Shown here in pieces: positions 1 to 64,000 of a stretch of DNA of 64,000 bases. Source of the DNA: Negativicutes bacterium (GTDB taxonomy: Bacteria; Bacillota; Negativicutes; UBA1444); assembly GCA_963665275.2 (NCBI GenBank), contig CAXXIN010000014.1:5430-69429 (forward strand), given 5' to 3'. Position numbers and translations under genes: made by a program. Every line of letters starts with the position of its first letter. Position 1 is the stretch's first letter. The notes below the pieces were generated by a model, which did no database searches, was not told the DNA's origin, and saw only the letters and a program-made list of their open reading frames with translations.

Positions 1-1045
1 CTTCGCTGTTTCCAAGTTTCGATTTTGTTTGCCCTTCAAATTGAGGCTCCTCAATTTTCAAGCTAAGAACAGCGGTCAACCCTTCACGCGCATCATCCCC
101 ACTAAGGTTTTCATCTGCTTCCTTTAGCATATTTACTTTACGCGCATAGTCATTAATTGTTCGAGTCAAGGCAGATTTAAAACCACTGAGGTGCGTGCCA
201 CCTTCCTGGGTATTAATATTATTCACAAACGCGAACATATTTTCTATATAGCTATCATTATACTGGATTGCAACCTCTACGACGGTAGTATCTTTTATCC
301 CGTTAATATAAATAGGTTTTGGATGCAGTACATCCTTGTTTTTATTCAAGTGTTCAACGAACGAAATAATTCCTCCGTCATATTTATATACTTTACTTTC
401 CCCGCTACGTTCATCAGTTAATGTAATAGTCAGGCCTTTATTTAAAAATGCCAGTTCGCGCAATCTTTGCTTTAAGGTATCAAAACTAAAAATCGTTTCT
501 TCAAAAATTTCCGCATCTGGCTTGAACCATACACGCGTACCGGTTAATACGGTATCCCCTAAGACTTGCAAGGGACTTGATGTTTTTCCTCTTTCGAAAG
601 CTATCTGATATAGATGCCCTTCCCTCTGAACCTGAACGATCATTTTTTCACTTAAGGCATTAACGACTGAGACTCCAACGCCATGAAGTCCTCCCGAAAC
701 TTTGTATCCAGACCCACCGAATTTCCCTCCGGCATGAAGAATCGTCAAGACCACTTCAACAGCTGGTTTTCCTGTTTCATGCATTCCAACCGGTATTCCC
801 CGACCATTATCTGATACTGTAATAGAATTATCATGATGAATAGTGACAGAAACTGTATCACAATATCCAGCTAGTGCTTCATCAATGCTATTATCTACGA
901 CTTCATAAACTAAATGGTGCAAGCCACGGGCAGATGTACTGCCAATATACATGCCTGGTCGGCGCCTTACCGCTTCCAATCCTTCAAGAACCTGAATTTG
1001 TTCTGCTCCATAATTTCCATTAACTGTCGTATCGTTTTCATCCAT
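1..1045 (-). CDS. gyrB: DNA gyrase subunit B, N-terminal part (3' end off-window)
   Basis: Minus-strand frame open to the window edge, ATG at 1043-1045. My translation starts [36 protein letters not shown] and contains GHKL ATPase motifs (DNGRGIP, GGLHGVG). recF-gyrB synteny. Confidence 0.93.
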
Positions 1046-1049
1046 CACG

Positions 1050-1325
1050 TTATTTCAATCCTTCCGAAAGCCCATAATTTTTACTTCGTCTGTAAAGGGT
1101 TTGAGGCGAAATTGGTGAAATAAAAACCCGATTATTAGTTAGCAACACCAGACTTTTTGCATTCTCACTCACCAAATCTGATATATCAATAACTTCCCCT
1201 TCCTTCTGAACTTGCTCAAGAAATTGTTGATTCATCTTATCTTTTTCTTTTTTCCCTTTACGACCAATAATTGCTATGATATCAACTGTTCTAATTAATA
1301 CATTAGTTCCAATATGAAGATACAT
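1050..1325 (-). CDS. remB: DUF370 / RemB-like small protein
   Basis: ORF 1050..1349; the internal start [21 protein letters not shown] matches the DUF370 pattern. It sits in the recF-gyrB spacer, as yaaB/remB does in Bacillus. Confidence 0.7.
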
Positions 1326-1365
1326 AAAAAATCTCCTTCCCCCGAACATTATATTCTATACTATC

Positions 1366-1788
1366 TTAAATTTTTTTCTTTTGTCGAATATTCGTGAGTA
1401 CGATTTTATCCCATAAATAATTCCTTTTTTTCCTATAACAACTTTCTCTTGATACTGCCCCATCCTTCTGAATCTCTATATTTTCTTTGATTGAAGGAAA
1501 ATGTCCTATTTGATATTTTACATCTTCCACAATTTTTCGGGTGAACTTTTGATTAATTTTTACAATCAAACTTGCCCTCATCATAAATAACTCCTGATTC
1601 CACACAGAACTATCAACATTTATAAATAAAATATCTCTTTCGATTTTATAGGGTTTTGAATGTTTTCCTGCTTCTTCACCCACAAGTTCAATCCAGTTTC
1701 TTTCCAACCAAGCCTTTTTATATCCGTTCATATAAGACATTTTATCAATAATATTTTTAATCACGTCTTTAATTGCAACTGCCATCAA
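1366..1788 (-). CDS. DUF721 (DciA-like) domain protein
   Basis: 140-aa ORF overlapping the recF stop by 4 nt. WLERNWIELVGEEAGKHSKP is typical of DUF721 proteins found next to recF. Confidence 0.6.
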   Translation of the reverse strand: MMAVAIKDVIKNIIDKMSYMNGYKKAWLERNWIELVGEEAGKHSKPYKIERDILFINVDSSVWNQELFMMRASLIVKINQKFTRKIVEDVKYQIGHFPSIKENIEIQKDGAVSRESCYRKKRNYLWDKIVLTNIRQKKKI

Positions 1789-2903
1789 TCATCAAATCTC
1801 CCGGTTTCCTTACAAACTTCTCCAGAATTTACATAATAATAAATAGGATTTAAATCGCTTAATGCAGTAATTTGTTTTGTCCCAGTAATAAAAGTCTGCA
1901 CTTTTCCATTTATTTCTTCAATCAAATTTACTCGCCTTTTTTCATCCAGTTCGCTCATAACATCATCAAGAAGTAAAATAGGATATTCTCCTGTATGATG
2001 CAACATCAGCTCAATTTCAGCTAGCTTAAGCGATAACACGGATGTGCGCTGCTGCCCTTGAGAAGCAAATACTCTTTCCTCATGTGAATCAATAAAAAAG
2101 GACAAATCATCCTTATGGGGGCCAATTTCTGTCGCCCCACGACGAATATCCTTCTCCAAAGTCTCTTTTAAAGTCCTATCATACCAGCTTTTATAGTCAT
2201 ACTCTTTTTTTTCACCACTGCCAAAAACTAAATAATGGGCCGAAAACTCTTCCGCCCCGTTGGTGATTTTTTTATGTACTTGTCCGGCAATAGCCGATAA
2301 TTCACAAACCGTATATACACGTTCTTTCACCAGCTTCTCTGCCAGGATGCTTAAACTTTCATCCCAAAGCTCAATTGTATTTCGCCTAGCAATCCCTTCA
2401 TTAATTTGCTTGAGCAAATTATTTCTTTGATATAAAGCACGATTATATTGAATTAGAGTCCGATAGTAGGTCGGACTCGTCTGCGAAATCACAAAATCGA
2501 TAAATCTTCTCCTACCCGACGGACTTCCTTTAATTAACCACAAATCTTCTGGTGAGAAAAACACAGCATTTAATAAACCAATTATCTCTTTTTTTTTCAC
2601 CGGTTGCCCATTTAATATATTTTCCCGAGCACCTTCCCTCTTTAATTTTATCTTTAATATATGTTCAGCAATTTTATTTTGAAATCTTACCTGCAAGTTA
2701 CATTCATTAGCTTCCCAATGAATCACTTCTTCTTCATTTGACGCACGAAATGATTTACCCAAAACAGCAATAAAAATTGCTTCTAATAAGTTCGTCTTTC
2801 CTTGTGCATTACGCCCGCAAAAAACATGAACTCCCTGGTCAAAACAAATTGTTAAATCACGATAATTCCTAAAATTATTTAATTTTACTTGTTTTAGCTG
2901 CAT
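1785..2903 (-). CDS. recF: DNA replication and repair protein RecF
   Basis: 372 aa with Walker A GRNAQGKTNLLEA and the ABC signature region. dnaN-recF synteny. Confidence 0.95.
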   Translation of the reverse strand: MQLKQVKLNNFRNYRDLTICFDQGVHVFCGRNAQGKTNLLEAIFIAVLGKSFRASNEEEVIHWEANECNLQVRFQNKIAEHILKIKLKREGARENILNGQPVKKKEIIGLLNAVFFSPEDLWLIKGSPSGRRRFIDFVISQTSPTYYRTLIQYNRALYQRNNLLKQINEGIARRNTIELWDESLSILAEKLVKERVYTVCELSAIAGQVHKKITNGAEEFSAHYLVFGSGEKKEYDYKSWYDRTLKETLEKDIRRGATEIGPHKDDLSFFIDSHEERVFASQGQQRTSVLSLKLAEIELMLHHTGEYPILLLDDVMSELDEKRRVNLIEEINGKVQTFITGTKQITALSDLNPIYYYVNSGEVCKETGRFDD

Positions 2904-2907
2904 TCGT

Positions 2908-3135
2908 TTACTCTATTTCCTGTAAAATTTTATACTCCTGCCCGTCAATCATCAAGCAATCCCCTGGATATATTTTCTTTTTTCGTTCAGTTACAATTAT
3001 ACCATTAATTTGTACTTTTTCTGCAGCGATCAAAAAACGTGACTGTCCGCCTGTTTCTGACAATCCCATCCACTTTAATAACTGATCCAGCTGAATTACT
3101 TCTGTAGAAATATATACACTTTCGCCCTGTTTCAT
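2908..3135 (-). CDS. yaaA: S4-domain RNA-binding protein YaaA-like
   Basis: 75-aa ORF between dnaN and recF, the conserved Firmicutes position. Confidence 0.8.
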   Translation of the reverse strand: MKQGESVYISTEVIQLDQLLKWMGLSETGGQSRFLIAAEKVQINGIIVTERKKKIYPGDCLMIDGQEYKILQEIE

Positions 3136-3138
3136 TTT

Positions 3139-4248
3139 TTAATTTGTCCTAATCGGCGTAAGGATATATGTATACTCATTGTCATCCATTAATTTAATCA
3201 TTACAGGACTTAACGCAGATTTTAAATAAAATTTTACATTCCCATTCCCGGCAATTCGTAATACATCCAGCAAATATTTCGCATTAAAGGCAATCTCCAT
3301 CCGCTCTCCTTCAGGAATAACATCTATCATTTCAGTCGCGCTTCCTGCATCTGGGTTATTACCCGCTAATTCAATCGTATTTTCATTAAATTTTATACGA
3401 ATGATATTATATTCTCCATCTTTTGCTAACAAAGAAACGCGTTCCACCGCTTCAAATAAAGCATTAGCGGTGACCGTACAATATGAAGAAAAGTCAGTGG
3501 GAATAACTTTTTTATAGTCAGGAAACTGACCTTCAATAACCCTAGACATGACATAAATATTAGCGAACGAAAATGCAACCTGATTTTTTAACCAAAAAAT
3601 ACTTACATCGGTAGGCACATCAAAATTAATTATTTTTACGAGTTCATTCAAAAGCTTCCCAGGAATAATCATCTTCAGTGCACTTGTAGAACCTGATAAC
3701 ATTTTTCTTTTTAACGCCAATCTATGTGTATTTGTAGCGACCATTGTTATTTCGGTATCGGAGACTTCCGCCAACGCCCCGGTAAAAAGAGGTCTACTTT
3801 CATCTGTAGAGCAAGCAAATACAGTTTTTCGGATCAAATCCTTTAGTAGTTCATCGCTGATTGTAATTGAATTATTACTTTCAAACTTTTTTATTGTTGG
3901 AAATTCATCTGCAGGGAAGGACAAAATTTTAAACTCTGTTTTCTCCGAGGATACCGTAATCATACTACTTTGTGCAACAGAAAATATTTCAATACTTTTA
4001 CCGGATATTTTACGAATAATTTCAGGGAAAAACTTGCCAGATAAAACGGCCTTGCCCGGTTCAATAATTTCTGCAGGAATAGTCATACTTATTCCAACTT
4101 CGTAGTCTGTAGCTTGTAGTTCAAGTAACCCATCTGCTGCTGAAAGAAAAATCCCTGTTAAAATTGGCAATGTAGTTTTGGCTGCAGTTGCTTTTTGTAC
4201 AATTTGAACTGCTGTTAAGAGTTGATCTTTTTCACAACGGATCTTCAT
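3139..4248 (-). CDS. dnaN: DNA polymerase III beta sliding clamp
   Basis: 369 aa, MKIRCEKDQLLTAVQIVQKA..., directly downstream of dnaA. Confidence 0.95.
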   Translation of the reverse strand: MKIRCEKDQLLTAVQIVQKATAAKTTLPILTGIFLSAADGLLELQATDYEVGISMTIPAEIIEPGKAVLSGKFFPEIIRKISGKSIEIFSVAQSSMITVSSEKTEFKILSFPADEFPTIKKFESNNSITISDELLKDLIRKTVFACSTDESRPLFTGALAEVSDTEITMVATNTHRLALKRKMLSGSTSALKMIIPGKLLNELVKIINFDVPTDVSIFWLKNQVAFSFANIYVMSRVIEGQFPDYKKVIPTDFSSYCTVTANALFEAVERVSLLAKDGEYNIIRIKFNENTIELAGNNPDAGSATEMIDVIPEGERMEIAFNAKYLLDVLRIAGNGNVKFYLKSALSPVMIKLMDDNEYTYILTPIRTN

Positions 4249-4441
4249 ATTGCCCTCCTTCTAGAGATAGTAATAGTAGTAAGTCTTGTTGATATTGTGG
4301 ATAACTTTCTGAGCGCTAGCCTGTAGTGGGTTTATGGGATATGGTTATGGTGTGGATAAACTAGTAATAATTTTCACTAGCAATTAAAATTATTTAAGTT
4401 GCATAATGTTTAGTAGATTTATCTACAGGAAATAGAGTAGA
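4249..4441. other. oriC part 2 (dnaA-dnaN spacer) with DnaA boxes
   Basis: Perfect tgtggataa (reverse complement of TTATCCACA) at 4296-4304 and 4351-4359. One-mismatch ttatctaca at 4419-4427. AT-rich flank. Confidence 0.7.
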
Positions 4442-5845
4442 TTAGCCATTAATAATTTTTGAACTAAGTTCAGTAAGAAGAGACGCTATTCGATTATCTT
4501 CTTGTCTTTCTCGGTTAACTTTCTCATAGGCGTGGATTACGGTTGTATGGTCTCGACCTCCAAAAAACTCCCCTATTTTAGGAAGTGACCAGTCGGTAAG
4601 TTCTCTACAGAGATACATTGCAAGTTGCCGAGGGACGGTAACATTGCGGGTTCGTCTTTTTGATACAAGATCTTCAATTTTAATTCGAAAGTGTGCAACA
4701 ACGATTTCTTGAATACGTTGGGGGGTGACTTGATTAGTTTTATCTTTTGGAAATAAATCTTTTAATGATTCCATTGCTAATTCAATCGTAATAGGCCTTC
4801 GGTTTAGAAAGGAATAAGCATTGACACGATTGAAGGCTCCTTCAAGTTCACGAATATTATTGTCAATTCTAGTGGAGATATATACGATCACATCATTTGG
4901 CATTGTGATATTTTCAAGGAGCGCTTTTTTACGTAAGATAGCAATCCTCGTTTCTAGGTCAGGAGATTGGATATCTGTAGTGAGGCCCCATTCAAAGCGA
5001 GAACGAAGACGGTCCTCAAGTGTAGGGATATCTTTAGGGGGGCGGTCACTAGAAATGATTATTTGTTTATTTGCTTCGTGTAATGCATTAAATGTATGAA
5101 AAAATTCTTCCTGCGTTTGCTCTTTTTTTGCTAAAAACTGAATATCGTCGATCAAAAGGACGTCGATATTTCGATACCTGTTACGAAAACTTTCAGGATG
5201 ACCACTCATAATTGCATTGATAAAATCATTCGTGAATTTTTCACTTGAAATATAGAGTACTTTATTTTTTGGATGAATTTGTAAAATCCGGTGTCCTATT
5301 GCATGCATAAGGTGCGTTTTGCCTAGACCTACACCACCATAAATAAAAAATGGATTGTATACTTTGGCAGGCATTTCAGCCACTGCTAGAGATGCAGCGT
5401 GTGCGAATCGATTTGAGTTGCCGATAACAAAGGAATCAAAAGTATATTTTGGATTTAAGGGAGAAACATTTTCCTCTATTTTAGAGCGGGCGGGGGAGTA
5501 CATATTCGTGGCAGGGTTTTTTGGCAATTCAAAGGTTGGAATTTTTGGAACTGATGGGTTATTGATCGGATGATCTGAATTGGAGGGAAATGTGGATATT
5601 GAGATAATAACTGGTTGGTTTAAAATGCTTTCCATCGATTTTCGAATTAATGGCAGATAGCGTGTTTCAACCCATTCTTTTACGATTAATCGCGTTGTGC
5701 CAATTTCAAAAGTGCCATTTTCAAAAGAAAGAGGGGACAGAACTTTAATCCAGGTTTCAAAACTCGGGCGTATCAATTCTTTTTCCAATAAAGAAAGGGT
5801 TTCTTGCCATATTTGGATATAATCTTTCGAGGACAAATAATTCAA
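4442..5845 (-). CDS. dnaA: Chromosomal replication initiator DnaA
   Basis: 467 aa with AAA+ Walker A GGVGLGKTHLMHA and a C-terminal DNA-binding helix (HTTVIHA). TTG start; an alternative TTG lies 9 nt downstream. Confidence 0.95.
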   Translation of the reverse strand: MNYLSSKDYIQIWQETLSLLEKELIRPSFETWIKVLSPLSFENGTFEIGTTRLIVKEWVETRYLPLIRKSMESILNQPVIISISTFPSNSDHPINNPSVPKIPTFELPKNPATNMYSPARSKIEENVSPLNPKYTFDSFVIGNSNRFAHAASLAVAEMPAKVYNPFFIYGGVGLGKTHLMHAIGHRILQIHPKNKVLYISSEKFTNDFINAIMSGHPESFRNRYRNIDVLLIDDIQFLAKKEQTQEEFFHTFNALHEANKQIIISSDRPPKDIPTLEDRLRSRFEWGLTTDIQSPDLETRIAILRKKALLENITMPNDVIVYISTRIDNNIRELEGAFNRVNAYSFLNRRPITIELAMESLKDLFPKDKTNQVTPQRIQEIVVAHFRIKIEDLVSKRRTRNVTVPRQLAMYLCRELTDWSLPKIGEFFGGRDHTTVIHAYEKVNRERQEDNRIASLLTELSSKIING

Positions 5846-6010
5846 CCCTTTCTTTATAGATTATCCACAGGTTTATCAACAGATGTGTATAAGTGTAATA
5901 TGATCTAACGCAATAGCGTCTTGTTTTCGCTAAAATCAAATCCTGTGCCGCTTAATATCATAGCAAATGAGATCAAAGTTATCAACAGGGACTTACCTTT
6001 TGTGTTTTTG
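5846..6010. other. oriC part 1 (upstream of dnaA) with DnaA boxes
   Basis: Perfect ttatccaca at 5861-5869. One-mismatch ttatcaaca at 5873-5881 and 5979-5987. atatccaca at 6054-6062 lies just beyond this feature. Confidence 0.7.
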
Positions 6011-6039
6011 TTGACACTAGTCGAAGCGTGCACTATAAT
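6011..6039 (+). promoter_or_regulatory. Consensus sigmaA-type promoter for rpmH-rnpA
   Basis: ttgaca (6011-6016), 17-nt spacer, tataat (6034-6039), about 60 nt upstream of the rpmH ATG. Confidence 0.6.
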
Positions 6040-6097
6040 CTTTAATAGTCAGCATATCCACAGGAGTCTGTTCCTGAGTTCAAGGAGGTGTGGGAGA

Positions 6098-6234
6098 ATG
6101 AAACGGAACGTACCAACCGAATGTATTGTGGAAAAAAGAAAACACATGGTTTTCGTGAGCGAATGAAAACGATTGGTGGACGACTTGTCCTGAAGAAGCG
6201 ACGTGCAAAAGGAAGAAAAGTTTTGTCCGCATAA
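6098..6234 (+). pseudogene. rpmH: 50S ribosomal protein L34, three single-base indels (probably sequence errors)
   Basis: RBS aaggagg then ATG at 6098. Frame-hopping at about 6107, 6133-6138 and 6148-6150 gives [45 protein letters not shown]. The 137-nt length is not a multiple of 3. Confidence 0.8.
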
Positions 6235-6282
6235 TGGGCCGCTCACGATAGTGGCCTATTTTCCTTTTGTGGAGATGTGGAG

Positions 6283-6654
6283 ATGGGATTAAAATTTCTG
6301 AAGCAGATTCATTTGCGAAAGCGGTCGGTTTTTTCGCAAAGTGTATGAAGATGGCCGCTTTATTGCGAATCGTATGATGGCGGTTTCACTTCATGCCAAA
6401 CCCTGAGCAGGCCCGACGAATCGGATTTTCCGCAGGGAAAAGGCTTGGTAGTGCAGTTGTGAGAAACCGCTGTAAGCGTCGCCTTCGGGAATGCTATCGT
6501 CTTCATCAACTGGATGTACCGGCAGGAATGGATATTATTTTTGTTGCGCGCCGATCTATGGTTGGGGCTAAATGGACAGATATTGTTGCTGCATTTTTAG
6601 AAGCCTTGCGACGCAGTCGCGGAATGATCGAAAAGAACAGGTCGGGGTACATGA
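6283..6654 (+). pseudogene. rnpA: RNase P protein component, frameshifted
   Basis: Pieces in different frames: LRKRSVF / RKVYEDGRFIANRMMAVSLHAKP / EQARRIGFSAGKRLGSAVVRNRCKRRLRE. An extra t in the T-run at about 6322 and a shift near 6400. The natural stop is probably the tga overlapping the yidD ATG. Confidence 0.78.
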
Positions 6655-6858
6655 AACGTTTGATTGTTTGGATTATTATGTTCTATAGAAATGCCATTTC
6701 TCCTTGGAAAGCGCCTTGTTGCCGATTCGTGCCCGACATGCTCTGAATATGCGCTGTTGGCTATCGAAAAGTACGGTGTTTTAAAGGGCCTTTTGCTTAC
6801 GGGTAAAAGATTGCTTAAATGTCACCCTTTTCATGCAGGTGGATATGATCCTGTCTAA
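6651..6858 (+). pseudogene. yidD: Membrane protein insertion efficiency factor YidD, frameshifted
   Basis: [28 protein letters not shown] then, after a 1-nt shift at the C-run 6732-6734, [39 protein letters not shown]. Confidence 0.8.
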
Positions 6859-6894
6859 AGCGTAATCGGTATTTAGTTAAGGAGTGAAAAAAAC

Positions 6895-7550
6895 TTGTTT
6901 GATACGTTTGTTACCCATCCGATGCAACAGGCGCTCACGTTCTTCTACATGCTGACTCAAAGATGGGTTACCCAAGTTATGGAGTTGCCATCATTCTTTT
7001 GACAGTGGCGATCAAACTTGTTTTGTATCCCCTGACTGTCAAGCAGGTTAAGTCGATGAAGTCTGTGCAAGAGATTCAACCCAAAGTGAAGGCTCTGCAA
7101 GAGAAATATAAGGACAATAAAGAGAAACTGCAAAGTGAAATTGCAGCTTTATATAAAGCTCATAAAGTTAATCCGTTGGCAGGTTGCCTGCCTTTGGTCG
7201 TTCAGATGCCAATTTTGATGGGAATCTTTTTTGCCATTAAGGAGTACCATTATGAAGGACCGACGAAATTTCTGTGGCTGGATAATTTACAACAGGGAAC
7301 TTCAATCACTGATCCTAGTGATCCGTATTTCATCATTCCGCTGTTGTGCGCGCTGACGACTTTTGTTCAACAAAAGCAAACAACGACTGAGATGACTCAG
7401 CAAAACAAGACTGATGCTGATGTTTATGCCTGTTTTTATTGGCTACATTACGATTACATTTCCAGCGGACTCGGGGTATATTGGGTTGTCAGCAACCTGG
7501 TTCAAATTATACAGCAGTGGTTCATGTATCGTAAATCTACTGCGGCCTGA
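6895..7550 (+). pseudogene. yidC: Membrane insertase YidC/SpoIIIJ (short Firmicutes type), at least 3 frameshifts
   Basis: RBS aaggag then TTG at 6895. Fragments MGYPSYGVAIILLTVAIKLVLYPLT..., MLMFMPVFIGYITITFPA and GLGVYWVVSNLVQIIQQ lie in alternating frames, with shifts near 6955, 7405 and 7468. Confidence 0.8.
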
Positions 7551-7561
7551 GGAGGAGAACA

Positions 7562-8187
7562 ATGGATATGATCGAAAAAACTGGGAAAACCGTGGAAGAG
7601 GCGTTGGAAGCAGCGTTAACTGAGCTTGGTGTTGAGCGTGATCAGGTAGAATATAGGGTGGTTGAAGCCCCGTCTAAAGCCTTATTTGGAATATTAGGTG
7701 GGCGTGAAGCAAAAGTTGTTTGTAACTGTTAAAAAAGTTGATCCGGCTGAAAGCTGCGAGAAAGTTTTTGGAAAAAGTCACGCAAGCGATGGGATTGGTC
7801 GTTGGTATAGACGTTGCCTACGGGGAAGAAAATATTACTTTGAATCTCCGTGGCGATGACCTAGGGCTATTGATTGGGAAACATGGACAGACGCTTGATG
7901 CACTGCAATATCTTACCAATTTGGCCTCTCACCAAGAGGGTCGCGAGCGCCAGCGTATCGTTGTTGACATTGAGGATTATCGAAAACGTAGAGCTGATAC
8001 TTTAGAACAGCTAGCCTTACGACTAGCCGATAGGGTGAAGCGAAGCGGCGAGAGGGTCCTTTTGGAACCAATGACACCGCATGAACGCAAGATCATTCAC
8101 ATGAGTCTCCAAGATGATTCGCGTGTGGAAACATACAGTGAAGGGCAGGAACCCTTTCGCCGCGTAGTAATCGCCGTCAAAAAGTAG
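7562..8187 (+). pseudogene. jag: Jag/KhpB (KH + R3H RNA-binding protein), 2 frameshifts
   Basis: MDMIEKTGKTVEEALEAALTELGV...AKVV, then VTVKKVDPAE, then AARKFLEKVTQAMGL... Extra t near 7716 and extra a near 7753. R3H-type C-terminus. Confidence 0.8.
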
Positions 8188-8253
8188 TTGATTGTCCTGA
8201 CCCAGTACGAACATAAGCGGTGCTGGGTCTTTACATTTATGGAGGATACTTAG

Positions 8254-9638
8254 ATGGAAGCCGAAACCATTGCGGCAATTGCCACATCAGTGGGAGAAGC
8301 CAGTATCGGTATTGTCAGGGTTAGCGGTCCGGCATCTGTTAAGATAGCCAGGGCCGTTTTTCGCAATTCCCGGGGAGAACCATTATTGGAGTTCACTCCC
8401 CGAAAACTAACATACGGACGACTGGTTGACCCGGATACTGTTGAAAAAATTGATGAAGTACTGTGTGTTTATATGCCGGCACCCAATTCTTATACCTGCG
8501 AAGACGTATGCGAGTTTCAAACCCATGGGGGAGCTGCGGTAATTAGGAAGGTCTTGGCGGTTGTCTTGAAGAATGGAGCGCGACTGGCGTTGCCAGGGGA
8601 GTTCACGCAAAGGGCATTTTTGAATGGTAGGATTGATTTAAGCCAGGCGGAAGCCGTTATGGATATTATCCGGGCCAAAACCGACTCCGCGCTTAAGAAT
8701 GCCAGCAGTCAGCTATCTGGTGAGCTATCTATGCGTATTGCGCAGATTCGCAAGGAATTGCTTGCCTTTCTTGGCAGGGTTGAAGCTTCACTTGACTACC
8801 CCGATGAAGACATAGACATTTTAAATTCATTGGACTCAGAAGTGTTCTTGCAGGCGGCCGTTGCTTCAATTGATCGATTGTTAGCAACTGTTCATCGGGG
8901 CAGAATTTTGCAGGAAGGCCTACGTACCGTTATTGTCGGACGCCCTAATGTGGGGGAAATCTTCTCTTCTGAACGCGCTGCTTGGCGAAGAGCGAGCCTT
9001 GGTAGCGGAAATTCCGGGCACTACCCGTGACAGCATTGAAGAATCATCTAAATTTGCGGGGAATACCGCTCAAAATTGTGGATACAGCTGGATTACGCCA
9101 GAGTGAAGATAAGATCGAACAGCTGGGAATGCAACGGACACGCGCTTTTTTAGCCAGTGCAGGGTTGGTTCTCTTTTTGGTTGATGCCTCGCACCCGCTT
9201 ACGCCGGAAGATCTCGAGATTTTCAATAATCTGCCGTCTGCGCCTGTCATCATCGTTGTGAATAAGATGGATTTGCCGCAGTTGATAGATTCACCGGAGT
9301 GGTGCAAAATGGCTGAGACATATACCGTGGTAACTGTATCGGCAAAGGAGAAGACCGGGCTCGATGCGTTGGAACTGGCGATCGAGGACCTCATTTTTGG
9401 CGGTGTTGCCTGGATTTCCGAGGCATGTTGCATTGTTAATGTGCGGCATGTTGAAAGTCTGACTGGCGCAAGAGAGCAGATCTTGTCGTCAATTGCTGCA
9501 CTGAAGGGTTCGTTGCCTGTTGACTGCGCAGTGATCGATTTGCGAGCTGCGTTGGATTCTTTGGGCCAGATTACAGGTGAAACCGTGTCGGATGAAGTGG
9601 TCAGGGAAATATTTGCCAACTTTTGTCTGGGAAAGTAG
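8254..9638 (+). pseudogene. mnmE: tRNA modification GTPase MnmE, 2 frameshifts
   Basis: ORFs 8254..9030 and 9027..9638. Removing one g from the G-run 8952-8956 restores [36 protein letters not shown] second shift lies near 9043. The C-terminal FCLGK motif is present. Confidence 0.9.
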
Positions 9639-9649
9639 GATAAGGTGAA

Positions 9650-11520
9650 ATGATGTGTTCGGAAAGCTATGATATTATCGTTATCGGAGCGGGACATGCG
9701 GGTTGTGAGGCCGCATTGGCTGCTGCGCGGATGGGCTGTACCACGTTGATGGTCACTCTAAATCTCGACAATATCGCAATGATGCCTTGTAATCCATCAG
9801 TTGGGGGCCCGGCAAAAGGACATCTGGTGAGGGAAATTGATGCGTTGGGTGGAGAGATGGGCCGGGCTGCGGATCAGGCCAGCCTTCAGATGCGCATGTT
9901 GAATACGGCAAAAGGTCCGGCTGTTCATGCATTGCGGGCGCAGGCGGATAAAATTGAATATCAAAAGGCAATCAGGCGGGCGCTGGGGCAGGAATCTTTG
10001 CTGGATGTCAGGCAGTTGCTGGTGGAAGAGCTTATCATGGAAGGGAATTCTGTAAAGGGAATTCTGTCGGAGAATGGCGAACATATAGCCTGCAACGCAC
10101 TTATTCTGGCAACAGGAACTTATCTGCGGGGCCGGGTCATTATTGGCGATACGGCATTTGCCGGTGGACCTATCGGCCAGCGGGCCGCTGTTAATTTATC
10201 CGCATCCCTGGACAAGATTGGAATACGTCTGCGCCGTTTTAAGACCGGTACCCCGGCTCGCATTGACAGACGATCCGTTGACTTTACCCGAATGAAGATT
10301 CAGCCGGGTGATGAACAGACCCATAACTTTTCTTTTCTCAGCGAGATTGTCAAGCGGGAGCAAACTCCGTGCTGGCTAACCTATAGCAACGGCTGAAACC
10401 CACCGCACCATTCGTGAGAACCTGCATCGCGCACCGTTATATAGCGGCCAGATTGAAGGAACAGGTCCGCGGTATTGTCCCTCGATCGAAGTGAAAATCG
10501 TTAATTTCCCTGATAAAGATTCCCATCAGGTATTCATCGAGCCCGAAGGGGCCTCTACTCAGGAAATGTATGTTCAGGGGGATGTCGACCAGCCTGCCGG
10601 CTGACGTACAGGTTGCGATGCTGCATTCGATTCCTGGACTGGAAAATGCGCGGGTTATGCGCTATGGTTACGCAATAGAATATGATTGCATTGACCCGAC
10701 GCAACTCGATGTGCATTTGGCATTTAAGGATTATGTCGGTTTATTTGCGGCGGGGCAGGTAAATGGGTCCTCCGGCTACGAAGAGGCAGCAGCGCAAGGG
10801 CTGATTGCAGGCTTGAACGCGGCCCGTTTTGTCAAGGGGGAGACCCCGGTCAGTATTCTTCGGTCAGAGGGTTACATCGGCGTTTTGATTGACGACCTAG
10901 TAACGAAGGGTACGAATGAGCCTTACCGCATTATGACTTCGCGCGCCGAATACCGGTTGTTGTTGCGGCACGACAATGCGGATCTTCGCCTGACCCGTAA
11001 GGGCTATGACGCTGGTTTGGCAACGCAGGACCGGTGGGAACGAACTGATGCCAAGATCCGCTTGATCGATGTTACACTGGAACAACTGAAAAGCGTTATT
11101 GTCGCCCCCTCCGAAGAGATTCAAAAAATGCTCCGTGATAGCGGGTCTTCTGAGATGCGAACCGGTATTAGCGCCTATGACTTGTTGAAACGTCCTAATT
11201 TAGGGTATAGAAGCATTCAACCCTTGTTATCTTTGCCTGACCTTAGTCCCGAGATCGTATTTCAGATAGAAGTTATGATAAAATATGAGGGTTATATCAA
11301 GAAACAGATCGAACAGGTCAAGCGGGCTGCTTCACTGGAAGGCAAGGTTTTACCTGTAACCCTTGATTATTCGGAAGTAAAAGGCTTGTCCACAGAGGCG
11401 AAACAAAAATTGTCGGCAATACGCCCGGCGTCTATTGGCCAGGCGGCGCGGATTTCTGGCGTTTCACCGGCGGACATATCGTTATTGCTGATTTATTGCG
11501 AACAACAGCGACGGGGGTAG
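9650..11520 (+). pseudogene. mnmG: tRNA uridine 5-carboxymethylaminomethyl modification enzyme MnmG/GidA, 2 frameshifts
   Basis: [19 protein letters not shown] motif. The middle piece [33 protein letters not shown] is in a third frame. Shifts near 10390 and at the G-run 10577-10581. Confidence 0.9.
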
Positions 11521-11521
11521 T

Positions 11522-12257
11522 ATGCAGAATAATACCATTGAAATGCTCGGGTATCTGCGACGTGTGGTTGTGGATATGGGGGTTGATGTTTCGGATGATC
11601 AATACCGCCTTCTTGCAGCTTTTTATGAGTTTTTGATGGAGTATAATCAGAAGATAAATCTAACACGAATTGTCGAACCGTTAGATGTGGCCGCCAAGCA
11701 CTTTGGCGACTCGTTGGCGCTGTTGGCTCAACCCCTGCTTCCCTCCGGGAAGCTTGATTGCTGATGTGGGCACTGGGGCTGGATTTCCAGGAATTCCGAT
11801 GGCAATCATGCGTTCGGATATTCAGGTTGTGTTGATTGATTCTCTCCGCAAACGTACGATCTTCCTCGCTGAAGCGGTTGAGCTATTGGGACTAAGGAAT
11901 GTTCAGGTTGTTTGGGCCAGAGCTGAGGAGATGGGCCGAAACCAATTGTACCGCCAAAAGTTCGATGTTGTATTGGCACGTGCCGTTGCTCCACTGAATG
12001 TGTTGGTAGAGTTGTGTTTGCCATTGCTGAAAATCGGCGGACATTTTCTGGCGATGAAAGGCCCAAAAGCTGATGAAGAACTTATTCAGGCGCAAGTTGC
12101 TATTGCAAAACTTGGTGGAGCAGTCATTTCCTCGACTGTGAAACCATTACCTGTGGTGGAGGAGAATCGCACGTTAATTTCAATTAAAAAGATCAAGCCA
12201 ACAATTGCCCTATACCCTAGAAAGGCAGGCACGCCTGAGCGGCAGCCATTAGTATGA
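11522..12257 (+). pseudogene. rsmG: 16S rRNA (guanine527-N7)-methyltransferase RsmG/GidB, 1 frameshift
   Basis: ORFs 11522..11764 and 11685..12257. Removing one a at 11750-11751 gives LLPSGSLIADVGTGAGFPGIP, the SAM-binding motif. Confidence 0.88.
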
Positions 12258-12281
12258 ATTTTTGAAGTTGGGTGCGTGTGT

Positions 12282-13145
12282 ATGAAGACAATTGGCAGCT
12301 TTTTTTTCAATAGGTCGCAGCCTGAAACGGTTATTGAGACGACTGAGCCTGTTAAAGACATGTTGGAAGTCGTCGAAATTTCAATTGATAAGATTGTGGC
12401 AAACCCGTTTCAGCCAAGGAAGACCTTTTCGGATGAAGGACTTGCAGAACTTAGTTCGTCCATTCGTGAATTTGGCGTTATTCAACCGCTTATTGTCCGC
12501 AACACGGAAGCGGGAATCGAGCTGATTGCAGGAGAGCGAAGGTTGCGCGCGTCGTTGCTGGCGGGGCGTGAAACTGTTCCTTGCATCGTTCGCCAGGTAG
12601 ATGACAAAGATATGGCCGAAATTGCGCTGATTGAGAATTTGCAACGCGAGGATTTGCATTATTTTGAAGAGGCCGCCGGATATGAGAAATTATTGACGCA
12701 GTTTAATCTTACGCAAGATGTTTTAGCTGCAAGAGTTGGTAAGGACCAGTCAACAATCGCGAACAAGTTAAGATTGTTGAAATTGCCTTCAGAAGTCCGA
12801 GAATTTGCTTTTCGCGAGAAGTTGACGGAGCGCCACTCCAGGGCACTTCTGAAAGTCGAAGGGACGGATTCGCAGCTGGCTGTTTTGCGTGAAGTGGTTG
12901 AGAAGAAGTTGAATGTGCGAGAAACGGAGGCCTATATTGTTGAGCATCTTCAGACTCCGCCTTCCAGTACAGCTCCTCCGCGACGCTCTGGCATGTTGAA
13001 AATCGTCAAAGACGTACGGATCTTCATAAATACAGTTGGGGAGCTTGTTAATCAAATGAAAAAAGCTGGGCTCGACGTACGGCTATCTCAGGAACAGGAC
13101 GAGGATTCGATTACACTCACAATGATTGTTCCAAAACGCCGCTAA
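12282..13145 (+). CDS. noc: ParB-family nucleoid occlusion protein Noc
   Basis: ParB N-domain (GERRLRA) and HTH. The N-terminal amphipathic MKTIGSFFFNR resembles the Noc membrane-targeting helix. rsmG-noc-soj-spo0J order. Confidence 0.8.
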   Translation: MKTIGSFFFNRSQPETVIETTEPVKDMLEVVEISIDKIVANPFQPRKTFSDEGLAELSSSIREFGVIQPLIVRNTEAGIELIAGERRLRASLLAGRETVPCIVRQVDDKDMAEIALIENLQREDLHYFEEAAGYEKLLTQFNLTQDVLAARVGKDQSTIANKLRLLKLPSEVREFAFREKLTERHSRALLKVEGTDSQLAVLREVVEKKLNVRETEAYIVEHLQTPPSSTAPPRRSGMLKIVKDVRIFINTVGELVNQMKKAGLDVRLSQEQDEDSITLTMIVPKRR

Positions 13146-13554
13146 GAGTACAGGTAATGTAGAATATATTTGTTTGATTTTTATTAACGGCGATTTTTGG
13201 CTTATTCTGCGTGAGTACTTATCCAGACACTTCACGTTTCATAGCCTGAACCTGTCGTTCGCTAATTTACTAGTCAATTCTTCATATTCGATTGGATCGC
13301 GGCTGTTCAGAGAATTGTCGTCGTTTCGAAGATCTGCCTCTTTCATGCTTTCTTGGGCGCACGATCCTTCTGGAAACTTCTTCCCCCCGACACCTGCACA
13401 GGTAGCCATTTATCTTGCGTCTGCCTAAATTCCTCTTGCAAATATACAGGACTGTCACCATCTAATGTTCTTCAGGGGTTCTCTGTGCAAAGACAGGGAA
13501 CCCCTGTTGTTGTTGGTTGAGTTACAAAAATATATTGACCCTTCGTGTATCTTT

Positions 13555-13610
13555 TCATGTCAGCTATTATAATTTGTTTCACATGAAACAAATTATAATA
13601 GCTGACATGA
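13555..13610. promoter_or_regulatory. 56-bp perfect palindrome with a parS-like core
   Basis: 26-nt arms tcatgtcagctattataatttgtttc / gaaacaaattataatagctgacatga with spacer acat. The core tgtttcacatgaaaca (13575-13590) has one mismatch to parS tGTTNCACGTGAAACa. Confidence 0.6.
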
Positions 13611-13779
13611 ATTATCGAGTTTTGGTTGAATGTCGGATCAGTTGTTGTTACTATAGTAATATTGAAACTGAAGATTTTCGTGATTTTCAATAATGACCAA
13701 TGACGAACGAGTAATTCGCAGAGCGGGAGTAATCTGCGGGTGCTTTGTGGAAACTAAGGGATATGGATGGGGTGAAGCT

Positions 13780-14541
13780 TTGGTAAGAGTGATGGCAGTG
13801 ACTAACCAAAAAGGTGGGGTCGGAAAAACAACTACTGCGGTTAATTTAAGTGCATGTTTGGCAACCTTGGGTCAAAAGGTTTTGCTTGTTGATGTTGACC
13901 CACAAGGAAACACCACGAGTGGACTGGGAATAGATAAGTCAAGCGTTAAGCGATGTATTTACGACTGTTTGGTTAATGATGTTCCGATGGATGAAGTGAT
14001 TATTTCCACAAAAGTTGAGAATTTATCTCTGTTGCCTGCGACGATTCAGTTGGCTGGAGCCGAAGTCGAGCTGGTTTCGGTACTTGCGCGTGAGAATATG
14101 TTGAAACGGTCATTAGAAAAAGTTAAGTACCGTTATGATTTTGTTATAATGGATTGTCCTCCTTCTTTGGGGCTGCTGACAGTTAATGCATTGACTGCCG
14201 CTTCTTCGGTGTTGGTTCCGATTCAATGCGAATTTTATGCTTTGGAAGGGTTATCGCAGTTGATGAAAACTGTTGGATTGGTGCAAAAAAATCTTAATCC
14301 ATCTCTGCAGTTAGAGGGCGTCGTTTTGACAATGTTTGATGCAAGAACGAACCTTTCGATCCAGGTTGTTGATGAAGTTAAAAAACATTTTCGAAATAAA
14401 GTCTACCACTCCATAGTTCCTCGAAATGTTCGACTGAGTGAGGCCCCGAGTCATGGTCAGCCTATTGTTCAGTATGATCCTAAGTCGCGAGGTTCGGAAG
14501 TATACATGTCTCTGGCGAAGGAGGTGTTGGGTGATGAATAA
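13780..14541 (+). CDS. soj: Chromosome partitioning ATPase ParA/Soj
   Basis: Deviant Walker A NQKGGVGKTTTAVNL. TTG start at 13780 was chosen so the N-terminal length matches Soj; the ORF itself extends to 13693. Confidence 0.9.
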   Translation: MVRVMAVTNQKGGVGKTTTAVNLSACLATLGQKVLLVDVDPQGNTTSGLGIDKSSVKRCIYDCLVNDVPMDEVIISTKVENLSLLPATIQLAGAEVELVSVLARENMLKRSLEKVKYRYDFVIMDCPPSLGLLTVNALTAASSVLVPIQCEFYALEGLSQLMKTVGLVQKNLNPSLQLEGVVLTMFDARTNLSIQVVDEVKKHFRNKVYHSIVPRNVRLSEAPSHGQPIVQYDPKSRGSEVYMSLAKEVLGDE

Positions 14542-15445
14542 ACGAGGGCTGGGAAGAGGCCTGGACGCACTGCTTTCTGGCATTTCCGAGGCGGATTCGG
14601 GCGAGAATGTTACAGAGGTTGCTGTGGCCGACATAGTCCCTAATCGATTTCAGCCTCGGCGGGAGTTTGATCCTGATCGATTGGCGGAGCTTGCTTCTTC
14701 CATTAAATTGTATGGTGTCCTTCAGCCAATTGTTGTGCGTCGACAAGATCGGGGTTTCGAGTTGGTGGCAGGTGAACGCCGATTTCGCGCCTCGCAAATC
14801 GTCGGGTTGAAAAAGATCCCCGCATTGATACGTGACTATACTGATTCTGAAATGACTGCTGTTGCCTTGGTGGAAAACTTGCAAAGAGAGAACCTTAACC
14901 CGATTGAAGAGGCGTATGCATATCGAAGGCTCATTGAGGAGTTTGGATTTACGCAGGAGGATGTTTCGCAGAAGGTTGGTAAGAGTCGGCCGTTCATCGC
15001 GAACACTGTTCGACTGCTTAATTTGCCTGTGACCGTACAAGAATATGTTTCACGTGGAACAATGACGCCGGGGCAGGCACGCCCGTTATTGGTTTTGCCG
15101 ACAGCCAAACTTCAGGAAGAAGCCGCGACAGAGATAATGACACACGCCTTTACGGCCAGGGAGGCGGAAGAGCTTGCGCGCCAGTGGGGGAAAAAAGGGC
15201 CGAATAAACTAGGCGCAAAAAAGAAGGTGATCATAGAGCTCGAAGCAAAGGGAGTCGAAGAGCGTCTCAGCGAGTTGTTGGGAACGCGCGTTAGGATTGC
15301 AGAGCGGGAAGCGGGTAAAGGAACGATTTCTATTGAGTACTACTCAACGGAAGAACTCGAACGAATAGTTGAGCAAATTGAAGGCGATGGGCTAATTGAC
15401 CCGAGCGATCGTAAAAGAAGGAAAGGACAGGCCTTTTCAGTATGA
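14534..15445 (+). CDS. spo0J: Chromosome partitioning protein ParB/Spo0J
   Basis: MNKRGLGRGLDALL, GERRFRAS box and HTH. The ATG overlaps the soj stop. Confidence 0.9.
   Translation: MNKRGLGRGLDALLSGISEADSGENVTEVAVADIVPNRFQPRREFDPDRLAELASSIKLYGVLQPIVVRRQDRGFELVAGERRFRASQIVGLKKIPALIRDYTDSEMTAVALVENLQRENLNPIEEAYAYRRLIEEFGFTQEDVSQKVGKSRPFIANTVRLLNLPVTVQEYVSRGTMTPGQARPLLVLPTAKLQEEAATEIMTHAFTAREAEELARQWGKKGPNKLGAKKKVIIELEAKGVEERLSELLGTRVRIAEREAGKGTISIEYYSTEELERIVEQIEGDGLIDPSDRKRRKGQAFSV
15046..15061. promoter_or_regulatory. parS site inside spo0J
   Basis: tgtttcacgtggaaca is the reverse complement of the B. subtilis parS TGTTCCACGTGAAACA. It lies inside the parB coding sequence, as in B. subtilis. 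Confidence 0.85.
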
Positions 15446-15455
15446 AAACGCCTGA

Positions 15456-16784
15456 ATGTTTTTGATGCGCCAGGAAAGAGATGCGCTGGGAGACGTAATG
15501 GTGCCGAGTGAGGCATATTTTGGTACAAGTACTGCTCGACTTACTGGAGTTGCAGCAGTTTCCGGGCTTGGTTTTTCGCCGAAAATTCCGCTAAATATTG
15601 CTAGAGTTAGACAGGCGCAAGCTGTCGCCTTTGGGAGGAATAAATCGTGGAATAGTGAAATTGCTTCGTCAATTGAAAAAGCCGCGAAAAGGCTAACAAC
15701 TGATGAAATAATCATGGATGAACATTTGAAAGTCCAGCCCCACCACGGCGGCGGAGTTCGCAGCATCGTCCTGAATGTCGATGAAGTGTTAGCGAATATT
15801 GCGCTAGAGGGTATGGGGTTTTCAAAGGGAGAGTTCCACATAATGGCTCCGCTATTTCAGATGGATAGGGGCCGAAATCATTTGGAAACGTATATGACAG
15901 CTGTGCATATAACATTAATTGCAGAGCTTTCAGATACGTTCGCAGCGCTAGAATCGTTGCTGCTGAGGCTGAAAGAAAAAGCGACTTCTTTTCAGACGAT
16001 GGAAACTGTTGCTAAAATTCAGTTTCAAGAGATCGAATTGTCGAATATCGGTGCAGAGTTCAGTCGCTTTCATGAATCCCTTGCCCGATCAAGGCAACAA
16101 TTGGATTGGTTTAGAGCTAGGCTGCTTCCTTGCTGGCAGGGTTCATCGGACACACTGCTGGCGCTCAGGGAGGTAGTAGGAATCGATATTGCGATAAGCA
16201 CCGTCCCGGACGATTTCCCCTGGAATGTTGATTTGTATTTGGGGTTATCGGCATTGTTGCGAACGACGACCCTAACGCTATTGGGATTTTGCGACCGCAT
16301 GCGGCTGCTGGTCACCGCCTCTCGGGAACTCGATACGCAGCGGATTCGCGTTAATCCTCCCTTTAATCCGGACGGACGCGAATTGATAATTATTGACACT
16401 GTGAGTCAGTTGTCGTTTTCTATTATTGGCGCAGACGCTGCAATTGTTGCATCTACGAGTGGCGGAGTCGACTGCGCTGTTGCCTATGCTCCGTTTTTCT
16501 CCTCACAATTGGTTTGGAGTGGAAAATGGTTGACCAATGCAATAGAGCTGCTTGACAAGAACTTCGTCGCGGGCTTGGTTGGCGATGAAGAAAACGGGAT
16601 AAAACAGTTGCAAGAAACGCCACTGCAGGCCGAACGTCTAATTCCAACCCTGGGCTATGATCGCGCTGTCCAAGTCGCTCGGATTGCTGCGCTGACCGAA
16701 AAACCGGTGCGTATGGTAGTGCAAAAAATGAAGCTTATGACGCAGGAAGAGAGTGAAAACTTCTTCAAATCGGGATTCAGATGA
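15456..16784 (+). CDS. Fumarase/aspartase (Lyase_1) superfamily protein with degenerate catalytic motifs
   Basis: 442 aa. ERDALGDVMVPSEAYFG and HGGGVRSIVLNVDEVLANIALEG align by eye with the class II fumarase N-terminus and C1 region. No GSSxMPxKxN loop is present. Confidence 0.7.
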   Translation: MFLMRQERDALGDVMVPSEAYFGTSTARLTGVAAVSGLGFSPKIPLNIARVRQAQAVAFGRNKSWNSEIASSIEKAAKRLTTDEIIMDEHLKVQPHHGGGVRSIVLNVDEVLANIALEGMGFSKGEFHIMAPLFQMDRGRNHLETYMTAVHITLIAELSDTFAALESLLLRLKEKATSFQTMETVAKIQFQEIELSNIGAEFSRFHESLARSRQQLDWFRARLLPCWQGSSDTLLALREVVGIDIAISTVPDDFPWNVDLYLGLSALLRTTTLTLLGFCDRMRLLVTASRELDTQRIRVNPPFNPDGRELIIIDTVSQLSFSIIGADAAIVASTSGGVDCAVAYAPFFSSQLVWSGKWLTNAIELLDKNFVAGLVGDEENGIKQLQETPLQAERLIPTLGYDRAVQVARIAALTEKPVRMVVQKMKLMTQEESENFFKSGFR

Positions 16785-16926
16785 TAAAGGGACTCAAAAG
16801 AAATCGTAAAAAAATCCTCTGGCCCACTAAATATGATGAAAACCAGCAATTTGGGCAATATTGTAAGGCGAAAAATGCGGTAAAATAATAACCGCTTTCA
16901 GTCGTCTCAAACAGAAAGGTGGTACC

Positions 16927-17433
16927 ATGGATTCTGCAGCAGTGATAAATCCGTTATCGGGTGTTGAACTTACTCATTTGACTTATGCGCTGGTCATCGT
17001 TTCGTCTTTTTTTGGTTTGTCATCATTGTATTTGGTAGTGAAGTTGCATCGCCTCAGTTATCTGTATAAGAAAATGATGAGGGGCGCGACCGGTGAATCG
17101 ATCGAAAAAATGATGCTGGAGCGAATTAATGACATTGATGCTCTTAAACAAACTGCGACGGAGCTTCGGAATGAATGTGACAGACTTGAAAGGGAGAGCA
17201 GAACGCATATTCAGCAAGTAGGATTGGTTCGGTTCAATGCCTTCGATAATACCGGGAGTGACCTGAGTTTTGCGGTTGCAATGACGGATGCATCCCAAAC
17301 GGGTTTTGTGCTGTCGGGAATATATGGACGTGAAGAGTCCAGAGTATATGCCAAGCCAATCATCAAAGGGGAATCTACGTACACACTGACACAGGAAGAA
17401 AAACAAGCGCTGGATGAGGCCAAGAAAAAATAA
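16927..17433 (+). CDS. DUF4446 family membrane-anchored coiled-coil protein
   Basis: 168 aa, with an N-terminal TM segment then a coiled coil and GLVRFNAFDNTGSDLSFAVA. This is the conserved position downstream of parB in Firmicutes. Confidence 0.7.
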   Translation: MDSAAVINPLSGVELTHLTYALVIVSSFFGLSSLYLVVKLHRLSYLYKKMMRGATGESIEKMMLERINDIDALKQTATELRNECDRLERESRTHIQQVGLVRFNAFDNTGSDLSFAVAMTDASQTGFVLSGIYGREESRVYAKPIIKGESTYTLTQEEKQALDEAKKK

Positions 17434-17522
17434 GGTTTTAGCGGAGCAGGATTTTGGTATCAAGTAAAGAATACTAATGAGTGTTCGCTTATTTCTCCAC
17501 AGGAGAGAAGGGTGGTTTTAGA

Positions 17523-18434
17523 TTGCAAAATAAGATTGCGCAACCGGATAAACGCTGTTACACATTAATGATAGTGCCGCATCGTGGGAAAAAAATCTAT
17601 CAGTTTAAAATGCCGATCCGCGTCGTCAAAGCATGTTTGGCAACTGTTGGCGCAATTGCGATATTTGCAGCTGCTGGTGTTGTTCATTATCAGTATACGC
17701 TTCACCGTGCGCAGACTGATATGGATGAACTACAGACATTGCGTACCGTTAATGTAGCTCAGGCTTCCCAGCTAAATCAACTTGCGAAAAATACAGCAAT
17801 TCTTCAGGAAGAGATGTCAAAACTGAATCAGTTGGATTCTGAAGTTCGTCGTTTGTTGAATAAAGAAGAGTTGCCGGGGGTATCTCGTTCTGGTATTGTT
17901 CGCCCTGCGTCCGGAGTAGGCGGAGTTGGGGGGCCGGTTGTGAAACCGCAAGCGGCCGAACTCGACAACTTGGTTAAAGAGTTGCAAGTGAGTGCAAAGG
18001 CCAGAGGGGAAAGCTTGGCGGAACTTCGGGAAAACTTGATTGATCGGAATGCGCGTATCTCGGCTACGCCATCAATCTGGCCTGCCGATGGGGTTGTTAC
18101 ATCGCGGTTTGGTTGGCGGTGGGGTGGTAGCGACTGGCATCCGGGAATCGACGTTGCGGCTGATACAGGAACGCCGATTGTAGCAACTGCTGCAGGGGTA
18201 GTTATAGCAAGTGGCTGGAACGGTGGCTACGGGCGTCAGGTAACGGTTGATCATGGCTATGGAATTACAACGTCTTATGCGCACGCCTCCGAACTTGTGG
18301 TGACCGTAGGACAAAACGTGAAAAAAGGGCAATTGGTTGCATATGTGGGGAATTCAGGGTTCAGTACAGGGCCTCATGTTCACTATGAAGTCAGGGTGAA
18401 TGGTACCGCCGTTAATCCTGCCAGCTTCCTTTGA
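17523..18434 (+). CDS. M23 family (LytM) metallopeptidase
   Basis: HPGIDVAA...GNSGFSTGPHVHYEV motifs, one TM segment and a coiled coil. TTG at 17523 follows the RBS ggagagaagggtgg; the ORF extends to 17481. Confidence 0.85.
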   Translation: MQNKIAQPDKRCYTLMIVPHRGKKIYQFKMPIRVVKACLATVGAIAIFAAAGVVHYQYTLHRAQTDMDELQTLRTVNVAQASQLNQLAKNTAILQEEMSKLNQLDSEVRRLLNKEELPGVSRSGIVRPASGVGGVGGPVVKPQAAELDNLVKELQVSAKARGESLAELRENLIDRNARISATPSIWPADGVVTSRFGWRWGGSDWHPGIDVAADTGTPIVATAAGVVIASGWNGGYGRQVTVDHGYGITTSYAHASELVVTVGQNVKKGQLVAYVGNSGFSTGPHVHYEVRVNGTAVNPASFL

Positions 18435-18463
18435 TTTTTGATAAAGCAGACAGGAGATGGAAT

Positions 18464-18823
18464 ATGTTTGGAAACAAAAAAAATCTGGCGATGTCGGATC
18501 AAATGGAAACCCTGATCGGGTCGAGCACCTCTATCAAAGGGAGCCTCACTTCGAGTGGTGCTCTGCGTATCGATGGACAGTTTGAGGGCGAACTCACAAC
18601 AACGGCTGATATTATTGTCGGCGAATCAGGGCGGGTTACGGCGACCGTAGGAGCAAAAAATGCAATCGTGGCTGGCTCAGTGACTGGAAACATGGATATC
18701 GGCGATAAGCTGGAGCTGATGCCGACTGCGAAAATAGTCGGAGATATCAAGGTAGGGTCGTTAATTATTGGAGAAGGTGCTATCTTTAAAGGTAATTGCG
18801 AAATGCGTCAACCGATCGAATGA
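18464..18823 (+). CDS. Bactofilin (polymer-forming cytoskeletal protein)
   Basis: MFGNKKN...; repetitive beta-helix pattern (IKGSLTSSGALRIDGQFEGEL..., VGDIKVGSLIIGEGAIFKGN). RBS caggag. Confidence 0.85.
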   Translation: MFGNKKNLAMSDQMETLIGSSTSIKGSLTSSGALRIDGQFEGELTTTADIIVGESGRVTATVGAKNAIVAGSVTGNMDIGDKLELMPTAKIVGDIKVGSLIIGEGAIFKGNCEMRQPIE

Positions 18824-18845
18824 TTTCACGAAATTGATTCAGCGA

Positions 18846-18887
18846 GGACACCCGTTTTCTCTAGAAAGCGTGGTGTCTATTTTTTTT
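18846..18887 (+). terminator. Intrinsic terminator after the bactofilin gene
   Basis: aggacac...gtgtct stem followed by a T8 run. Confidence 0.6.
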
Positions 18888-18989
18888 ATGCAAAAAGGAG
18901 GAAAATGCGAGCTTTTGACTAACCTTTTTAAACAGAGAGATACGAAGTGCTTTGGTAATGTAAAGAGTAAGGAAGAAAGCGAGAATCAT

Positions 18990-20408
18990 ATGAGTGATAA
19001 TCAAATATTTCGACAGATACCAGCCATTGAACAGATGCTTTCTGTAATCAAAAAGGACTTCCGGTTTTCTGAACTCAATCATGAAGCGGCCGTTGCTTTA
19101 CTGCGGCATGCTACTGACAAAATCCGTCTGGAGTTAGCGAATGGCTTGATAAAGGGCGAAGGTAAGGCTGTTGCTGGCAGGCTGAGTCACCGAATACTCG
19201 AACTCGCAGCCCAGGAGAGCGAGTTGCTGCTTGAACCACGCCTGCGCAAGGTGATCAATGGAACCGGAGTAGTTCTTCATACGAATCTAGGGAGAGCTCC
19301 GCTTAGCGAACGCGCTTGTTCTGAAGTTCTCTCCGTCATGAAGGGATATAGTTCATTGGAATACGATTTGGAAGCGGGCGGCAGAGGTGAACGGTACAGT
19401 CATGTATCGATGAGGTTGCAAGAACTGACCGGCGCTGAAGAGGCCATCGTTGTCAACAACAATGCAGCAGCAGTATTGCTGGTACTGTCGGGAGTCGCTC
19501 GAGGGCGCGAAGTCTTGGTGAGTCGCGGTGAGCTAGTTGAAATTGGTGGGTCTTTTCGGATTCCGGATGTAATTCGCCAGAGCGGAGCGATTCTCGTGGA
19601 GGTCGGAACCACCAACAAGACGCACCTAGAAGATTTTTCAGCGGCGATTACCCCAAACACCGCTGCGATTCTTAAAGTGCACACTAGTAATTTTGAAATC
19701 ATTGGATTTACCAGTCAGCCGGCCTTTGGGGACCTTTGCAGACTTGCCCGTGAAAAAGGCTTGATTTCAATTAATGACGTTGGCAGCGGAACATTGTTGC
19801 CGCTCATGCTGGCGGAGCATCGCGAACCGACAGTTCCCGAATGTATATCTGCGGGCTTTGATCTGGTGACTTTCAGTGGAGATAAATTGTTGGGAGCTGG
19901 TCAAGCAGGGATAATTGTCGGCAAAAAGCAGTATATCGATAAGTTAAAACAAGAGCCGCTACTCCGGGCGATTCGGATTGATAAATTGTCCCTGGCAGCA
20001 CTGGAAGGGACGCTCATCGACTATTTGACAGGACAGCCTGAACTATTGATTCCCAGTTGGATAATGTTGAACATGACCGAAGTCGATCTTGAAAAGAAAG
20101 CTGTAACATTGGCTCGGCAGCTCGCGCCAATAGAAGCTGCAGGATGGGGCGTTAAAGTAGTTCCAACGCGTTCCCTGTCGGGCGGAGGCTCGTTGCCCGG
20201 AGTCGAATTGAATGGATTCGGGGTAGAGATTCTGCCAGGTGACATGTCAGCCGCCAAACTGGAAAGGCTCCTGCGTGATAATAAGATTCCTATTGTTGGT
20301 TTGATTAGGGGAAACGCGTTAATTATAGACGCGCGTTGCCTGCTGCCGGGAGATGATCAGATTCTCTGCGCGGCGCTTGCCGGAATCGTCGAGGAAACAT
20401 TCGCATGA
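18990..20408 (+). CDS. selA: L-seryl-tRNA(Sec) selenium transferase
   Basis: MSDNQIFRQIPAIEQML..., with the PLP region FSGDKLLGAGQAGIIVGK. Overlaps the selB start. Confidence 0.92.
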   Translation: MSDNQIFRQIPAIEQMLSVIKKDFRFSELNHEAAVALLRHATDKIRLELANGLIKGEGKAVAGRLSHRILELAAQESELLLEPRLRKVINGTGVVLHTNLGRAPLSERACSEVLSVMKGYSSLEYDLEAGGRGERYSHVSMRLQELTGAEEAIVVNNNAAAVLLVLSGVARGREVLVSRGELVEIGGSFRIPDVIRQSGAILVEVGTTNKTHLEDFSAAITPNTAAILKVHTSNFEIIGFTSQPAFGDLCRLAREKGLISINDVGSGTLLPLMLAEHREPTVPECISAGFDLVTFSGDKLLGAGQAGIIVGKKQYIDKLKQEPLLRAIRIDKLSLAALEGTLIDYLTGQPELLIPSWIMLNMTEVDLEKKAVTLARQLAPIEAAGWGVKVVPTRSLSGGGSLPGVELNGFGVEILPGDMSAAKLERLLRDNKIPIVGLIRGNALIIDARCLLPGDDQILCAALAGIVEETFA

Positions 20409-22312
20409 AACACCTGATAGTCGGGACTGCTGGACATGTCGACCATGGTAAAACAGCCATTATCCGTTATCTTACCGGTACGGATACTGATCGCCTACAG
20501 GAAGAGAAAAAGCGCGGAATCTCAATTGATATTGGCTTTGCTGCGATGCATTTTGAAGAAAGCTTGACGCTGGGCATCGTGGATGTGCCGGGGCACGAAA
20601 GATTTTTGAAAAACATGTTGGCGGGGACTGGCGGAATTGATATGGTCATGTTGGTAATTGCGGCAGACGAAGGCATCATGCCGCAAACACGGGAACACTT
20701 TGAAATGCTGCAATGTCTCGGGATAAATCGAGGTATTGTTGTCTTGAATAAAACTGATAAAGTCGATGCCGAGTGGCTGTTGATGGTAGAAGAAGACGTG
20801 AGACTTTATCTGGAGGGGACTTTCCTTGCGGGTGCTCCCATTTGCCGGGTTTCGGCATTGACGGGTGCAGGAATGAACGAATTGCGTTCGACGCTGCAAA
20901 GCCAGGCAGAGGCTGCGATAGAACGAGATAGCGAAGCGCCGTTTCGCCTGTGGATTGACAGAGCTTTTAATTTGAAAGGACAGGGCTTGATTGTCACGGG
21001 ATCAGTGTTGACTGGAACTCTTAAGGCGGGAGAGCCTGTGATGGTTTTTCCGGGTGGTCTTGAAGCAAAAGTGAGGGAAATTGAGACACATAACCAACAA
21101 ACCAATGTTGTAGGTGCTGGGCAAAGGGCATCTGTCAAACTGGCGGGACTATCATTAACCGAAGTTGGCCGAGGCATGTTCCTGAGCGCGGGAAATCATG
21201 GACAAACCAGTAAAATATGGGACGCGGCGATACTGTGGAAAAAACCATTTCCCTCCGGTACTCGAGTTCGCTTCCACATTGGGACCGGAGAATTTATTGG
21301 CAGGATGTCTTTTGCGAAAAAAGATGTTGAATCGGCCATTATCAGATTGCATCTGGAAGTTCCGGTTTCGGCTGGTTTTGGTGATCAGGGAATCTTACGT
21401 CGATATTCCCCGCAAGACTTAATTGGTGGAATAACCCTGTTGGGACCAGCGGCGCGCAACCATAAACGCGACGATCAGCTGGCTAACTTGAAGGAGGCAT
21501 TCTTGCGCCAAGATGGTGATGCAATTATGCTGGAATTGCTGCGAATGACTAAAGAACCGCCTATTCTGGAAGAATGGGTGCGCTTGGCTGGATATGCCAA
21601 TGGGAAAATCATACGGAAGGTGGTTGCGCGGCTCGTTGGGGTGGGAAAAGTGAAACATGTAGGCAATTATTATGTGCTTGCGGAAAAATTATCGGAATGG
21701 CAAAATCAAATGAATAAGGTGTTGACGGACTTTCATAGGCAAAACCCCGAACAACCCGGGATTTCCAGAGAAACGCTACGTCAAAAAATTAATTTGCCGG
21801 CAAATATTGCAGAGTGGTTTTTGCAAGAGGCCGTCGGTAGTGGACGGATTAAAACACGGGACGAATTTGTGGCGGCGCCGTCACATGCCCAGTTGCATGG
21901 TCAAAATGTTGGACAAATGAAAGACTTGTTGGATAAAATAATTGAACATCGAGAGGTGGTAGATATAACTCCCCAATGGTTGGCTGAAAAAATGCAGCGG
22001 ACGCCACAAGAAATTAAGCCATTTTTTGATGCGTTGATTCGGGATGGAAGCTTGATTCGCCTATCGGGAGTACACGTATACAGAAAAACAATGCAGTACA
22101 TTGGGGCGGTTATTCAAGAGCATTTTTCCGCGCATACGACTTTGTCCGTCGGCGAACTTCGGGACTTGTTGAAGACTTCTCGCCGACTCGTCATCCCGGT
22201 AATGGAATATTTTGATTCGCATAATTATACAAAACGCCAAGAGGATCTACGCATACCTGGCGTGCGCTTTGAGAATTTATCAGAATTAACTGGCTTTAAA
22301 TATACATGTTGA
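20405..22312 (+). CDS. selB: Selenocysteine-specific elongation factor
   Basis: 635 aa with GTPase G1 [11 protein letters not shown] and G3 DVPGHERF, plus C-terminal winged-helix repeats. Confidence 0.92.
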
Positions 22313-22337
22313 CAGCATAAGGTTGCGTCCCTATAAT
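22309..22337 (+). promoter_or_regulatory. Consensus sigmaA-type promoter driving the riboswitch and glutamate synthase genes
   Basis: ttgaca (22309-22314), 17 nt, tataat (22332-22337). Confidence 0.55.
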
Positions 22338-22384
22338 TAATCTTGACATATTTCGTGTGCATGGAAAACACAAACGTGTCAAGG

Positions 22385-22512
22385 GAGTGTGCCTAGGGTT
22401 CCGCGCGATGAAGCGGTCAGGACCGAGCGGCACAGCGCGCAAGCGTACACCGTGAGTATAAAAAACTCTGCGGAAGGTCCCGGGAATACCGGCCCTTGGC
22501 AGAGTTTTTTAT
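22385..22512 (+). promoter_or_regulatory. ykkC-family riboswitch (gene context fits the ppGpp subtype 2a) with terminator expression platform
   Basis: gcCTAGGGTTCCGcgcgatgaagcGG, aGGACCGAGcg and tACACCGtGAGtataaaaaaCTCtGCGGAAGG parallel the guanidine-I consensus CUAGGGUUCCG / GGUCCGAGAG / ACACGGCGGGAUAAAAGCCCGGGAGA. The terminator aactctgc...gcagagtttttt overlaps P3. Confidence 0.7.
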
Positions 22513-22577
22513 TTGCCGCTGTGCCAGTGAGAGAAATGCTCTTCATTAGAGAAAGAAAAGGAAGGTGTGATTCTAAC

Positions 22578-23684
22578 ATGTGCAGAATCGGTGCCATTAA
22601 AAGCGCAAATCCGGTACACGCATCCATGGCCCTGTCGTTGATGTTGCCACAGCAGGAAGGACATGACAACTCAGGATTTGCAATGGTAATGCAGGATCTT
22701 GAAGGTGTTTTCGGTCCATATAAGGATAAGCCGTTGCTTTCGTTGGCTTGTACGCAAAAAGGCGCTAAGATCGTACAGGATTACATGGAGAAAAGCGGCT
22801 TCCGCAATCTTTTCGAATGGATCCCCCAGGTAAACAACAAACCGGGGTTGGATATCAAGGCTATGCCCTATTACATCTTTACTTCTTACGACTATCCTGA
22901 CTATTTGGTCGACGCCAGCCGAGAAAACAAGGAAGACCTTTTGCTGAACACTAGGCTGGCACTCAGAGCCTTATTGGAAAAAGATGATCATGGATATGTT
23001 TTTTCGTTTTGGCCGGATGTACTTACATTGAAAGAGATCGGTGATCCCAGAGATATCGCCACATATTTTGGACTGTGGGATGACAAAGGTGACCTGATGG
23101 CCCGGAACGTCGTCGTTCAATGCCGGCAAAACACAAATTACGAGATCGTCCGTTATGCGGCGCACCCGTTTTTCCTGCAGGGATATACACTGTGTGCAAA
23201 TGGCGAGAATACCTTTTATACCAAGAATAAGGAATATCAAAAGTCGTTGCATCGAGGCTACATTGGTTTTGAGTCCGACTCCCAAAACTTCCTGTATACC
23301 TTGCACTATGTGCTGCATGAGCTGAAGTGGCCGATCAAGTACTACAAACATGTGATCACGCCGCTGCCGTTCGACGAAGTGGAACATCGCGCCGATCATA
23401 ATGAACTGCGGGCCATCCGCCAGACATTGGGACATTTGGAGATCAATGGGCCGAACACGGTTATTGCCATGTTGCCAGATGGCAGCATCATGACCTGTTG
23501 CGATTCCAAAAAACTGCGACCGGTTGTCGTGGGCGGTACCAAAGATATGATGGCAATTTCTTCGGAAGTGTGCGGGCTCAATGTAATATTGCCGGAACGG
23601 GATGAAACCAAAGATATCTACCCGAATGAACGTGAAATCGTTATGATTACGCCCGGCATGGAGGTGCAGCGATGGAAACAGTAA
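22578..23684 (+). CDS. Glutamate synthase, class II glutamine amidotransferase subunit (archaeal-type split GltB)
   Basis: Starts MCRIGAIK (Ntn nucleophile Cys right after Met) behind the RBS aaggaagg. The track ORF extends upstream over the riboswitch. Confidence 0.85.
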   Translation: MCRIGAIKSANPVHASMALSLMLPQQEGHDNSGFAMVMQDLEGVFGPYKDKPLLSLACTQKGAKIVQDYMEKSGFRNLFEWIPQVNNKPGLDIKAMPYYIFTSYDYPDYLVDASRENKEDLLLNTRLALRALLEKDDHGYVFSFWPDVLTLKEIGDPRDIATYFGLWDDKGDLMARNVVVQCRQNTNYEIVRYAAHPFFLQGYTLCANGENTFYTKNKEYQKSLHRGYIGFESDSQNFLYTLHYVLHELKWPIKYYKHVITPLPFDEVEHRADHNELRAIRQTLGHLEINGPNTVIAMLPDGSIMTCCDSKKLRPVVVGGTKDMMAISSEVCGLNVILPERDETKDIYPNEREIVMITPGMEVQRWKQ

Positions 23685-25306
23685 AAACTCAGGATATAAC
23701 TTCTAATGATCTGCCGTGGAAAATCAGCTATACGCCGGAAAGGTGCACGATGTGCGGCAGTTGCGTGGCGGCCTGTACATTCAGCGCCATTGAAGCCCGT
23801 ATCGAACGTCGTTCCATGACAATCTCCACAGGTCATCAGCCTGAACCGACCCAGCGACATGCTGCCGTTCCAGTGATCCGGCAAAAGAATACACTCGCCA
23901 ATGCCTGTGTTGGCTGTGGAATGTGTGAGAAAGTCTGTCCCAATAATGCCATCCGGCCAGTACGCAATGAAGATTCCCGGATGAATGTTGTAGCTAGGGC
24001 CGGCGGCAGCCCGATCAAACGTGGTGGGCGGACTAACCTCAACGCAGACAGGGTTTTAGATAAAATCGTCGTTGGCCGTATTTCGCAAATGACAGACCCT
24101 TCACTGGATTCGGAGCGCCACACTTTTGATGTTCTGGCGCCTTTCGGACGGGTTCTGATGCCGAACGAACTGCCCTTTTCAGTCGAAAATGGCGAAATCC
24201 GCATGCAGGGATGGGTACCACCGGTACGTTGGATATACCCGCTGATTTTCAGCGACATGTCCATCGGCGCACTATCGACTCGGGCATGGGAAGCTCTTTC
24301 CCTGGCAACCGCTTATCTAAATGAGAAACATAATATGCCTGTACGCATGTCTTCCGGCGAAGGTGGCATGCCGGTGAAACTGATGGAATCGGAATATCTT
24401 AAATATTCCCTTATACAGATTGCATCAGGTCATTTTGGCTGGAACCGGATTATCAAAGCATTGCCGAAAATGAAAGTCGACCCGGCCGGCATTATAATCA
24501 AGATTGGACAAGGCGCGAAACCAGGCGACGGCGGACTATTGCCTGCGGCCAAGGTTGCCGAACATATACAAGCCATCCGCGGCGTTCCCAAGGCGGACTT
24601 GCTTTCGCCTCCCAATCATCAAGGGCTATACTCGATTGAAGAGTCCGTGCAGAAAATGTTCATGTCAATGAATGCTGCTTTCAAGTTTAGAGTGCCGGTT
24701 GCGATAAAATGCGCAGCATCGGCTACTTCGGTTTCCGTGTACAACAATTTGTTGCGTGATCCATATAAAATTTGCGGTGGCTTCTTTATCGACGGCATAC
24801 AAGGCGGCACGGGAGCTGCCAACGAAGTTTCTCTCGACCATACCGGACATCCGGTAGTATCCAAGATCAGGGACTGTTACCAGTCAGCTGTGAAACAAGG
24901 CAGCCAGGGTCGCATTCCTCTCTGGGGCGGCAGCGGTGTCGGCATGACCGGCAACGCTGCCGCGGATGCATTCAAACTAATCTGCCTGGGGGCCAACGGT
25001 GTTTTCATGGGCAAACTGCTGATCCAGCTGATGGGTTGCGTCGGCAATGAAAAAGGACGCTGCAATGCTTGCAACACGGGGTTCTGCCCGACCGGCATCT
25101 GTACCCAGGACCCCCGGCTGGTCAAGAGACTCGATATCGACAAAGCAGCGCAGAATGTTGTGGAATATATGCTGGCGTTTGATGCGGAATTTAAAAAACT
25201 GATGGCTCCGGTCGGCAATAGTTCTCTGCCGGTGGGGCGTTCGGATGCCTTGGTGACTAATGACCGTGCGGTGGCCGACAAACTGTCGATCACGTATGCG
25301 TGTTAA
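23672..25306 (+). CDS. Glutamate synthase FMN-binding subunit with N-terminal 2x[4Fe-4S] ferredoxin domain
   Basis: CTMCGSCVAACTFSAI and CVGCGMCEKVCPNNAI clusters, then KIGQGAKPGDGGLLP and GGTGAA motifs of the GltB FMN domain. Confidence 0.88.
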   Translation: METVKTQDITSNDLPWKISYTPERCTMCGSCVAACTFSAIEARIERRSMTISTGHQPEPTQRHAAVPVIRQKNTLANACVGCGMCEKVCPNNAIRPVRNEDSRMNVVARAGGSPIKRGGRTNLNADRVLDKIVVGRISQMTDPSLDSERHTFDVLAPFGRVLMPNELPFSVENGEIRMQGWVPPVRWIYPLIFSDMSIGALSTRAWEALSLATAYLNEKHNMPVRMSSGEGGMPVKLMESEYLKYSLIQIASGHFGWNRIIKALPKMKVDPAGIIIKIGQGAKPGDGGLLPAAKVAEHIQAIRGVPKADLLSPPNHQGLYSIEESVQKMFMSMNAAFKFRVPVAIKCAASATSVSVYNNLLRDPYKICGGFFIDGIQGGTGAANEVSLDHTGHPVVSKIRDCYQSAVKQGSQGRIPLWGGSGVGMTGNAAADAFKLICLGANGVFMGKLLIQLMGCVGNEKGRCNACNTGFCPTGICTQDPRLVKRLDIDKAAQNVVEYMLAFDAEFKKLMAPVGNSSLPVGRSDALVTNDRAVADKLSITYAC

Positions 25307-25320
25307 GGGGGGGCGCGGGT

Positions 25321-27645
25321 ATGAAAACAATCAATACCTTAATAGATAATGAGCGAATGTCTACCCAAGATTTGCTGCAGGCTATCAATGCGGCTGTTGC
25401 TGAAGGTGAGACGGAATTTGCGATCGAAGCCTCCGGGCAGCACGATATCGGCGGCCCGTTGTGGCACCCGGAAGGAAAATTGCTGCGCTTTCACGTGACC
25501 AACCCCGGCCAGCGTGTGGGGTGCATGTGCCTTGATAACACCGAAATCATTGTGGAAGGAACGGCATCCGCTGACGCCGGCTGGTTGAATGCCGGTGGGA
25601 AAATCGTTGTCAAGGGCGATGCTGGCGATACCGCCGCGCACTGTGCTGCATCAGGGCAAGTCTTTGTTGGCGGCCGAGTCGGCACACGTTCCGGATCTAT
25701 GATGAAGCATGATCCGCTTTATTCGGCGCCGGAGTTTTGGGTGCTGAAGAATTGTGGCAGCTTTTCGTTTGAATTCATGTCCGGTGGTACTGCAGTTGTT
25801 TGCGGTTACGATAGCGAAGCATTCGACTCGGTGGTTGGTGATCGTTCCTGCGTGGGAATGGTTGGTGGAACGCTCTACTTCCGCGGCACGGCGCACGGGC
25901 TTTCCAAGAAAGATGTCAAAATAGGAGCCTTGGCGGCAGCAGATATTGCCTATCTTAGCAAGGGAATGCCATCGTTTCTGAAAGATATTGGCCGGTCCGA
26001 GCTTTTTGAAGCTCTGACGAAATGGGATGAATGGCAAAAAGTTACGCCGCTGACCTACGACGAGCGGCCGAAAAAAACATCGCCAGATATCCTGTCGTTC
26101 CGGAAAAACGCCTGGGTACCAGGCGGGATCTTCGGGGACGTCTGTGAAGATGACTGGCAGGTATATGGATTGGTGGCTACAGGAACTTATCGCCAACGCG
26201 TGCCTTTCTGGGAAAACCAGAAGTATATGGCCCCCTGTGAATTCAACTGCACTGCTTCGATTCCTTCACAACATCGTTTCAACCTTCTGCGGGAAGGAAA
26301 AGTCGACGAAGCCTATCGTCTGGTTCTGGAGTATACGCCCTTTCCAGGTTCTGTCTGCGGAGCAGTGTGCATGAACCTGTGCATGGATGAATGTACACGG
26401 AGTCAAGTGGATATATCCGCACAGATTGGACAATTGGGCAACTACTCCGCTGATGTTGCAGTCCCTGCGCCGGCAGCAAAATCCGGGAAGAAAGTCGCTG
26501 TTATCGGCGGCGGACCGGCGGGACTGTCGGCGGCTTGGCAGTTGGCGCGCGACGGACATGAAGTAGCGGTTTATGAAGCACATGAAGCGATGGGCGGTAA
26601 AATGGAGCAAGTCATTCCCCGTTCCCGTCTGCCGCATGAAACGCTCGAGAAAGAACTGGCGCGGATTGAGTCGATAGGCGTAAAATTCGTCACCAATTTC
26701 TCGGTAGATAAAGACAAGTTTAAAGTTCTTCAAAAAGAAAACGACGCCGTAGTATTAGCGAGCGGCGGACATGTGACCCGAATCATCCCGTGGCCTGGAA
26801 ATGAAAGAATTGTGAAAGGCCTCGACTTCCTCAAGGCTGTCAATCGGGGCGAACAAGTGCCGGTTGGCAAAAGAGTCATCGTAATCGGCTGCGGCAACTC
26901 CGGAATGGACGCGGCTGTGGGCGCATACCAGATGGGAGCTGAGCAGGTGGTCTGCATCGACGTGCAGCGTCCGGCCGCCTATCAAAAGGAAATCGATCAC
27001 GTCCAAGAACTGGGCGGTGAACTGCAATGGCCTGTATTTACAAAAGAAGTCACCTCCGACGGAATTATCACACAGACCGGCGCGTTGATTAAAGGGGATA
27101 TGGTGATCATCACCATCGGTGAAAGCCCGGATCTGAGCTACTTGCCGGAGGAGATTGCTTTGGAGCGTGGTTACTTGAAACCTGCCGCTGACCTGAGTGT
27201 TGCCGAGGGGATCTTCACGGCTGGCGACACAACCAAACCAGGGCGGCTGGTTGACGCGATTGGCGCCGGTCGTCAGGCAGCTCTGGCAGTTAATGCGTAT
27301 CTCTTGAGCGAAAAATTCGTTGCGGAACAGAAGAGCCGCGTGCCGGCTGCGCGGATAAAAACAGCATATTTTAAAAAATGCCATTCCTGCGAATTGCCAG
27401 CGGTAAAGGATGAATATACTCGCTGCATAAGCTGCGGAACGTGCAGGGACTGCCATATGTGCGTCAAATCCTGTCCGGAAAATGCAATATCGCGCATTCA
27501 GAATCTGGAAAATAGCGGTGGATATGAGTATGTGGTCGATGCAAATAAATGTATCGGCTGCGGAATCTGCGCCGGGATATGCCCATCGGGCATATGGGCG
27601 ATGTATAACAATGCCGAGCCAATTCCCATGTATAAAGTCATTTAA
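25321..27645 (+). CDS. Fusion of GltB GXGXG domain with a GltD-like NAD(P)H oxidoreductase and C-terminal 4Fe-4S ferredoxin
   Basis: VVKGDAGDTAAHCAASGQVFVGGRVG (GXGXG), KKVAVIGGGPAGLSAAWQLA (dinucleotide fold), CISCGTCRDCHMC and CIGCGICAGICP. Confidence 0.88.
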   Translation: MKTINTLIDNERMSTQDLLQAINAAVAEGETEFAIEASGQHDIGGPLWHPEGKLLRFHVTNPGQRVGCMCLDNTEIIVEGTASADAGWLNAGGKIVVKGDAGDTAAHCAASGQVFVGGRVGTRSGSMMKHDPLYSAPEFWVLKNCGSFSFEFMSGGTAVVCGYDSEAFDSVVGDRSCVGMVGGTLYFRGTAHGLSKKDVKIGALAAADIAYLSKGMPSFLKDIGRSELFEALTKWDEWQKVTPLTYDERPKKTSPDILSFRKNAWVPGGIFGDVCEDDWQVYGLVATGTYRQRVPFWENQKYMAPCEFNCTASIPSQHRFNLLREGKVDEAYRLVLEYTPFPGSVCGAVCMNLCMDECTRSQVDISAQIGQLGNYSADVAVPAPAAKSGKKVAVIGGGPAGLSAAWQLARDGHEVAVYEAHEAMGGKMEQVIPRSRLPHETLEKELARIESIGVKFVTNFSVDKDKFKVLQKENDAVVLASGGHVTRIIPWPGNERIVKGLDFLKAVNRGEQVPVGKRVIVIGCGNSGMDAAVGAYQMGAEQVVCIDVQRPAAYQKEIDHVQELGGELQWPVFTKEVTSDGIITQTGALIKGDMVIITIGESPDLSYLPEEIALERGYLKPAADLSVAEGIFTAGDTTKPGRLVDAIGAGRQAALAVNAYLLSEKFVAEQKSRVPAARIKTAYFKKCHSCELPAVKDEYTRCISCGTCRDCHMCVKSCPENAISRIQNLENSGGYEYVVDANKCIGCGICAGICPSGIWAMYNNAEPIPMYKVI

Positions 27646-27726
27646 TATTTGACAAGCAATCGACGCCGATCTATAATTATTCAAGTAAGTGCGTGATCAA
27701 CGCACGATTGCGAAATTCCCAATGAA

Positions 27727-27758
27727 GGGATAAGACGGAGGTCTTATCCCTTTTTTTT
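27727..27758 (+). terminator. Intrinsic terminator of the glutamate synthase operon
   Basis: gggataagac / gtcttatccc stem, ggag loop, T8 run. Confidence 0.75.
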
Positions 27759-27850
27759 GTAAAAAAAGGCACATTTTCGTAACTTAGGGGGAATTGGACC
27801 GCTTAAAATGACAACCGATGCTCCGTACGACATAAAGTGTCCGATCGTTA

Positions 27851-27879
27851 TTGACACTTGTCCTACGTGTACATATAAT
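27851..27879 (+). promoter_or_regulatory. Consensus sigmaA-type promoter of the liv operon
   Basis: ttgaca (27851-27856), 17 nt, tataat (27874-27879). Confidence 0.6.
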
Positions 27880-27955
27880 ATCAACAGGTATAAAAACAAG
27901 GAACCGTTGGAGGATCCAGCGGGCGGAAACATCCCTACGCACAACAGCGAGACTG

Positions 27956-27985
27956 GAACCGAGGTGGATTCGGTTCAGTCTTTTT
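27956..27985 (+). terminator. Possible leader attenuator hairpin upstream of livH
   Basis: gaaccga / tcggttc 7-bp stem followed by agtctttttctgtt. It lies within a roughly 160-nt untranslated leader. Confidence 0.35.
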
Positions 27986-28040
27986 CTGTTCTGCAACGTA
28001 ATGGAAACGAGTTCGGATTTGGCAACAAGGAGGCAAAGGC

Positions 28041-28937
28041 ATGGAATCTTCATCGTTAATGCAACAGTTCTTTCAACAGTTGATCAATGGCGTTTCCCTC
28101 GGCAGTATTTATGCGCTGATTGCCTTAGGCTACACGATGGTCTACGGTATTATTCGCCTGATCAATTTTGCCCATGGAGACATTTACATGTTGGGAGCAT
28201 ATGCCGGATATTTTGCGACAACTTATTTTAAGATGTCGTTCATTCCAGCGTTACTGTTTTCAATGGTAATCGCGGCGATCGTAGGGATGTTGATCGAGCG
28301 GCTGGCATATCGTCCGCTGCGTGGTGCACCCAAGATCGCCATTTTGATTACGGCGATCGGCGTGTCGCTTCTGTTAGAATATGGCGGGATTATTTTGGTA
28401 ACACCGCAACCCCGGACTTTTCCCGAGCTGTTTCCGACAGCAACCTACAATTTCTGGGGCATGGTTGTCAATAGTCAGCAGATAGTGATTTTGGCGATTT
28501 CGCTGGCGCTGATGTTTATTCTGACTTATGTAGTCAACAAGACGAAAGTTGGCAAGGCGATGCGCGCGGTTTCATTTGATACCGATGCAGCTCGTCTCAT
28601 GGGTATCAACGTGGACCGGATCATCTCATTCACCTTTGCCATTGGGTCGAGTCTTGCGGCTGCGGCAGGGATACTGGTCGGCATCTATTACAACTCGATT
28701 GATCCGCTGATGGGAATCATGCCAGGTCTTAAAGCTTTCGTAGCGGCGGTGCTCGGCGGGATCGGTGTGATCCCGGGCGCCATGGTCGGCGGCATTTTGC
28801 TCGGCGTTATCGAAGCACTGGTCAGCGGTTTCTTATCTTCGACTTTCCGTGACGCCGCGGCGTTTATAATTCTGATCGTCATTCTGTTGTTCAAACCGTC
28901 AGGTTTGTTCGGCAAGAATATTCGCGAGAAAGTGTAG
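28041..28937 (+). CDS. livH: Branched-chain amino acid ABC transporter permease
   Basis: 298 aa, polytopic, with the LivH-type start QQLINGVSLGSIYALIALGYTMVYG. Confidence 0.9.
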   Translation: MESSSLMQQFFQQLINGVSLGSIYALIALGYTMVYGIIRLINFAHGDIYMLGAYAGYFATTYFKMSFIPALLFSMVIAAIVGMLIERLAYRPLRGAPKIAILITAIGVSLLLEYGGIILVTPQPRTFPELFPTATYNFWGMVVNSQQIVILAISLALMFILTYVVNKTKVGKAMRAVSFDTDAARLMGINVDRIISFTFAIGSSLAAAAGILVGIYYNSIDPLMGIMPGLKAFVAAVLGGIGVIPGAMVGGILLGVIEALVSGFLSSTFRDAAAFIILIVILLFKPSGLFGKNIREKV

Positions 28938-28946
28938 GTGGCTGCG

Positions 28947-29909
28947 ATGAGAAGTAAAATGAAACTCGATTTGTCAGCATTGGCTACCTGCTTTGCTATC
29001 TATGCCATAATTATGGCGCTGATGGAGACAGAAGTGATCGGCGCCTTTTGGCAGCTGAATATTGTGCTGATCTGCATCAATATTATTCTGGCCGTCAGCC
29101 TTAACCTGATTACTGGTTTTACTGGCCAATTTTCTATCGGGCATGCTGGATTCATGGCAGTTGGCGCCTATGTGTCGGCAGTGTTCACCGTCAAACTGGG
29201 CATGTCTTTTGCCCTCGCGATCTTAGCTGGCGCCGGCGCTGCTGCGATATTGGGCTTTGCCATCGGTTTGCCAACGCTGCGATTGCAAGGCGATTATCTG
29301 GCAATTGCCACATTGGGCCTGGGCGAAATCATCCGCATCACGATCCTCAATATTCCATATGTCGGTGGTGCATCCGGGCTGATGGGAATTCCTCGTTATA
29401 CGAACTTTACCTGGGCGTTCTTTGCGATGGTGATCACCATCTTCTTCATTAAGAATTTTATCAATTCCAGTCATGGTCGTGCCTGTATCTCCATCCGCGA
29501 AAACGAAATTGCGGCGGAAGCGATGGGAGTGGACACAACCAAGTACAAGGTCCTCGCTTTCACTATCGGTGCTGCTTTTGCCGGTGTGGCTGGCGGGCTG
29601 TTCGCCCACTATTTTTACATTGCGCACCCCGCTTCGTTTACCTTCATGAAATCTTTCGATATTCTGACGATGGTGGTGCTAGGTGGATTGGGCAGTATTT
29701 CCGGCTCGATAACGTCTGCCATCCTTCTGACCTTTATATCAGCAGGGTTGGCCAGTTATCCTGAATGGCGTATGGTCATTTATGCGCTGTTGCTAATCGT
29801 TTTGATGATCTATCGACCGCAGGGATTGTTCGGTAACAAGGAGATCAGCCTGAAGATCTTCAGCCGCATTTTGGGAGGTGGTAAGCATGGCACTGCTCAA
29901 AATAAATAA
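28947..29909 (+). CDS. livM: Branched-chain amino acid ABC transporter permease
   Basis: Polytopic, with the LivM-type motif GQFSIGHAGFMAVGAY. An alternative GTG start lies at 28938. Confidence 0.9.
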   Translation: MRSKMKLDLSALATCFAIYAIIMALMETEVIGAFWQLNIVLICINIILAVSLNLITGFTGQFSIGHAGFMAVGAYVSAVFTVKLGMSFALAILAGAGAAAILGFAIGLPTLRLQGDYLAIATLGLGEIIRITILNIPYVGGASGLMGIPRYTNFTWAFFAMVITIFFIKNFINSSHGRACISIRENEIAAEAMGVDTTKYKVLAFTIGAAFAGVAGGLFAHYFYIAHPASFTFMKSFDILTMVVLGGLGSISGSITSAILLTFISAGLASYPEWRMVIYALLLIVLMIYRPQGLFGNKEISLKIFSRILGGGKHGTAQNK

Positions 29910-30654
29910 ACTGACCAAAGAATTCGGCGGATTGAAAGCCGTTTCCAACTTTAACATGGAGATCAACAAAGGCGAACTGGTTGGATTGATTGGCCCGAAT
30001 GGAGCAGGAAAGACAACAGCATTCAATCTAATGACGGGGGTTTATGAACCCACCTCCGGACAGATTGATTTCGACGGAAAAAGTTTGCTGGGGCTAAAAC
30101 CTTATCAGGTTACACAACATGGAATTGCCAGGACGTTCCAAAACATCCGCCTGTTCTCCGATTTAACGGTGATCGACAACGTCAAGATTGCTTATCATTT
30201 TCACGTGAAGTATGGGATTGCAGAAGCGGTCATGCGGGTCGGGCGTTATTACCCAGAGGAGGACGTCATCGAGCAGAAAGCGCTGGAGTGCCTGAAGATG
30301 TTCAAACTAGATGACCGGCGAGATGAAATCGCCCGTAATTTGCCGTACGGCGAACAACGTCGCCTAGAAATCGCCAGGGCGTTGGCAGCCGAGCCGCAAC
30401 TGCTGCTGTTGGACGAACCGGCAGCCGGTATGAATCCTCAAGAAACGCATGAATTGATGGAGATGATTCGTTGGATCCGTGACGAACTGAAACTGACGAT
30501 TCTGCTGATCGAACATGATATGAGTCTCGTCATGGGCGTCTGCGAAAGAATATATGTGTTGGATTACGGGAGCATCATCGCGGCGGGAACTCCGCTGGAA
30601 ATCCGAAGCAATCCACGCGTAATCGAGGCTTACCTCGGTGAGGAGGTGCATTGA
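29887..30654 (+). CDS. livG: Branched-chain amino acid ABC transporter ATP-binding protein
   Basis: Walker A GPNGAGKTT, signature YGEQRRLEIA, Walker B LLLLDEP. Confidence 0.92.
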   Translation: MALLKINKLTKEFGGLKAVSNFNMEINKGELVGLIGPNGAGKTTAFNLMTGVYEPTSGQIDFDGKSLLGLKPYQVTQHGIARTFQNIRLFSDLTVIDNVKIAYHFHVKYGIAEAVMRVGRYYPEEDVIEQKALECLKMFKLDDRRDEIARNLPYGEQRRLEIARALAAEPQLLLLDEPAAGMNPQETHELMEMIRWIRDELKLTILLIEHDMSLVMGVCERIYVLDYGSIIAAGTPLEIRSNPRVIEAYLGEEVH

Positions 30655-31358
30655 TGCTAAAGGTCGAAAATATTAATGTATATTATGGAGCCATTCATGC
30701 ACTCAAGGGAATTACCGTCGAAGTGAAGGAAGGCGAGATCGTCACGCTGATTGGCGCCAACGGTGCAGGGAAAAGTACGATTTTGCGAACGATATCCGGC
30801 CTTTTGAGAGCCAAGACCGGCGATATCAAATTCGAAGGAAAATCCATTGCTTCCACCGCAGCTGAAGATATTGTCTGTCGGGGGATCAGCCAGGTTCCCG
30901 AGGGACGCCGGATTTTTGCCAACATGACGGTGGAAGAAAATCTTGAGCTAGGCGCTTATATTCGAAATGACAAGAAGGGAATCCGCAAGGACATTGACAA
31001 GGTTTTTGAACGATTTTCCCGTTTGGGTGAACGCCGTTCGCAAATCGCTGGAACATTGTCCGGCGGTGAACAGCAAATGCTGGCCATCGGACGAGGATTG
31101 ATGAGCCAACCGCGCCTGATGCTATTGGATGAGCCATCCATGGGCCTTGCGCCTCTTCTGGTGAAGGAAATTTTCTCAATCATCAAGGAGATTAATGCTA
31201 GTGGGACAACGATCCTGCTCGTGGAACAGAATGCACACATGGCGCTATCAATTGCCCACAAGGCCTATGTGCTCGAAACCGGACGGATTATTCTTTCCGG
31301 CTCAGCGAAGGAACTTTCCGAGAGCGAAGAGGTTCGCAAGGCTTATCTCGGCGGTTAA
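30654..31358 (+). CDS. livF: Branched-chain amino acid ABC transporter ATP-binding protein
   Basis: Walker A GANGAGKST, signature SGGEQQMLAIG, Walker B LMLLDEP. The ATG overlaps the livG stop. Confidence 0.92.
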   Translation: MLKVENINVYYGAIHALKGITVEVKEGEIVTLIGANGAGKSTILRTISGLLRAKTGDIKFEGKSIASTAAEDIVCRGISQVPEGRRIFANMTVEENLELGAYIRNDKKGIRKDIDKVFERFSRLGERRSQIAGTLSGGEQQMLAIGRGLMSQPRLMLLDEPSMGLAPLLVKEIFSIIKEINASGTTILLVEQNAHMALSIAHKAYVLETGRIILSGSAKELSESEEVRKAYLGG

Positions 31359-31396
31359 CTACCAGATCATAAAATTGCGAAAGGGGCGACAAAGAG

Positions 31397-32041
31397 ATGT
31401 TTGTAGTAAAACGAATGACTCCCAACCCCAAGACGATTGAATCTACAGCAACAATCGCCGACGCATCGGAACTGATGCGGAATTATAAGATCAGACGGTT
31501 GCCGGTAGTGGATAACGGGACGCTGGTGGGCATCGTCACCGACCGTGACCTGCGGTCGGTATCCCCTTCACCCGCCACGACGCTATCAATATTTGAACTG
31601 AATTATCTCCTGGCAAAAATGCAAGTCAAAGATATCATGCATAAAGATGTCGTAACGATCAATGTGAGCGCAACAATCGAAGAAGCGGCATTGTCGATGT
31701 CCAACCATCATATCGCTGGACTTGTCGTTGTGGATGCAATTGGCGGCGTAGTTGGTATCATCACCGAGACCGATATTTTCAACAGTTTCGTCGAGATCAT
31801 GGGCCTTAAGGAAGGAAAAACTCGATTTACCTTCAGCGTATCGGATCAGGTTGGCGTATTGCATGAAATCACAGGGATCTTTAAAGAATTGAACATCAAC
31901 ATCAGTAGCTTGGCCACATATACCACAGATAGCGGCGGCGGCGAACTGATCATCCGCTTCAATGCGCAAGATACCACGGAACTTACGAAACGTCTGACAG
32001 CGATTGGCTATGCACCCCAGCACATCGTTCAAATTGGATGA
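31397..32041 (+). CDS. CBS-pair plus ACT domain protein (AcuB-like)
   Basis: Two CBS repeats (RRLPVVDNGTLVGIVTDRDL; AGLVVVDAIGGVVGIITETDI) and a C-terminal ACT-like segment. Confidence 0.8.
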   Translation: MFVVKRMTPNPKTIESTATIADASELMRNYKIRRLPVVDNGTLVGIVTDRDLRSVSPSPATTLSIFELNYLLAKMQVKDIMHKDVVTINVSATIEEAALSMSNHHIAGLVVVDAIGGVVGIITETDIFNSFVEIMGLKEGKTRFTFSVSDQVGVLHEITGIFKELNINISSLATYTTDSGGGELIIRFNAQDTTELTKRLTAIGYAPQHIVQIG

Positions 32042-32057
32042 ACCCTAAAATAGTCAT

Positions 32058-32097
32058 AAAACACTGTGGACCGCACGCGGGACGCAGTGTTTTTCTT
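32058..32097 (+). terminator. Intrinsic terminator after the CBS-ACT gene
   Basis: acactg...cagtgt stem followed by tttttcttt. Confidence 0.6.
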
Positions 32098-32183
32098 TGC
32101 CGTAACAGTAAAGAATGTTGTACAATAAGAGACGGAATTCAAGTATGGTCATGGTACATAGCGAGGAAAGGAGGCGGGACGGC

Positions 32184-33209
32184 ATGAAATTGACTAATTT
32201 CACGAAAAGGGGCGGTTGAGCTGCTAAAATAGGGCCGGGTGCCCTATCCGACGTTCTCGCCAAACTGCCGCCGATTCACGACCCTAGAGTACTTGTCGGG
32301 ATCGACACTTCCGATGATGCCGGCGTATATCTTCTAAACGATGAAACGGCGTTGATCCAGACCCTCGATTTCTTCACGCCGATTGTTGATGACCCGTATC
32401 TGTTCGGTCAAATCGCGGCAGCCAACAGTCTCAGCGATGTCTACGCCATGGGTGGCAAACCATTGACAGCCATGAATATTGTCACTTTTCCTGTGTGCCG
32501 TCTGGATGCAGAGGTTTTACTTGCCATACTCAGCGGTGGTCAGCAGAAGATTGCGGAGGCCGGCGCGGTGATGGTCGGCGGACACACCATTGACGACGAC
32601 GAGCCCAAGTACGGGCTCAGTGTGACAGGCACGGTTCATCCGTCCAGAATCCTGACCAATGCTGGCGCACAGGTTGGCGATGCCTTGATTCTGACCAAAG
32701 CCATCGGCACCGGCGTGCTATACACCGCTCTACGGGCGGAGCTTTTCGCGGACGGCGTGACCGCCGCAGCCCAAAGCATGGCGCAACTGAACCGATATGC
32801 GGCGGAAGTCATGGAAAAATACACGGTGCACTCTTGCACCGATATCACTGGGTTTGGTCTACTCGGCCATGCCTATGAAATGTCCTCTGCCAGCGGCGTG
32901 GAGCTGCAAATCGACAGCGGGGCGATTCCGTTGTTGCCGGATGCTGCTGCTGCCGCCACGATGGGCCTTGTTCCGGCAGGGGCATATGCCAATCGGGAAT
33001 ATCTGAAGCTGATCTTTTTTGATTCGGGTGTGCCGGTGAATATTCAGGACCTGTTGTTCGATCCGCAAACCTCGGGAGGGTTGCTGATTAGTTTGCCATC
33101 TGAGCAGGCGGAATCAATCGTACAGGAAATGAAATCAGCCGGAGTTGCTGCGGCAACCTGCATCGGAAGAGTCGTCAAGAAAGGGAAAGGACAAATCAAT
33201 GTCAAATGA
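32184..33209 (+). CDS. selD: Selenide, water dikinase SelD with in-frame UGA (selenocysteine) at 32217-32219
   Basis: ATG at 32184 after the RBS aggaaaggagg. MKLTNFTKRGG-UGA-AAKIGPGALSDVL is in the same frame as ORF 32352..33209. The UGA sits at the catalytic Cys/Sec position of the glycine-rich N-terminal loop. Confidence 0.9.
32229..32247 (+). promoter_or_regulatory. Putative bacterial SECIS hairpin
   Basis: atagggc / gccctat 7-bp stem with loop cgggt, starting 9 nt after the UGA. Confidence 0.55.
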
Positions 33210-33822
33210 AAAGGAACAAAATAATACGACACTGGATTGCCGGGGACTTGCCTGCCCCCAGCCGGTAATTTTGACGAAAAAAGCGCTTGATCAGCGGCCC
33301 GAAGCGCTGACCGTAATCGTGGACAATGCTGCCGCGAAAGAGAACGTTGCCAAATTTGCTTCAGCCGGCGGATATGGCGTAAGCATCGAAGCGGCGGGCG
33401 GGCTATATCATGTCAGGATGCTCGCGGGAACGAACATTGCTCAGCCAACAGCTCCTGCGCCCGCGACAGAATTGTCAGCGACAGACGAACGACCGGTTTT
33501 TTTGATTTCCAAGGACACGCTGGGCCATGGGAGTGACACGCTCGGCGCAATATTGATCAAATCCTTCTTTGTTTCCCTGCTGGAAACGAATCCTTTGCCA
33601 AAAACGATCATGCTGATTAATTCCGGTGTGTATCTTGCAGCGCAGGAATCACCCGTTTTACCGGCGATGCAGGAACTCTCCGGTAGAGGGGTAAACATTC
33701 TGGTTTGCGGCACTTGCCTCGACTATTTCGAACTCAAGGAAAAATTGGCGGTAGGATCGGTGACTAATATGTACTCCATTCTGAACGAACTTACAGGATC
33801 AAGTTGCGCCATTACGTTATGA
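33199..33822 (+). CDS. yedF: Selenium metabolism protein YedF (TusA/SirA-like plus DsrE-like domains)
   Basis: MSNEKEQNNTTLDCRGLACPQPVILTKKAL carries the CPxP motif. Overlaps the selD end by 11 nt. Confidence 0.85.
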   Translation: MSNEKEQNNTTLDCRGLACPQPVILTKKALDQRPEALTVIVDNAAAKENVAKFASAGGYGVSIEAAGGLYHVRMLAGTNIAQPTAPAPATELSATDERPVFLISKDTLGHGSDTLGAILIKSFFVSLLETNPLPKTIMLINSGVYLAAQESPVLPAMQELSGRGVNILVCGTCLDYFELKEKLAVGSVTNMYSILNELTGSSCAITL

Positions 33823-34070
33823 ACCGACTGATCGTCTTTGATTCCGTGCATCATGCGATCCGGGTCGAACGCTTGCTGCAGCAGGTGGGAATCGCGGTGG
33901 AGATGATCCCGACTCCGCGGGAAATAACAGCCAGCTGCGGACAAAGCGTTGCTTTCAACGATACTGACGCTGAAGTCGTCCAGCGGGTTCTGGGACAGGA
34001 AAAAATACAATTTCGTGGCGTTTATTCATCGTCGGCTGAGAGTAGAAGATATGAACTGCTCTGGCGATAA
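33819..34070 (+). CDS. DUF3343 family protein (putative Se/S carrier)
   Basis: MNRLIVFDSVHHAIRVERLLQQVGIAVEMIPTPREITASCG. ATGA overlap with yedF, its usual partner. Confidence 0.7.
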   Translation: MNRLIVFDSVHHAIRVERLLQQVGIAVEMIPTPREITASCGQSVAFNDTDAEVVQRVLGQEKIQFRGVYSSSAESRRYELLWR

Positions 34071-34113
34071 GCAAGCAGCGTTAATAGCGAACTAGAGGGA
34101 GAACGGGTGAAAT

Positions 34114-34311
34114 ATGCCGATCAAATTGGAGCTGGGCGATATCGCCAAAATGAAGAAAGCTCATCCCTGCGGCTCCGACCGCTGGGAAATCGTTCGTACC
34201 GGCATGGACATCGGTATCAAGTGCCTGGGGTGTGGACGCCGCGTCCTCGTTCCCCGGCCAAAATTTGAGAAGGCGCTGAAAACGCTGGAAACGAAGAAGG
34301 AGAATCCATAA
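34114..34311 (+). CDS. DUF951 family small protein
   Basis: 65 aa with CxxD...CLGCGRR zinc-ribbon-like cysteines, directly upstream of ychF as in Bacillus. Confidence 0.75.
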   Translation: MPIKLELGDIAKMKKAHPCGSDRWEIVRTGMDIGIKCLGCGRRVLVPRPKFEKALKTLETKKENP

Positions 34312-35418
34312 ATGAGCACTTCACTTGAAGTTGGTATCGTCGGTTTACCCAATGTAGGCAAAAGCACCCTGTTCAATGCTATTACCAAAGCCGGGGCGGA
34401 GGCTGCCAACTATCCCTTCTGCACGATTGAGCCCAACGTCGGCATTGTGGAAGTGCCTGACGAGCGGTTGTGGAAGTTGGCCGAAATGTTCAATCCCAAA
34501 AAAACGACACCTACAGCGATGAAGTTCGTGGATATCGCGGGCCTGGTAAAAGGCGCCTCCACCGGCGAGGGTCTTGGCAACAAGTTTCTCGCCCATATCC
34601 GCGAAGTGGATGCCGTGTTGCAAGTCGTGCGCTGCTTCGCCGACGACAACGTCACCCATGTGGAAGGCGGCATCGATCCGTTGCGGGATATTGAAATCAT
34701 CAATACGGAGTTGTGCCTGGCCGACATCGAAACAGTGGAGAAACGAATCCCCAAATCCCAGCGCCTGTTGAAAAGCGGCGACAAGAAGATTTTGGGCGAA
34801 ATGGAACTGTTGAAGCGAATTCTGGGTGAGCTCTCCGAAGGCAAACCGGCGCGGCGGCAAGGACTGACGGCGGAAGAGCTTGAGAGTGTGCGCGACATGA
34901 ATCTGCTGACACTGAAACCGATCATGTACGTGGCGAACGTCGGAGAAGACGAAGTCGGTGCAGGCGTGGCGAATGCCGGGGTGGAAATAATCCGCAAATA
35001 CAGCAGAGAAGAAAACTCTGAAGTCGTCGTTATCTCAGCCCGTATTGAATCGGAAATCGCCGAATTGTCGGAAGAGGAATCGAAGGCGTTTTTGGAGGAG
35101 CTTGGTTTACCGGAAAGCGGCCTGGCTCAACTAATCAAAGCCTCGTATAAACTGCTGGGGCTGATGCACTTCTTCACGGCTGGTGAACCAGAAGTTCGTG
35201 CCTGGACCATTCGCAGGGGAACCAAGGCGCCACAGGCGGCCGGCAAGATCCACACTGACATTGAACGAGGTTTCATCCGGGCGGAAATCGTCAACTTTGA
35301 CGACCTGGTGGCTTGCGGCAGTCAGAATGCAGCCCGTGAAAAAGGACTGGTACGTCTGGAAGGCAAGGAATATGAGATGAAAGATGGCGATGTCGTTTAT
35401 TTCCGCTTTAATGTGTAA
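34312..35418 (+). CDS. ychF: Redox-regulated ATPase YchF
   Basis: GIVGLPNVGKSTLFNA G1 motif, 368 aa, TGS-like C-terminus. Confidence 0.95.
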   Translation: MSTSLEVGIVGLPNVGKSTLFNAITKAGAEAANYPFCTIEPNVGIVEVPDERLWKLAEMFNPKKTTPTAMKFVDIAGLVKGASTGEGLGNKFLAHIREVDAVLQVVRCFADDNVTHVEGGIDPLRDIEIINTELCLADIETVEKRIPKSQRLLKSGDKKILGEMELLKRILGELSEGKPARRQGLTAEELESVRDMNLLTLKPIMYVANVGEDEVGAGVANAGVEIIRKYSREENSEVVVISARIESEIAELSEEESKAFLEELGLPESGLAQLIKASYKLLGLMHFFTAGEPEVRAWTIRRGTKAPQAAGKIHTDIERGFIRAEIVNFDDLVACGSQNAAREKGLVRLEGKEYEMKDGDVVYFRFNV

Positions 35419-35538
35419 ATTTAACTTCGGGGTTGCTTTCCCGCAGCCGTTGTTATAAAATAAATAAGCCTGAACACTCGGGCATTTACTCCCCTGCCCC
35501 AAAGAGGGGCCGATAGTCCAAAGGAGGAGGTGAACCTG

Positions 35539-35823
35539 TTGAGAAAGTATGAACTCGTATTCATCATCAAACCGATGGAAGAAGAAGCAACACAAGCGGT
35601 GGTCGCCAAGTTTGAAACCTTGGTAACGAACAATGGTGGCACGATCGAGAAGATCGACCGCTGGGGCAAACGCCGTCTGGCCTATCTGGTGAAAGATTTC
35701 ACCGATGGCTACTACTGCATCTTCCACTTCACCGGCAAGCCCGAAACAGTAGCTGAACTGAATCGCGTGATGAAGATTACCGACGACATCTTGCGGCACT
35801 TGATCGTAAAAGAAGATGAATAG
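35539..35823 (+). CDS. rpsF: 30S ribosomal protein S6
   Basis: TTG start 8 nt after ggaggagg gives MRKYELVFIIKP... Confidence 0.93.
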   Translation: MRKYELVFIIKPMEEEATQAVVAKFETLVTNNGGTIEKIDRWGKRRLAYLVKDFTDGYYCIFHFTGKPETVAELNRVMKITDDILRHLIVKEDE

Positions 35824-35839
35824 TCGGGAGGTCTGATCC

Positions 35840-36241
35840 ATGAACAAGGTGTTTTTACTGGGAAGATTAGTGCGGGATCCGGAAATCCGGACTACGCAGA
35901 GCGGAAAAATGGTCACGACGTTCACTCTGGCCGTGGACCGATTTGGTGGCGGCAAAGACAACGCCGACTTTATCACCATCGTAACATGGGATAAATTGGC
36001 CGAGAACTGTGGCAACAGCTTGACCAAAGGGCAACGTGCCTTGGTTGAAGGCCGCCTGCAAATCCGCAGCTTCGAAGGAAAAGATGGCCAAAAACGTTGG
36101 GTCACCGAGATCGTTGCCCAGTCAGTGGAGTTCCTGGAACGCCGTAGTAGCGTACCGGCCACTGAAAGCAGCAACGTACCCCATGACGCGGCAACCCAGT
36201 TCGGGCAAGACGTGGCGCCGGATGATGAGATTCCATTCTGA
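35840..36241 (+). CDS. ssb: Single-stranded DNA-binding protein
   Basis: [19 protein letters not shown]-fold start and an acidic tail ending DDEIPF. Confidence 0.93.
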
Positions 36242-36261
36242 TGCAAGGAGGGTTCAGTAAA

Positions 36262-36492
36262 GTGAGACGGGAAAAAGGAAGACGACCCCGCAAAAAAGTC
36301 TGCAGTTTTTGCGTGGATAAAATTGACTCCATCAACTATAAAGAAATTGGCCGATTGCAGCGGTATGTCAGCGAACGGGGGAAGATTCTTCCTCGGCGGA
36401 TTTCTGGCAACTGTGCTAAACATCAGCGTCAAGTGACACTTGCCGTTAAACGGGCTCGCAGTATTGCACTGCTGCCTTTCACGACGGAGTAA
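36262..36492 (+). CDS. rpsR: 30S ribosomal protein S18
   Basis: GTG at 36262, 9 nt after aaggaggg. [22 protein letters not shown]... Confidence 0.93.
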
Positions 36493-36517
36493 GTTGAAAC
36501 GCCGGACAGGCAATGAA

Positions 36518-36553
36518 ATGAGAGGCCGTTTTTTCGGTCGCTCATTTTTTTTC
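36518..36553 (+). terminator. Intrinsic terminator of rpsF-ssb-rpsR
   Basis: atgagaggccg / cggtcgctcat stem then a T8 run. Confidence 0.7.
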
Positions 36554-36666
36554 TTTCCAGAATAGAATGGCGAATATCCCGGTAAACTAACACATAGGAG
36601 TATCTCTCGGCAGGAAACTGACAGTATTGGGCGAATTCCTTTCCGTATTGATAAATGAGGTGAACT

Positions 36667-37650
36667 ATGAGTACTTCCCGCGTGAAACCGATGGTTGAGG
36701 GTGGAATTCTATCTGCCGTTGCCATTCTGTTTGCATTGATCAGCGTATACATTCCTTTTATCGGCGCCTTTGTCAATCTGATCTGGCCGGTTCCCATCAT
36801 TCTTTTGGGTGTACGGCATGGTTACAAGTGGAGCCTAATGGCAACGGTTGTCGCCGGGATACTGATCGCCATTCTGCTTCATCCGCTGCATGCAATCGGG
36901 GTGGCCGTTGGCTTCGGGTTAACCGGAATTGTTCTTGGTCATTGCTTTCGCAAGGGTTTTTCTCCAGTTACCTCTGTTCTGTTGGGGGCGGTGGCCTCTC
37001 TGGTTTCAAAAATCATTGTTTTGTCCATTAGCGCGGTCGTTCTGAATATCAACCCATTGGCGGATCAATCCGAAGCGATGGCTAAGGCGGTAGATCAGGC
37101 GATCAACATATATCGAAATTTTGGCTTAAAAGAGGCGGAGCTTTCCCAAGTCTCAGAAAGTATGCACGGGATGCTTTCGATGATGAAACTGATTCTTCCA
37201 GCTGGGTTTGCGATGGCCTCCGTGGTGGACACGTTTCTCAATTTTGTGGTTGCCAGAGCCGTGCTGCGGAAACTAGGCCACAATATCGCTGCGTTTCCGG
37301 CATTTTCCGTTTGGACGCTGTCGCCGGCAATTCTGTATGCGTTCATTGTTTCGATGTTGTTAATCTACTGGGGTAAAAGCCGTGAGCTGGAAATGCTTGC
37401 AAACGCCGGACTTAACCTGCAAGTCGCCACTAGCATGCTGCTCATGCTTCAGGGGCTTTCGGTCGTCTTCTTTTATGCCGCAAAACATGGGTTGCCCAAG
37501 TTCCTCCGCTGGTTGTTTGTGACCCTCGTTTTCACCAATGGGTTTATTATGCAAGCCGTTGTGTTTCTCGGGGCATTTGAGATTGCGCTCGACATTCGTA
37601 AATTGCGTCGTCCCTTGCCGCCTCCAGAAAAAACTGATGCGGGAGAATAG
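36667..37650 (+). CDS. DUF2232 (YybS-like) polytopic membrane protein
   Basis: 327 aa with multiple TM segments, upstream of the DHH phosphoesterase as in Bacillus yybS-yybT. Confidence 0.75.
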   Translation: MSTSRVKPMVEGGILSAVAILFALISVYIPFIGAFVNLIWPVPIILLGVRHGYKWSLMATVVAGILIAILLHPLHAIGVAVGFGLTGIVLGHCFRKGFSPVTSVLLGAVASLVSKIIVLSISAVVLNINPLADQSEAMAKAVDQAINIYRNFGLKEAELSQVSESMHGMLSMMKLILPAGFAMASVVDTFLNFVVARAVLRKLGHNIAAFPAFSVWTLSPAILYAFIVSMLLIYWGKSRELEMLANAGLNLQVATSMLLMLQGLSVVFFYAAKHGLPKFLRWLFVTLVFTNGFIMQAVVFLGAFEIALDIRKLRRPLPPPEKTDAGE

Positions 37651-37653
37651 CTG

Positions 37654-39258
37654 ATGAACGAAAAAAGAAGTTATCGCCAGTCGCCGCCTTCATCCCAATT
37701 ATTGCCGTCGCAAGCGCCGCTCGTTCAAGGTGAGGTCGCTCAACCCCGTTTCGGACCCGACGATTTGCCTGAACCCGGACCGGTTTGTTCCTCAGGGGAC
37801 AAGGGCAGTGCCCTAAATGAGGCGGTTTTTGCCTTCATCCAGATTGACAACCTGGAGGATGTGCTTCAGGGGATGGATGAGAACCAACGAAATGCGCTGC
37901 AAACGGAAACTCACCAGCATTTGCTGACATGGTGCGGTCACCTGAATGGATTCCTCCGCAAGTATTCCGAAGATATGTACATGGCGATATTTTCTCGCCA
38001 TGATTTGGACCAGATGATCAGCGAAAAATTCGACATTTTGGACGAAGTACGGGCTCTGAGGGTCGGCAATAAGTTGCCGGTTACTCTCAGCATGGGAGTC
38101 GCCGCCAGCGGGATGACTATGAGCGAACGGGGGCAAAAAGCGCAGACCGGCCTTGATTTGGCCCTTGGTCGCGGCGGCGATCAGGCGGCGGTGTATGTCA
38201 ACGACGAGGTCCAGTTCTACGGAGGCAAAGCCAAAGTAATGGAAAAAAATACTCGAGTGAAAGCTCGAGTTGTCGCTCATGCGATTCGGGAACTCATGCA
38301 GGAAGCCACAGACGTAATGATCATGGGACATGAGGGAGAAGATTTCGACTGCCTCGGCTCGGCGATGGGAGTAGCCCGTATGGCTGCTCACTTAGGGAAA
38401 ACAGTGAATATCGTTGTGGGCGTGGTGGCCATGTCCTTCGAGAAATTGCAGGAATTACTGCCGGACTATGCTGAATACGGCGGGTTGTTTTTGACAGCAG
38501 AGCAGGCACTGCAACGGGTTACGCCAAAGACATTGCTGTTTGTAGTGGATACGCACCGCGTTTTTTTGACAGCAGCGCCAAGGCTGCTTGACATCGTTGA
38601 CCGCAGGGTGGTCATTGATCACCACCGCCGATCAGAAGATTTTATCCCGTCTCCAATGATTGTTTATCTGGAGCCGTCTGCGTCTTCGACCAGTGAGCTG
38701 GTGACGGAGTTGCTGACGTATTTCGATGAAAAGATTGAACTTACCCGGTTGGAGGCGTCGGCGCTGTTTGCCGGCATTGTAGTGGATACGAAAAACTTCG
38801 CCGTTCAGACCGGGGTGAGGACCTTTGAGGCGGCAGCCTATCTTCGTCGCTCTGGTGCAGATCCGGCAATCGTGCGACATCTGTTCATGGTCGACATGGA
38901 AACTTTGAAGCTTCGTGCTGCTATCTTGGCAGAGTCGCAGAGCCTTTCAGGCGGAGCGGTCATCGCAGTCTGCCCTTCCGAAGTAAAGAATGGCCAGATT
39001 ATTTCCGCTCAGGCAGCTGATACGATGTTGACGATAGAAGGCATCAGAGCCAGCTTTGTTCTGTGTCCCTCCGAGGGCGGTGTTGGAATCAGCGCGCGCT
39101 CCAATGGAGATGTCAATGTTCAGGTGATCATGGAAGCTTTTGGTGGCGGCGGACATCAAACAGTGGCCGGCGCATATATTGACGGCGTAGATCTTGCTGA
39201 AGCCCGTAAGCGATTGGAAGCGGTTATTGCTGACTATATTGGAGAGGAGAATGAATAA
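37654..39258 (+). CDS. DHH/DHHA1 phosphoesterase, GdpP-like (c-di-AMP phosphodiesterase family)
   Basis: Degenerate GGDEF-like region, DHH motif (VVIDHHRR), DHHA1 GGGGHQTVAG. No N-terminal TM segment or PAS domain was seen. Confidence 0.8.
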   Translation: MNEKRSYRQSPPSSQLLPSQAPLVQGEVAQPRFGPDDLPEPGPVCSSGDKGSALNEAVFAFIQIDNLEDVLQGMDENQRNALQTETHQHLLTWCGHLNGFLRKYSEDMYMAIFSRHDLDQMISEKFDILDEVRALRVGNKLPVTLSMGVAASGMTMSERGQKAQTGLDLALGRGGDQAAVYVNDEVQFYGGKAKVMEKNTRVKARVVAHAIRELMQEATDVMIMGHEGEDFDCLGSAMGVARMAAHLGKTVNIVVGVVAMSFEKLQELLPDYAEYGGLFLTAEQALQRVTPKTLLFVVDTHRVFLTAAPRLLDIVDRRVVIDHHRRSEDFIPSPMIVYLEPSASSTSELVTELLTYFDEKIELTRLEASALFAGIVVDTKNFAVQTGVRTFEAAAYLRRSGADPAIVRHLFMVDMETLKLRAAILAESQSLSGGAVIAVCPSEVKNGQIISAQAADTMLTIEGIRASFVLCPSEGGVGISARSNGDVNVQVIMEAFGGGGHQTVAGAYIDGVDLAEARKRLEAVIADYIGEENE

Positions 39259-39260
39259 CG

Positions 39261-39707
39261 ATGAAAGTGATTTTACTGCAGGAAGTTAAGAAACTCGGCA
39301 AAAAGGGAGACGTATTGGAGGTTGCCGAAGGATATGCGCGCAATTTCTTGCTACCTCGCAAGCTGGCAGCCCAAGCGACCCCGGATACAATGAATCAAAT
39401 GCAGCAACAAAAAAATGCAACTGCAGACCGCCAGAAACGCCAGCTGGAAGAGGCTCGGCTCATGGCCGCTCAACTCGGCCAAATTGAAGTAAAAGTGAAG
39501 GCAAAAGCAGGCGAAGGTGGAAAATTGTTTGGTGCTGTAACCACAAAAGATATTGCAGATGCAGCGAAACTCCAGCATGGGCTCGAACTTGACCGGCGGA
39601 AGATGGAAATTACTGAGCCGATAAAAAATTTGGGACCGTCTTCTGTTGTCATGAAAATACATCCAGAAGTGACAGCGGAAATCAAAGTCCAAGTGATTGG
39701 AGAATAA
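39261..39707 (+). CDS. rplI: 50S ribosomal protein L9
   Basis: MKVILLQEVKKLGKKGDVLEVAEGYARNFL. Confidence 0.95.
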   Translation: MKVILLQEVKKLGKKGDVLEVAEGYARNFLLPRKLAAQATPDTMNQMQQQKNATADRQKRQLEEARLMAAQLGQIEVKVKAKAGEGGKLFGAVTTKDIADAAKLQHGLELDRRKMEITEPIKNLGPSSVVMKIHPEVTAEIKVQVIGE

Positions 39708-41724
39708 CGTGGTTCGAAAAAAAGACGTTTCCGATACGGAAACCAAACCGGAACCAAAACTGGAACCTAAAACTCGCAGAGCGCGAAAAACAAGAAAAAT
39801 CGTGTATGGCGCATCGATGTCTGAAGAAGAAATGCGCAAATTTACGGAAGAGGTTCTAGAAGCACACGCAGTTTTCAATATGTGCGCAAGTGTATGGGGG
39901 CCGGAAAAAGTTGTCCTGCGGGCCAGTAAGTTTGGCGCGCTTGAACTCATGCAATCTCCTGAACTTGCAGACCGGGTTTTGGCTTTGCAACGTATGGTAA
40001 TGGAAGATCTTACTCTTGAGGATCGGCCGACACTGGAAGAAATACCGCATGTGTTGGAAGATGTCATGAATGAGATGGCTGATCAGATCGCCAGGCGCTC
40101 GGTGGAAGAAAATATTGAAAAGAAGATCTCGCAGAAGATGGAAGACCGCCATCAAGAGTTCGTTCAAGAGATCCGAATGCAGATTCTCAAGGAAGAATCT
40201 GGTGTGGAAACCCCGCAGAGCCAGAAAAAACTTGAGAAGCTTAATTTGCTGGAAGAAAAGAGCTTGACCAAATCCATGAATGAGATTCTCCGCCCGGCGA
40301 CGCTGGACGAGATTGTCGGCCAGGAGAGAGCTGTAGAGGTTCTGCGCTCCAAGCTGGCCTCGCCCTATCCGCAGCATCTTATTCTCTACGGACCGCCCGG
40401 GGTGGGCAAAACCACAGCAGCCCGACTGGTGCTGGAGGAAGCTAAGAAGCTTCCCTATACTCCATTCGCTCAGGATGCGGCTTTTATCGAAGTGGACGGT
40501 AGTACGCTTCGTTGGGATCCCCGTGATATAACCAACCCATTACTGGGATCGGTTCATGACCCCATTTATCAAGGCGCACGGCGCGACTTGGCGGAGACGG
40601 CAGTGCCAGAGCCGAAACCTGGATTGGTGACCGATGCGCATGGGGGAATTCTATTCATTGATGAGATTGGTGAGATGGACCCAATGCTGCTCAACAAACT
40701 GTTGAAGGTATTGGAAGACAAACGTGTGTTTTTCGAGTCCGCCTACTATGACGAAACCGACCCGAACGTGCCGGAATATATCAAGAAGCTTTTCAAAGGC
40801 GGTGCGCCTGCCGACTTTGTGCTTATCGGCGCTACCACGCGGGATGCCGGCGAACTGAATCCGGCGCTACGATCCCGTTGCGCCGAAGTGTATTTCGAAC
40901 CGTTGACGCCCAAACAGATAGAGGTGATCGTGACCAATGCCGCCACGAAACTGAAAGTAAGCATGGATGAAACTGTGCCGATGCTGATCAGTGAATATAC
41001 TGTGGAAGGCCGTAAGGCAGTTAGTTTGTTAGCGGACTCCTACAGTTTGGCGTTGTATCGTCGCGGCAAAGGGCGTAGAAATATCCAAAAAATCAAACGG
41101 GATGACGTATTCCGCGTTCTGCAGGTGAGTCGGATGACTCCATACGTCAACCGTAAGGCATCAACGGAGTGGGAAACCGGCAAGATCTTCGGACTGGGTG
41201 TTTCTGGCTATCTCGGCTCAGTGATTGAGATCGAAGCTGTTTGCTTCCCGGCTGCGCAAAAAGGTAAGGGCGTTATCCGCTTTAACGATACGGCGGGCAG
41301 TATGGCGAAAGACTCGGTGTTCAATGCAGCGGCGCTGGTGCGTCAGATTACGGGTCGTGATCTAGCGAAATATGATATTCATGTCAACGTCATCGGCGGC
41401 GGTCAAATTGATGGGCCTTCAGCAGGTCTTGCGATTCTCAGCGTTTTGATCTCGGTCATCACCGGACAACCGCTGCGCCAGGACGTTGCCGTGACAGGCG
41501 AAATCTCGATCCGAGGCAAATTGAAAGCGGTGGGAGGGGTCTTTGAAAAGGCATACGGTGCTAAACAGGCAGGCGTGAGTCTCATGATTATCCCTAAGGA
41601 AAATGAAAAAGACATCCCTGCAGATCATCTGGGCTTGAAAGTTCAACCGTTGGAAAGTGTGGAAGACGCACTGAAAATGTTATTTGGGAAAGAGGTCAAA
41701 GGAGAGGGCTGTAATGCTGGATAG
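39697..41724 (+). CDS. Lon-like ATP-dependent protease (AAA+ plus Lon S16 protease domain)
   Basis: Walker A GPPGVGKTT, Walker B ILFIDEIGEM, and the protease Ser in DGPSAGLAI. Confidence 0.85.
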   Translation: MENNVVRKKDVSDTETKPEPKLEPKTRRARKTRKIVYGASMSEEEMRKFTEEVLEAHAVFNMCASVWGPEKVVLRASKFGALELMQSPELADRVLALQRMVMEDLTLEDRPTLEEIPHVLEDVMNEMADQIARRSVEENIEKKISQKMEDRHQEFVQEIRMQILKEESGVETPQSQKKLEKLNLLEEKSLTKSMNEILRPATLDEIVGQERAVEVLRSKLASPYPQHLILYGPPGVGKTTAARLVLEEAKKLPYTPFAQDAAFIEVDGSTLRWDPRDITNPLLGSVHDPIYQGARRDLAETAVPEPKPGLVTDAHGGILFIDEIGEMDPMLLNKLLKVLEDKRVFFESAYYDETDPNVPEYIKKLFKGGAPADFVLIGATTRDAGELNPALRSRCAEVYFEPLTPKQIEVIVTNAATKLKVSMDETVPMLISEYTVEGRKAVSLLADSYSLALYRRGKGRRNIQKIKRDDVFRVLQVSRMTPYVNRKASTEWETGKIFGLGVSGYLGSVIEIEAVCFPAAQKGKGVIRFNDTAGSMAKDSVFNAAALVRQITGRDLAKYDIHVNVIGGGQIDGPSAGLAILSVLISVITGQPLRQDVAVTGEISIRGKLKAVGGVFEKAYGAKQAGVSLMIIPKENEKDIPADHLGLKVQPLESVEDALKMLFGKEVKGEGCNAG

Positions 41725-43045
41725 GGTGCCGCCGCAGAACATCGAGGCCGAACAATCCGTTCTTGGCGCATTGCTGATCGAGCAGAGCTCAATCGCCAAA
41801 ATATCGGATGTGTTGCAGCCCGAGGACTTTTACAGGGAAGCCCACCGGCTGATTTATCGCGCAGCAATGTTGTTGTTCGAACGTGGTGAGGCGATTGACT
41901 TCATTACGGTAACAGACATTCTTCGCAAAGAAGGTACGCTGGAACAGGCTGGCGGTATTTCGTACATTACCTCTCTGGCCAACGGAGTTCCAACTGCGGC
42001 CAACATTACCTATCATGCCAAGATTGTGCAGGAAAAAAGCCTGTTGAGGCGTCTCATCAACGCGGCTACGGACATCGCTTCTCTGGGTTACGCCGAATCG
42101 GAGGAAGTCGAACGGATTTTGGACCAGTCCGAGCAAAAAATCCTCGAAGTGGCCACTCGCAAGAGCGGTCAGGAGTATCAACCCATCAAAGAAATTATTT
42201 TCAGCACCCTGGATAAAATTGACGAGATGCACAAGGCCAAGGGCGGCATAACAGGGATACCTACCGGATTTGCTAACCTTGACAAGCTTACGGGCGGTTT
42301 TCAACGTTCCGATCTGATCCTCATCGCTGCCCGCCCGAGTATGGGGAAAACGGCGTTTGTGCTTAACGTGGCCCAATACATGGCGACCCGCGACAAAAAG
42401 TCCGTGGCGATCTTCAGCCTGGAAATGCCGAAAGAGCAGCTTGCTATGCGTATGATGTGCGCCGAAGGCCTGATCGACAGCCAGCGATTTCGTACGGGCG
42501 CCATGAGCAACGAAGAATGGGCGAAACTCGTGGATGCAGCCGATCGCTTGTCGGGTTCTCCCATGTTTATCGATGACACAGCAAACGTTACTGCCATAGA
42601 ACTCCGCAATAAGGCTCGCCGAATCAGCAAAGAGCACGGGCTAGATTGTATCATCATCGACTATCTGCAACTGATGGACGGCGGCGCGCATAGTCGCATC
42701 GACAACCGTCAACAGCAAATTTCGGACATATCCCGTTCGCTGAAAGCTCTGGCTCGTGAATTGCGTGTTCCGGTCATCGCGCTATCGCAACTTAGCCGCG
42801 GACCGGAAAGTCGAACTTCGCGACGACCCATGCTAAGCGATCTCCGTGAATCGGGATCGCTAGAGCAAGATGCCGACCTGGTCGCCTTTTTGTATCGCGA
42901 TGATTACTATAACCCTGAATCAGAAAAGAAAAACATTACTGAGCTTATCATTTCCAAGAACCGTAACGGCCCAACAGAGACTGTTGAGCTATATTTCCAC
43001 AAGAGTTTTACCCGGTTTACAGACTATACGCCACGCCAAGAATAG
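41714..43045 (+). CDS. dnaB: Replicative DNA helicase
   Basis: MLDRVPPQNIEAEQSVLGALL, Walker A ARPSMGKTAF, 443 aa. Confidence 0.95.
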   Translation: MLDRVPPQNIEAEQSVLGALLIEQSSIAKISDVLQPEDFYREAHRLIYRAAMLLFERGEAIDFITVTDILRKEGTLEQAGGISYITSLANGVPTAANITYHAKIVQEKSLLRRLINAATDIASLGYAESEEVERILDQSEQKILEVATRKSGQEYQPIKEIIFSTLDKIDEMHKAKGGITGIPTGFANLDKLTGGFQRSDLILIAARPSMGKTAFVLNVAQYMATRDKKSVAIFSLEMPKEQLAMRMMCAEGLIDSQRFRTGAMSNEEWAKLVDAADRLSGSPMFIDDTANVTAIELRNKARRISKEHGLDCIIIDYLQLMDGGAHSRIDNRQQQISDISRSLKALARELRVPVIALSQLSRGPESRTSRRPMLSDLRESGSLEQDADLVAFLYRDDYYNPESEKKNITELIISKNRNGPTETVELYFHKSFTRFTDYTPRQE

Positions 43046-43198
43046 CCGAACGATTTAATGAAAATCTTCGATATTATTCGGATATTTATTGACAGGCAAC
43101 GATACAACGGGTAATATTAAGAGGGACAAAACGCAGATTTTGTCTTTCTTTTTGTGAAAAACAACTGGACCTGCGAAGAATATCGGGAGTGGATACGT

Positions 43199-44602
43199 GT
43201 GAAAGAGTTTGACGTTATTATCATCGGCACCGGCCCCGCCGGCATCTTTGCTGCTTTGGAAATGGCGGACTCGGGCCTGAAGGTGCTTATGCTTGAAAAA
43301 GGCAGGGATATTTCAGCTCGGGCATGTCCAATTCACACAAAGGGGACAAAATGCGTCCATTGCAAGCCCTGTGGCATTCTGTGCGGTTGGGGTGGGGCGG
43401 GAGCCTACAGTGACGGAAAGTTGACTCTCACGACCGAATTCGGCGGCATGCTGGATCTTTATATGGACAAGCCCGCCCTGATGGATCTGATAGATTATGT
43501 GGACGGCATTTATCTCAAATTCGGCGCGACACAAACCGTATATGGCGACGATAACAAAGAAGCCGTTCGCAAAATTCAGAAGGATGCGGCATCGGCCGAT
43601 CTTTCATTGATCCCTGCCCGCATACGTCATTTGGGAACTGATAAATGTCTGGAGATCCTCACGCTGATGCGAGACCATCTGGAGGATAAGTGCACAATCC
43701 GAACGAGTGACGGCGTTTCAAGGATCCTCGTAGAGAATGGATGTTACGTTGGCGTTGAGACTACCCGAGGTGAAAGTTTCTACAGCAAATATCTGATTGC
43801 GGCTCCTGGCCGTGAAGGTGCGGAATGGTTCACTGGTCAGGTCGGACAGATGGGGCTGGAGCTGATCACCAACCCGGTCGATATTGGAGTAAGGGTAGAA
43901 GTGCCGGCGGTTGTGATGGAGCAGATCACCGACGTTGTGTATGAATCAAAACTGGTATATTATACGAAATCTTTCGACGACCGGGTGCGAACATTCTGCA
44001 TGAACCCTTATGGTGTGGTGGTCGCGGAGAACAATGCAGGTCTCATTACCGTCAACGGACATAGTAACGCAGAAAAATCCTCCGAAAACACCAATTTTGC
44101 GATCTTGGTTTCCAAGAGTTTTACGGAGCCGTTTAAGGAACCAATCACTTATGGAAAATCCATTGCGAAGCTGGCCAACTTGCTTAGCGGCGGAGTCATC
44201 GTCCAACGCCTCGGCGACCTGAAGGCCGGACGCAGGTCCACGGAAGAACGCATTGGACGTGGCATGGTGACGCCAACAATGAAAGAAGCGACGCCCGGCG
44301 ACCTAAGCCTGGTGCTGCCGTACCGGCATCTGATCGCCATTATTGAGATGCTCGAAGCTCTTGACAAGGTTGCTCCGGGTGTCGGTTCGCGGCATACCCT
44401 GCTATATGGAGTTGAGGTTAAATTTTACTCTTCTCGACTGCACCTGAGCAATGTGTTGGAAACAAAGATACTCAATTTTTTCGCAGTCGGCGATGGGGCC
44501 GGAGTGACAAGGGGGTTGGCGCAAGCCTCGGTTTCCGGCGTGATTGTTGCCCGGGAAATAAAAAAACGTGAACACTGCAATGGCGGGCTGACCCATGATT
44601 GA
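43199..44602 (+). CDS. FAD-dependent oxidoreductase (COG2509-like)
   Basis: FDVIIIGTGPAGIFAALEMA dinucleotide fold. GTG at 43199 follows gggagtgg; the ORF extends to 43154. Confidence 0.75.
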   Translation: MKEFDVIIIGTGPAGIFAALEMADSGLKVLMLEKGRDISARACPIHTKGTKCVHCKPCGILCGWGGAGAYSDGKLTLTTEFGGMLDLYMDKPALMDLIDYVDGIYLKFGATQTVYGDDNKEAVRKIQKDAASADLSLIPARIRHLGTDKCLEILTLMRDHLEDKCTIRTSDGVSRILVENGCYVGVETTRGESFYSKYLIAAPGREGAEWFTGQVGQMGLELITNPVDIGVRVEVPAVVMEQITDVVYESKLVYYTKSFDDRVRTFCMNPYGVVVAENNAGLITVNGHSNAEKSSENTNFAILVSKSFTEPFKEPITYGKSIAKLANLLSGGVIVQRLGDLKAGRRSTEERIGRGMVTPTMKEATPGDLSLVLPYRHLIAIIEMLEALDKVAPGVGSRHTLLYGVEVKFYSSRLHLSNVLETKILNFFAVGDGAGVTRGLAQASVSGVIVAREIKKREHCNGGLTHD

Positions 44603-44767
44603 CAGTCACCAAGATGCACAAGTGCAATTCGACGACCCGACGCGCTGACGTCAAAACCAATGCAAAAAAAGATGCGGACATCGGCTTCTGCTTTGAAGCC
44701 GAATATCCGCTAAGGCATATTGATAAGATCATGGCCAGATTCGGCCTATAAGAAAGTAGGTGTAGCA

Positions 44768-46051
44768 ATGTCATCAGTTGTCGTAATGGGAACTCAGTGG
44801 GGTGACGAAGGCAAAGGGAAAATCGTCGACCATTTGGCGGAACAGGCGCAAGTCGTCGTTCGTTACCAGGGAGGAAATAACGCCGGACACACCGTCGTAG
44901 TCAAAGGAGTGGAATCCAAACTCAACCTGTTGCCCTCCGGTGTTCTGTATCCGGGAAAAACCTGCATCATCGGCAACGGAGTTGTCGTTGATCCGGCCCA
45001 CCTTCTGAAAGAAATCAACGCGATGAAAGCCAGAGGCATCAACCTGGCTGGACTTCAGATTTCCAACCGGGCTCAAGTCATTTTGCCTTACCATCGAATG
45101 ATGGATGAAGCAGACGAAGAGTCGCGGGGTGACGCAAAGATCGGTACTACGAAACGGGGCATCGGGCCTTGCTATGTTGATAAGAACAGCCGCGTCGGCA
45201 TTCGCATCGTTGACTTGATGGATTCAGAAGAATTCGCACTGCGTCTGAAGCATAATTTGATTCTCAAGAACCGAATTCTATCTGAAATCTACGGCAAACA
45301 GCCGCTGGACTATGAGTCGGTTTTAGCGGAATATCTGGGCTATGCTGATCAGCTTCGCCCCTATGTCGCTGATACAATCTTCACGTTGCACGAAGCGCTG
45401 AAGCGTGGCGAAAAAATCCTTTACGAAGGCGCTCAGGCCACGATGCTCGACCTAGACTACGGAACTTATCCATACGTTACCTCGTCACACCCAATCGCAG
45501 GTGGCGTATGCATCGGTGCGGGCGTAGGCCCCAGCACCCTTGACAAAGTGATTGGCGTTGTGAAGGCATATACTACGCGAGTAGGCGAAGGCCCGTTCGT
45601 TACGGAGCTGCATGAGGAAACCGGCAACCTGATCCGCGAACGCGGGCATGAGTATGGCACGACGACGGGTCGCCCTCGTCGTACCGGCTGGCTTGATACC
45701 GTGGTCGTTAAATATGCCTGTCAGCTTAGTTCGATCGATTGCCTGGCCATCACTCGTCTGGATATCTTAGATACACTGCCCAAACTGAAAATTTGCACGG
45801 GTTATCTGTACAAAGGCAAGCCCTTGAATGAATACCCGGCCAGCCTCAAGGTGCTCGGTGAAGTGGAACCGGTCTATGAGGACCTTCCCGGCTGGCAGGC
45901 CGATATTACCGGTATTCGTCGCTATGAAGACCTGCCTCTTAATGCCCGTCGCTACGTCGAACGTCTGAGCGAACTTTCGGGGGCACGGCTGGGGATCGTG
46001 TCTGTTGGACCTGACCGCGAGCAGACTATCGTGCTCGAATCCATGTTTTAA
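44768..46051 (+). CDS. purA: Adenylosuccinate synthetase
   Basis: MSSVVVMGTQWGDEGKGKIVD and GTTKRGIGP motifs. Confidence 0.95.
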   Translation: MSSVVVMGTQWGDEGKGKIVDHLAEQAQVVVRYQGGNNAGHTVVVKGVESKLNLLPSGVLYPGKTCIIGNGVVVDPAHLLKEINAMKARGINLAGLQISNRAQVILPYHRMMDEADEESRGDAKIGTTKRGIGPCYVDKNSRVGIRIVDLMDSEEFALRLKHNLILKNRILSEIYGKQPLDYESVLAEYLGYADQLRPYVADTIFTLHEALKRGEKILYEGAQATMLDLDYGTYPYVTSSHPIAGGVCIGAGVGPSTLDKVIGVVKAYTTRVGEGPFVTELHEETGNLIRERGHEYGTTTGRPRRTGWLDTVVVKYACQLSSIDCLAITRLDILDTLPKLKICTGYLYKGKPLNEYPASLKVLGEVEPVYEDLPGWQADITGIRRYEDLPLNARRYVERLSELSGARLGIVSVGPDREQTIVLESMF

Positions 46052-46109
46052 TCAGGCATTGGCTTGACATCTACCCCGACTAGGGCTATAATTCAAAATT
46101 GTGATATGA

Positions 46110-46185
46110 GACTCACTAGCTCAATTGGTAGAGCATCTGACTCTTAATCAGAGGGTTCCGGGTTCGAGTCCCGGGTGGGTCACCA
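46110..46185 (+). tRNA. tRNA-Lys (anticodon CUU)
   Basis: 76 nt folded by hand. Acceptor gactcac/gtgggtc (one G-U pair), anticodon stem tctga/tcaga with loop cTCTTaa, T-arm ccggg-ttcgagt-cccgg, encoded CCA. Confidence 0.93.
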
Positions 46186-46195
46186 AAACAAAATC

Positions 46196-46230
46196 AATGG
46201 CTCCGGCGATTTTTGCCGGAGCCATTTTTA
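46196..46230 (+). terminator. Intrinsic terminator after tRNA-Lys
   Basis: aatggctccggc / gccggagccatt stem followed by ttta. Confidence 0.7.
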
Positions 46231-46338
46231 TGCCCATTTCTAAAAGTCTTCTAAAAATCGTAGTTGTGTTTTGCAAGAATGTTGTTTTTTCGGGGTGTTT
46301 GACGGGGTTGAGTTGTGAAGATGCTTTCATTATGGGGC

Positions 46339-47676
46339 TTAGGCGATGATGTGGTTTTCGTGCTCGGAGATGATTTGTGATGTATGTTGATGAGTATCCT
46401 CAGGCGAATCTGATTGGGGCAGCTTGATTTTAGATCTTTTGGCGGCCAGCATTTTATTGCGATTTTTCTTTGCTTTACTGATTTTTGTGCGGAGAAATTT
46501 TGCGATCGGTGTCGGTTCAGCTACTACCGATTCGTCCGTTTTTTTCATGGGCGGCGTCAACAGGATCCGATCCATCGCATTGGCGGCTTCCAATTGCATT
46601 TCCGGCAAGACATGGCTGTATAAATCTTGCGTGATCAAGGTCGAGGAATGCCCCAGCCGCTCGGAAATCGTCTTTACCGGGACATGCTCGAGCAGCAGCA
46701 TCGTGGCGTGAGTGTGGCGAAGATCGTGAAAGCGGATGAGCGGCAGTTTCTCGCTGCGCAGAAGTTTCAGGAAGGCGTGGCTGAGAAACGCCGGATCATG
46801 TGGCGTTCCATTGTCATACGCCCAGACATAATCGAGCTTTTGATATAACGGGCCGGCCTCCAGCTTTTCGGCGGTCTGAATCGGTTTTAACGCGGTTAAC
46901 AGGGTGATGAGCGCCTCAGGGAGTCGGATCGAACGCTCAGAGCGCTGGGTTTTTACGGGTTGGGATTTCAATTGGCCGGCCACGCGGTTGAGTGAGTTGC
47001 GGACGAACATCAAGCCCCGATCCAGGGCGACATCTTGCCAGCGCAGCCCGCAGCATTCACCGCGGCGGAGACCGCAGGTAGCCGCCAGCATAATCGGCAG
47101 GTGCAAGGGGGTGTTTTGGGCGGCCAGGATCAGACTGCTCAACAATTCGGGCGTGTAGGAGGAGGAACGGAACTTTTCCGTTTTCGGCGCATCGACTGCC
47201 AAGATCGGGTTGTTCAGGATCAGGCACCATTTTACGGCGCGGTTCAAAGCGCCGCGTAACACCGCGTAGACATAATGGAGCATTGTTTTGGAGAGGGCGG
47301 GTTTTCGTTTGCGCAAGCGGCCAAGCAGATCTTGAAGATGGAGCGGACTGAGGGCTTTGAGTTCGATGCTGCCGATGTAGGGCGTGACGAAGGTCTCGAC
47401 CGTCCATTTGTAGCTTTCATAGGTCGACTCGCGAACGGAAGGCTCCACATGATTGGCCAGCCAGCGAGTTAAAAACTCTTTGACTGTGATCTTCTCCGGA
47501 TCCAGGAACTTGTCCCGTTCCTGTTCGACCAGCAAATGGGCCAAGGCTTCTTCGGCAAGGGCTTTGTCGGTGCCTGAACGAATCCAGCGGGTCTTCCATT
47601 TTCTCGTTTCGGGGTTTTGGCCAATACTCAAAACAAGATAATAAATATCCCCTTTCTTCTGAATGCTTCCCTTCAT
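46339..47676 (-). CDS. int: Tyrosine recombinase / phage-type integrase
   Basis: MKGSIQKKGDIYYLVL... (SAM-like N-domain). Catalytic region RRGECCGLRW, HDLRHTHATMLL, LGHSSTLITQDLYSHV. RBS ggagg. Confidence 0.92.
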   Translation of the reverse strand: MKGSIQKKGDIYYLVLSIGQNPETRKWKTRWIRSGTDKALAEEALAHLLVEQERDKFLDPEKITVKEFLTRWLANHVEPSVRESTYESYKWTVETFVTPYIGSIELKALSPLHLQDLLGRLRKRKPALSKTMLHYVYAVLRGALNRAVKWCLILNNPILAVDAPKTEKFRSSSYTPELLSSLILAAQNTPLHLPIMLAATCGLRRGECCGLRWQDVALDRGLMFVRNSLNRVAGQLKSQPVKTQRSERSIRLPEALITLLTALKPIQTAEKLEAGPLYQKLDYVWAYDNGTPHDPAFLSHAFLKLLRSEKLPLIRFHDLRHTHATMLLLEHVPVKTISERLGHSSTLITQDLYSHVLPEMQLEAANAMDRILLTPPMKKTDESVVAEPTPIAKFLRTKISKAKKNRNKMLAAKRSKIKLPQSDSPEDTHQHTSQIISEHENHIIA

Positions 47677-47822
47677 GTTGTGCCTCCTCTGCCGATATTT
47701 CATGACAAAAGGCCCGTCCGTCTTCACGGCGGGCCTTTCGGCACAGAACATATTTTGCTAATAGAATCGGTTTGTTGGGCGCGCCCATGCAGTTGCAGGT
47801 TAAATAGCGCTCTAGAGCGGAT

Positions 47823-48497
47823 CTAATCTGTCCCCATGCCGCGCGGCAGGATATGGAATAGTCCCACGCACGGTCCAACAATACAAACCCGTTGACGATC
47901 ACCGGCGGTATAGACTTCCGGTGGTTGCGAGGAGTCTGCAGCCTGCAAGACGAGGGTGTCGGGTTGCACTTGGACGCAATACCTGAGGCAAAGACGATTG
48001 CCGTCGATAATTACCATGCAAAAATCGCCGGGTCGTACCTTGGCGTTGACGTGAGTCAAGACCAAGCACCCCTCCCCAATTCCTGCCATCGCCATAGATG
48101 AATCGGGAGCCGGGAGCAGGACGGCCTGGACGCCGCGGGAAACCGTAGCGACCTCGGCCGGGACGGGATAGGTGCCGTGAAAACTCAAAAAGGCTAACCT
48201 CCCTTCAATAACGGCCACAGATTTATAGATCGGCACGTAGACAACGTCTCCGATCCGAACTGAATCTGCCGTCGCTGAATACCCCAGGAGGTTATCAACT
48301 GTGGTATTGAAAATTTGTGCGATTCGCGGCAGCATCTGAGATTCCGGCGTTCGTTTGCCGATCTCCCATCCGGATACTGTCACTGGTGAAACGCCCAATT
48401 TTTCCGCTACCTGTTTCTGGGTCATCTTCTGTTTGTGCCGTAAATTTTGCAACGTGGTTTGCAGCGGAAAAACATGGGCAGATTTCGAATGAGTCAT
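47823..48497 (-). CDS. cI/LexA-like repressor (XRE HTH plus S24 peptidase domain)
   Basis: HTH MTQKQVAEKLGVSPVTVSGWEIGKRTP and a C-terminal S24-like fold. Divergent from the Xis-like gene. Confidence 0.88.
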   Translation of the reverse strand: MTHSKSAHVFPLQTTLQNLRHKQKMTQKQVAEKLGVSPVTVSGWEIGKRTPESQMLPRIAQIFNTTVDNLLGYSATADSVRIGDVVYVPIYKSVAVIEGRLAFLSFHGTYPVPAEVATVSRGVQAVLLPAPDSSMAMAGIGEGCLVLTHVNAKVRPGDFCMVIIDGNRLCLRYCVQVQPDTLVLQAADSSQPPEVYTAGDRQRVCIVGPCVGLFHILPRGMGTD

Positions 48498-48588
48498 GAA
48501 AATAACCACCCTTCGAAGATAGTATATGCCTCTCGTTTATAAAAATCAATACATATCCTCACACATATTCACATGAAATTCAAAGGTA

Positions 48589-48658
48589 TTGACAGTTTTT
48601 AAACAACAGGAATAGAATAACAGCGAGCTAAAAAAATACTATCCTTAATGGATAGTAT
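48589..48658 (+). promoter_or_regulatory. Rightward promoter and palindromic operator of the switch region
   Basis: ttgaca (48589-48594), 18 nt, tagaat (48613-48618). Inverted repeat atactatcc-ttaat-ggatagtat (48636-48658). An extra half-site gatagtat at 48518-48525 lies outside this span. Confidence 0.5.
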
Positions 48659-48689
48659 GGAATGATGGGGAAACAAGGGAGGAATTGAA

Positions 48690-49163
48690 ATGAAAGCGAA
48701 AGCAAGCACAAAAGCAGTGAAAGGGAGTGGCGGCGCGGCCCTCAGGTTGGCCAAACCCGGGGAAGCGCCGGAGCCCTGCCGTATCCCTTTGAAACCAGGA
48801 ACAACAAAGCCTAGTGCGGCAGAAATGGCGTTTACGGAAGCCGCTGTCGCAAAATCAATGCTGCATACCGAACAGATCGCGCCTGGCAACAAGCTGGCCT
48901 ACAATGTCAGGGAAGCAGCGGAAGCGCTGGGGGTATCCCCCTGGTATGTGCGCGATGAGATGAATCTCGGGCGGTTGGGCTTTTCCTCCGCGCGTGGCCG
49001 CAAAATCATCCCACGCTGGGAACTGGTGCGATATCTGGAAGAATACATGCAGGGACACTCTGAAGCGGCAGGAGACGAAGAGAATACGCCACTCGTGCCA
49101 AACGACTCCGGGACCCCGTCTCTAAAGAAGGCGCTCGCAGGAAGTAAAAAAAGAATGATCTGA
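48690..49163 (+). CDS. Excisionase-family (MerR-like) HTH DNA-binding protein
   Basis: AYNVREAAEALGVSPWYVRDEMNLGRL...IPRWELVRYLE is the typical Xis-type HTH. RBS aagggagg. Confidence 0.65.
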   Translation: MKAKASTKAVKGSGGAALRLAKPGEAPEPCRIPLKPGTTKPSAAEMAFTEAAVAKSMLHTEQIAPGNKLAYNVREAAEALGVSPWYVRDEMNLGRLGFSSARGRKIIPRWELVRYLEEYMQGHSEAAGDEENTPLVPNDSGTPSLKKALAGSKKRMI

Positions 49164-49231
49164 CAGGTCAGCGGGTATGAAACAAGCTGGATCGGTCGGA
49201 TTTTTTTATGGGCAACTGCGCTGGCGGCGCT

Positions 49232-49351
49232 TGTGGATAAGCCTGTGGATAACGCTGCGTGAAGTACAAAGATTGCCGATCAGATGGACGCAGAGTGCCA
49301 GAGAGAGTGACAATGAGCGGCTATCAGAGTGACACACATTGTCACTCTCTC
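49232..49351. other. Origin-like site: two perfect DnaA boxes plus a 15-bp palindrome
   Basis: tgtggataa at 49232-49240 and 49244-49252. gagagagtgacaatg (49301-49315) pairs with cattgtcactctctc (49337-49351). (c)agagtg(a/c)c is repeated three times. Confidence 0.6.
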
Positions 49352-49523
49352 ATAGCCCGGGCCCAGTCAGCTGTAGGATGAGCGGCTCCCTAACATACAG
49401 AGAATACCTTACAGAAGAAATTACAACGGAACCTAAAGGGGACCAGCTCCAATAAGGATCAGAAAAAGGTCTGATAGAGACCCTCAGATAAAATCAAACC
49501 GATGAAAATGATGGAGAAGGAGT

Positions 49524-50195
49524 ATGGAAAATATTGCAGCGATTGTTCAAAGTCTGCTGCCGGCGAAGGGCGCCGACGGATCCTGGCAAAGAGCGAATCT
49601 GCCAGTAGCGGAACCGTCCAACAGAGCACAGCTACATCCGGATAAAGTCCCGTTCATTACTTTTCCGGTATCTATCGGCTTGTTGGAAGGAAAGCACGTC
49701 GAGGCCATGGGAATCGCCGTCTGGTGCTTTTTATGGTGCATCAATAGGGTAACCTCGGATCGCACCGATCCGGACGGAGAGCGTTGGGGTCAGGTTCTCG
49801 GCGGCTGCCGGTTCAACCATCAACGGATTGCCGATGAACTCGGGATCAGCCTGCGGGCGGTCCGTTACCAGATGGATCGTCTGAGATCAGGAGGTTACCT
49901 GCGCATTACCCGTTGCCAGGACGGGCAGCAGGTGGAAGTCCGGCACAGCATCAAATGGCTGCGCAGAAAAACTCAGGGCGCGCCAAACAGCCGGCCTGAA
50001 CTGCCACCACCCGTCACAAAACTACCGGACATAGATCCTCCTGTCAGCGTCCCGGAAGTGCTGGTGAACCCGGTGGTTTCGGTGGCAGAGGAGTCTATCT
50101 CGCCAGAGCCCGATGCTGAAACCGCCAAGGTGTTTTCTCTGGCGGAAGCCTTGCGCAGGAAACAATGGGAGCGGGAGCAAGGCTTGCGGGAATAA
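49524..50195 (+). CDS. Winged-helix DNA-binding protein, putative island replication initiator/organizer
   Basis: 223 aa. IADELGISLRAVRYQMDRLRSGGYLRI is a wHTH. It sits immediately downstream of the origin-like site. No family was recognised by eye. Confidence 0.5.
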   Translation: MENIAAIVQSLLPAKGADGSWQRANLPVAEPSNRAQLHPDKVPFITFPVSIGLLEGKHVEAMGIAVWCFLWCINRVTSDRTDPDGERWGQVLGGCRFNHQRIADELGISLRAVRYQMDRLRSGGYLRITRCQDGQQVEVRHSIKWLRRKTQGAPNSRPELPPPVTKLPDIDPPVSVPEVLVNPVVSVAEESISPEPDAETAKVFSLAEALRRKQWEREQGLRE

Positions 50196-50645
50196 AACTC
50201 CCCTCCCGCCGAAAAAGCGGGAGGGGCTGGGGGTAGGTCCGAGACCCTAGCCGACCGAGGCGATTCCGACAGGGAAAACTTCCAGTGAGCTGCCGCCACC
50301 TGCCGACACGTCGGATAATAGCCCCACGTTATGTCAACCCGAAGGGCGCGCAGCGAAAGCGAGCGGTAGACGCGTAGCGGACTACTTTTGACATAACGTT
50401 CTATTATCGGATGGGCCGGCATGACTGGGCTGAATGATGGCACCCGTTCCCCCGTCCTCCGGCAGCTACCGTGGCCGATGGATCGGGCGCGGTGGCTGCT
50501 ACCCAGGCAGCAACAGACGCTAGGCAGTAACGAGGCGTGATCCGGACCGGGGCAGTATGCGCCGGGGAGGATGACGCCGACGGGATAGGGCAGGAATCTG
50601 CGGGAGGCGATGCGGTTCCCGGCGGTCTGATGCCAAGGCGGCCCG
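50196..50645. ncRNA. Candidate structured noncoding RNA (family not recognised)
   Basis: About 450 nt with no convincing ORF; one hand-counted 60-nt line was 70% G+C. Nested long-range helices (gttatgtcaa 50328-50337 / ttgacataac 50388-50397), a gcGAAAgc tetraloop, and a terminator-like hairpin at 50200-50226 that is T-flanked only on the minus strand. Confidence 0.35.
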
Positions 50646-50684
50646 ACGAACGGCAAACGGAAGCCCGCCACGTCGGTGGCGGGC
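50646..50684 (-). terminator. Intrinsic terminator of the ankyrin gene
   Basis: gcccgccac-gtcg-gtggcgggc 9-bp perfect stem, followed on the minus strand by ttccgtttgccgtt. Confidence 0.65.
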
Positions 50685-50728
50685 TGGAGGCCGGGCTAGG
50701 GACGCAAAGCGAGATGGGGACGTTTAAA

Positions 50729-52390
50729 TTATTTGGCTCCATATTGCTTCAGATATTCTATCGTTTTCTTAAACTCAGGAATATTATATTTTTTGTCACA
50801 TTCCAGCGCATAGTCGAGAGCACTACGGCGACCCTGGTCAAGGACATGCGGATTAGCGCCCATTTCCAGCATTCGTAGGATGATTTCGGGTGGGCCGCCC
50901 CAGGCCGCGTACATCAGAGGAGTTTTCCCATATTGATCTTGCACATTAATCGCTGCGCCTCTATCCAGCAGCAAGTTCATTTTTAACCTTCTGCCACCAC
51001 CGTGCTTTGCGGCCAAAATTAGGGGAGTTCCGCCCTGATTATCCCGCGCGTTAATATCTGCGCCTGCGTCAAGCAATATCAGCATTTTCGTGTTGTTATC
51101 CATAGTCGTTGATACCATCCACATCAAAGGGGTTCTTCCTTCATCATCCCGCGCATTGACTGCAGCACCCATTTCAACAAGTAATTTTGCGATATCCGGC
51201 TTATAGGCAGCGCTAGCCTGCATTAATACCGTCGTTCCTTTGTTGTTTTTCGCATGAATATCAGCACCGTGATCAATCAACATTTTTGACAAATCGGAAG
51301 TCCCGTTTTTCGCGGTAGCATGCAGCAACGGCGTGGATCCTGTTTCGTCCCTGGCGTTGATATCTGCGCCTGCCTCCATCAGATATTGAATTTTGTTCAT
51401 GCTTTCTATTTGGCTGGGCCTATGACTACTTTGATACCAACGTACTGCTTCAATAAATGCATTGTTTTTGTCCGCCGGCGAAAAACGAATCCCTTTGGAC
51501 AACAAATCTTTGACTGTTTCCAAACTCCCCCGCCCGGCCGCGTAGATCAGAGCCGTTTTCCCGCTGGCATCTTCAGCCTGGATATCGGCGCCTTGGGCAA
51601 GCAATAAATCCACGGCATCCACTTTTCCCGTTTCGGCAGCACTCATAAGTGCGATTTGACCTTGGCTGGTTTTTGAATTGACATTTGCACCGTTTTCCAA
51701 CAACAGTTTCATAGCTTCGAGATTTCCTCTGTTACTGGCTACCATCAGCAGCGTATTTTCTGGAAGGGAGATGGTTTCCACGCCAGCGAAAGGCTTCTGT
51801 CTATATATCTTTACCGTCTTTCCACCACCATCAAGGTTTTTCGCATTCACATCCGCGCCTTTGGCGATCAAGAGTCTGGCCAGATCCAGGTTGCCTTGCT
51901 CCAGCGCAATTCCGAGGGGGGCTTCCCACTGGTTGTTTCTTTCGTTGATGCCGATTCCGCCATAGATCAAGGGCTTGGCCAGGAATGGATATTCTTTGAC
52001 GGCCAGTGCCGTTGGCGTTCGGACTCCTTGGGCACCCAGCAAGCAACTGAGGATAGCGCAAGCAAGAGTGAATCCTACGAAAATTTTCGCTCGACGTTTG
52101 GCTTTCGCATCTTCGGTTAAGGACCGGTAACGGGAGAGCATGTGGCCGCTGACAGGGCAGAGGACTATAACAATAAAAACTAAACATAACACGAACCACT
52201 CTTCCAAATTCCAAGGCTCATGTTGAGCGATAAAAGCCCAGACAAAATAAGCGATAGGTAAAAGCACAAAGAATCGAACAACGGTATACCCATCGAAAAT
52301 CCGTAGATTTTTCAGCGTAGCAATCATAAAGACCAACCAGCAAACAAATACAACACTGAGAAGAGGTGCGATCTTCACTAGCAGCAGCAT
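50729..52390 (-). CDS. Membrane-anchored ankyrin-repeat protein (4 predicted TM segments plus at least 9 ANK repeats)
   Basis: Start MLLLVKIAPLL after the RBS aaaggag. Hydrophobic segments occupy the first ~150 aa. Then repeated G.TPLM.AA..G....LL..GA..N units (for example GRTPLMWMV..., GGTPLILAAKHGG, GKTPLMYAAWGG). Confidence 0.88.
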   Translation of the reverse strand: MLLLVKIAPLLSVVFVCWLVFMIATLKNLRIFDGYTVVRFFVLLPIAYFVWAFIAQHEPWNLEEWFVLCLVFIVIVLCPVSGHMLSRYRSLTEDAKAKRRAKIFVGFTLACAILSCLLGAQGVRTPTALAVKEYPFLAKPLIYGGIGINERNNQWEAPLGIALEQGNLDLARLLIAKGADVNAKNLDGGGKTVKIYRQKPFAGVETISLPENTLLMVASNRGNLEAMKLLLENGANVNSKTSQGQIALMSAAETGKVDAVDLLLAQGADIQAEDASGKTALIYAAGRGSLETVKDLLSKGIRFSPADKNNAFIEAVRWYQSSHRPSQIESMNKIQYLMEAGADINARDETGSTPLLHATAKNGTSDLSKMLIDHGADIHAKNNKGTTVLMQASAAYKPDIAKLLVEMGAAVNARDDEGRTPLMWMVSTTMDNNTKMLILLDAGADINARDNQGGTPLILAAKHGGGRRLKMNLLLDRGAAINVQDQYGKTPLMYAAWGGPPEIILRMLEMGANPHVLDQGRRSALDYALECDKKYNIPEFKKTIEYLKQYGAK

Positions 52391-52521
52391 AGCAGCTCCT
52401 TTCCAATTGTTGCTATTTTCCGCAGGGTATTTCTGGGTTCCTGCGGACAAAAAGCTTAATTATATAGGACGATTGTCCTGTTGTGGACATTGAGTTATTA
52501 GTGCGAGGTCAGAGCGGCCCG

Positions 52522-52560
52522 ACGAACGGCAAACGGAAGCCCGCCACGGATGTGACGGGC
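52522..52560 (-). terminator. Intrinsic terminator (near-copy of the one after the ankyrin gene)
   Basis: gcccgccac-ggat-gtgacgggc stem (one mismatch), followed on the minus strand by ttccgtttgccgtt. Confidence 0.6.
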
Positions 52561-52593
52561 ATTACGGATCGACGCCGGCAGCATACAGCTCGC

Positions 52594-52788
52594 TCATTGG
52601 CGGGCGATACGCAGGCGAACCTGTTGGTCGATTTCGCGGCGGGCTTCCGATAGCGAAAGATGGCCGGACTCCACGCGGGCGAATATGTGGCGGCTCCATT
52701 CCGGAACTGCGGCATTCTCCAGTCGCAAATCGGCGCGGGCCTGGCGCATGGCTTCCGCCACCGGCAGGGTTGTAATGATCTTTTTCAT
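52594..52788 (-). CDS. VbhA-like (Fic-antitoxin family) small protein
   Basis: MKKIITTLPVAEAMRQARADLRLENAAVPEWSRHIFARVESGHLSLSEARREI aligns by eye, without gaps, to Bartonella VbhA as I recall it (...SQRLEGLEPDPQVVAQMERVVVGELETSDVIKDL). LEG/LEN, G+17, L+19 and S+22 are conserved. Confidence 0.6.
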   Translation of the reverse strand: MKKIITTLPVAEAMRQARADLRLENAAVPEWSRHIFARVESGHLSLSEARREIDQQVRLRIARQ

Positions 52789-52819
52789 CGGCAACACGCC
52801 CTTTCTGGCAATAATGTGA

Positions 52820-52863
52820 TATCAAAGTAGTATCAAAGTAGTATCAAAATAGTATCAAAGTGC
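52820..52863. repeat. Four tandem 11-bp direct repeats (TATCAAARTRS)
   Basis: tatcaaagtag, tatcaaagtag, tatcaaaatag, tatcaaagtgc. They lie in the divergent spacer between the VbhA-like gene and the antirepressor gene. Confidence 0.85.
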
Positions 52864-52941
52864 TACTACTTTTATAGTATATCATGCCGCAGAGCTGCCA
52901 TGGAGGAGGGCAGTCAGACGGCGAAAAAAGGAGGCTTTCCC

Positions 52942-53790
52942 ATGCAAAAAAATCAATCACTCGAACGCGTATTCCACTTTCAAAACAAGCCGGTGCGAAC
53001 GCTGGACTTCTTTGGCTCGCTCTGGTTCGTGGCGAAAGATGTCTGCGAAGTTCTCCGAATTCGAACGAATTCCATCCGGTGCGTCCTGGATGAAGATGAG
53101 GTGCGAGCGTTCAATCCCAATGACAATAGTATTGACATTGGGCAAGAGGAAGTCGGGCATGGCGGACGCAACATGCTGGTGGTAAGCGAACCCGGACTCT
53201 ATTCTCTCGTATTGAAATCGCGCAGGCCTGAAGCGCGGCAGTTCAGGCGCTGGATTACCCACGAAGTTATTCCGGTGCTGCGGGCGGCCGGCAGCTACCA
53301 AATGCCAGCTCCTGCCGGGTCGGGTCAACTGTTGCAGTTTTCCCGGCGGGATCTGCTCAATCTGGCGGTGGAGGCGGAAACCGAATGCGAGGAGCTGCGC
53401 GGTGTCGTGGTCGACATGTTGCCCAAGGTTGAATTTTACGACCGGGTGGCGGACACGAGCGCGTCGTTTTCGCTCGGAGAAACGGCCAAGATGATGGAGA
53501 TCCCCGGTTTCGGACGCAACAACTTGATCCGGTTCCTGCGGGATGGGGCCGGAGTCCTGATGGCCGACAACGTGGCCAAGCAGAAATATATCAACCGAGG
53601 CTATTTTCATATCGTACAGAGGGACTACTGCGCGCCGGACGGTACGCCGCGCGTGAAAGCGGTGACGCGGGTCTATGAAAAAGGCGTCGATTATATCCGA
53701 CACCTTCTGGATGACGGTGAATACTTGGTTGCTGCAAGCGGTAGCGCAGACAGCAGCCATAGTAGATCCGCATCCGAAGGATGGAGGTAA
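52942..53790 (+). CDS. Phage antirepressor (Bro-N domain plus KilAC domain)
   Basis: MQKNQSLERVFHFQNKPVRTLDFFGSLWFVAKDVCEVL (Bro-N) and a C-terminal KilAC-like segment ...FYDRVADTSASFSLGETAKMM...YINRGYF. RBS aaggagg. Confidence 0.88.
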   Translation: MQKNQSLERVFHFQNKPVRTLDFFGSLWFVAKDVCEVLRIRTNSIRCVLDEDEVRAFNPNDNSIDIGQEEVGHGGRNMLVVSEPGLYSLVLKSRRPEARQFRRWITHEVIPVLRAAGSYQMPAPAGSGQLLQFSRRDLLNLAVEAETECEELRGVVVDMLPKVEFYDRVADTSASFSLGETAKMMEIPGFGRNNLIRFLRDGAGVLMADNVAKQKYINRGYFHIVQRDYCAPDGTPRVKAVTRVYEKGVDYIRHLLDDGEYLVAASGSADSSHSRSASEGWR

Positions 53791-53902
53791 GTGGTGGCAA
53801 GCGCCAGCGCAGACAGTGGTCATAGTAGATCCGCATCCGGAATGAAGTGAAGGACGAATGAGATCTGGACCGCGCGAACGCGGGCCGGTAGGGTGGAAAC
53901 GT

Positions 53903-53938
53903 AAAACAGCCGCCGCAGGAGAATGCGGCGACTGTTTT
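53903..53938 (+). terminator. Intrinsic (bidirectional-looking) terminator
   Basis: aaaacagccgccgc / gcggcgactgtttt stem flanked by A and T runs. Confidence 0.7.
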
Positions 53939-54098
53939 GAAGAAGAGGATGATACTCAGGGGCAAGCAAAGCGACCAGACAGCGCTCGCCAGTATCTACG
54001 GGTGCATATCCGTTGATACTTCATTATCTTACACCTGATGCAAGAGGAAGGACAACTTGGATTTTCCTTGGTATCGGGCAAAAAGGGAGGCATATTTT

Positions 54099-54707
54099 AT
54101 GAAAATCTGTATTGATCCGGGGCATAGCGGACCGGTAGAGCCGGGAGCTTGCGCTGGCGGCGCGACAGAGGCGGCGATTAATCTGCAGGTGGCAAAGATT
54201 CTGGGCAAGATGCTCGAGAATGCCGGGCACAAAGTAGTGTTGACGCGGGTTGATGACATCGAGGACATTACCTTGACGTGGCGCTGCGAGGTGGCGTGGA
54301 AGTTCCGGGCGGATCTTTTTATCTGTATCCACTGCAATGCTCATGAAGATAAGGAGGCGCACGGAACGGAGACCTGGTATTACGAGACCAGCGAGCGGGG
54401 GCACAATCTGGCGCGCTGCATCCAAGCGGCTATCGTCGCCAACTGCGGCACGACCGATCGGGGTGTGAAGTCTAAAGATGACTGGACCGTGCTGCAGGGT
54501 ACCACCTGTCCGGCGGTATTGGTGGAGTTGGCATTCATCACGAATGACGAGGAGCGCGCCCGGTTGACCGATCCATTTCTGCAGCGGCAGTTCGCGGTGG
54601 GAATCAGCAACGGGATCGAACAGTTCGCCAAGGGCGGCTCGCTGTTCGGCGGCGTGGCGGAGAGGCGACAAAGCTACGATATACGGGCCTTCGCGCGGAG
54701 GCGTTGA
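54099..54707 (+). CDS. N-acetylmuramoyl-L-alanine amidase (Amidase_3 family)
   Basis: MKICIDPGHSGP..., HCNAHEDKEAHGTETWY, VLVELAFITNDEE. RBS aagggagg. Confidence 0.9.
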   Translation: MKICIDPGHSGPVEPGACAGGATEAAINLQVAKILGKMLENAGHKVVLTRVDDIEDITLTWRCEVAWKFRADLFICIHCNAHEDKEAHGTETWYYETSERGHNLARCIQAAIVANCGTTDRGVKSKDDWTVLQGTTCPAVLVELAFITNDEERARLTDPFLQRQFAVGISNGIEQFAKGGSLFGGVAERRQSYDIRAFARRR

Positions 54708-55114
54708 CAGTTTTTCGGCGGTGGATCTATACTTAGTTCAGACAAACGAATAGCGCACAGGGGATGGAGCGCACGCACATGGGTATCCCCGCAGGACTTG
54801 CAATCCTTGCGGCTACCATACAGTACCTCCATCCCCATTTATCGGGACACGTCGCCATGGCGTGTCCCTTTCTCATGCCCGGCGGCCCATCAAGGCCCAT
54901 CTACTACGTTACGGCTGTGTTTTTCCTGCTTGCGTACGATCTGTACGCCGCGCAGTAAAAGCCTCGCCGTGCCTTGTAGCTGAACCTTGCTGAACCGTCG
55001 GGCGGAAAAAAGAAGCGGGATGCAGGCACAACCGGAAAACCGGGGCCTCGCGTCCCGTTTTTCATAAATACGCAGGGAACGCGCGAAAGCGCTGCCCCGA
55101 AAGGAGGGATCCTC

Positions 55115-55339
55115 ATGGCTGTTACTAAAGCGCCCCAGGAATCCCGCATCGGCATCAAAGTCATCAACGGCGTCAACGCCACCGGGGGCAACGTGTTCAA
55201 GACGCTGGGCTTTTCCAATGTGAAGCCCGCCGCGCTGGACCAGGACGTCTACGATGTCGCCGCCAGCCTCGCAGGACTGCAGGCGAAATCGCTGGTCTCG
55301 ATCGTGCGAACCGACACCGCCAACCTGATCGGCGAGTAA
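55115..55339 (+). CDS. DUF1659 family protein
   Basis: 74 aa with the pattern ...GIKVINGVNATGGNVFKTLGFSNVKPAALDQDVYDVAASLAGLQ. It is the first member of the recurrent DUF1659-DUF2922-YvrJ trio. Confidence 0.72.
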   Translation: MAVTKAPQESRIGIKVINGVNATGGNVFKTLGFSNVKPAALDQDVYDVAASLAGLQAKSLVSIVRTDTANLIGE

Positions 55340-55373
55340 CGCCGGCACTAAATTTTAAGGAAAGGAGGGGCAA

Positions 55374-55589
55374 ATGATGACTCGAACACTCAAACTCGGA
55401 TTCAAAAATGCGGACGGCAAGGATGTGAACATCCTTGTCGCCGACCCGAAAGACGGCATTACCAAAGTGGAAGCCGTCGCCGCCCAGACGCTGATCATCG
55501 CCCGGAACCTGTTCGCATCGACCGGCGGCGATCTCATCTCGGCGCTCGATCCCGTTGTGTTGACTCAGGACACCACGCTGCTGGCCTAG
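55374..55589 (+). CDS. DUF2922 family protein
   Basis: MMTRTLKLGFKNADGKDVNILVADPKDGITKVEAVAAQTLIIARNLF. Confidence 0.72.
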   Translation: MMTRTLKLGFKNADGKDVNILVADPKDGITKVEAVAAQTLIIARNLFASTGGDLISALDPVVLTQDTTLLA

Positions 55590-55593
55590 TCTC

Positions 55594-55788
55594 ATGGACT
55601 GGGCGCAGCTCATCTCCCAAGTGGGATTCCCGATTGCAGTTTCTGCATGGCTTTTGATCCGCCTAGATGATCGACTCGGCGCGTTCGAAAAGACCGCCGT
55701 GGCGATCTGCCAGCGGCTCGAGGACCAAAGCAACCGCTGCAGTGAATGCAAAGAGTGGAGGCAGCGAAACGAAAAAATGAAGGCATAA
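55594..55788 (+). CDS. YvrJ family small membrane protein
   Basis: 64 aa with a single TM segment, LISQVGFPIAVSAWLLIRL. Confidence 0.7.
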   Translation: MDWAQLISQVGFPIAVSAWLLIRLDDRLGAFEKTAVAICQRLEDQSNRCSECKEWRQRNEKMKA

Positions 55789-55829
55789 GCGCTGACCACG
55801 CCATCTTTGCTGAAACAAGCTAAAAATGA

Positions 55830-55871
55830 GGGACACGCTGCCGAAGGAAAGGCAGCTGTCCCGCATTTTTT
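55830..55871 (+). terminator. Intrinsic terminator closing the DUF1659-DUF2922-YvrJ unit
   Basis: gggacacgctgcc / ggcagctgtccc stem then gcatttttt. Confidence 0.75.
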
Positions 55872-55917
55872 GTCATAAAACAACAATGAAAATAATTGAG
55901 GGAAAGAGGTTTTGAAT

Positions 55918-56343
55918 ATGTTGTTAACAGATGTGACCAAGATTTTGAAAGTACTGCTCGGAGCGTTCGGGGCTGTGGCCTCCCGCGATGATCTTACCCA
56001 GCGCCGGATCGGCCAGATCGGCGAAGTGATCGGCGCGGTGGATGATGTGGCGGCGTATGAGGAAGACAAGGACGGTGGGGGTGGGACGATGGCCCAGAGG
56101 CGCGTCGAGGAAGCGCATGATATTATCCACCGGGTGGCAGCGATATTGGCGATGGAGGATGAGGGGGAGAACGGTGGCGGAGACAATTCTGGCGATGCGG
56201 GGCAGGACAATACAGGATTGGAAGCAACTGCCGAGCAGGACGTCATCTCCAGGAAGAATGGTGACGAGCCGCTGGCTGAAGTTCCTTGGGACGGGACGAT
56301 CGACGGGGAGACCATTGAGCTGAAGGAAGACGAAGAAGAATAA
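55918..56343 (+). CDS. Hypothetical acidic protein
   Basis: 141 aa with a hydrophobic N-terminus (LLTDVTKILKVLLGAFGAV) and a D/E/G-rich tail. RBS aagagg. No family recognised. Confidence 0.5.
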   Translation: MLLTDVTKILKVLLGAFGAVASRDDLTQRRIGQIGEVIGAVDDVAAYEEDKDGGGGTMAQRRVEEAHDIIHRVAAILAMEDEGENGGGDNSGDAGQDNTGLEATAEQDVISRKNGDEPLAEVPWDGTIDGETIELKEDEEE

Positions 56344-56588
56344 CCAAGAAGAAAATCATTGGCTAAATGAAAATGACTGGCTGGAACAACTTCAGCTGGT
56401 CGTTTCGTTTCAGAACACCTGAGCAATGTATTCAAAGATGGCCGATTAGCGTCAGGCGGCAGAGTGATCCGGAAATTCCGGATAACTGCGTCTGACGTCA
56501 ACGAGCCGCTGGCCGAGTTCCTGAGGACGGGACACTCGCGGGGGAGACCATCGAGCTAAAGGAAGCTGAAGAAGAATAGCATAACTGT

Positions 56589-56619
56589 GCGGGCTACAAA
56601 TAAGTAGCCTGCTTTTTTT
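56589..56619 (+). terminator. Intrinsic terminator
   Basis: gcgggctac / gtagcctgc stem then a T7 run. Confidence 0.65.
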
Positions 56620-56775
56620 GTCTAAGTAGTATTTGATGGCAGGATTACGAAAGGTTTTCGGGAATCGATTGAACGAGTACCCGAAATTGCAAGTTGAGTA
56701 TTTTTCCCACATTGGCTGATGAGAGTGACAGACGATTCCGCTTATTCTACTAATGGGTACAAAAAGTAATAAAGA

Positions 56776-56812
56776 ATTTTATTTTTAGTATTGTAAATAC
56801 TAAAAATAAAAT
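56776..56812. repeat. AT-only 37-bp palindrome upstream of the R-M operon
   Basis: attttatttttagtat-tgtaa-atactaaaaataaaat, with 16-nt perfect arms, 42 nt upstream of the first operon ATG. Confidence 0.8.
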
Positions 56813-56853
56813 GTATGATGTCATCAGATGGTCGATCATGGAGGAAATGGAAA

Positions 56854-58464
56854 ATGAATGCGAAAGCATTAGAATCTTTTGTCCAATTGTTATACATACG
56901 AAACATGGTGGATCGGGAGCAGATCTTGTTGGAAGCTGTTCGAGTCGTTCGGACTTTTCAACAGCTGCACAACCGACAAGAAACCATTTCCGACACACCG
57001 GAAGATAAAGAACTCTTGTTTGCTGAAATGCAAAGTGTTTCGGAGTCTTCCGAATTGGGACACTTTCCCGGTGATCGGGAATTTTTCTACAACCTCTTTG
57101 CGGTTGCATGTGAACTCGACCTGATAGAGTTGCTGGTCAAGTCCGGCCGAAACGACCGCACAGGAATGCTGGCGCCCGCGTATCTGGTCGAATATTTGGC
57201 CGGTGGGATTACAAAAGACACCGCCCGGGTTTTCGTGGCAGAAGCTGAAAAATTTGCCGAAGGTCTGCAAAAATTAATAGCAGAGAATCCCAAAGTGGAA
57301 TTTACATTAACGACGGAAAAGAAAATACATTATCTCCTCCTGGTAACGGCTTTTTCACAAAACCATAATGTCCGGATACTGAATCAATCGATTTATCGTG
57401 AACTGTTACATAAAGACAGCTATGATTTATTGCTCACCATTCCATCGTTTGGCAATCGTTATAACTCGGAGGAATCCAACAATAATTTTATCACTCGAGA
57501 CTCGGAATGCATCGCCGTGGAAAACCTCCTCCGCCATCTTGGCGAGCGCGGAAAACTGGCCGCAGTGTTGCCTGCCAAAGTAACCTTCGCCAGCGGTCCG
57601 GTTCAGGAGTTTAGACAATGGATCATGGCCGACTATCACCTGGAAGCCATATACTCTCTGCCAGAAGGAATCTTCCGGCCCTATGCTGGCATCAAGACGT
57701 ATTTAATGGTTTTTGACGCAAAAACGACGATAGGGGTTACAGTCGGCAAAATAATCGATGAGGACTATAGACTGCTAGTCAAACAAAAGCAATGGATTTC
57801 CGACGTAGAATTCAACGGGCACGAAGATTGGCGGACAGAAATATATCTCGCCGATGATAACGAAGCCATCCAGAAGTTTAAAACCTCCGGTCTCGAAAAA
57901 ATCAAACTCAAGGATGTGGCAGAAATCTTCCGGGGCAAGTCCGTGCTCAAAGATGATCTGCAGCCAGGAAAAATAAGAGTCCTGAATATATCCAACATGG
58001 ACGAAGGCGAACTCATCTTCGACGAAATGGACACCATCCACGAAGAAATTCGCAAGGTGAAACGGTATCAACTGGAATCTGGCGATATCGTGCTAACCTG
58101 TCGGGGGACATCAAACAAAGTCGCCGTCTTCCCGGAAACAGAGCATGTGGTCATTGCCTCGGCAAACATCATCGTGCTGCGTATCAAAGAAAAGATCGCG
58201 CCTCAATATCTGAAAATATTCCTGGATAGTCCGATCGGACAAATGATGATCAAGAGTTTTCAACGGGGAACCACGATGATGAACATCAACCCCAACGACA
58301 TCGGCGAAATGGAGATTCCGCTGCTGCCCATGGAAAGACAACAAAGTCTCGTTCGGCAGTTTCTGGCAGAACAGGAACGATATCGGCGGGAAAAAGCGGA
58401 AATTGAACAGCGATGGGAAAAAGAACGCTCGGAACTATACAATAATTTTGTAAGGGGATGCTAA
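56854..58464 (+). CDS. Degenerate N6-adenine MTase-like domain fused to a single HsdS-type target recognition domain
   Basis: 536 aa. The MTase-fold landmarks are present, but motif I reads [10 protein letters not shown] and motif IV reads TIPSFG where NPPF/Y is expected. The C-terminus is a Methylase_S-like TRD plus a coiled-coil helix. The stop is 1 nt before the hsdM ATG. Confidence 0.8.
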
Positions 58465-58465
58465 G

Positions 58466-60004
58466 ATGGCGGAGAATGCGAATGGTGCAACACTTGGCTT
58501 TGAAGAAAAACTGTGGCAGGCTGCGGACAAAATGCGCAACAATATGGATGCGGCCGAATACAAACATGTTGTATTGGGCCTACTGTTTTTGAAATACATT
58601 TCCGACGCATTCGAAGAAAAATACGAAGAGTTGAACAAGGATGCACTGTCTGATCCAGAAGACCGAGACGAATATACGGCAGTAAATATTTTCTGGGTCG
58701 CCAAAGAAGCCCGCTGGAACTTTATCAAGGAAAGTGCAAAAAGCCCGAAAATCGGTCAGATCATCGATGAAGCCATGGTGGCCATCGAGAAAGATAATTC
58801 CAATCTCAAAGGGGTACTGCCAAAAGATTATGCCCGGTCCACGCTGGACAAAACCCGGCTGGGTGAACTGATCGATATTCTTTCCTTCAATATAGGGGAT
58901 AAGGAGAGCCGGTCGCAGGATATCTTGGGCCGAGTCTACGAATACTTCCTCTCCAAATTTGCAAGCGCCGAAGGTAAAAACGGCGGTGAATTTTATACGC
59001 CGCAGTGCGTAGTAAAACTGCTGGTGGAAATGATCGAGCCGATGAAAGGGAGAATCTATGACCCCTGCTGCGGATCAGGCGGCATGTTCGTGCAAAGCGA
59101 GCGCTTCCTGAGTGCGCATAGTGGCAAGCGCGGCGATATTTCGGTATACGGGCAGGAATCCAATCCCACGACCTGGCGGCTGTGCAAGATGAATCTGGCC
59201 ATTCGAGGCATCGATGGCAAGCTCGGCGACTACAATGCCGATTCCTTCCATAATGACCTGCACAAAAGTCTGAAGGCGGACTATATCCTGGCGAATCCCC
59301 CCTTCAACATCAGCGACTGGGGCGGCGCGAAACTGACCGAGGATGTCCGCTGGAGCGGCTACGGCATACCGCCGGCCGGTAACGCAAACTACGCCTGGAT
59401 TCTGCACATGCTCTGGCATTTGGCTCCCAGCGGCATTGCTGGATTTGTCCTGGCCAACGGTTCCATGTCGACGTCAACGACGAGTGAAGGTGAAATCCGA
59501 AAACAGTTGGTGGAAAAGGACAACGTCGACTGCATCGTGACCCTGCCGGGGCAGCTGTTCTATTCGACGCAGATTCCGGTATGTCTGTGGTTTGTGACCA
59601 AGAATAAGGCGGCGAAGGGACACCGCAGCCGCAATGGCGAAATCCTGTTCATCGACGCGCGGAAACTGGGCACCATGGCGGACCGGACCCATAAGGAATT
59701 TTATGACGAGGATATTAAAAAGATTGCCGATACCTACCATTCCTGGCGCGGTGAAGAAGGGACCGGAGAGTATGCGGATGTCAAAGGTTTCTGCAAAGCA
59801 GCGAAGCTGGAAGAAGTCCGGGAACACGAATATATCCTGACGCCGGGGCGATATGTGGGGATCGAAGACGTGGAGGAAGACGCCGAGCCGTTCGAGGAGA
59901 AGATGACGCGCCTGACGGGGGAATTGGCCGAGATGTTTGCCAAGTCGCGGCATTTGGAAGGCGAGATTCGGCAGCGGCTGGGGGCGATCGGGTATGAGTT
60001 CTGA
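58466..60004 (+). CDS. hsdM: Type I restriction-modification system methyltransferase subunit
   Basis: HsdM N-terminal domain ([34 protein letters not shown]), motif [11 protein letters not shown], motif IV LANPPFN. Confidence 0.95.
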
Positions 60005-60033
60005 AAAGGAAAGATTAGTATTGGGATGTGATT

Positions 60034-61242
60034 ATGTTGAATGAAAAAAACACGGTGTGGAAAGACACGGTGCTTGGTATATTTATTTCCATTCAACGGG
60101 GTCATGATCTGCCAGAGCAAAACCGCAATAGTGGTGAAATTCCAATAATCGGATCCTTCGGAATTACTGGCTTTCATAATAAATCCATAGCTCAAGGTCC
60201 CGGAGTAACTATTGGTCGAAGTGGCGCGTCCATGGGTGTTGTGTCTTATTCCGACAAAAATTATTGGCCGCTAAATACCGTTTTATATGTCACAGATTTC
60301 CATGATAATGATCCTAAATTCGTTTATTACCGCTTAAAAACGATTGATTTTACAATATATAATTCTGGCAGTGCGCAACCATCATTAAATCGAAATTATA
60401 TATATTCGGTTCCATTATGCATTCCAAATAAAAACGAGCAACGTGCCATCGCAGCCACCCTCTCCGCCCTCGACGACAAAATCGAAATCAACAACCGCAT
60501 CAACAAAACCTTGGAAGAAATGGCCCAGGCCCTCTTCAAGCGATGGTTCGTCGATTTCGAGTTTCCGGACGAAAATGGCTTGCCGTACAAGTCCTCCGGC
60601 GGGGAGATGGAAGAGAGCGGACTGGGGCCGATTCCGAAGGGGTGGAAGGTTGAATCACTCGATAGTATCGCGGATTATTTAAATGGACTTGCTATGCAAA
60701 AATATCGACCTGAAGGCGAAGAGTTTTTACCTGTTATTAAGATTCGTGAACTCAATCAAGGGAAACCTGATGGACAAAGCGATAAAGCCAGCCCCAATAT
60801 TGATTCTAAGTACATTGTTAATGATGGTGATGTTTTATTTTCATGGTCGGGAAGCCTAGATGTGAAAATATGGTGCGGAGGTAAAGGCGGTTTAAACCAA
60901 CATTTGTTTAAAGTGACATCTGATCGATATGAAAAATGGTTTTACTATTTGTGGACCAAGCACCATCTTGAAAAATTTCGCGGAATTGCACAGGATAAAG
61001 CAACTACCATGGGACACATACAAAGAAAACACCTTAAAGAATCTTTGGTAGATGTTCCTGCGCAAGATGTTTTGGGGAAAATTAATTCGATAATGCGGCC
61101 GATTTTTGACCTTTATATCACAAGAGAAATTGAAGCAGCGACCTTGGTGGCAATAAGAGACACCCTATTACCCAAACTTATCAGTGGCGAAATCCGTATG
61201 GATAGCTCATTTGCGGAGGACATCGGTAATGGAGAAAGTTAG
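60034..61242 (+). CDS. hsdS: Type I restriction-modification system specificity subunit (two TRDs)
   Basis: Two TRDs separated by a central conserved helix (EQRAIAATLSALDDKIEINNRINKTLEEMAQALFKRWFVDFEFP), plus a distal helix (TLLPKLISGEIR). Confidence 0.93.
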   Translation: MLNEKNTVWKDTVLGIFISIQRGHDLPEQNRNSGEIPIIGSFGITGFHNKSIAQGPGVTIGRSGASMGVVSYSDKNYWPLNTVLYVTDFHDNDPKFVYYRLKTIDFTIYNSGSAQPSLNRNYIYSVPLCIPNKNEQRAIAATLSALDDKIEINNRINKTLEEMAQALFKRWFVDFEFPDENGLPYKSSGGEMEESGLGPIPKGWKVESLDSIADYLNGLAMQKYRPEGEEFLPVIKIRELNQGKPDGQSDKASPNIDSKYIVNDGDVLFSWSGSLDVKIWCGGKGGLNQHLFKVTSDRYEKWFYYLWTKHHLEKFRGIAQDKATTMGHIQRKHLKESLVDVPAQDVLGKINSIMRPIFDLYITREIEAATLVAIRDTLLPKLISGEIRMDSSFAEDIGNGES

Positions 61243-62506
61243 AATTGAATCAATTGGTGATTTCGTGGAAATATTAAGCGGTCTCCGAACACTCTTGGCG
61301 GAAGAAGGCAACGACAAAATTGCTTTCTTCCGGGGGCAAAAAAATTCCGGCTGGGAAGAGATTTATCCGAGTGTCTTTCGCGCCCCATATTTGATGGCTG
61401 AAAATGAATTATATTACAATCTGTCGATGAAATGCCCAGAAGCAATACCAGCTAATTTTTCGATTATAGATAAACTGGTGCTTATGCAGCATTATGGATT
61501 ACCCACGCGACTTCTTGATGTTACAACCAATCCTTTAGTCGCTTTATTCTTCGCTTGCCAGAAAAACACCGAACGAGTACCAGCGTCTGAGAACTGTGAA
61601 ATGAGTCATGAAGGCTGCTTTCGGGAAATCGAAACAGACGGAGAAATCCTTGTTTTACGTGATTATCGTCCTCAACAAACCGGATTTGAGAGAGCAAGCG
61701 TTATTGCTGCATTGGCAGAAATTAATTATCAGTTTACCCTGGGCGAGTTAAAAATGATCATAGATCGGCGAGGGTTAGGGACGTATTCAATATCAAGTTT
61801 GTCCGATATGTTGCAGCAAAGCTTGCCAATAAACACAAGAATGAATAACGAAAGAATTAAGAGACAATCAGGAGCGTTTATTATTTGCGGAACGCATCTG
61901 AATTTTGAAGATACTAACTCTGACGATTCTGTGGCGGTGAAGAAAGCAATTAATTTGCGGACCCGATTTGAACAAGACGCTGGGGTACGCTACGTGGTTG
62001 CGTGGGATAAGAAAGAGCAAATATTGGAAGAGCTTGATTTCATAGGAATCAATGAATCCTTCCTTTATCCGGAAATAGAGTATCAGTCCAAGTATATTAG
62101 AGAGCATCAAATAAGGAATATCCAGTTTGATAGCGGGATCGATGGCGCTGAGCGAACGAAATTAGCAGAAGAGCTAGAAGAAGTGAATTTATATGTATCG
62201 CCTGAAAACCTTGAACGTTTTGCAGAAAGAGCGAAGATAGAAATACTTCTTATATTACAAGGCGTTGAGCAGAAAGAAATAATAACAGATTATATTGGCG
62301 AGATACTAAGAAACAACTTGGATGTGGATTGGATAAATAGAGAGGCCAGCAAGGCCAAAATTGCAGTAGCGATTAAGCGCGTATTCAGGGAACACACAAC
62401 GCTCGATTTTGTTCGAGTGAAAAAACTTATAGATGACATTCTTTTAATTGTTGAAGATTGCTATCATAAATGCGCAGCTTCACAGGAGGTACCTGAAAAT
62501 GTTTGA
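61229..62506 (+). CDS. FRG domain protein with an unassigned C-terminal region of ~200 aa
   Basis: IAFFRGQKNSGWEEIYPSVFR and LVLMQHYGLPTRLLDVTTNPLVALFFA are FRG-domain landmarks. The start overlaps the hsdS end by 14 nt. Confidence 0.85.
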   Translation: MEKVRIESIGDFVEILSGLRTLLAEEGNDKIAFFRGQKNSGWEEIYPSVFRAPYLMAENELYYNLSMKCPEAIPANFSIIDKLVLMQHYGLPTRLLDVTTNPLVALFFACQKNTERVPASENCEMSHEGCFREIETDGEILVLRDYRPQQTGFERASVIAALAEINYQFTLGELKMIIDRRGLGTYSISSLSDMLQQSLPINTRMNNERIKRQSGAFIICGTHLNFEDTNSDDSVAVKKAINLRTRFEQDAGVRYVVAWDKKEQILEELDFIGINESFLYPEIEYQSKYIREHQIRNIQFDSGIDGAERTKLAEELEEVNLYVSPENLERFAERAKIEILLILQGVEQKEIITDYIGEILRNNLDVDWINREASKAKIAVAIKRVFREHTTLDFVRVKKLIDDILLIVEDCYHKCAASQEVPENV

Positions 62507-63213
62507 AAAAATTGATCAGAACAAGGCTCGCATTGACGCGCTGCGTCCGATGCAGGGCAGCTTGCTCACACAGATTCGAGACTATTACAAAATCGGCCTG
62601 ACCTACTCCAGCAATGCGCTCGAAGGCAACTCCCTCACGGAAACGGAACCAAAGTTTTGTTGGAGGACGGCCTGACTGTCGGCGGCAAGCCGATCAGGGA
62701 CTACTACGAGGCGACGGGTCACGCCAAGGCCTATGACTATATCTATACGCTCATGCAAGGCGAAGAACTGGGCGAAGTGCAGCTGAAAACCATCCACCGT
62801 CTGTTTTATTCCCTGATTGATGAAGCGCAGGCCGGGCAGTACCGCAAAGAAAGGGTCATTATCTCTGGGTCGAAGTATCCGGTGCCGCACCGGAGAAGGT
62901 CCAAGCACTCATGAACGGTTTTTTTCACTGGTTGTCTACGCAGGAAAAGCTGATGCATCCGGTGGAATTCGCCGCGAAGGCGCACAAGGAATTTGTCTTT
63001 ATCCATCCTTTTGTGGACGGTAACGGCCGGGTGGCGCGGCTGCTGATGAATCTTTGCCTGTTGCGGCAGGGGTACACGATGGCGATCATTCCGCCGGTTC
63101 TGCGAGGCGACTACATCGCTCTGCTGGAAAAAGCGCATGAGGACGACACCGCCTTTGTGAACTTCATTGCCGAACGGGTGGAAGAAACGCAGAAGGATTT
63201 GCTGCGGCTTTAA
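62499..63213 (+). pseudogene. Fic family protein (class II, intrinsic inhibitory helix), two 1-nt frameshifts
   Basis: Three ORF pieces (62448..62675, 62657..62914, 62911..63213). N-terminal SNALEG inhibitory motif and active site HPFVDGNGRVARLLMN. Shifts near 62648 and 62885. The start overlaps the FRG stop by 8 nt. Confidence 0.85.
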
Positions 63214-63265
63214 AATAGCGGGGTCTTCTGGACAGGGTCTGATTTTGTTGGGGGGGTGCGATTCG

Positions 63266-64000
63266 TGACGGCGTATAATTTCAATGAATCCGAATTGGAG
63301 CAGGCGGTGCTGGAGTGCTTCCAGGAACTCTATTACGACATTCAGCAGGGACCGGAGATTTCACCGGGCGGTGCTTATCCGAACGGGACGACTACAACCT
63401 GGTGATTCTGCAAGACCGTCTCATGAATGCGCTCCGGCGAATCAATCCGAAAATGCCGACGGAAGCATTGGAGGACGCCTATCGCCAGGTCGTCATCGCC
63501 AAAAGCCCCAGCCTGATTGTGAATAATAAGGAGTTCTATCGCCTTATCACCGACGGAGTCAACGTAGAAGTCCGGCGGGCGGATGGATCCATCAAGACGG
63601 ACAAGGTGTGGTTGTTCGATTTTTCGGATGAAGGAACGGACAATAACGATTGGCTGGCCGTCAACCAATACACCGTGATTGAAAATCATAACCATCGCCG
63701 GCCTGATGTGATCGTTTTCATCAATGGGATTCCGCTGGCGGTGATTGAATTGAAGAGCACCTCCGATGAAAATGTGGGGGTTACCGAAGCCTTCCGGCAG
63801 TTTGAGACCTATAAAAACGAAATTCCCTCTCTGTTCATCTACAATTCATTTCTGGTGATCAGTGATGGCGTGAATGCAAAAGCGGGAACCCTGACCGCCA
63901 ATGAAGATTGGTTCATGCCCTGGCGGACCATCGATGGCGTGGAGGTTGCCCCAACAGCGCTGCCGCAGCTGGAAGTGCTGATCAAGGGAATGTTTGATAA
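63266..64000 (+). pseudogene. hsdR: Type I restriction enzyme R subunit, N-terminal part (continues off-window), 1-nt frameshift near 63378
   Basis: VTAYNFNESELEQAVLECF..., then in another frame ERDDYNLVILQDRLMNALRRINPKMP...RRPDVIVFINGIPLAVIELKS (nuclease motif). That frame is open to the window end. Confidence 0.88.

Follow-up and report, generated by a model that had tools for sequence, protein, structure and literature searches.

The stretch of DNA analysed here (the window, 64 kb from an uncultured-type Negativicutes bacterium) contains the left end of an integrative island and, some 3 kb from the island's integrase, a single gene for a membrane-anchored ankyrin-repeat protein that lies between two identical direct repeats. 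The island lies beside tRNA-Lys and encodes an integrase, a repressor of the cI type, a DnaD-like replication protein, an antirepressor and an amidase, along with defence genes for type I restriction-modification and PDC-S15. This gene content upholds the initial annotation's reading of the region as a defence or satellite island, and from its sequence the element is probably prophage- or satellite-like, integrative and defence-carrying. A search of the 64-kb window for attR, a second tRNA-Lys 3′ end, came back empty, and only the left island end is in view. The features are as follows, with the basis of each assignment in brackets where it was recorded.

46110-47751, left island end: tRNA-Lys(CTT), 46110-46185, plus strand; tyrosine integrase, 46339-47751, minus strand
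50196-50470, minus strand, conserved non-coding block downstream of c1 (long imperfect inverted repeat)
50630-50709, minus strand, T-module copy 1 (c1), full-length (nhmmer, alignment A3, RNA fold)
50638-50672, exact 35-nt repeat, copy 1 (exact match count in the window)
50729-52390, minus strand, ankyrin gene, 553 aa (ORF, ribosome-binding site, Pfam, AlphaFold2)
52417-52488, minus strand, P-module (consensus match and conservation across islands)
52505-52560, minus strand, T-module copy 2 (c2) (profile match 52585-52511, E=9.5e-16)
52514-52548, exact 35-nt repeat, copy 2 (exact match count in the window)
52562-52597, minus strand, Fic toxin gene remnant (comparison with relatives)
52594-52788, minus strand, 64-aa orphan antitoxin-like gene (in relatives, paired with a class-I Fic toxin)
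52900-53790, plus strand, Bro-N/KilAC antirepressor, divergent neighbour (co-diverges with the ankyrin gene)
54099-54707, plus strand, Amidase_3, endolysin-like N-acetylmuramoyl-L-alanine amidase (beside the cargo in all related islands)

A strong intrinsic terminator on the minus strand (50226-50200) closes the non-coding block, which may serve as a replication origin or encode an ncRNA of the island. An Rfam search returned tRNA alone above gathering thresholds, and nothing at E≤1 in 50100-54100.

The ankyrin gene as a probable transcription unit

The mechanically called ORF spans 50729-52450; the true start is the ATG at 52390, behind an AAAGGAG ribosome-binding site, and the 553-aa product with this start is an entry in the protein collection. 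Its layout comprises a conserved N-terminal domain with four TM segments (residues 1-121; hydrophobic segments by hydropathy at residues ~2-26, 36-55, 65-85 and 103-121), a conserved linker (RTPTAxAV..YPxLAKPLI) and about 11 ankyrin repeats. Pfam Ank_2 matches in nine stretches (E=4.5e-95), which places the protein in the Ank clan, and nine GAxxN loops are present. The AlphaFold2 model, which the initial annotation had proposed as a check, consists of an ankyrin solenoid of about 11-12 helix pairs (pLDDT ~90) and four helices in the TM domain, the latter at a low pLDDT of 45-62; the predicted four TM helices followed by at least nine repeats thus stand, with the repeat number now put at about 11 by Pfam and AlphaFold2. 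Foldseek aligns the solenoid to AnkB R13-24 and AnkR D34 at TM 0.75-0.78, and in PDB and BFVD it retrieves generic ankyrin solenoids only. The family is rare, with five cluster representatives among 1.84 billion. Assignment to PDC-M72A by PADLOC was rejected, given four piecewise stretches over the ankyrin repeats and partner genes that are not adjacent, as was MzaA, a repeat-driven match (35.7 bits in PADLOC; 148 bits in NCBIfam against an 800-bit cutoff). A search of IMG/VR with the 223-aa, 64-aa and ankyrin proteins, aimed at an empty site, yielded no useful relative.

The gene is indeed less GC-rich than its flanks (GC 0.478 against 0.56-0.63), and its GC3 of 0.495 lies below that of the island backbone genes (0.62-0.81); its GC matches the window average (0.486). 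In all four islands compared, GC3 is 0.48-0.60 in the ankyrin genes, below the 0.62-0.84 of the antirepressor, amidase and replication genes.

Ahead of the gene lies the P-module, which contains a sigma-70-like putative promoter with a -35 element TCCACA (52487-52482) and a -10 element TATAAT (52464-52459). The arrangement TCCACA-17-TATAAT scores 10/12 against the consensus, in a scan in which the number of promoter-like sites equals shuffle expectation. GGAC/GTCC palindromes surround the -10 element, and the 5′-UTR can form a hairpin in which CCGCAGG (52420-52426) pairs with CCTGCGG (52440-52446). The P-module region is kept in five islands; the module is found once ahead of every island ankyrin gene and once more, in the related locus L002, ahead of a DUF5625 gene that is itself flanked by direct repeats of 52 nt (87%) and 22 nt (95%). 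A degenerate P-module considered downstream of c1 received no support from a profile search. Taken with the stem-loop behind the gene, these elements suggest that the ankyrin gene is probably a self-contained cargo unit with a putative promoter and terminator of its own.

Stem-loop modules at cargo boundaries

In the 64-kb window the 35-mer GCGGCCCGACGAACGGCAAACGGAAGCCCGCCACG has two copies and no others, at 50638-50672 and 52514-52548 and in the same orientation, and none of 100 dinucleotide-preserving shuffles yielded two matches to it, even at three mismatches. The perfect direct repeat reported earlier is therefore real, and it brackets one gene only. Similarity continues beyond the 35 nt to 56 nt at 86% identity (50629-50684 versus 52505-52560), which takes in the entire hairpin. 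Sequence comparison shows that each repeat is the 3′ arm plus tail of a GC-rich stem-loop module of ~75 nt, here called a T-module, and that the two modules are paralogous; the repeats do belong to a hairpin, as had been claimed, but on the minus-strand RNA they supply its 3′ arm and tail and not the 5′ arm, and the presumed U-tract, UUCCGUUUGCCGUU, is a marginal one.

The full-length copy, c1, lies 20 nt past the ankyrin stop codon and has a conserved 5′ flank (CGCGTCCCT..CCTCCA), a GC hairpin of 9-10 bp (plus-strand arms 50663-50671 and 50676-50684, loop 50672-50675) and the tail UUCCGUUUGCCGUUCGUCGGGCCGC. The T-module profile matches it at 50707-50635 (nhmmer, E=4.3e-18), and its RNA is predicted to fold into a stable GC hairpin at -38.5 kcal/mol (z=-2.5). 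In c2 the hairpin (plus-strand arms 52539-52547 and 52552-52560) and the tail are kept, while the conserved 5′ flank is missing and a remnant of a Fic gene stands in its place. The T-modules were aligned (alignment A3) from the window, L001, L010, L002, L004 and L008. The T-module tail is U-poor, and a consensus terminator scan flags c2 as terminator-like and not c1.

With the profile, the window yields exactly two T-modules, L001 likewise two (c1 and c2), and L002, L004/L005, L008, L010, L011 and L013 one apiece, every one at the boundary of a cargo gene. In L011 and L013 the module lies past a Fic toxin gene, in L002 past the DUF5625 gene, and in L004 and L008 immediately ahead of the ankyrin promoter, so that the proposed search for other cassettes sharing the repeat turned up Fic, DUF5625 and ankyrin cargo in related islands. 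At the nucleotide level the modules are conserved at 80-86%, more than the neighbouring genes are at the amino-acid level (~50-60%), and in several copies an outer helix surrounds the hairpin. We consider it rather likely that the T-module is a terminator that ends cargo transcription units in this family of integrase-bearing islands. Alternatively, it may stabilise the 3′ end, mark a site of processing or serve as a DNA site.

The initial annotation had itself raised the prospect that the repeat is a widespread REP-like terminator element unconnected to gene boundaries. The source genomes X1 and X2 do carry a third copy, and perhaps a fourth, outside this locus, on a separate contig of 7-16 kb and with two mismatches; this makes two copies in 64 kb and about three to four in the source genomes. 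Against this, all copies examined lie at cargo boundaries of the island family, a 24-mer core and a degenerate 25-mer of the repeat have no match in 185,579 species genomes or in IMG/VR, and the sole match in JGI metagenomes is the close relative's own contig. A genome-wide element of this kind is hardly credible, and a dispersed REP/BIME-type palindrome was rejected on the same low copy number in the window and the same absence from the 185,579 species representatives.

History of the locus

The origin of c2 emerges from relatives of the adjoining 64-aa gene. In L011, L012, L013, L014 and L016 this gene is 95% identical and overlaps by 4 nt a Fic ORF into which the sequence runs on (MTELYAAGVDPYCYPDSTVLRNK...); the ORF is complete (200 aa, motif HPFREGNGR) only in L011 and L013, those of L012, L014 and L016 ending at the contig end, and its bit scores are 165 against E. 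coli Fic and 153 against VbhT. In the window, the first 11 codons (MSELYAAGVDP) remain and are followed by TAA, with the start still overlapping the antitoxin stop codon (ATGA), and homology ends at 52559, the edge of the hairpin, in six of six relatives. The T-module of L011 lies 20 nt past the Fic stop codon, and comparison of the sequences shows c2 to be orthologous to the T-module behind the operon of 64-aa antitoxin and 200-aa Fic toxin. A deletion across the microhomology TAC(T/A)GC would have removed the toxin gene and joined the remnant to the hairpin. The 64-aa protein has no match among Pfam, NCBIfam, PDB sequences or VbhA/FicA profiles; on reading its sequence, a Glu is found at residue 24 in an RLEN context, and the inhibitory Glu of VbhA is E24 (PMC3667792). 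As in class I Fic toxin-antitoxin modules (VbhT/VbhA, EcFicT/EcFicA; PMC3667792, PMC5033356), a small gene overlaps the Fic start in the relatives; unlike them, the window keeps an orphan antitoxin-like gene whose toxin partner is reduced to 11 codons.

A relative of 94% identity, L001, holds both T-module copies. Its c1 differs from that of the window at only two positions, whereas its c2 tail, UUUUUUUUUGUCGUUUUCC, differs at about eight, and in both genomes the hairpin and loop of c1 are unlike those of c2. Because the two tails differ in L001, the perfect 35-nt identity is best explained by gene conversion, as judged from these two lineages: both copies would be older than the split from L001, and c1 would have converted c2 in the lineage of the window. 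Alternatively, the c2 tail of L001 may have diverged rapidly and become a U9 terminator.

At 50-93% amino-acid identity, the ankyrin gene fills the corresponding slot in four further island loci (L001, L002, L004/5 and L008), and its divergence runs parallel to that of its neighbours. Identities to L002, L004 and L008 are 60/53/50% for the ankyrin protein, 66/63/64% for the amidase and 66/65/64% for DUF1659, and the antirepressors of related islands are 58/53% identical; the island integrases are only ~30% identical between islands, and the replication proteins are non-homologous. The gene is missing only from L011, a decayed island that keeps the antirepressor-amidase backbone and was found, unlike most relatives, through the antitoxin; its seemingly constant presence elsewhere is a biased observation, because most relatives were found by means of the ankyrin protein. 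On this comparison the ankyrin gene is likely to be an old resident of the right arm of the island, alongside the antirepressor, amidase, DUF1659, DUF2922 and YvrJ genes. Conservation in relatives, which the initial annotation had listed as speaking against its own interpretation, is thus largely what was found. Of the proposed cassette formed by recombination, a self-contained unit bounded by terminator modules is supported, and a recent insertion or duplication is not.

This bears directly on how the repeats arose. If a promoter-ankyrin-terminator cassette had recently entered one terminator already in place, or landed beside it, whether by illegitimate recombination, by site-specific recombination or through integration of a circular intermediate, the duplicated 35 bp would be its scar; the perfect identity around exactly one gene and a composition unlike the flanks would fit, and 35 bp of identity could in principle let RecA excise or integrate such a unit. 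Yet both copies are already present in L001, with non-identical tails, the 5′ arm and loop of the c2 hairpin match the T-module of the Fic operon (GTCAC type) and not c1, and the gene shares its slot, co-diverging, across islands whose backbones are 50-66% identical. The suggested search for an empty site likewise revealed no c1xc2 junction and no joint omitting the 1,876 nt in contigs of two source genomes and three metagenomes, and none of the raw reads of run X23 fell on the locus. The interval lacks a transposase, a recombinase, terminal inverted repeats and any other credible ORF. A recent insertion is on these grounds highly unlikely. A transposon or IS with a target-site duplication (2-14 bp) was rejected because the repeat, at 35-56 nt, corresponds to hairpin plus tail.

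Only slightly less remote is the notion that T-modules or T-P junctions are dedicated exchange sites used by a recombinase, in the manner of integron attC, with the cargo as a cassette array. One imperfect palindrome of ~75 nt does bound the unrelated Fic pair, ankyrin and DUF5625 cargo, the modules are better conserved than the genes, several copies possess the outer helix, and the second cassette in L002 is flanked by duplicated junction pieces. The likeness to integron cassettes, a cargo ORF followed by an imperfect palindrome of ~60-80 nt with unrelated genes arrayed, is offset by the absence of IntI and of attC core sites (GTTRRRY) in alignment A3, by promoters on the cassettes themselves, by a total of one or two modules per island and by a T-module conserved in sequence and not in structure alone. 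The sharing of modules between islands with such divergent integrases, and the lack of the module from the 185,579 genomes and IMG/VR, also speak against dedicated sites, which are very unlikely. An integron cassette proper was rejected, the only integrase being phage-type (SAM-like and Phage_integrase domains) and ~3 kb from c1.

On the reading of old, shared boundary modules, the common T- and P-modules would allow homologous recombination to move cargo from one island to another. In mosaic temperate phages, conserved boundary or linker sequences stand between modules (the modular-evolution model). Like these linkers, the sequences described here are short, non-coding, conserved better than the flanking genes and possible homologous crossover points; unlike them, they form a terminator-promoter pair, duplicated within the locus and homogenised, it appears, by gene conversion. 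The unit also resembles the morons, the autonomous accessory transcription units of phages and prophages (Cumby et al. 2012, PMC3594210), in being a single accessory gene with a putative sigma-70-like promoter, a putative stem-loop terminator and a distinct composition (GC3 in four islands), placed between conserved modules and probably of benefit to the host. It departs from them in that promoter and terminator are conserved modules reused at several boundaries, in that the gene is not sporadic but holds the same slot in L001, L002, L004/5 and L008, and in that the part of the element seen contains no structural phage genes. The locus illustrates how the cargo regions of islands are built and remodelled, through shared terminator and promoter boundaries and, probably, precise toxin excision and gene conversion of terminators, and it cautions that perfect flanking repeats need not be insertion scars.

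Membrane topology and possible targets

The host, a Negativicutes bacterium, has two membranes. The fourth TM segment is preceded by seven Lys/Arg and loop 2 is acidic; by the positive-inside rule this charge distribution places the ankyrin array in the periplasm, where a solenoid of ~430 aa is predicted to be tethered to the inner membrane. Hydropathy and the four helices modelled by AlphaFold2 are in line with this topology. The homologue P0002 begins at the TM4 segment, which there looks like a signal peptide, and TM4 would act as a signal anchor that carries the solenoid outward. Once there, the solenoid would bind and neutralise a harmful protein that enters the envelope or acts on it.

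An interbacterial toxin or a peptidoglycan hydrolase is the favoured target, although we hold it at somewhat below even chances. Some distant homologues of the 4TM-ankyrin type have as neighbours a gene for a CdiA-like TPS/haemagglutinin and one for a 3D-domain protein (L009), and others stand between Rhs-CT-like orphan modules (L017-L019); as evidence of polymorphic toxins these settings are weak (YD-shell match, E=0.004). The orphan antitoxin next door would fit an antidote-only logic. The neighbouring amidase lacks a signal peptide, and there is no obvious need to inhibit it constitutively in the periplasm. Ankyrin proteins that act as periplasmic inhibitors include Bd3460 of Bdellovibrio (PMC4686830) and Tli, the immunity protein to a T6SS lipase (doi 10.1101/2023.03.28.534661), which share with the proposed function an ankyrin solenoid in the periplasm that neutralises an envelope enzyme and a genomic link with hydrolase or toxin loci. 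The protein described here is longer (~11 repeats), is anchored by a conserved 4-TM domain almost unknown elsewhere, is encoded divergently from the amidase and has no homology to these inhibitors beyond the repeat fold.

A component of phage entry is a rather unlikely target by comparison. Superinfection exclusion, in which the inner-membrane product of a lysogeny-active moron would use its solenoid to capture tape-measure or ejection proteins in the periplasm, or to cover a receptor or channel, and so stop phage DNA from entering, would suit a moron-like architecture of foreign composition (PMC3594210), a membrane-tethered protein predicted to face outward and an island that holds other anti-phage systems (type I restriction-modification and PDC-S15). 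Exclusion proteins of the Ltp type are cell-surface-exposed lipoproteins (PMC3952083), and like the Ltp/Sie proteins the ankyrin protein is a membrane-tethered, outward-facing accessory product of what would be a temperate element, with a different fold and a different anchor. It has no similarity to known exclusion proteins, its PHROG matches are unannotated ankyrin families only, IMG/VR contains no relative, and distant members of the family reside in toxin-immunity-like loci and not in prophages; an exclusion role is accordingly given no better odds than the entry target itself.

On the reading as a periplasmic inhibitor, the family would place a long solenoid in the periplasm of a two-membrane bacterium, travelling with an amidase module, and a true inhibitor or immunity factor would imply wider roles for ankyrin repeats in bacterial conflict. 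It is quite doubtful, though conceivable, that the 4-TM/ankyrin protein founds a class of tethered periplasmic antidotes borne on mobile elements, the junction modules providing recombinase-independent cassette exchange that would swap antidote-only cargo such as an orphan antitoxin, an orphan immunity gene or the ankyrin gene. Pieces of the ankyrin gene are present at 96-99% identity in four wastewater metatranscriptomes.

The island and its boundary modules

The ankyrin locus of the window is moron-like cargo with conserved boundary modules, an arrangement of a known kind, and it carries an uncharacterised, rare membrane-ankyrin family. As far as the window reaches, it shows no virion genes, and a search of it for attR was negative. 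The island and its flank contain the following features:

44720-46051, purA, preceding the tRNA gene
46110-46185, tRNA-Lys(CTT), preceding the integrase gene; then, in order, tyrosine integrase, cI/S24-type repressor and HTH_17 excisionase-like gene
49524-50195, DnaD-like replication protein, next after the HTH_17 gene; about 440 nt of GC-rich non-coding DNA lie between it and the ankyrin gene
50638-50672, copy 1 of the 35-nt repeat
50729-52390, minus strand, ankyrin gene (553 aa)
52514-52548, copy 2 of the 35-nt repeat
52594-52788, minus strand, 64-aa gene; then, in map order, a divergent Bro-N/KilAC antirepressor gene and, at 54099-54707, an Amidase_3 endolysin-like gene; beyond the amidase, DUF1659, DUF2922, YvrJ, type I restriction-modification genes and a PDC-S15/FRG protein
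56815-62506, distal cargo: HsdM/HsdS-like fusion (549 aa), HsdM (512 aa), HsdS (404 aa) and an FRG-domain protein matching PADLOC candidate PDC-S15 (E=1e-74)

In related islands, other defence sets occupy the position of the distal cargo (GmrSD-domain protein, AAA_13, AAA_15/SMC).

The two same-orientation 35-mers (GCGGCCCGACGAACGGCAAACGGAAGCCCGCCACG) are identical, as initially annotated; there is no third site in the window at up to three mismatches, and none of the shuffled sequences contained two matches. Extended without gaps, the pair covers 56 nt at 86% identity (50629-50684 against 52505-52560), spanning a complete GC-rich hairpin and its tail. Read on the minus strand, which encodes the ankyrin gene, the perfect repeat consists of the 3′ arm GUGGCGGGC and the tail UUCCGUUUGCCGUUCGUCGGGCCGC; the repeat does belong to a putative terminator hairpin, but not, as the initial annotation had it, as the 5′ arm. 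The 5′ arm and loop are unlike between the copies (GCCCGCCAC-CGAC in copy 1, GCCCGUCAC-AUCC in copy 2), and a simple terminator rule flags copy 2 and not copy 1, because the tail is only marginally U-rich.

Alignment of all copies (A3) together with a profile search defines a T-module of about 75 nt, comprising a conserved 5′ flank (CGCGTCCCU..CCUCCA), a GC hairpin of 9-11 bp and a conserved tail. Its positions in the loci of relatives (L-numbers) are:

Window and L001: on both sides of the ankyrin gene
L004 and L008: directly 5′ of the ankyrin promoter
L002: 3′ of ankyrin gene-DUF5625
L011 and L013: 20 nt past the Fic toxin gene

Searches with a 24-nt core and with a degenerate 25-mer derived from four copies found 0 matches in 185,579 species genomes and IMG/VR, which rules out the widespread REP-like element considered at the outset, and in JGI metagenomes the sole match to these probes was the contig of a close relative. 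By its sequence distribution the repeat is a module specific to the island family. Two source-genome runs (X1 and X2) hold a third T-module copy on a separate 7-16 kb contig with its own flanks at full genome depth, differing by 2 mismatches over 32 nt and carrying its own loop, CCTGA; it suggests a second island of the same family in that genome. Twenty nucleotides inside the 64-aa gene (52635-52654) are 85% complementary to the T-module arm and tail at 50653-50672 and 52529-52548, which may be chance in GC-rich DNA, or long-range pairing or a recombination substrate.

A second boundary element, the P-module, precedes each island-borne ankyrin gene, and another precedes the DUF5625 gene in L002. 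It contains a predicted -35/-10 promoter, GGAC/GTCC palindromes flanking the -10 element and a 5′-UTR hairpin (GCAGG-N13-15-CCUGC) that tolerates G·U changes. On either side of the DUF5625 gene lie junction fragments in duplicate, one pair of 52 nt (87%) and one of 22 nt (95%). The cargo region would thus be made of promoter-gene-terminator units with common boundary sequences, and these, at 80-86% nucleotide identity, outdo the genes in conservation.

Repeat identity and the decayed Fic operon

The identity of the 35-nt copies is not that of a fresh duplication. L001, which holds both copies, differs from the window at 2 of 35 positions in copy 1, and its copy 2 tail (UUUUUUUUUGUCGUUUUCC) shows about eight differences from the window; tails of T-modules vary by 2-8 nt among islands. 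In both genomes the 5′ arm and loop of copy 2 are of the Fic-operon type (GUCAC), unlike copy 1, and the copies therefore pre-existed and had diverged before the window and L001 separated. The identity tract in the window lies between the loop and GCCGC. It is best explained by gene conversion from copy 1 to copy 2; the alternative is a fast change of the L001 copy 2 tail toward a canonical U9 terminator. The source-genome assemblies break at the repeat, with equal depth of cassette and flank, and no deletion joint was seen in them.

The origin of copy 2 is indicated by the neighbouring 64-aa gene, whose homologues (95% identity) overlap by 4 nt with a downstream Fic ORF in L011, L012, L013, L014 and L016. 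This ORF is complete (200 aa) in L011 and L013 only; the Fic protein of the relatives has an HPFREGNGR motif and matches E. coli Fic at 165 bits and VbhT at 153 bits. Homology to the window stops in six of six relatives at exactly 52559, the edge of the copy 2 hairpin, and the window retains a Fic remnant of MSELYAAGVDP plus a stop codon (52597-52562). Copy 2 is thus probably the terminator of a decayed toxin-antitoxin operon. L011 has CCGTACTGC followed by TACCCTG where its Fic gene starts, and at the end of its Fic region CTCTACAGC leads into TCGTCACC of the T-module; in L001, CCGTACTGC is joined to CCGTCAC. These junctions fit a deletion between TAC(T/A)GC microhomologies, which would have taken out the toxin together with the 5′ flank of the T-module.

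With the toxin deleted and the 64-aa gene retained, the latter is a candidate orphan class-I Fic antitoxin, an assignment made from position. The protein has no profile or PDB chain match; its Glu24, in an RLEN context, parallels the inhibitory E24 of VbhA (PMC3667792). In wastewater metagenomes the contig depth of the Fic-bearing version is several-fold that of the ankyrin-linked, Fic-deleted version.

Age, topology and role of the ankyrin protein

Full-length homologues of the ankyrin protein are 93, 60, 53, 50 and 49% identical; four lie in islands of the same design, a sample drawn with the ankyrin protein itself and so biased toward ankyrin carriers. The loci compared are:

L001: 94% nucleotide identity to the window; gene order identical
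L002: ankyrin 60% (aa); int ... rep ... / DUF5625 - ankyrin - UDG-like / antirepressor - amidase - DUF1659 - DUF2922 - YvrJ; beyond YvrJ, type I-like methylase/specificity genes and an AAA/SMC ATPase
L004/L005: ankyrin 53% (aa); acetyltransferase - 189 aa - ankyrin - four small genes - Ser/Thr kinase / antirepressor - amidase
L008: ankyrin 50% (aa); DUF3795 - ankyrin - UDG-like / amidase ... AAA_13 - HsdM - HsdS - GmrSD
L010: 94.5% nucleotide identity to the window; int to copy 1 covered

Identity of the ankyrin protein to its window counterpart (60/53/50%) falls in step with that of the antirepressor (58/53%) and tracks that of the amidase (66/63/64%) and DUF1659 (66/65/64%), whereas the integrases are only about 30% identical between islands and the replication proteins are unrelated. 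The ankyrin gene has therefore long belonged to the island's right arm. L011, found via the 64-aa protein, has antirepressor and amidase and lacks the ankyrin gene. The gene is indeed GC-poorer than its flanks (GC 0.478, the window average; GC3 0.495 against 0.62-0.81 in the island backbone), and the lower GC3 is common to all four islands. What stands of the cassette initially proposed is a cassette-like unit between putative recombinogenic terminator modules in a defence island; a recent insertion, with the repeats as its scar, is contradicted by the early divergence of the copies and the age of the gene.

The true start is the ATG at 52390, preceded by the ribosome-binding site AAAGGAG, and the 553-aa product is present in the protein collection. 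The single enclosed gene encodes four hydrophobic segments followed by an ankyrin array (Pfam Ank_2, E=4.5e-95) with nine GAxxN loops, in keeping with the four helices and at least nine repeats first noted. The AlphaFold2 model shows four low-confidence helices and then a high-confidence solenoid of about 11-12 helix pairs. Structure searches returned generic ankyrin solenoids only; matches to PDC-M72A (PADLOC) and MzaA (NCBIfam) are repeat-driven and do not establish membership. Conserved motifs (TPKNxRIFDWY, HEPxNxEEW, CPV and YR..D...RR) mark the N-terminal 4-TM domain, which is very rare: 1.84 billion proteins include five cluster representatives, of which four have it linked to ankyrin repeats. 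Fragments 96-99% identical to the gene turn up in four wastewater metatranscriptomes, weak evidence that it is expressed.

More distant 4-TM-ankyrin homologues (L009, 1-12449; L017-L019) are found away from islands, at loci that show hallmarks of polymorphic toxins, including a CdiA-like TPS/filamentous-haemagglutinin gene of >4,400 aa and WG-repeat and 3D-domain proteins; Rhs-CT-like fragments there start with the YD-shell end.

Seven Lys/Arg residues in the loop preceding TM4, together with an acidic loop 2, predict an N-out/C-out topology with a periplasmic solenoid; homologue P0002 starts at the TM4 segment in the manner of a signal peptide. The best named relatives of purA are Negativicutes and Veillonellaceae MAGs (86-88% identity), pointing to a host with outer membrane and periplasm. 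Metagenomes of wastewater, freshwater and wood decay contain related sequences.

A tethered periplasmic solenoid could act as a binding device, and the favoured role is neutralisation of an envelope-acting protein. Linkage to and co-divergence with the amidase module argue for this, as do, on weak annotation, the family member in L009 adjoining the CdiA-like gene and a 3D-domain protein and those in L017-19 between Rhs-CT-like orphan modules; periplasmic inhibition by ankyrin proteins has been described before, for Bd3460 (PMC4686830) and Tli (doi 10.1101/2023.03.28.534661). The main rival is superinfection exclusion, consistent with the moron-like architecture (PMC3594210) and with Ltp-type precedents (PMC3952083).

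Further elements of the island and window

Several other elements were recorded:

50196-50470, minus strand, conserved non-coding block between copy 1 and the replication gene
53734-53776 and 53797-53839, repeat of 43-55 nt at the 3′ end of the antirepressor ORF; in relatives, L004 7090-7172 and 7235-7316, L008 11854-11934 and 12141-12222, L002 13131-13210
52813-52856, an 11-bp unit in three tandem copies, AAAGTAGTATC, in the region of divergent promoters between the 64-aa and antirepressor genes
1050-7550, chromosomal origin region: RemA-like, DciA, recF, S4-domain, dnaN and dnaA (minus strand), then yidC (plus strand)
13554-13611, perfect 28-nt inverted repeat with 2-nt spacer (TTCATGTCAGCTATTATAATTTGTTTCA / TGAAACAAATTATAATAGCTGACATGAA) in an AT-rich intergenic region

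Identity of the non-coding block to L004 7372-7590 and L008 11956-12094 is about 80%, against only about 50% for the island proteins. The block holds a long imperfect inverted repeat (GCTGGCCCATCCGATAATAGGAACGTTATGC ... GTTACATAACG..ATTATCCGACGTGCCAGC), ends at a strong minus-strand terminator (50226-50200) and lacks both a conserved ORF and any Rfam match at E<=1; an island ncRNA and a replication origin are two possibilities. Each island has the 43-55 nt repeat twice, outside the window beside the conserved block downstream of the ankyrin operon; the repeat may be an iteron or a small mobile element. The tandem 11-bp units are probably operator sites, and metagenomic variants either lack 11 nt there, one repeat unit, or have 42 nt replaced. 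GC is only 30-37% in the dnaA-recF block and about 49% elsewhere in the window, an unusual composition for core replication genes.

What the first reader, a model, noticed from the sequence alone, without database searches (positions are those of the whole stretch)
56854..58464. Catalytically dead MTase-like domain fused to a half-HsdS TRD, translationally coupled to a canonical hsdM
**Seen:**
- A 536-aa ORF stops 1 nt before the hsdM ATG.
- Its centre carries gamma-class N6-adenine MTase fold landmarks ([12 protein letters not shown]; [10 protein letters not shown]; [12 protein letters not shown]; [25 protein letters not shown]).
- SAM-binding motif I reads [10 protein letters not shown], where the neighbouring HsdM has [10 protein letters not shown].
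- The catalytic tetrapeptide reads IPSF, where HsdM has NPPF.
- The last ~190 aa form one HsdS-type TRD plus a coiled-coil helix (...[25 protein letters not shown]...).

**Inference:** this is a sequence-specific DNA-binding pseudo-methylase made from R-M parts. It could re-target, sequester or sense the adjacent M2S1/R2M2S1 complex, or act as a decoy or restriction-alleviation factor. I do not know of a described function for this architecture.
Basis: partly seen in the sequence, partly recalled or inferred. Interest (0 to 1): 0.75.

Follow-up and report, generated by a model that had tools for sequence, protein, structure and literature searches.

The report
Dead methylase turned operon repressor
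The first gene of this restriction-modification operon encodes a methyltransferase-plus-DNA-reader fusion that has lost its chemistry and most likely acts as the operon's own repressor, binding a conserved palindrome over its promoter.

Summary
ORF 56854-58464 (536 aa) ends 1 nt before hsdM. It has a gamma-class methyltransferase fold with the SAM-binding glycine loop deleted and NPPF replaced by IPSF, followed by one HsdS-type TRD and a long C-terminal helix.

This is not a local accident. Hundreds of 520-560-aa homologues (21-97% identity) all lack both motifs. In 61 of 67 genome loci with enough sequence, the gene sits immediately upstream of hsdM, usually followed by hsdS and hsdR.

Unlike ordinary HsdS, the TRD is the most conserved part. 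Every readable upstream region (76 of 76) carries the palindrome TTTAGTAT-N4/5-ATACTAAA. It is usually centred on the -35 box of a near-consensus promoter; the window copy is at 56783-56805. All 62 exact copies in 1.24 Mb of loci lie there, against about 0.8 expected by chance.

Streptococcal Esub1 (PDB 8VSQ) is a homodimeric half-S protein homologous to this TRD. It carries the same GTAT-N4-ATAC core in its own promoter in 5 of 6 species.

Best explanation, by inference only: a homodimeric autorepressor ("controller") of the type I R-M operon, analogous but unrelated to RptR and C proteins. The decoy or sequestration ideas are neither supported nor excluded.

The parts
56589..56622 (+). Intrinsic-terminator-like hairpin with a T-run. 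It closes the upstream unit, so the operon begins after it.
   Evidence: 9-bp stem, 6 GC pairs, T7 tail
56783..56805 (.). Operator palindrome TTTAGTAT-TGTAA-ATACTAAA (TAGTA-N7-TACTA). It is the only exact copy in the 64-kb window.
   Evidence: Family consensus is TTTAGTATTGACATACTAAA, with GTAT invariant and ATAC 94-100% conserved.
56791..56819 (+). Sigma-A-type promoter: -35 TTGTAA (56791-96, at the centre of the palindrome), 17-nt spacer, -10 TATGAT (56814-19).
   Evidence: In 69 N4-type loci the central hexamer is TTGACA in 46, and a -10 with at most 1 mismatch to TATAAT lies 16-18 nt downstream in 59.
56842..56846 (+). Shine-Dalgarno GGAGG, 7 nt before the ATG.
56854..58464 (+). Gene 'X': pseudo-methyltransferase / half-HsdS fusion, 536 aa.
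56854..57183 (+). N-terminal helical domain (aa 1-110). It carries the invariant FPGDRxFF motif (F71, P72, D74, F78) and aligns weakly with the end of HsdM_N.
57184..57843 (+). Rossmann-like pseudo-MTase domain (aa 111-330).
57223..57258 (+). Remnant of motif I: [12 protein letters not shown]. Strand beta-1 runs straight into a helix and the glycine loop is deleted. E132 and K133 are invariant in the family.
57439..57450 (+). Remnant of motif IV: IPSF in place of NPPF. P197 and F199 are invariant. The N/D position is hydrophobic or variable in all homologues.
57871..58329 (+). Single HsdS-type target recognition domain (aa 340-492). It is the most conserved region of the protein.
58042..58068 (+). 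Helix EEIRKVKRY (aa 397-405; R400, K401, R404 and Y405 are invariant). It is homologous to the Esub1 'insertion helix' that the phage protein paratox binds. Proposed DNA-reading element.
58330..58452 (+). Long C-terminal helix (aa 493-533), homologous to the Esub1 dimerisation helix and to the HsdS conserved region.
58466..60004 (+). hsdM, an intact type I methyltransferase ([12 protein letters not shown]).
60028..61242 (+). hsdS, full length with two TRDs.
63256..64000 (+). 5' part of hsdR, which runs off the window. It has a -1 frameshift near 63376-63380.

Best explanation
Gene X encodes a homodimeric, sequence-specific DNA-binding protein built from an inactivated HsdM-like domain and half an HsdS.

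**Proposed mechanism**
- Two monomers pair through the C-terminal helix, as Esub1 does.
- This places two identical TRDs on the two half-sites of the palindrome (A/G)GTAT-N4/5-ATAC(T/C). In the window this is TTTAGTAT-TGTAA-ATACTAAA at 56783-56805.
- The palindrome is centred on the -35 hexamer of the only promoter of the X-hsdM-hsdS-...-hsdR operon.
- Bound X should therefore occlude sigma-A region 4 and repress its own operon.
- The expected behaviour is negative autoregulation: a burst of expression from a near-consensus promoter when the operon enters a naive cell, then shut-down to a low steady level.
- The pseudo-MTase moiety can no longer bind SAM or methylate. It probably survives as part of the DNA clamp, since the conserved aromatic residues of motifs IV and VIII are retained. 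It may also serve as a sensor or interaction domain.

**Shown here**
- The domain architecture and the motif loss.
- The family-wide gene order.
- The conservation of the TRD.
- The existence, exclusivity and promoter position of the palindrome.
- The palindrome core's co-occurrence with the TRD in two unrelated gene contexts.

**Inferred**
- Dimerisation.
- Direct binding of X to the palindrome.
- The sign of regulation (repression).
For: **(1) The TRD does not behave like an ordinary HsdS TRD.**
- It is the most conserved region of the family: mean column conservation is 0.73, against 0.50-0.59 for the other regions.
- Ordinary HsdS TRDs are hypervariable. The HsdS proteins in the same loci are only 21-64% identical to the window's HsdS.
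- This implies a fixed target.

**(2) The palindrome is always there, and only there.**
- All 76 readable regions upstream of X (75 genome loci from the scan, plus the window) carry TAGTAT-N4/5-ATACTA with at most 2 mismatches; 62 are exact.
- All 62 exact copies in the 1.24 Mb of genome loci lie just upstream of X.
- Shuffled sequence gives about 0.8 copies.
- The 64-kb window has exactly one copy.

**(3) The geometry fits a half-S dimer.**
- The half-sites are 4-5 bp, separated by N6/N7 (TAGTA-N6-TACTA).
- The central bases vary freely when they do not double as the -35 box (L029, L033, L075, L078).

**(4) The palindrome sits on the promoter.**
- The palindrome centre is TTGACA in 46 of 69 N4-type sites.
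- A -10 hexamer with at most 1 mismatch to TATAAT lies 16-18 nt downstream in 59 of 69.

**(5) Distant homologues keep the arrangement.**
- Members at 24-35% identity to the window protein head different operon types (X-M1-M2-S-R, X-R-M1-M2, X-174aa-M-S-R, and a non-RM cluster).
- They keep the same GTAT-N4-ATAC core.
- The operator overlaps the -35 box in four of five of these loci and lies about 22 nt upstream of it in L081.
- The most divergent member has a related but different palindrome, TCGTATA-N6-TATACGA.

**(6) Reverse test.**
- I searched metagenome and viral collections for the 18-mer operator alone.
- In 85 of 118 testable hits, an X gene starts 39-82 nt downstream in the promoter's orientation.

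**(7) Independent context.**
- Esub1 is a stand-alone TRD-plus-helix homologue (E 1e-31).
- It is a crystallographic and SEC-MALS homodimer, and its authors already suspected a repressor (PMC11754733).
- It has GTAT-N4-ATAC 30-40 nt upstream of its own start in 5 of 6 Streptococcus species, with no R-M genes attached in most.

**(8) Only X fits the role.**
- X, M, S and R are the only genes conserved in the loci, and upstream genes are not conserved.
- Only X has a conserved DNA reader.

**(9) Precedent for the logic.**
- RptR is a first-ORF autorepressor of type I R-M operons that binds palindromes in its own promoter (PMC12255303).
Against: - There is no experimental evidence of binding or regulation for X or for Esub1. 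The Esub1 authors did not identify a DNA site.
- In five loci the palindrome lies about 22-30 nt upstream of a separate -35 box (L029, L033, L075, L078, L081). That position fits activation or another mode as well as repression.
- Esub1 appears to read the same core without any MTase-like domain, so the model does not explain why X keeps 330 extra conserved residues.
- No indel in the C-terminal helix accompanies the N4 versus N5 spacer difference.
- 33 of 118 operator hits found by sequence alone are not followed by X. Some of these look like promoters of other genes. The site could belong to a wider regulon or have another reader.
- One Esub1 locus (L227) lacks the site.
Confidence: 0.7

Rival explanations
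1. **Decoy or sensor of anti-restriction proteins.** The X dimer mimics the M2S1 methyltransferase core. It soaks up or senses DNA-mimic inhibitors such as Ocr, ArdA or paratox-like proteins. This would either protect the real enzyme or, combined with the regulator model, derepress the operon when phage inhibitors displace X from its operator.
For: - The best structural match is the V. vulnificus M-halfS fusion MTase, which was crystallised with Ocr in its DNA groove (7EEW).
- The homologous TRD of Esub1 is bound on its putative DNA-binding face by the phage protein paratox (PMC11754733).
- The paratox-contacting helix is the most conserved element of X (RKxKRY).
- A decoy built from HsdMS has a precedent in Ronin (bioRxiv 10.1101/2023.04.06.535777).
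Against: - A pure sponge would not need a strictly conserved TRD or a conserved palindrome on its own promoter.
- No toxin or effector gene is conserved in the loci.
- Ronin's defining parts, RonA and the absence of hsdR, are not present here.
- No interaction data exist.
Confidence: 0.12
2. **Structural or regulatory subunit of the restriction complex.** X assembles with HsdM and/or HsdR through its HsdM-like moiety. It would form an alternative, methylation-incompetent specificity module, or hold HsdR back until the genome is methylated (a built-in restriction alleviation factor).
For: - X is tightly linked to one HsdM/HsdR clade, whose HsdM is 56-96% identical across loci.
- The intergenic gap is 1-18 nt or the genes overlap, which is compatible with translational coupling.
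- The HsdM-like fold, including part of the N-terminal domain, is retained.
Against: - A restriction complex aimed at a fixed, unmethylatable site would be self-toxic unless the site were absent. Instead the site is present once, in the promoter.
- Distant X genes head operons of different type I subfamilies, and also a non-R-M cluster.
- Esub1, which has the same TRD, showed no clear HsdM binding.
- None of this explains the operator.
Confidence: 0.1
3. **Active but unconventional methyltransferase.** X would be a type IIG- or CamA-like orphan MTase that methylates the palindrome, with regulation arising through methylation of its own promoter.
For: - The overall fold and domain order match CamA, M.TaqI and M.BseCI.
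- The P-x-F of motif IV and the LPEGxF motif are conserved.
Against: - The SAM-binding glycine loop is deleted, and the catalytic Asn/Asp is replaced by a hydrophobic residue. This holds in every one of about 100 homologues inspected, down to 21% identity.
- Pfam matches only the C-terminal half of N6_Mtase.
- Canonical MTases in the 1.84-billion-protein search match only residues about 175-300.
Confidence: 0.03

Closest known systems
Esub1 (SpyM3_0890, Streptococcus pyogenes; PDB 8VSQ/8VSR; PMC11754733)
   Same: - It is homologous to X residues 338-529 (E 1e-31; Foldseek TM 0.85 on the target).
- It has one TRD plus a C-terminal helix that forms a homodimer.
- It has the same 'insertion helix' (RxhxR / RKxKRY).
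- Its sequence is conserved rather than hypervariable.
- I find the same GTAT-N4-ATAC palindrome in its own promoter in 5 of 6 species.
   Different: - It is 198 aa and stands alone, with no MTase-like domain.
- It is not the first gene of an R-M operon; it sits next to ArAE and DUF2130 genes.
- Its function and DNA site were unknown to its authors.
RptR, first-ORF autorepressor of type I R-M islands in Gammaproteobacteria (PMC12255303)
   Same: - It is the first gene of a type I R-M operon.
- It is a homodimer.
- It binds palindromes overlapping its own promoter.
- The regulator and its site are conserved together.
- It is also found in front of some non-R-M modules.
   Different: - It is an unrelated small all-alpha protein.
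- Its site is a 6-bp TAGCTA repeat over the -10 box.
- It occurs in a different phylum.
- X is a 60-kDa pseudo-enzyme whose DNA reader is a TRD.
C (controller) proteins of type II R-M systems
   Same: They autoregulate R-M genes through palindromic operators in the promoter of their own operon.
   Different: - They are small HTH proteins that both activate and repress.
- They belong to type II systems.
- They have no homology to X.
M-halfS fused type I-like methyltransferase of Vibrio vulnificus YJ016 (PDB 7EEW), and single-chain MTase+TRD enzymes (CamA, M.TaqI, BpuSI)
   Same: They have the same domain order (N-terminal helical domain, gamma-class Rossmann fold, TRD) and are the best structural matches.
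   Different: They are active enzymes with an intact motif I and (N/D)PP(F/Y). X has neither.
Ronin (HsdMS decoy plus RonA toxin; bioRxiv 10.1101/2023.04.06.535777)
   Same: It is a derivative of type I R-M parts put to a non-restriction use.
   Different: - Ronin keeps an ordinary HsdM and HsdS.
- It lacks hsdR and needs the 61-aa RonA effector.
- None of this applies to X.

Membership tests
HsdM / gamma-class N6-adenine DNA methyltransferase (active enzyme) | Motif I glycine-rich SAM-binding loop (DPxxGxGG / FxGxG) | tested here: not met
   The loop is deleted in the profile-profile alignment. The family consensus at this position is ILITEAEK.
HsdM / gamma-class N6-adenine DNA methyltransferase (active enzyme) | Motif IV (N/D)PP(F/Y) | tested here: not met
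   X has IPSF. The family pattern is h-P-x-F-G with no Asn or Asp.
HsdM / gamma-class N6-adenine DNA methyltransferase (active enzyme) | Rossmann-like MTase fold | tested here: met
   AF2 model with pLDDT 88.5; Foldseek matches 7EEW, CamA and M.TaqI with probability 1.00.
HsdM / gamma-class N6-adenine DNA methyltransferase (active enzyme) | SAM binding and methyl transfer | not testable with these tools
   This needs biochemistry.
HsdS (type I specificity subunit) | Pfam Methylase_S TRD | tested here: met
   Residues 346-500, E 1.3e-13; many PADLOC Specificity_I models.
HsdS (type I specificity subunit) | Two TRDs and two conserved helical regions in one chain | tested here: not met
   X has one TRD and one helix. 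The operon has its own full-length HsdS.
HsdS (type I specificity subunit) | TRD hypervariable between systems | tested here: not met
   The TRD is the most conserved region of the family.
Esub1-like half-S proteins | TRD with insertion helix plus C-terminal dimerisation helix | tested here: met
   phmmer E 1e-31 over residues 338-529; the insertion helix and the Y/W positions of the dimerisation helix are conserved.
Esub1-like half-S proteins | Stand-alone protein of about 200 aa | tested here: not met
   X carries about 335 extra N-terminal residues.
Esub1-like half-S proteins | Homodimer in solution | not testable with these tools
   Inferred from homology only.
R-M transcriptional controllers (C proteins, RptR) - functional class | Encoded at the head of the R-M operon with a conserved palindromic site in its own promoter | tested here: met
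R-M transcriptional controllers (C proteins, RptR) - functional class | Sequence or fold homology to C proteins (HTH) or to RptR | tested here: not met
   No HTH or related family was found in Pfam or NCBIfam. The fold is MTase plus TRD.
R-M transcriptional controllers (C proteins, RptR) - functional class | Demonstrated binding to the site and effect on transcription | not testable with these tools
   This needs EMSA or footprinting and reporter assays.
Ronin decoy system | RonA small toxin linked to hsdMS, usually without hsdR | tested here: not met
   No conserved small gene is present, and hsdR is found in 47 loci.

The most novel reading that the evidence does not exclude
X is a one-component sensor-regulator whose DNA-binding groove imitates that of the M2S1 methyltransferase.
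- Phage DNA-mimic anti-restriction proteins (Ocr, ArdA or paratox-like) would bind X and pull it off its operator.
- That would derepress the whole R-M operon exactly when it is being inhibited.
- By the same logic, paratox binding to Esub1 in Streptococcus pyogenes would derepress the Esub1 regulon.
- More broadly, the HsdS TRD fold would be a previously unrecognised class of transcription-factor DNA-binding domain, with a fixed operator conserved across Bacillota.
Probability: 0.15. Interest if true: 0.9.

Novelty: new variant of a known kind. Interest (0 to 1): 0.75.

Why it matters
- **Regulation of type I systems.** Type I R-M systems are generally thought to be controlled after translation. 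Only RptR, described in 2025 in Gammaproteobacteria, is a known dedicated transcriptional regulator. This finding predicts a second, unrelated and widespread controller, mainly in Bacillota with a few MAG contigs labelled as other phyla.
- **An unusual origin.** The controller is made by inactivating the system's own methyltransferase-specificity module. That is a clear case of a pseudo-enzyme exapted as a transcription factor.
- **Annotation.** It assigns a concrete role and a concrete DNA site to hundreds of genes now annotated as 'restriction endonuclease subunit S' or 'N-6 DNA methylase'.
- **Esub1.** It gives an immediately testable DNA target, TAGTAT-N4-ATACTA in its own promoter, for a protein with a solved structure but unknown function. 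That would link the phage protein paratox to derepression of a host operon.
- **Practical uses.**
  - The operator/X pair could serve as a compact orthogonal repressor system.
  - Knowing about the controller matters when type I systems are cloned or removed to domesticate Bacillota.

Tried and rejected
- **Direct comparison with the neighbours.** BLASTP of X against the neighbouring HsdM and HsdS gave nothing significant. Profile methods were needed.
- **Curated libraries.** NCBIfam and PADLOC have no dedicated model for X. They return only generic S-subunit and MTase_I hits, including MADS mad5 far below its cut-off. MADS membership was rejected.
- **Ronin** was considered and rejected because its parts differ.
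- **Spacer versus helix length.** I looked for an indel in the C-terminal helix that would explain the N4 versus N5 spacer, as the TAEL repeat does in EcoR124I/II. There is none.
- **Literature.** Searches for the operator sequence, for pseudo-methyltransferase plus specificity subunit, and for HsdS-like repressors found no prior description. They turned up only the Esub1 paper's speculation and the analogous RptR.
- **Recent decay.** I tested whether motif loss is recent by going to homologues at 21-35% identity. They are all dead too.
- **Sites without X.** The 33 operator hits not followed by X were inspected. Several are plainly chance matches inside coding sequence, while others look like promoters of unrelated genes. 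This was left unresolved.
- **Not possible here.** Multimer or protein-DNA structure prediction, and a genome-wide operator census in a complete genome.
Full report
**1. What is in the window**

The ORF at 56854-58464 (+) encodes 536 aa. The mechanical ORF begins at an upstream ATG at 56815. The start at 56854 is preferred for three reasons:
- It is preceded by GGAGG at 56842-46.
- It matches the N-termini of the homologues.
- It lies downstream of the predicted promoter.

The stop codon TAA (58462-64) is followed by one base and then the ATG of hsdM at 58466. Downstream genes are:
- hsdM, 58466-60004, with intact DPCCGSGG and NPPF.
- hsdS, 60028-61242, with two TRDs.
- An FRG-domain gene, 61184-62506 (PADLOC PDC-S15).
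- A broken Fic-like gene.
- The 5' end of hsdR from 63256, with a -1 frameshift.

A strong terminator-like hairpin at 56589-56622 precedes the locus.

**2.

Domain evidence:
- Pfam matches only the C-terminal half of N6_Mtase (residues 177-292, E 3e-8) and Methylase_S (346-500, E 1e-13).
- A 47-sequence alignment gave a confident AlphaFold2 model (pLDDT 88.5, pTM 0.83).
- The model's best PDB matches are single-chain MTase+TRD proteins: the V. vulnificus M-halfS fusion 7EEW, CamA, BpuSI and M.TaqI. For the C-terminal 190 residues the best match is Esub1.

Profile-profile alignment against the operon's own HsdM clade gives these correspondences:

| HsdM | X | Meaning |
|---|---|---|
| GEFYTP | G-MLAP | motif X region retained in outline |
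| [19 protein letters not shown] | [10 protein letters not shown] | glycine loop deleted |
| ANPPF | TIPSF | catalytic Asn lost |
| TLPGQLFY | SLPEGIFR | motif retained |

**3. It is an old, large family, not a local wreck**

- The search for homologous proteins returned 414 hits. The best 120 are almost all 520-550 aa and cover the full length at 40-97% identity. They come from Negativicutes, Clostridia, Desulfitobacteriia, Paenibacillus and Thermoactinomycetes, and are annotated only as 'restriction endonuclease subunit S' or 'N-6 DNA methylase'.
- An exhaustive HMMER search with residues 1-335 found 89 50%-identity clusters at E < 1e-10.
- Beyond those, canonical MTases match only residues about 175-300.
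- In the close set (A1) and the distant set (A2, down to 21% identity), every member lacks the glycine loop and the Asn/Asp of motif IV. P197 is invariant in both sets. F199, E132 and K133 are invariant only in the close set A1.
- The domain has therefore been catalytically dead for a long time, yet remains under purifying selection.

**4. Genomic context**

A genome scan returned 80 loci.
- In 61 of 67 loci with at least 1.6 kb downstream, X is followed on the same strand by hsdM, in most of them after a gap of 11-18 nt or an overlap. This HsdM is 56-96% identical to the window's.
- In 43 of 54 loci with at least 8 kb downstream, hsdM, hsdS and a 1,050-1,070-aa hsdR are all present.
- Sometimes RhuM-like or other genes are inserted.
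- Nothing upstream is conserved.
- X is thus the first gene of a conserved four-gene operon.

More distant X genes head other arrangements:
- X-M1-M2-S-R.
- X-R-M1-M2.
- X-174aa-M-S-R.
- In one case a non-R-M cluster (WHD protein plus AAA ATPase).

**5. The key finding: a conserved TRD and a conserved operator**

The TRD:
- Ordinary HsdS TRDs are hypervariable. Here the TRD is the most conserved part of the protein (0.73 mean column conservation, against 0.50-0.59 elsewhere).

The palindrome:
- Inspecting the upstream regions revealed a striking palindrome.
- In the N4-type sites the consensus is 5'-TTTAGTAT-TGAC-ATACTAAA-3', with G, T, A, T of the left half invariant and ATAC at 94-100%.
- All 76 readable regions have it within 2 mismatches, and 62 exactly.
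- The 62 exact occurrences in 1.24 Mb of loci all lie just upstream of X. Shuffles give about 0.8.
- The window has a single exact copy at 56786-56802, or 56783-56805 with flanks. It uses the 5-nt centre typical of Negativicutes.

Position on the promoter:
- The centre of the palindrome is the -35 hexamer, TTGACA in 46 of 69 sites.
- A -10 hexamer with at most 1 mismatch to TATAAT follows after 16-18 nt in 59 of 69.
- In the window this is TTGTAA-17-TATGAT.
- Where the palindrome lies upstream of a separate -35, its four central bases vary freely (TAAG, TATA, AAAA, CATA). That is expected for a bipartite site read only at its outer half-sites.
- The geometry TAGTA-N6/7-TACTA is what a half-S homodimer would recognise. 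This comparison rests on established knowledge of truncated EcoR124I and EcoDXXI S subunits, not on a test here.

**6. Three further tests**

*(a) Distant X proteins.* Members at 24-35% identity to the window protein keep the core:
- TTGGTAT-TTTC-ATACCAA
- TTTAGTAT-TGAC-ATACTAAA
- TTTGGTAT-TGAA-ATACAAAA
- TTAGTAT-TTAC-ATACTAA
- AGGTAT-TTAC-ATACCA

The most divergent member has a different but related palindrome, TCGTATA-TTGCTG-TATACGA, again over a -35-like hexamer.

- In 85 of the 118 with at least 300 nt downstream, an X gene starts 39-82 nt away in the promoter's direction.
- The remainder are a mix of obvious chance matches in coding sequence and some promoter-like sites in front of other genes.

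*(c) Independent context.* The C-terminal 190 residues of X are homologous (E 1e-31) to Esub1 of S. pyogenes.
- Esub1 is a 198-aa half-S protein shown by crystallography and SEC-MALS to be a homodimer.
- It is bound on its putative DNA-binding 'insertion helix' by the phage protein paratox.
- It has no known function or DNA site (PMC11754733).
- In six Streptococcus species the esub1 gene sits among unrelated genes (ArAE, DUF2130).
- Five of the six have GTAT-N4-ATAC 30-40 nt upstream of the start codon, overlapping the -10 region. In S. pyogenes the sequence is TGATAGTATCTAAATACTATAA.
- The only thing shared by the X and Esub1 loci is the TRD-helix module and the GTAT-N4-ATAC core of this palindrome.

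**7. Mechanism**

The best-supported reading is as follows.
- X dimerises through its C-terminal helix.
- It reads the two half-sites with its TRDs. The invariant RKxKRY helix, residues 397-405, is the likely reading head.
- By sitting on the -35 box of a near-consensus promoter, it represses the operon it belongs to.
- This is negative autoregulation: full expression on arrival in a naive cell, then low steady-state expression.
- The logic is known for R-M systems, from C proteins and, for type I, from RptR (PMC12255303). The protein is unrelated to either.

Binding, dimerisation and the sign of regulation are all inferences. The pseudo-MTase half remains unexplained, for these reasons:
- Esub1 seems to manage without it.
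- It is nevertheless conserved, with its own invariant motifs (FPGDRxFF, EAEK, P-x-F, LPEGxFRP).
- It may complete a DNA clamp, perhaps still flipping an adenine into the retained aromatic pocket.
- It may act as a sensor or interaction domain for HsdM or HsdR, or for DNA-mimic anti-restriction proteins.

**8. Rivals**

- **Pure decoy or sponge, or restriction-complex subunit.** Neither explains the conserved TRD-operator pair. No effector gene is conserved. Distant X genes serve different operon types.
- **Active unconventional MTase.** This is very unlikely given the deleted SAM loop and the missing catalytic residue throughout the family.
- **Combined model.** X as a repressor that phage DNA mimics displace is attractive. 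It is suggested by 7EEW-Ocr and Esub1-paratox, but it is untested.

**9. Novelty**

- No curated family (Pfam, NCBIfam, PADLOC) and no paper in the held library describes this protein or its operator.
- The regulatory logic is a known kind. The molecular solution appears to be new: a dead methyltransferase fused to half a specificity subunit, used as the operon's transcription factor.
- It also supplies a testable DNA target for Esub1.

**10. Caveats**

- Everything about function is computational.
- The loci are mostly MAG contigs.
- The library search cannot exclude a description in subscription journals.
- In this particular window hsdR and the Fic-like gene carry frameshifts. These may be real decay or assembly errors.

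Noticed in passing
window 63256-64000: hsdR begins here with a GTG start and is 88-91% identical to the hsdR of L002. It carries a -1 frameshift near 63376-63380, where the expected CCGGAACGG reads CCGAACGG. Restriction may therefore be inactive in this genome, or the frameshift is an assembly error.
   Followed up: partly
window 62499-63210: A Fic/DOC-family gene with the HPFVDGNGR motif is split across three reading frames. The homologous gene in L002 is intact at 240 aa.
   Followed up: partly
window 61184-62506: An FRG-domain protein matches the PADLOC candidate defence family PDC-S15 (E 1e-74) and has a weak T1RH-like C-terminal match. It is inserted between hsdS and the Fic-like gene and is absent from the close relative L002.
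   Followed up: no
window 1785-5845 and the composition profile: This is the chromosomal origin region. recF, a dnaN-sized ORF and dnaA all lie on the minus strand, and the GC skew changes sign at about 4-6 kb. selA and selB are at 18768-22312.
   Followed up: no
window 46339-54707: A small integrated element lies immediately upstream of the R-M locus. It carries a tyrosine integrase (46339-47751, -), a cI/LexA-like S24 repressor (47823-48509, -), a 573-aa ankyrin-repeat membrane protein (50729-52450, -), a BRO-N/ANT antirepressor (52900-53790) and an Amidase_3 (54057-54707).
   Followed up: no
L092-L095, L226 (Streptococcus esub1 loci): Esub1 (PDB 8VSQ, function unknown) has a GTAT-N4-ATAC palindrome 30-40 nt upstream of its start in 5 of 6 species. 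L094 and L095 also have sites inside esub1 (+447) and inside the downstream DUF2130 gene (+1424 and +1466).
   Followed up: partly
L081, L086, L087: Distant X homologues head two-methylase (M1-M2) type I systems. In L086 and L087 one HsdM is fused to an N-terminal ADP-ribosylglycohydrolase domain (about 805 aa).
   Followed up: no
L090 474-4536: A distant X homologue with the operator AGGTAT-TTAC-ATACCA is followed by a winged-helix protein and a 540-aa AAA ATPase, not by R-M genes. The regulator is therefore not restricted to R-M cargo.
   Followed up: no
L162, L172, L183, L191, L201 (metagenome hits to the operator 18-mer): Exact operator copies with promoter-like context lie in front of genes other than X: an AAA ATPase, an AbrB/SpoVT-like protein and small phage-like proteins. 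L183 has two operators in tandem. These may indicate a regulon or further readers.
   Followed up: partly
16 of the 80 genome loci (e.g. L017, L019, L027, L047): A RhuM-like gene of about 355 aa is inserted between hsdM and hsdS in 13 of these loci, and between X and hsdM in L063 and L065.
   Followed up: no

Follow-up and report, generated by a model that had tools for sequence, protein, structure and literature searches.

A long-form FRG gene with an HsdR-like C-terminal segment, proposed as an hsdS-coupled effector of a type I restriction-modification operon

Introduction

It is well recognised that new anti-phage systems can be found among the genes that lie nested inside restriction operons, and to our knowledge PrrC is the only one of them that is understood mechanistically and wired to the restriction enzyme itself. 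PrrC is kept inactive by EcoprrI and freed when T4 Stp inhibits EcoprrI. The present work concerns a window of 64,000 nucleotides from a Negativicutes bacterium (the whole stretch of DNA that was analysed), in which a gene encoding an FRG-domain protein and a class II Fic gene lie between hsdS and hsdR. This arrangement raises the question of whether the two genes form one latent backup module held in check by the type I enzyme, as the initial annotation had proposed, or represent independent insertions, and whether either of them is tied to the restriction complex.

Results

The locus is a type I restriction-modification (R-M) operon adjoining a small integrated phage-like element, with the genes described here on the plus strand. 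hsdM (58466-60004) is intact and carries the NPPF and DPCCGSG motifs (N6_Mtase, 1.9e-113, full profile; HsdM_N, 4.4e-26), as is hsdS (60028-61242), which encodes two target-recognition domains (Methylase_S, 1.2e-28, in two stretches). These are followed by an intact gene for a 425-residue, long-form FRG-domain protein (61229-62506), a class II Fic gene that is a pseudogene as assembled (62499-63213), and the 5' part of hsdR, which begins with a GTG start at 63265 and runs off the window at 64000 (HSDR_N, 1.7e-47, on the frame-corrected N-terminus). ORF coordinates and Pfam matches bear out the order hsdM-hsdS-FRG-Fic-hsdR of the initial annotation, together with its overlaps of exactly 14 nt between hsdS and FRG and exactly 8 nt between FRG and Fic, and place both genes in the PrrC/Rlo-like slot between hsdS and hsdR to which it had assigned them. 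A GGAGG box lies 9 nt 5' of the ATG for both FRG and Fic.

The FRG protein matches PF08867 across residues 32-115 (E 7.8e-18; 65.6 bits, gathering cut-off 25), and the two family landmarks previously read in it, FFRGQ and MQHYGLPTRLLDVT, are both present. All 30 invariant columns of a family alignment of 108 sequences are kept, with invariant residues that include R35, G36, Q87, H88, R94, D97, N207, R209, R212, Q213, E282, E284 and Q286. Some 200 residues that had been set aside as unassignable can in part be placed: residues ~120-295 form the conserved FRG-family core (with NNERIKRQSGAF and PEIEYQ), while residues ~351-397 form a segment resembling the C-terminus of HsdR. In addition, the PADLOC profile PDC-S15 (PDLC04927) aligns with an E-value of 2.5e-74 over profile positions 12-413 of 422. 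In all, 26,760 clusters at 50% identity match the FRG profile at E≤1e-3, which makes this a large family; the best match to this protein among GTDB representatives stood at 33%, a scan of JGI metagenomes found no close relatives, and NCBIfam holds no FRG model.

AlphaFold2 models of the full-length protein and of its N-terminal part were confident, with mean pLDDT values of 85.8 and 86.1 and pTM values of 0.69 and 0.85, respectively. Foldseek returned no match at E≤0.001 for either model against the PDB or for the N-terminal model against BFVD; the top match of the full-length model, diphtheria toxin, is not significant (E 0.27), and the FRG profile had no match among PDB sequences. Iyer et al. 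2022 (PMC9503650), citing Burroughs and Aravind 2020, place the Frg clade, the same Pfam family as the protein studied here, in the ADP-ribosyltransferase (ART) superfamily as a predicted anti-viral effector and possibly a NADase. FRG is predicted in the literature to be an NAD+-consuming or ADP-ribosylating enzyme of the ART superfamily, whose hallmarks are a split-beta-sheet fold and an NAD+-binding triad; Foldseek did not confirm the fold.

Genomic context was surveyed in 80 FRG loci, ranked by likeness to the FRG of the window. A type I system is linked to 37 of the 40 most similar loci, so that for FRG the association with type I loci is conserved. An R-M link is absent from 25 of the 40 lower-ranked loci, which suggests that members of the FRG family can work alone. 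HsdS lies immediately upstream of FRG in 30 of 59 evaluable loci, and in 46 of 66 HsdR follows at a distance of no more than 5 kb. The junctions are close on both sides: across 29 loci the distance from the hsdS stop to the FRG start ranges from -34 to +47 nt, with 13 overlapping, and FRG ends ≤30 nt from the hsdR start in 24 of 26. Where the gap holds extra cargo, FRG adjoins hsdS and the cargo lies downstream in six of seven loci (the exception being L020). This cargo varies, including Thoeris, a reverse transcriptase, RhuM and ABC ATPases, and in some loci hsdR follows FRG directly; the contents of the hsdS-hsdR gap overall comprise Thoeris, reverse transcriptase, RhuM, AAA_21+DUF4276, PDC-S06 and Ppl-like genes. 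In this operon family FRG is thus regularly present and closely coupled to its neighbours, and Fic is an optional passenger.

The C-terminal segment of FRG (residues ~351-397, IITDYIGEILRNNLDVDWINREASKAKIAVAIKRVFREH, encoded at 62279-62419) resembles the C-terminal tail of PF11867-type HsdR proteins. Its match to the Pfam family T1RH-like_C (1.9e-4) falls under the family cut-off; comparison with the HsdR tail by hhalign gave a probability of 88 and an E-value of 3.2e-6, and an HMM built from HsdR tails alone scored 25.5 bits (i-E 5.8e-8). Reciprocal tail searches over 3823 ORFs matched only HsdR and FRG, and for the protein P0271 the homology reached 27.3 bits against PF11867, just over the gathering cut-off of 26.8. 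Gene fusions join the same partners: FRG is fused to an HsdR that lacks the C-terminal domain (978 residues, in two independent assemblies), and a half-HsdS is fused to FRG plus tail (625 residues, in one assembly). Judged by these comparisons, the terminal segment of long-form FRGs, including that of the window, is homologous to the C-terminal tail found in the cognate HsdR family, a feature for which a literature search returned no earlier description.

The C-terminal domain of HsdR is described as alpha-helical, as serving protein-protein interaction and, purportedly, as making contact with the methylase (PMC2602864). Its profile drew only chance matches among PDB sequences (best E 0.03, not significant), and since no solved structure covers the domain, its partner is taken from other type I families. 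The presence of such a tail suggests that FRG is an effector tethered in the manner of PrrC, with the methylase core as its docking site. FRG tails are only slightly more similar to the tail of their own HsdR than to those of other HsdRs (identity 0.346 versus 0.318; permutation p 0.002, uncorrected for phylogeny); HsdR tails hardly vary from locus to locus, which keeps this signal weak. Short-form FRGs (~286 residues) lack the tail; 14 of 24 are nonetheless adjacent to hsdR, indicating that the tail is dispensable for embedding.

Comparison with related loci suggests that hsdS and FRG move as a cassette. The window hsdM shares 93-97% identity with the partial HsdM from loci L092 and L093, its Fic is 92-93% identical to theirs, and its hsdR shares 93% DNA identity with the intact hsdR of L092, whereas its hsdS is only 36-38% identical to those of L092 and L093 and 81% identical to that of L001, where hsdS is likewise 5' of FRG. 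The GC profile marks hsdS and FRG as a block of low GC (~0.40), and it is this block that resembles L001, while hsdM, Fic and hsdR resemble L092 and L093. Relative to L001, the DNA identity of FRG drops along the gene from 96-100% to 43-68%, and that of Fic stays at 83-87% throughout.

The frame-corrected Fic protein matches PF02661 with an E-value of 4.7e-22. The motifs attributed to it earlier are present, although not in a single ORF: the active-site motif HxFx(D/E)GNGRxxR is found as HPFVDGNGRVAR at 63004-63039 (HPFVDGNGR, 63004-63030), and SNALEG (62610-62627) fits the inhibitory motif (S/T)xxxE(G/N) in the same chain, ~130 residues N-terminal of the active site. A position N-terminal to the Fic core is what reportedly defines class II in the scheme set out by Engel et al. 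in 2012. PADLOC matches are to PDC-S04 (2.2e-30) and SoFic (3.6e-25), and the NCBIfam SoFic equivalog NF046030 scored 29.3 bits, under its cut-off of 550; on these scores the protein is related to SoFic and not an equivalog. Intact Fic homologs of ~240 residues form >100 clusters, with identities of 85-93% for the closest. Only the three nearest relatives (L001, L002 and L007) have Fic next after FRG; it also occurs directly after hsdS, with no FRG, on the same backbone (L092-L096), and outside any R-M locus in a toxin-antitoxin island (L098), a distribution at odds with the two-gene module proposed in the initial annotation. For Fic in type I loci, a literature search gave strain-genotype mentions only.

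As assembled, Fic reads in three frames (62499-62675, 62657-62914 and 62911-63213), and DNA alignments with intact relatives attribute this to two 1-nt deletions, AAA>AA at 62647-62648 and CC>C at 62888. hsdR likewise carries a 1-nt deletion, CCC>CC at 63379-63380 (CCC in L092), leading to a stop at 63403-63405. These breaks are local and do not reflect a general assembly problem, because hsdM, hsdS, FRG and ten other window genes (ParA, ParB, DnaB, a Lon-like protease, ABC transporter genes and others) are intact; given the full-length Pfam coverage of those ten, a generally error-prone assembly was rejected as the source. A functional type I R-M system requires intact hsdM, hsdS and hsdR, and here hsdR is frameshifted within the window. 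The locus is probably restriction-minus and Fic-minus in this genome: the single-base deletions would have inactivated Fic and hsdR, leaving at most methylation (M+S) and FRG functional. With both genes frameshifted, Fic cannot stand in reserve behind a functioning restriction enzyme in this genome, contrary to the earlier proposal. Furthermore, an intact FRG beside a broken hsdR speaks against a toxin whose restraint depends strictly on HsdR.

It is possible, though we regard it as the less probable reading, that all three frameshifts arose in assembly or base calling and that the organism itself carries intact copies of Fic and hsdR. Each is a 1-nt deletion in a homopolymer of 2-3 nt, typical of long-read error, and the affected genes are otherwise undamaged, at 83-93% DNA identity to intact relatives. 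Against this, all three fall within 735 nt, and no frameshift was seen in the upstream ORF, hsdM, hsdS and FRG, which span 4.4 kb, nor in the ten other window genes.

Discussion

We propose, with a probability of roughly 0.55 for the joint explanation, that FRG is an hsdS-coupled, restriction-complex-tethered effector, that Fic is separate cargo, and that Fic and hsdR have been inactivated in this genome. FRG is a lineage-conserved fourth gene of the type I family whose HsdR bears the PF11867 C-terminal domain, translationally coupled to hsdS and travelling with it as a cassette. Its long form, carrying what looks like a copy of the HsdR C-terminal tail, would dock through that tail on HsdM2-HsdS, or else on the binding partner of the HsdR tail, so that the putative effector would be positioned, and probably controlled, much as PrrC is. 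Fic, by comparison, would be a defence gene in its own right, a class II AMPylase of the SoFic type that occupies the variable cargo position 3' of FRG, and the hsdS-hsdR slot would hold two independent inserts.

A rival scenario is pure hitch-hiking, in which FRG and Fic are autonomous defence or toxin genes, each acting singly, that gather in an insertion-tolerant gap between hsdS and hsdR and are carried along with the operon, with no physical or regulatory link to the enzyme. The great diversity of cargo in that gap, the many FRG homologs with no R-M link, and the precedent of TgvAB, which is embedded in a type I cluster and works independently of HsdR (PMC11411939), are all consistent with such a scenario, and for Fic it is very likely the right description. 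For FRG we consider it doubtful: the gene keeps a fixed place directly after hsdS and ahead of the cargo in six of the seven cargo-containing loci, its junctions are tight or overlapping on both sides, it bears an HsdR-like tail, and it is found fused to both HsdR and HsdS.

If FRG is indeed a tethered effector, a more specific and rather tentative form of that proposal is that the long form acts as an alternative R-subunit-like arm. Its tail would occupy the HsdR site of HsdM2S1, and unmodified DNA, or the loss or inhibition of HsdR, would trigger NAD+ depletion or ADP-ribosylation in place of DNA cleavage, so that the restriction complex would have a second effector output built into it.

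The tail could also serve a different end, namely a restriction modulator in which FRG, rather than being a toxin, competes with HsdR for the methylase core and thereby tunes or delays restriction, e.g. when hsdS has been exchanged or the operon enters a new host. Such a role would accord with the homology of the two tails, with the movement of FRG together with hsdS, the subunit whose exchange risks self-restriction, and with a broken hsdR in a genome whose older backbone has received a foreign hsdS+FRG block. A competitor would, however, need no conserved enzyme-like core of ~290 residues with 30 invariant positions, short-form FRGs have no tail with which to compete, and we found no experimental precedent, which together make the modulator improbable.

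Least probable of all, and already refuted as a general module, is the proposal that FRG and Fic form one latent backup held by the intact type I enzyme and freed by anti-restriction proteins: both genes do sit in the PrrC slot and are translationally coupled, and the order hsdS-FRG-Fic recurs with the same overlaps in L001, L002 and L007, but only a few of the 80 genomic FRG loci contain Fic, which then lies elsewhere in the locus, a Fic 92-93% identical directly follows hsdS on the same backbone with no FRG, Fic also resides in an R-M-free toxin-antitoxin island, the two genes have different histories relative to L001, and Fic is frameshifted together with hsdR.

The restriction-tethered effector that we favour has its closest analogue in PrrC of EcoprrI (hsdM-hsdS-prrC-hsdR), which, like the Campylobacter rlo genes, occupies the same hsdS-hsdR slot within one operon as FRG and Fic do here. 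By analogy, a type-I-associated effector logic is plausible for FRG; PrrC, however, is an ABC-ATPase plus anticodon nuclease to which FRG has no sequence relation, and neither FRG nor Fic matched a PrrC or RloC model in PADLOC or Pfam. We know of no report of an HsdR-like tail serving as a tether for PrrC. TgvAB of the Vibrio cholerae island VPI-2 is likewise a defence system nested in a type I R-M cluster, and differs from FRG in being a GmrSD-like type IV nuclease pair, independent of HsdR and with no subunit-mimicking tail (PMC11411939).

Both families have counterparts among the PADLOC candidates drawn from genes embedded in type I R-M, BREX or DISARM loci, FRG as PDC-S15 and Fic as PDC-S04 (Payne et al. 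bioRxiv 10.1101/2024.01.29.577857). PDC-S15 matches the window FRG, itself embedded in a type I locus, over its full length and is listed as a single-gene defence candidate; neither FRG nor PDC-S15 is mentioned by name in the text or supplements of Payne et al. The window Fic shares its active-site and N-terminal inhibitory motifs with SoFic and PDC-S04, and SoFic, a class II Fic system, has been validated against phage T5; SoFic has 361 residues versus ~240 for Fic of the window type, which is here a pseudogene as assembled. The view that an FRG-Fic pairing had not been described thus stands for the specific adjacency and not for the families, the embedding of each being already catalogued and SoFic a validated anti-phage system. 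What this analysis adds to PDC-S15 is the fixed hsdS-proximal position, the behaviour as a cassette with hsdS, and the HsdR-like tail; a literature search found nothing linking the FRG domain to a type I R-M mechanism. The place of FRG next to hsdS and its tail, which resembles the docking segment of HsdR, make a second class of restriction-tethered effectors testable, while the message for this particular genome, with restriction and Fic probably lost, is more modest.

One further gene precedes the operon. An ORF of 549 residues (56815-58464, plus strand), whose stop lies 2 nt 5' of hsdM, was considered as a conserved partner of FRG loci and rejected, since nothing in the 80 FRG loci corresponds to its N-terminal part. 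The ORF joins a degenerate N6-methylase-like region to a single S-type target-recognition domain (Methylase_S, 1.4e-13, and a partial N6_Mtase, 3.3e-08, in Pfam; mad5, 2.3e-23, in PADLOC), has IPSF in place of the expected NPPF/Y, and may represent either an accessory component or a remnant of the locus.

FRG as a component of type I operons

The gene encoding the FRG protein is a fixture of type I operons of the kind found in the window. There, the plus strand from 56815 to the end forms a single, tightly packed gene string in which hsdM (58466-60004; N6_Mtase 1.9e-113, HsdM_N 4.4e-26), hsdS (60028-61242; Methylase_S in two stretches, 1.2e-28) and FRG (61229-62506; PF08867 7.8e-18) are intact, the Fic gene (62499-63213) is broken as assembled, and the 5' end of hsdR, starting at a GTG at 63265, yields an HSDR_N match (1.7e-47) after frame correction. 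The FRG ATG (61229) lies 14 nt within hsdS and the Fic ATG (62499) 8 nt within FRG, each preceded by a GGAGG box 9 nt upstream; these overlaps are exactly those reported in the initial annotation, whose motifs (FFRGQ, MQHYGLPTRLLDVT, HPFVDGNGR and SNALEG) were also all recovered. The closest relatives of the FRG protein, P0002 and P0003 (66% and 63% identity, the next being ~34%), are encoded on short metagenomic contigs that share the hsdS-FRG-Fic order of the window along with its 14-nt and 8-nt overlaps.

The FRG family is large, comprising 26,760 clusters at 50% identity (E<=1e-3). One genome per GTDB species was scanned and the best 80 FRG loci were retained for annotation through iterated HMMs, seeded with HsdM, HsdS and Fic of the window and a full-length HsdR. 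Restriction-modification (R-M) linkage, for which neighbourhood statistics had been proposed as a check, was found in 37 of the 40 best loci and 15 of the next 40. The commonest arrangement was HsdM-HsdS-FRG-HsdR, observed in Clostridia, Bacteroidota, Negativicutes, Spirochaetes, Paenibacillus, Undibacterium, Agarivorans and Vibrio, whether FRG is of the long (~390-450 aa) or the short (~280-300 aa) form. HsdS is directly upstream of FRG in 30/59 evaluable loci, and HsdR follows within 300 nt in 39/66 and within 5 kb in 46/66. Spacing is tight: in 29 loci FRG starts -34 to +47 nt from where hsdS ends, 13 of these junctions being overlaps, and in 24 of 26 loci hsdR begins no more than 30 nt from the end of FRG. 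Of seven loci with additional genes, six have them between FRG and hsdR rather than between hsdS and FRG, for instance a Thoeris ThsA/ThsB pair (L008), a reverse transcriptase with DUF6978, DUF1828/1829 and DUF3990 (L012), RhuM (L066) and small membrane proteins (L013, L040, L064), the exception being AAA_21 plus DUF4276 (L020).

Many of the type I loci with FRG are phase-variable shufflons (L017, L019, L022, L033, L046, L048, L062 and L086), possessing multiple hsdS fragments alongside a ~330-aa ORF of recombinase size; FRG invariably comes after the final hsdS copy. In the window, the operon is preceded by a 549-aa ORF (56815-58464, plus strand; stop 2 nt before hsdM), which combines one S-type recognition domain with an N6-methylase-like region whose catalytic motif is degenerate, IPSF replacing NPPF/Y. 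Its best PADLOC match is MADS mad5 (2.3e-23), and its N-terminal part has a counterpart in none of the 80 FRG loci.

An HsdR-like tail in long FRG proteins

The initial annotation left ~200 aa of FRG without assignment, a gap that can now be partly filled. Residues up to ~295 form the conserved family core, in which NNERIKRQSGAF and P-E-x-E-x-Q are invariant or almost so, and the C-terminal ~130 residues occur in the long form only. Within the latter, residues ~351-397 resemble the C-terminal tail of HsdR from FRG loci (consensus ...LRKNRTIDWQKKESARAxMRxxVKRLLKKYKYPPE). The Pfam match of the window protein to PF11867 (T1RH-like_C) is sub-threshold (1.9e-4); precomputed matches exist in several homologs, and a further relative, P0271, exceeds the gathering cut-off by a small margin. 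Alignment of FRG and HsdR C-termini with hhalign gave a probability of 88 (E 3.2e-6, 46 columns). An HMM trained on HsdR tails alone matched the same C-terminal position in ~40 long FRGs, with the window protein scoring highest among them (25.5 bits, i-E 5.8e-8). Across 3823 ORFs of all loci, its matches down to E 0.1 were confined to HsdR and FRG; the reciprocal HMM, from FRG C-termini alone, retrieved from the same ORFs 50 HsdR proteins (4e-8 to ~1e-6) and nothing else.

Two gene fusions also join these proteins. In a 978-aa protein from two independent assemblies (L099, 3365-6301), FRG is joined to the N-terminal, helicase and D3 domains of an HsdR without its C-terminal domain; in the single contig inspected, neither hsdM nor hsdS accompanies it. 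A 625-aa protein from one assembly (L100, 8001-9878) unites half an HsdS, FRG and the HsdR-like tail. It closes an hsdS inversion shufflon, and the gene order of its locus is hsdR-hsdM-hsdS.

The type I HsdR C-terminal domain has been described as alpha-helical and as mediating protein-protein interaction, with the methylase as its purported partner (PMC2602864). No solved structure covering the PF11867-type domain was found, and docking of FRG on the methylase core is accordingly inferred. Against docking through the tail, short FRGs without it are still embedded, and cognate FRG and HsdR tails are barely more alike than non-cognate ones (identity 0.346 vs 0.318). That FRG serves as an alternative effector arm mimicking HsdR is possible but unlikely.

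Work from the Aravind group assigns Frg to the ADP-ribosyltransferase superfamily and predicts it to be an anti-viral effector, maybe an NADase (PMC9503650). Confident AF2 models of FRG (full length, pLDDT 85.8; N-terminal 295 residues, pLDDT 86.1, pTM 0.85) gave no significant Foldseek match in the PDB or BFVD, the top-ranked hit of the full-length model being diphtheria toxin at a non-significant E of 0.27. A separate 511-aa homolog, P0363, carries a C-terminal Peptidase_S24 domain (LexA/CI-type, self-cleaving) behind its FRG domain, a composition which hints that some FRG proteins may be under an SOS-type cleavage switch.

Mosaic history of the locus

Comparison with L092 and L093, loci that carry Fic without FRG, shows that hsdS and FRG are a cassette recombined into an older hsdM...Fic-hsdR backbone, because HsdM (93-97% identity) and hsdR (93% at the DNA level) are shared with these loci, hsdS is only 36-38% identical to theirs and instead 81% identical to that of L001, where it likewise lies 5' of FRG, and GC content is ~0.40 in hsdS and FRG vs ~0.53 in Fic and hsdR. 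The junction 5' of the Fic ATG (GGAGGT, 7 nt, ATGTTTGA) is common to the 3' ends of FRG and hsdS. FRG itself is a mosaic: DNA identity to L001 is 96-100% over its N-terminal third (61285-61644), 64-78% over 61645-62094 and 43-68% over the C-terminal third that includes the HsdR-like tail (62095-62500), with Fic at 83-87% along the whole gene. This pattern suggests that a recombination breakpoint lies within FRG, or else that the tail has diverged fast.

Fic as an independent passenger, broken as assembled

The proposal that FRG and Fic form one unit, a latent backup toxin module guarded by the type I enzyme, does not hold, as Fic is a passenger that occurs independently of FRG. It is sporadic in the 80 FRG loci and found there in other positions (L017, L086, L013). 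In L092-L096, which have no FRG, a Fic 92-93% identical to that of the window directly follows hsdS through the same 8-nt ATGTTTGA overlap, and is itself followed by PDC-S06 or Ppl-like ABC ATPases plus a Schlafen/AlbA_2 protein, then hsdR; in L098 a copy 87% identical resides in a toxin-antitoxin island without R-M genes.

The gene arrangement described in the initial annotation is real, but neither Fic nor hsdR is a working gene as assembled. Fic coding is split over three frames (62499-62675, 62657-62914 and 62911-63213), and DNA alignment to relatives with intact genes traced the breaks to two single-base deletions, GGAA-CC vs GGAAAC at 62647-62648 and GCCG-CAC vs GCCGCCAC at 62888. A third 1-nt deletion, TAT-CCGAA vs TATCCCGAA at 63379-63380, causes a stop at 63403-63405 in hsdR. 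Intact ~240-aa homologs of the window Fic are abundant, with more than 100 clusters among the matches listed and identities of 85-93% for the closest. Damage is confined to this region, since hsdM, hsdS and FRG have unbroken frames and ten further genes tested in the window match Pfam models end to end, among them ParA, ParB, DnaB, a Lon-like protease, ABC transporter components and an AIR-synthase-like gene. We therefore favour true pseudogenisation (probability roughly 0.7) over an assembly error, which is the less likely reading even though all three breaks are deletions within 2-3-nt homopolymers. One may speculate that the import of a new hsdS specificity exposed the chromosome to self-restriction, under which the hsdR frameshift was possibly selected. 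The third Fic fragment (62911-63213) is an ATG-initiated 100-aa ORF which retains the HPFVDGNGR active site and lacks the inhibitory helix and ~140 N-terminal residues; it is probably unable to fold, and if folded would be free of inhibition.

Relation to known embedded defence systems

Defence genes nested in type I operons are already established, as in PrrC, the rlo genes, TgvAB and a 'guilt-by-embedding' survey (Payne et al. bioRxiv 10.1101/2024.01.29.577857), whose candidates are present in PADLOC. FRG matches PDC-S15 over its full length (2.5e-74) and Fic matches PDC-S04 (2.2e-30) and SoFic (3.6e-25), so the embedding as such is not novel, the initial annotation having known of no earlier description of an FRG-Fic pairing in this role; a class II Fic system has been validated against phage T5. 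The analogy with PrrC stands in part for FRG, which holds a PrrC-like position with hints of physical coupling, and fails for an FRG-Fic unit. The literature searched appears not to report that FRG is placed strictly next to hsdS, that the two are transferred together or that FRG has an HsdR-like tail.

A phage-like element upstream

Directly upstream of the R-M locus lies a small integrated phage-like element (46339-56500) encoding an integrase (46339-47751, minus strand), a CI-like repressor (47823-48509, minus strand), an Ant/Bro anti-repressor (52900-53790), an endolysin amidase (54057-54707), an excisionase-like gene, a DnaD-like loader and small phage ORFs. The R-M locus is marked by a drop in GC content from ~0.58 to ~0.42, so its operon may be terminal cargo of the element. 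The element also encodes a 573-aa protein (50729-52450, minus strand) in which ankyrin repeats (Ank_2 4.5e-95, nine stretches) make up almost the whole length, which is unusual for a bacterial mobile element.
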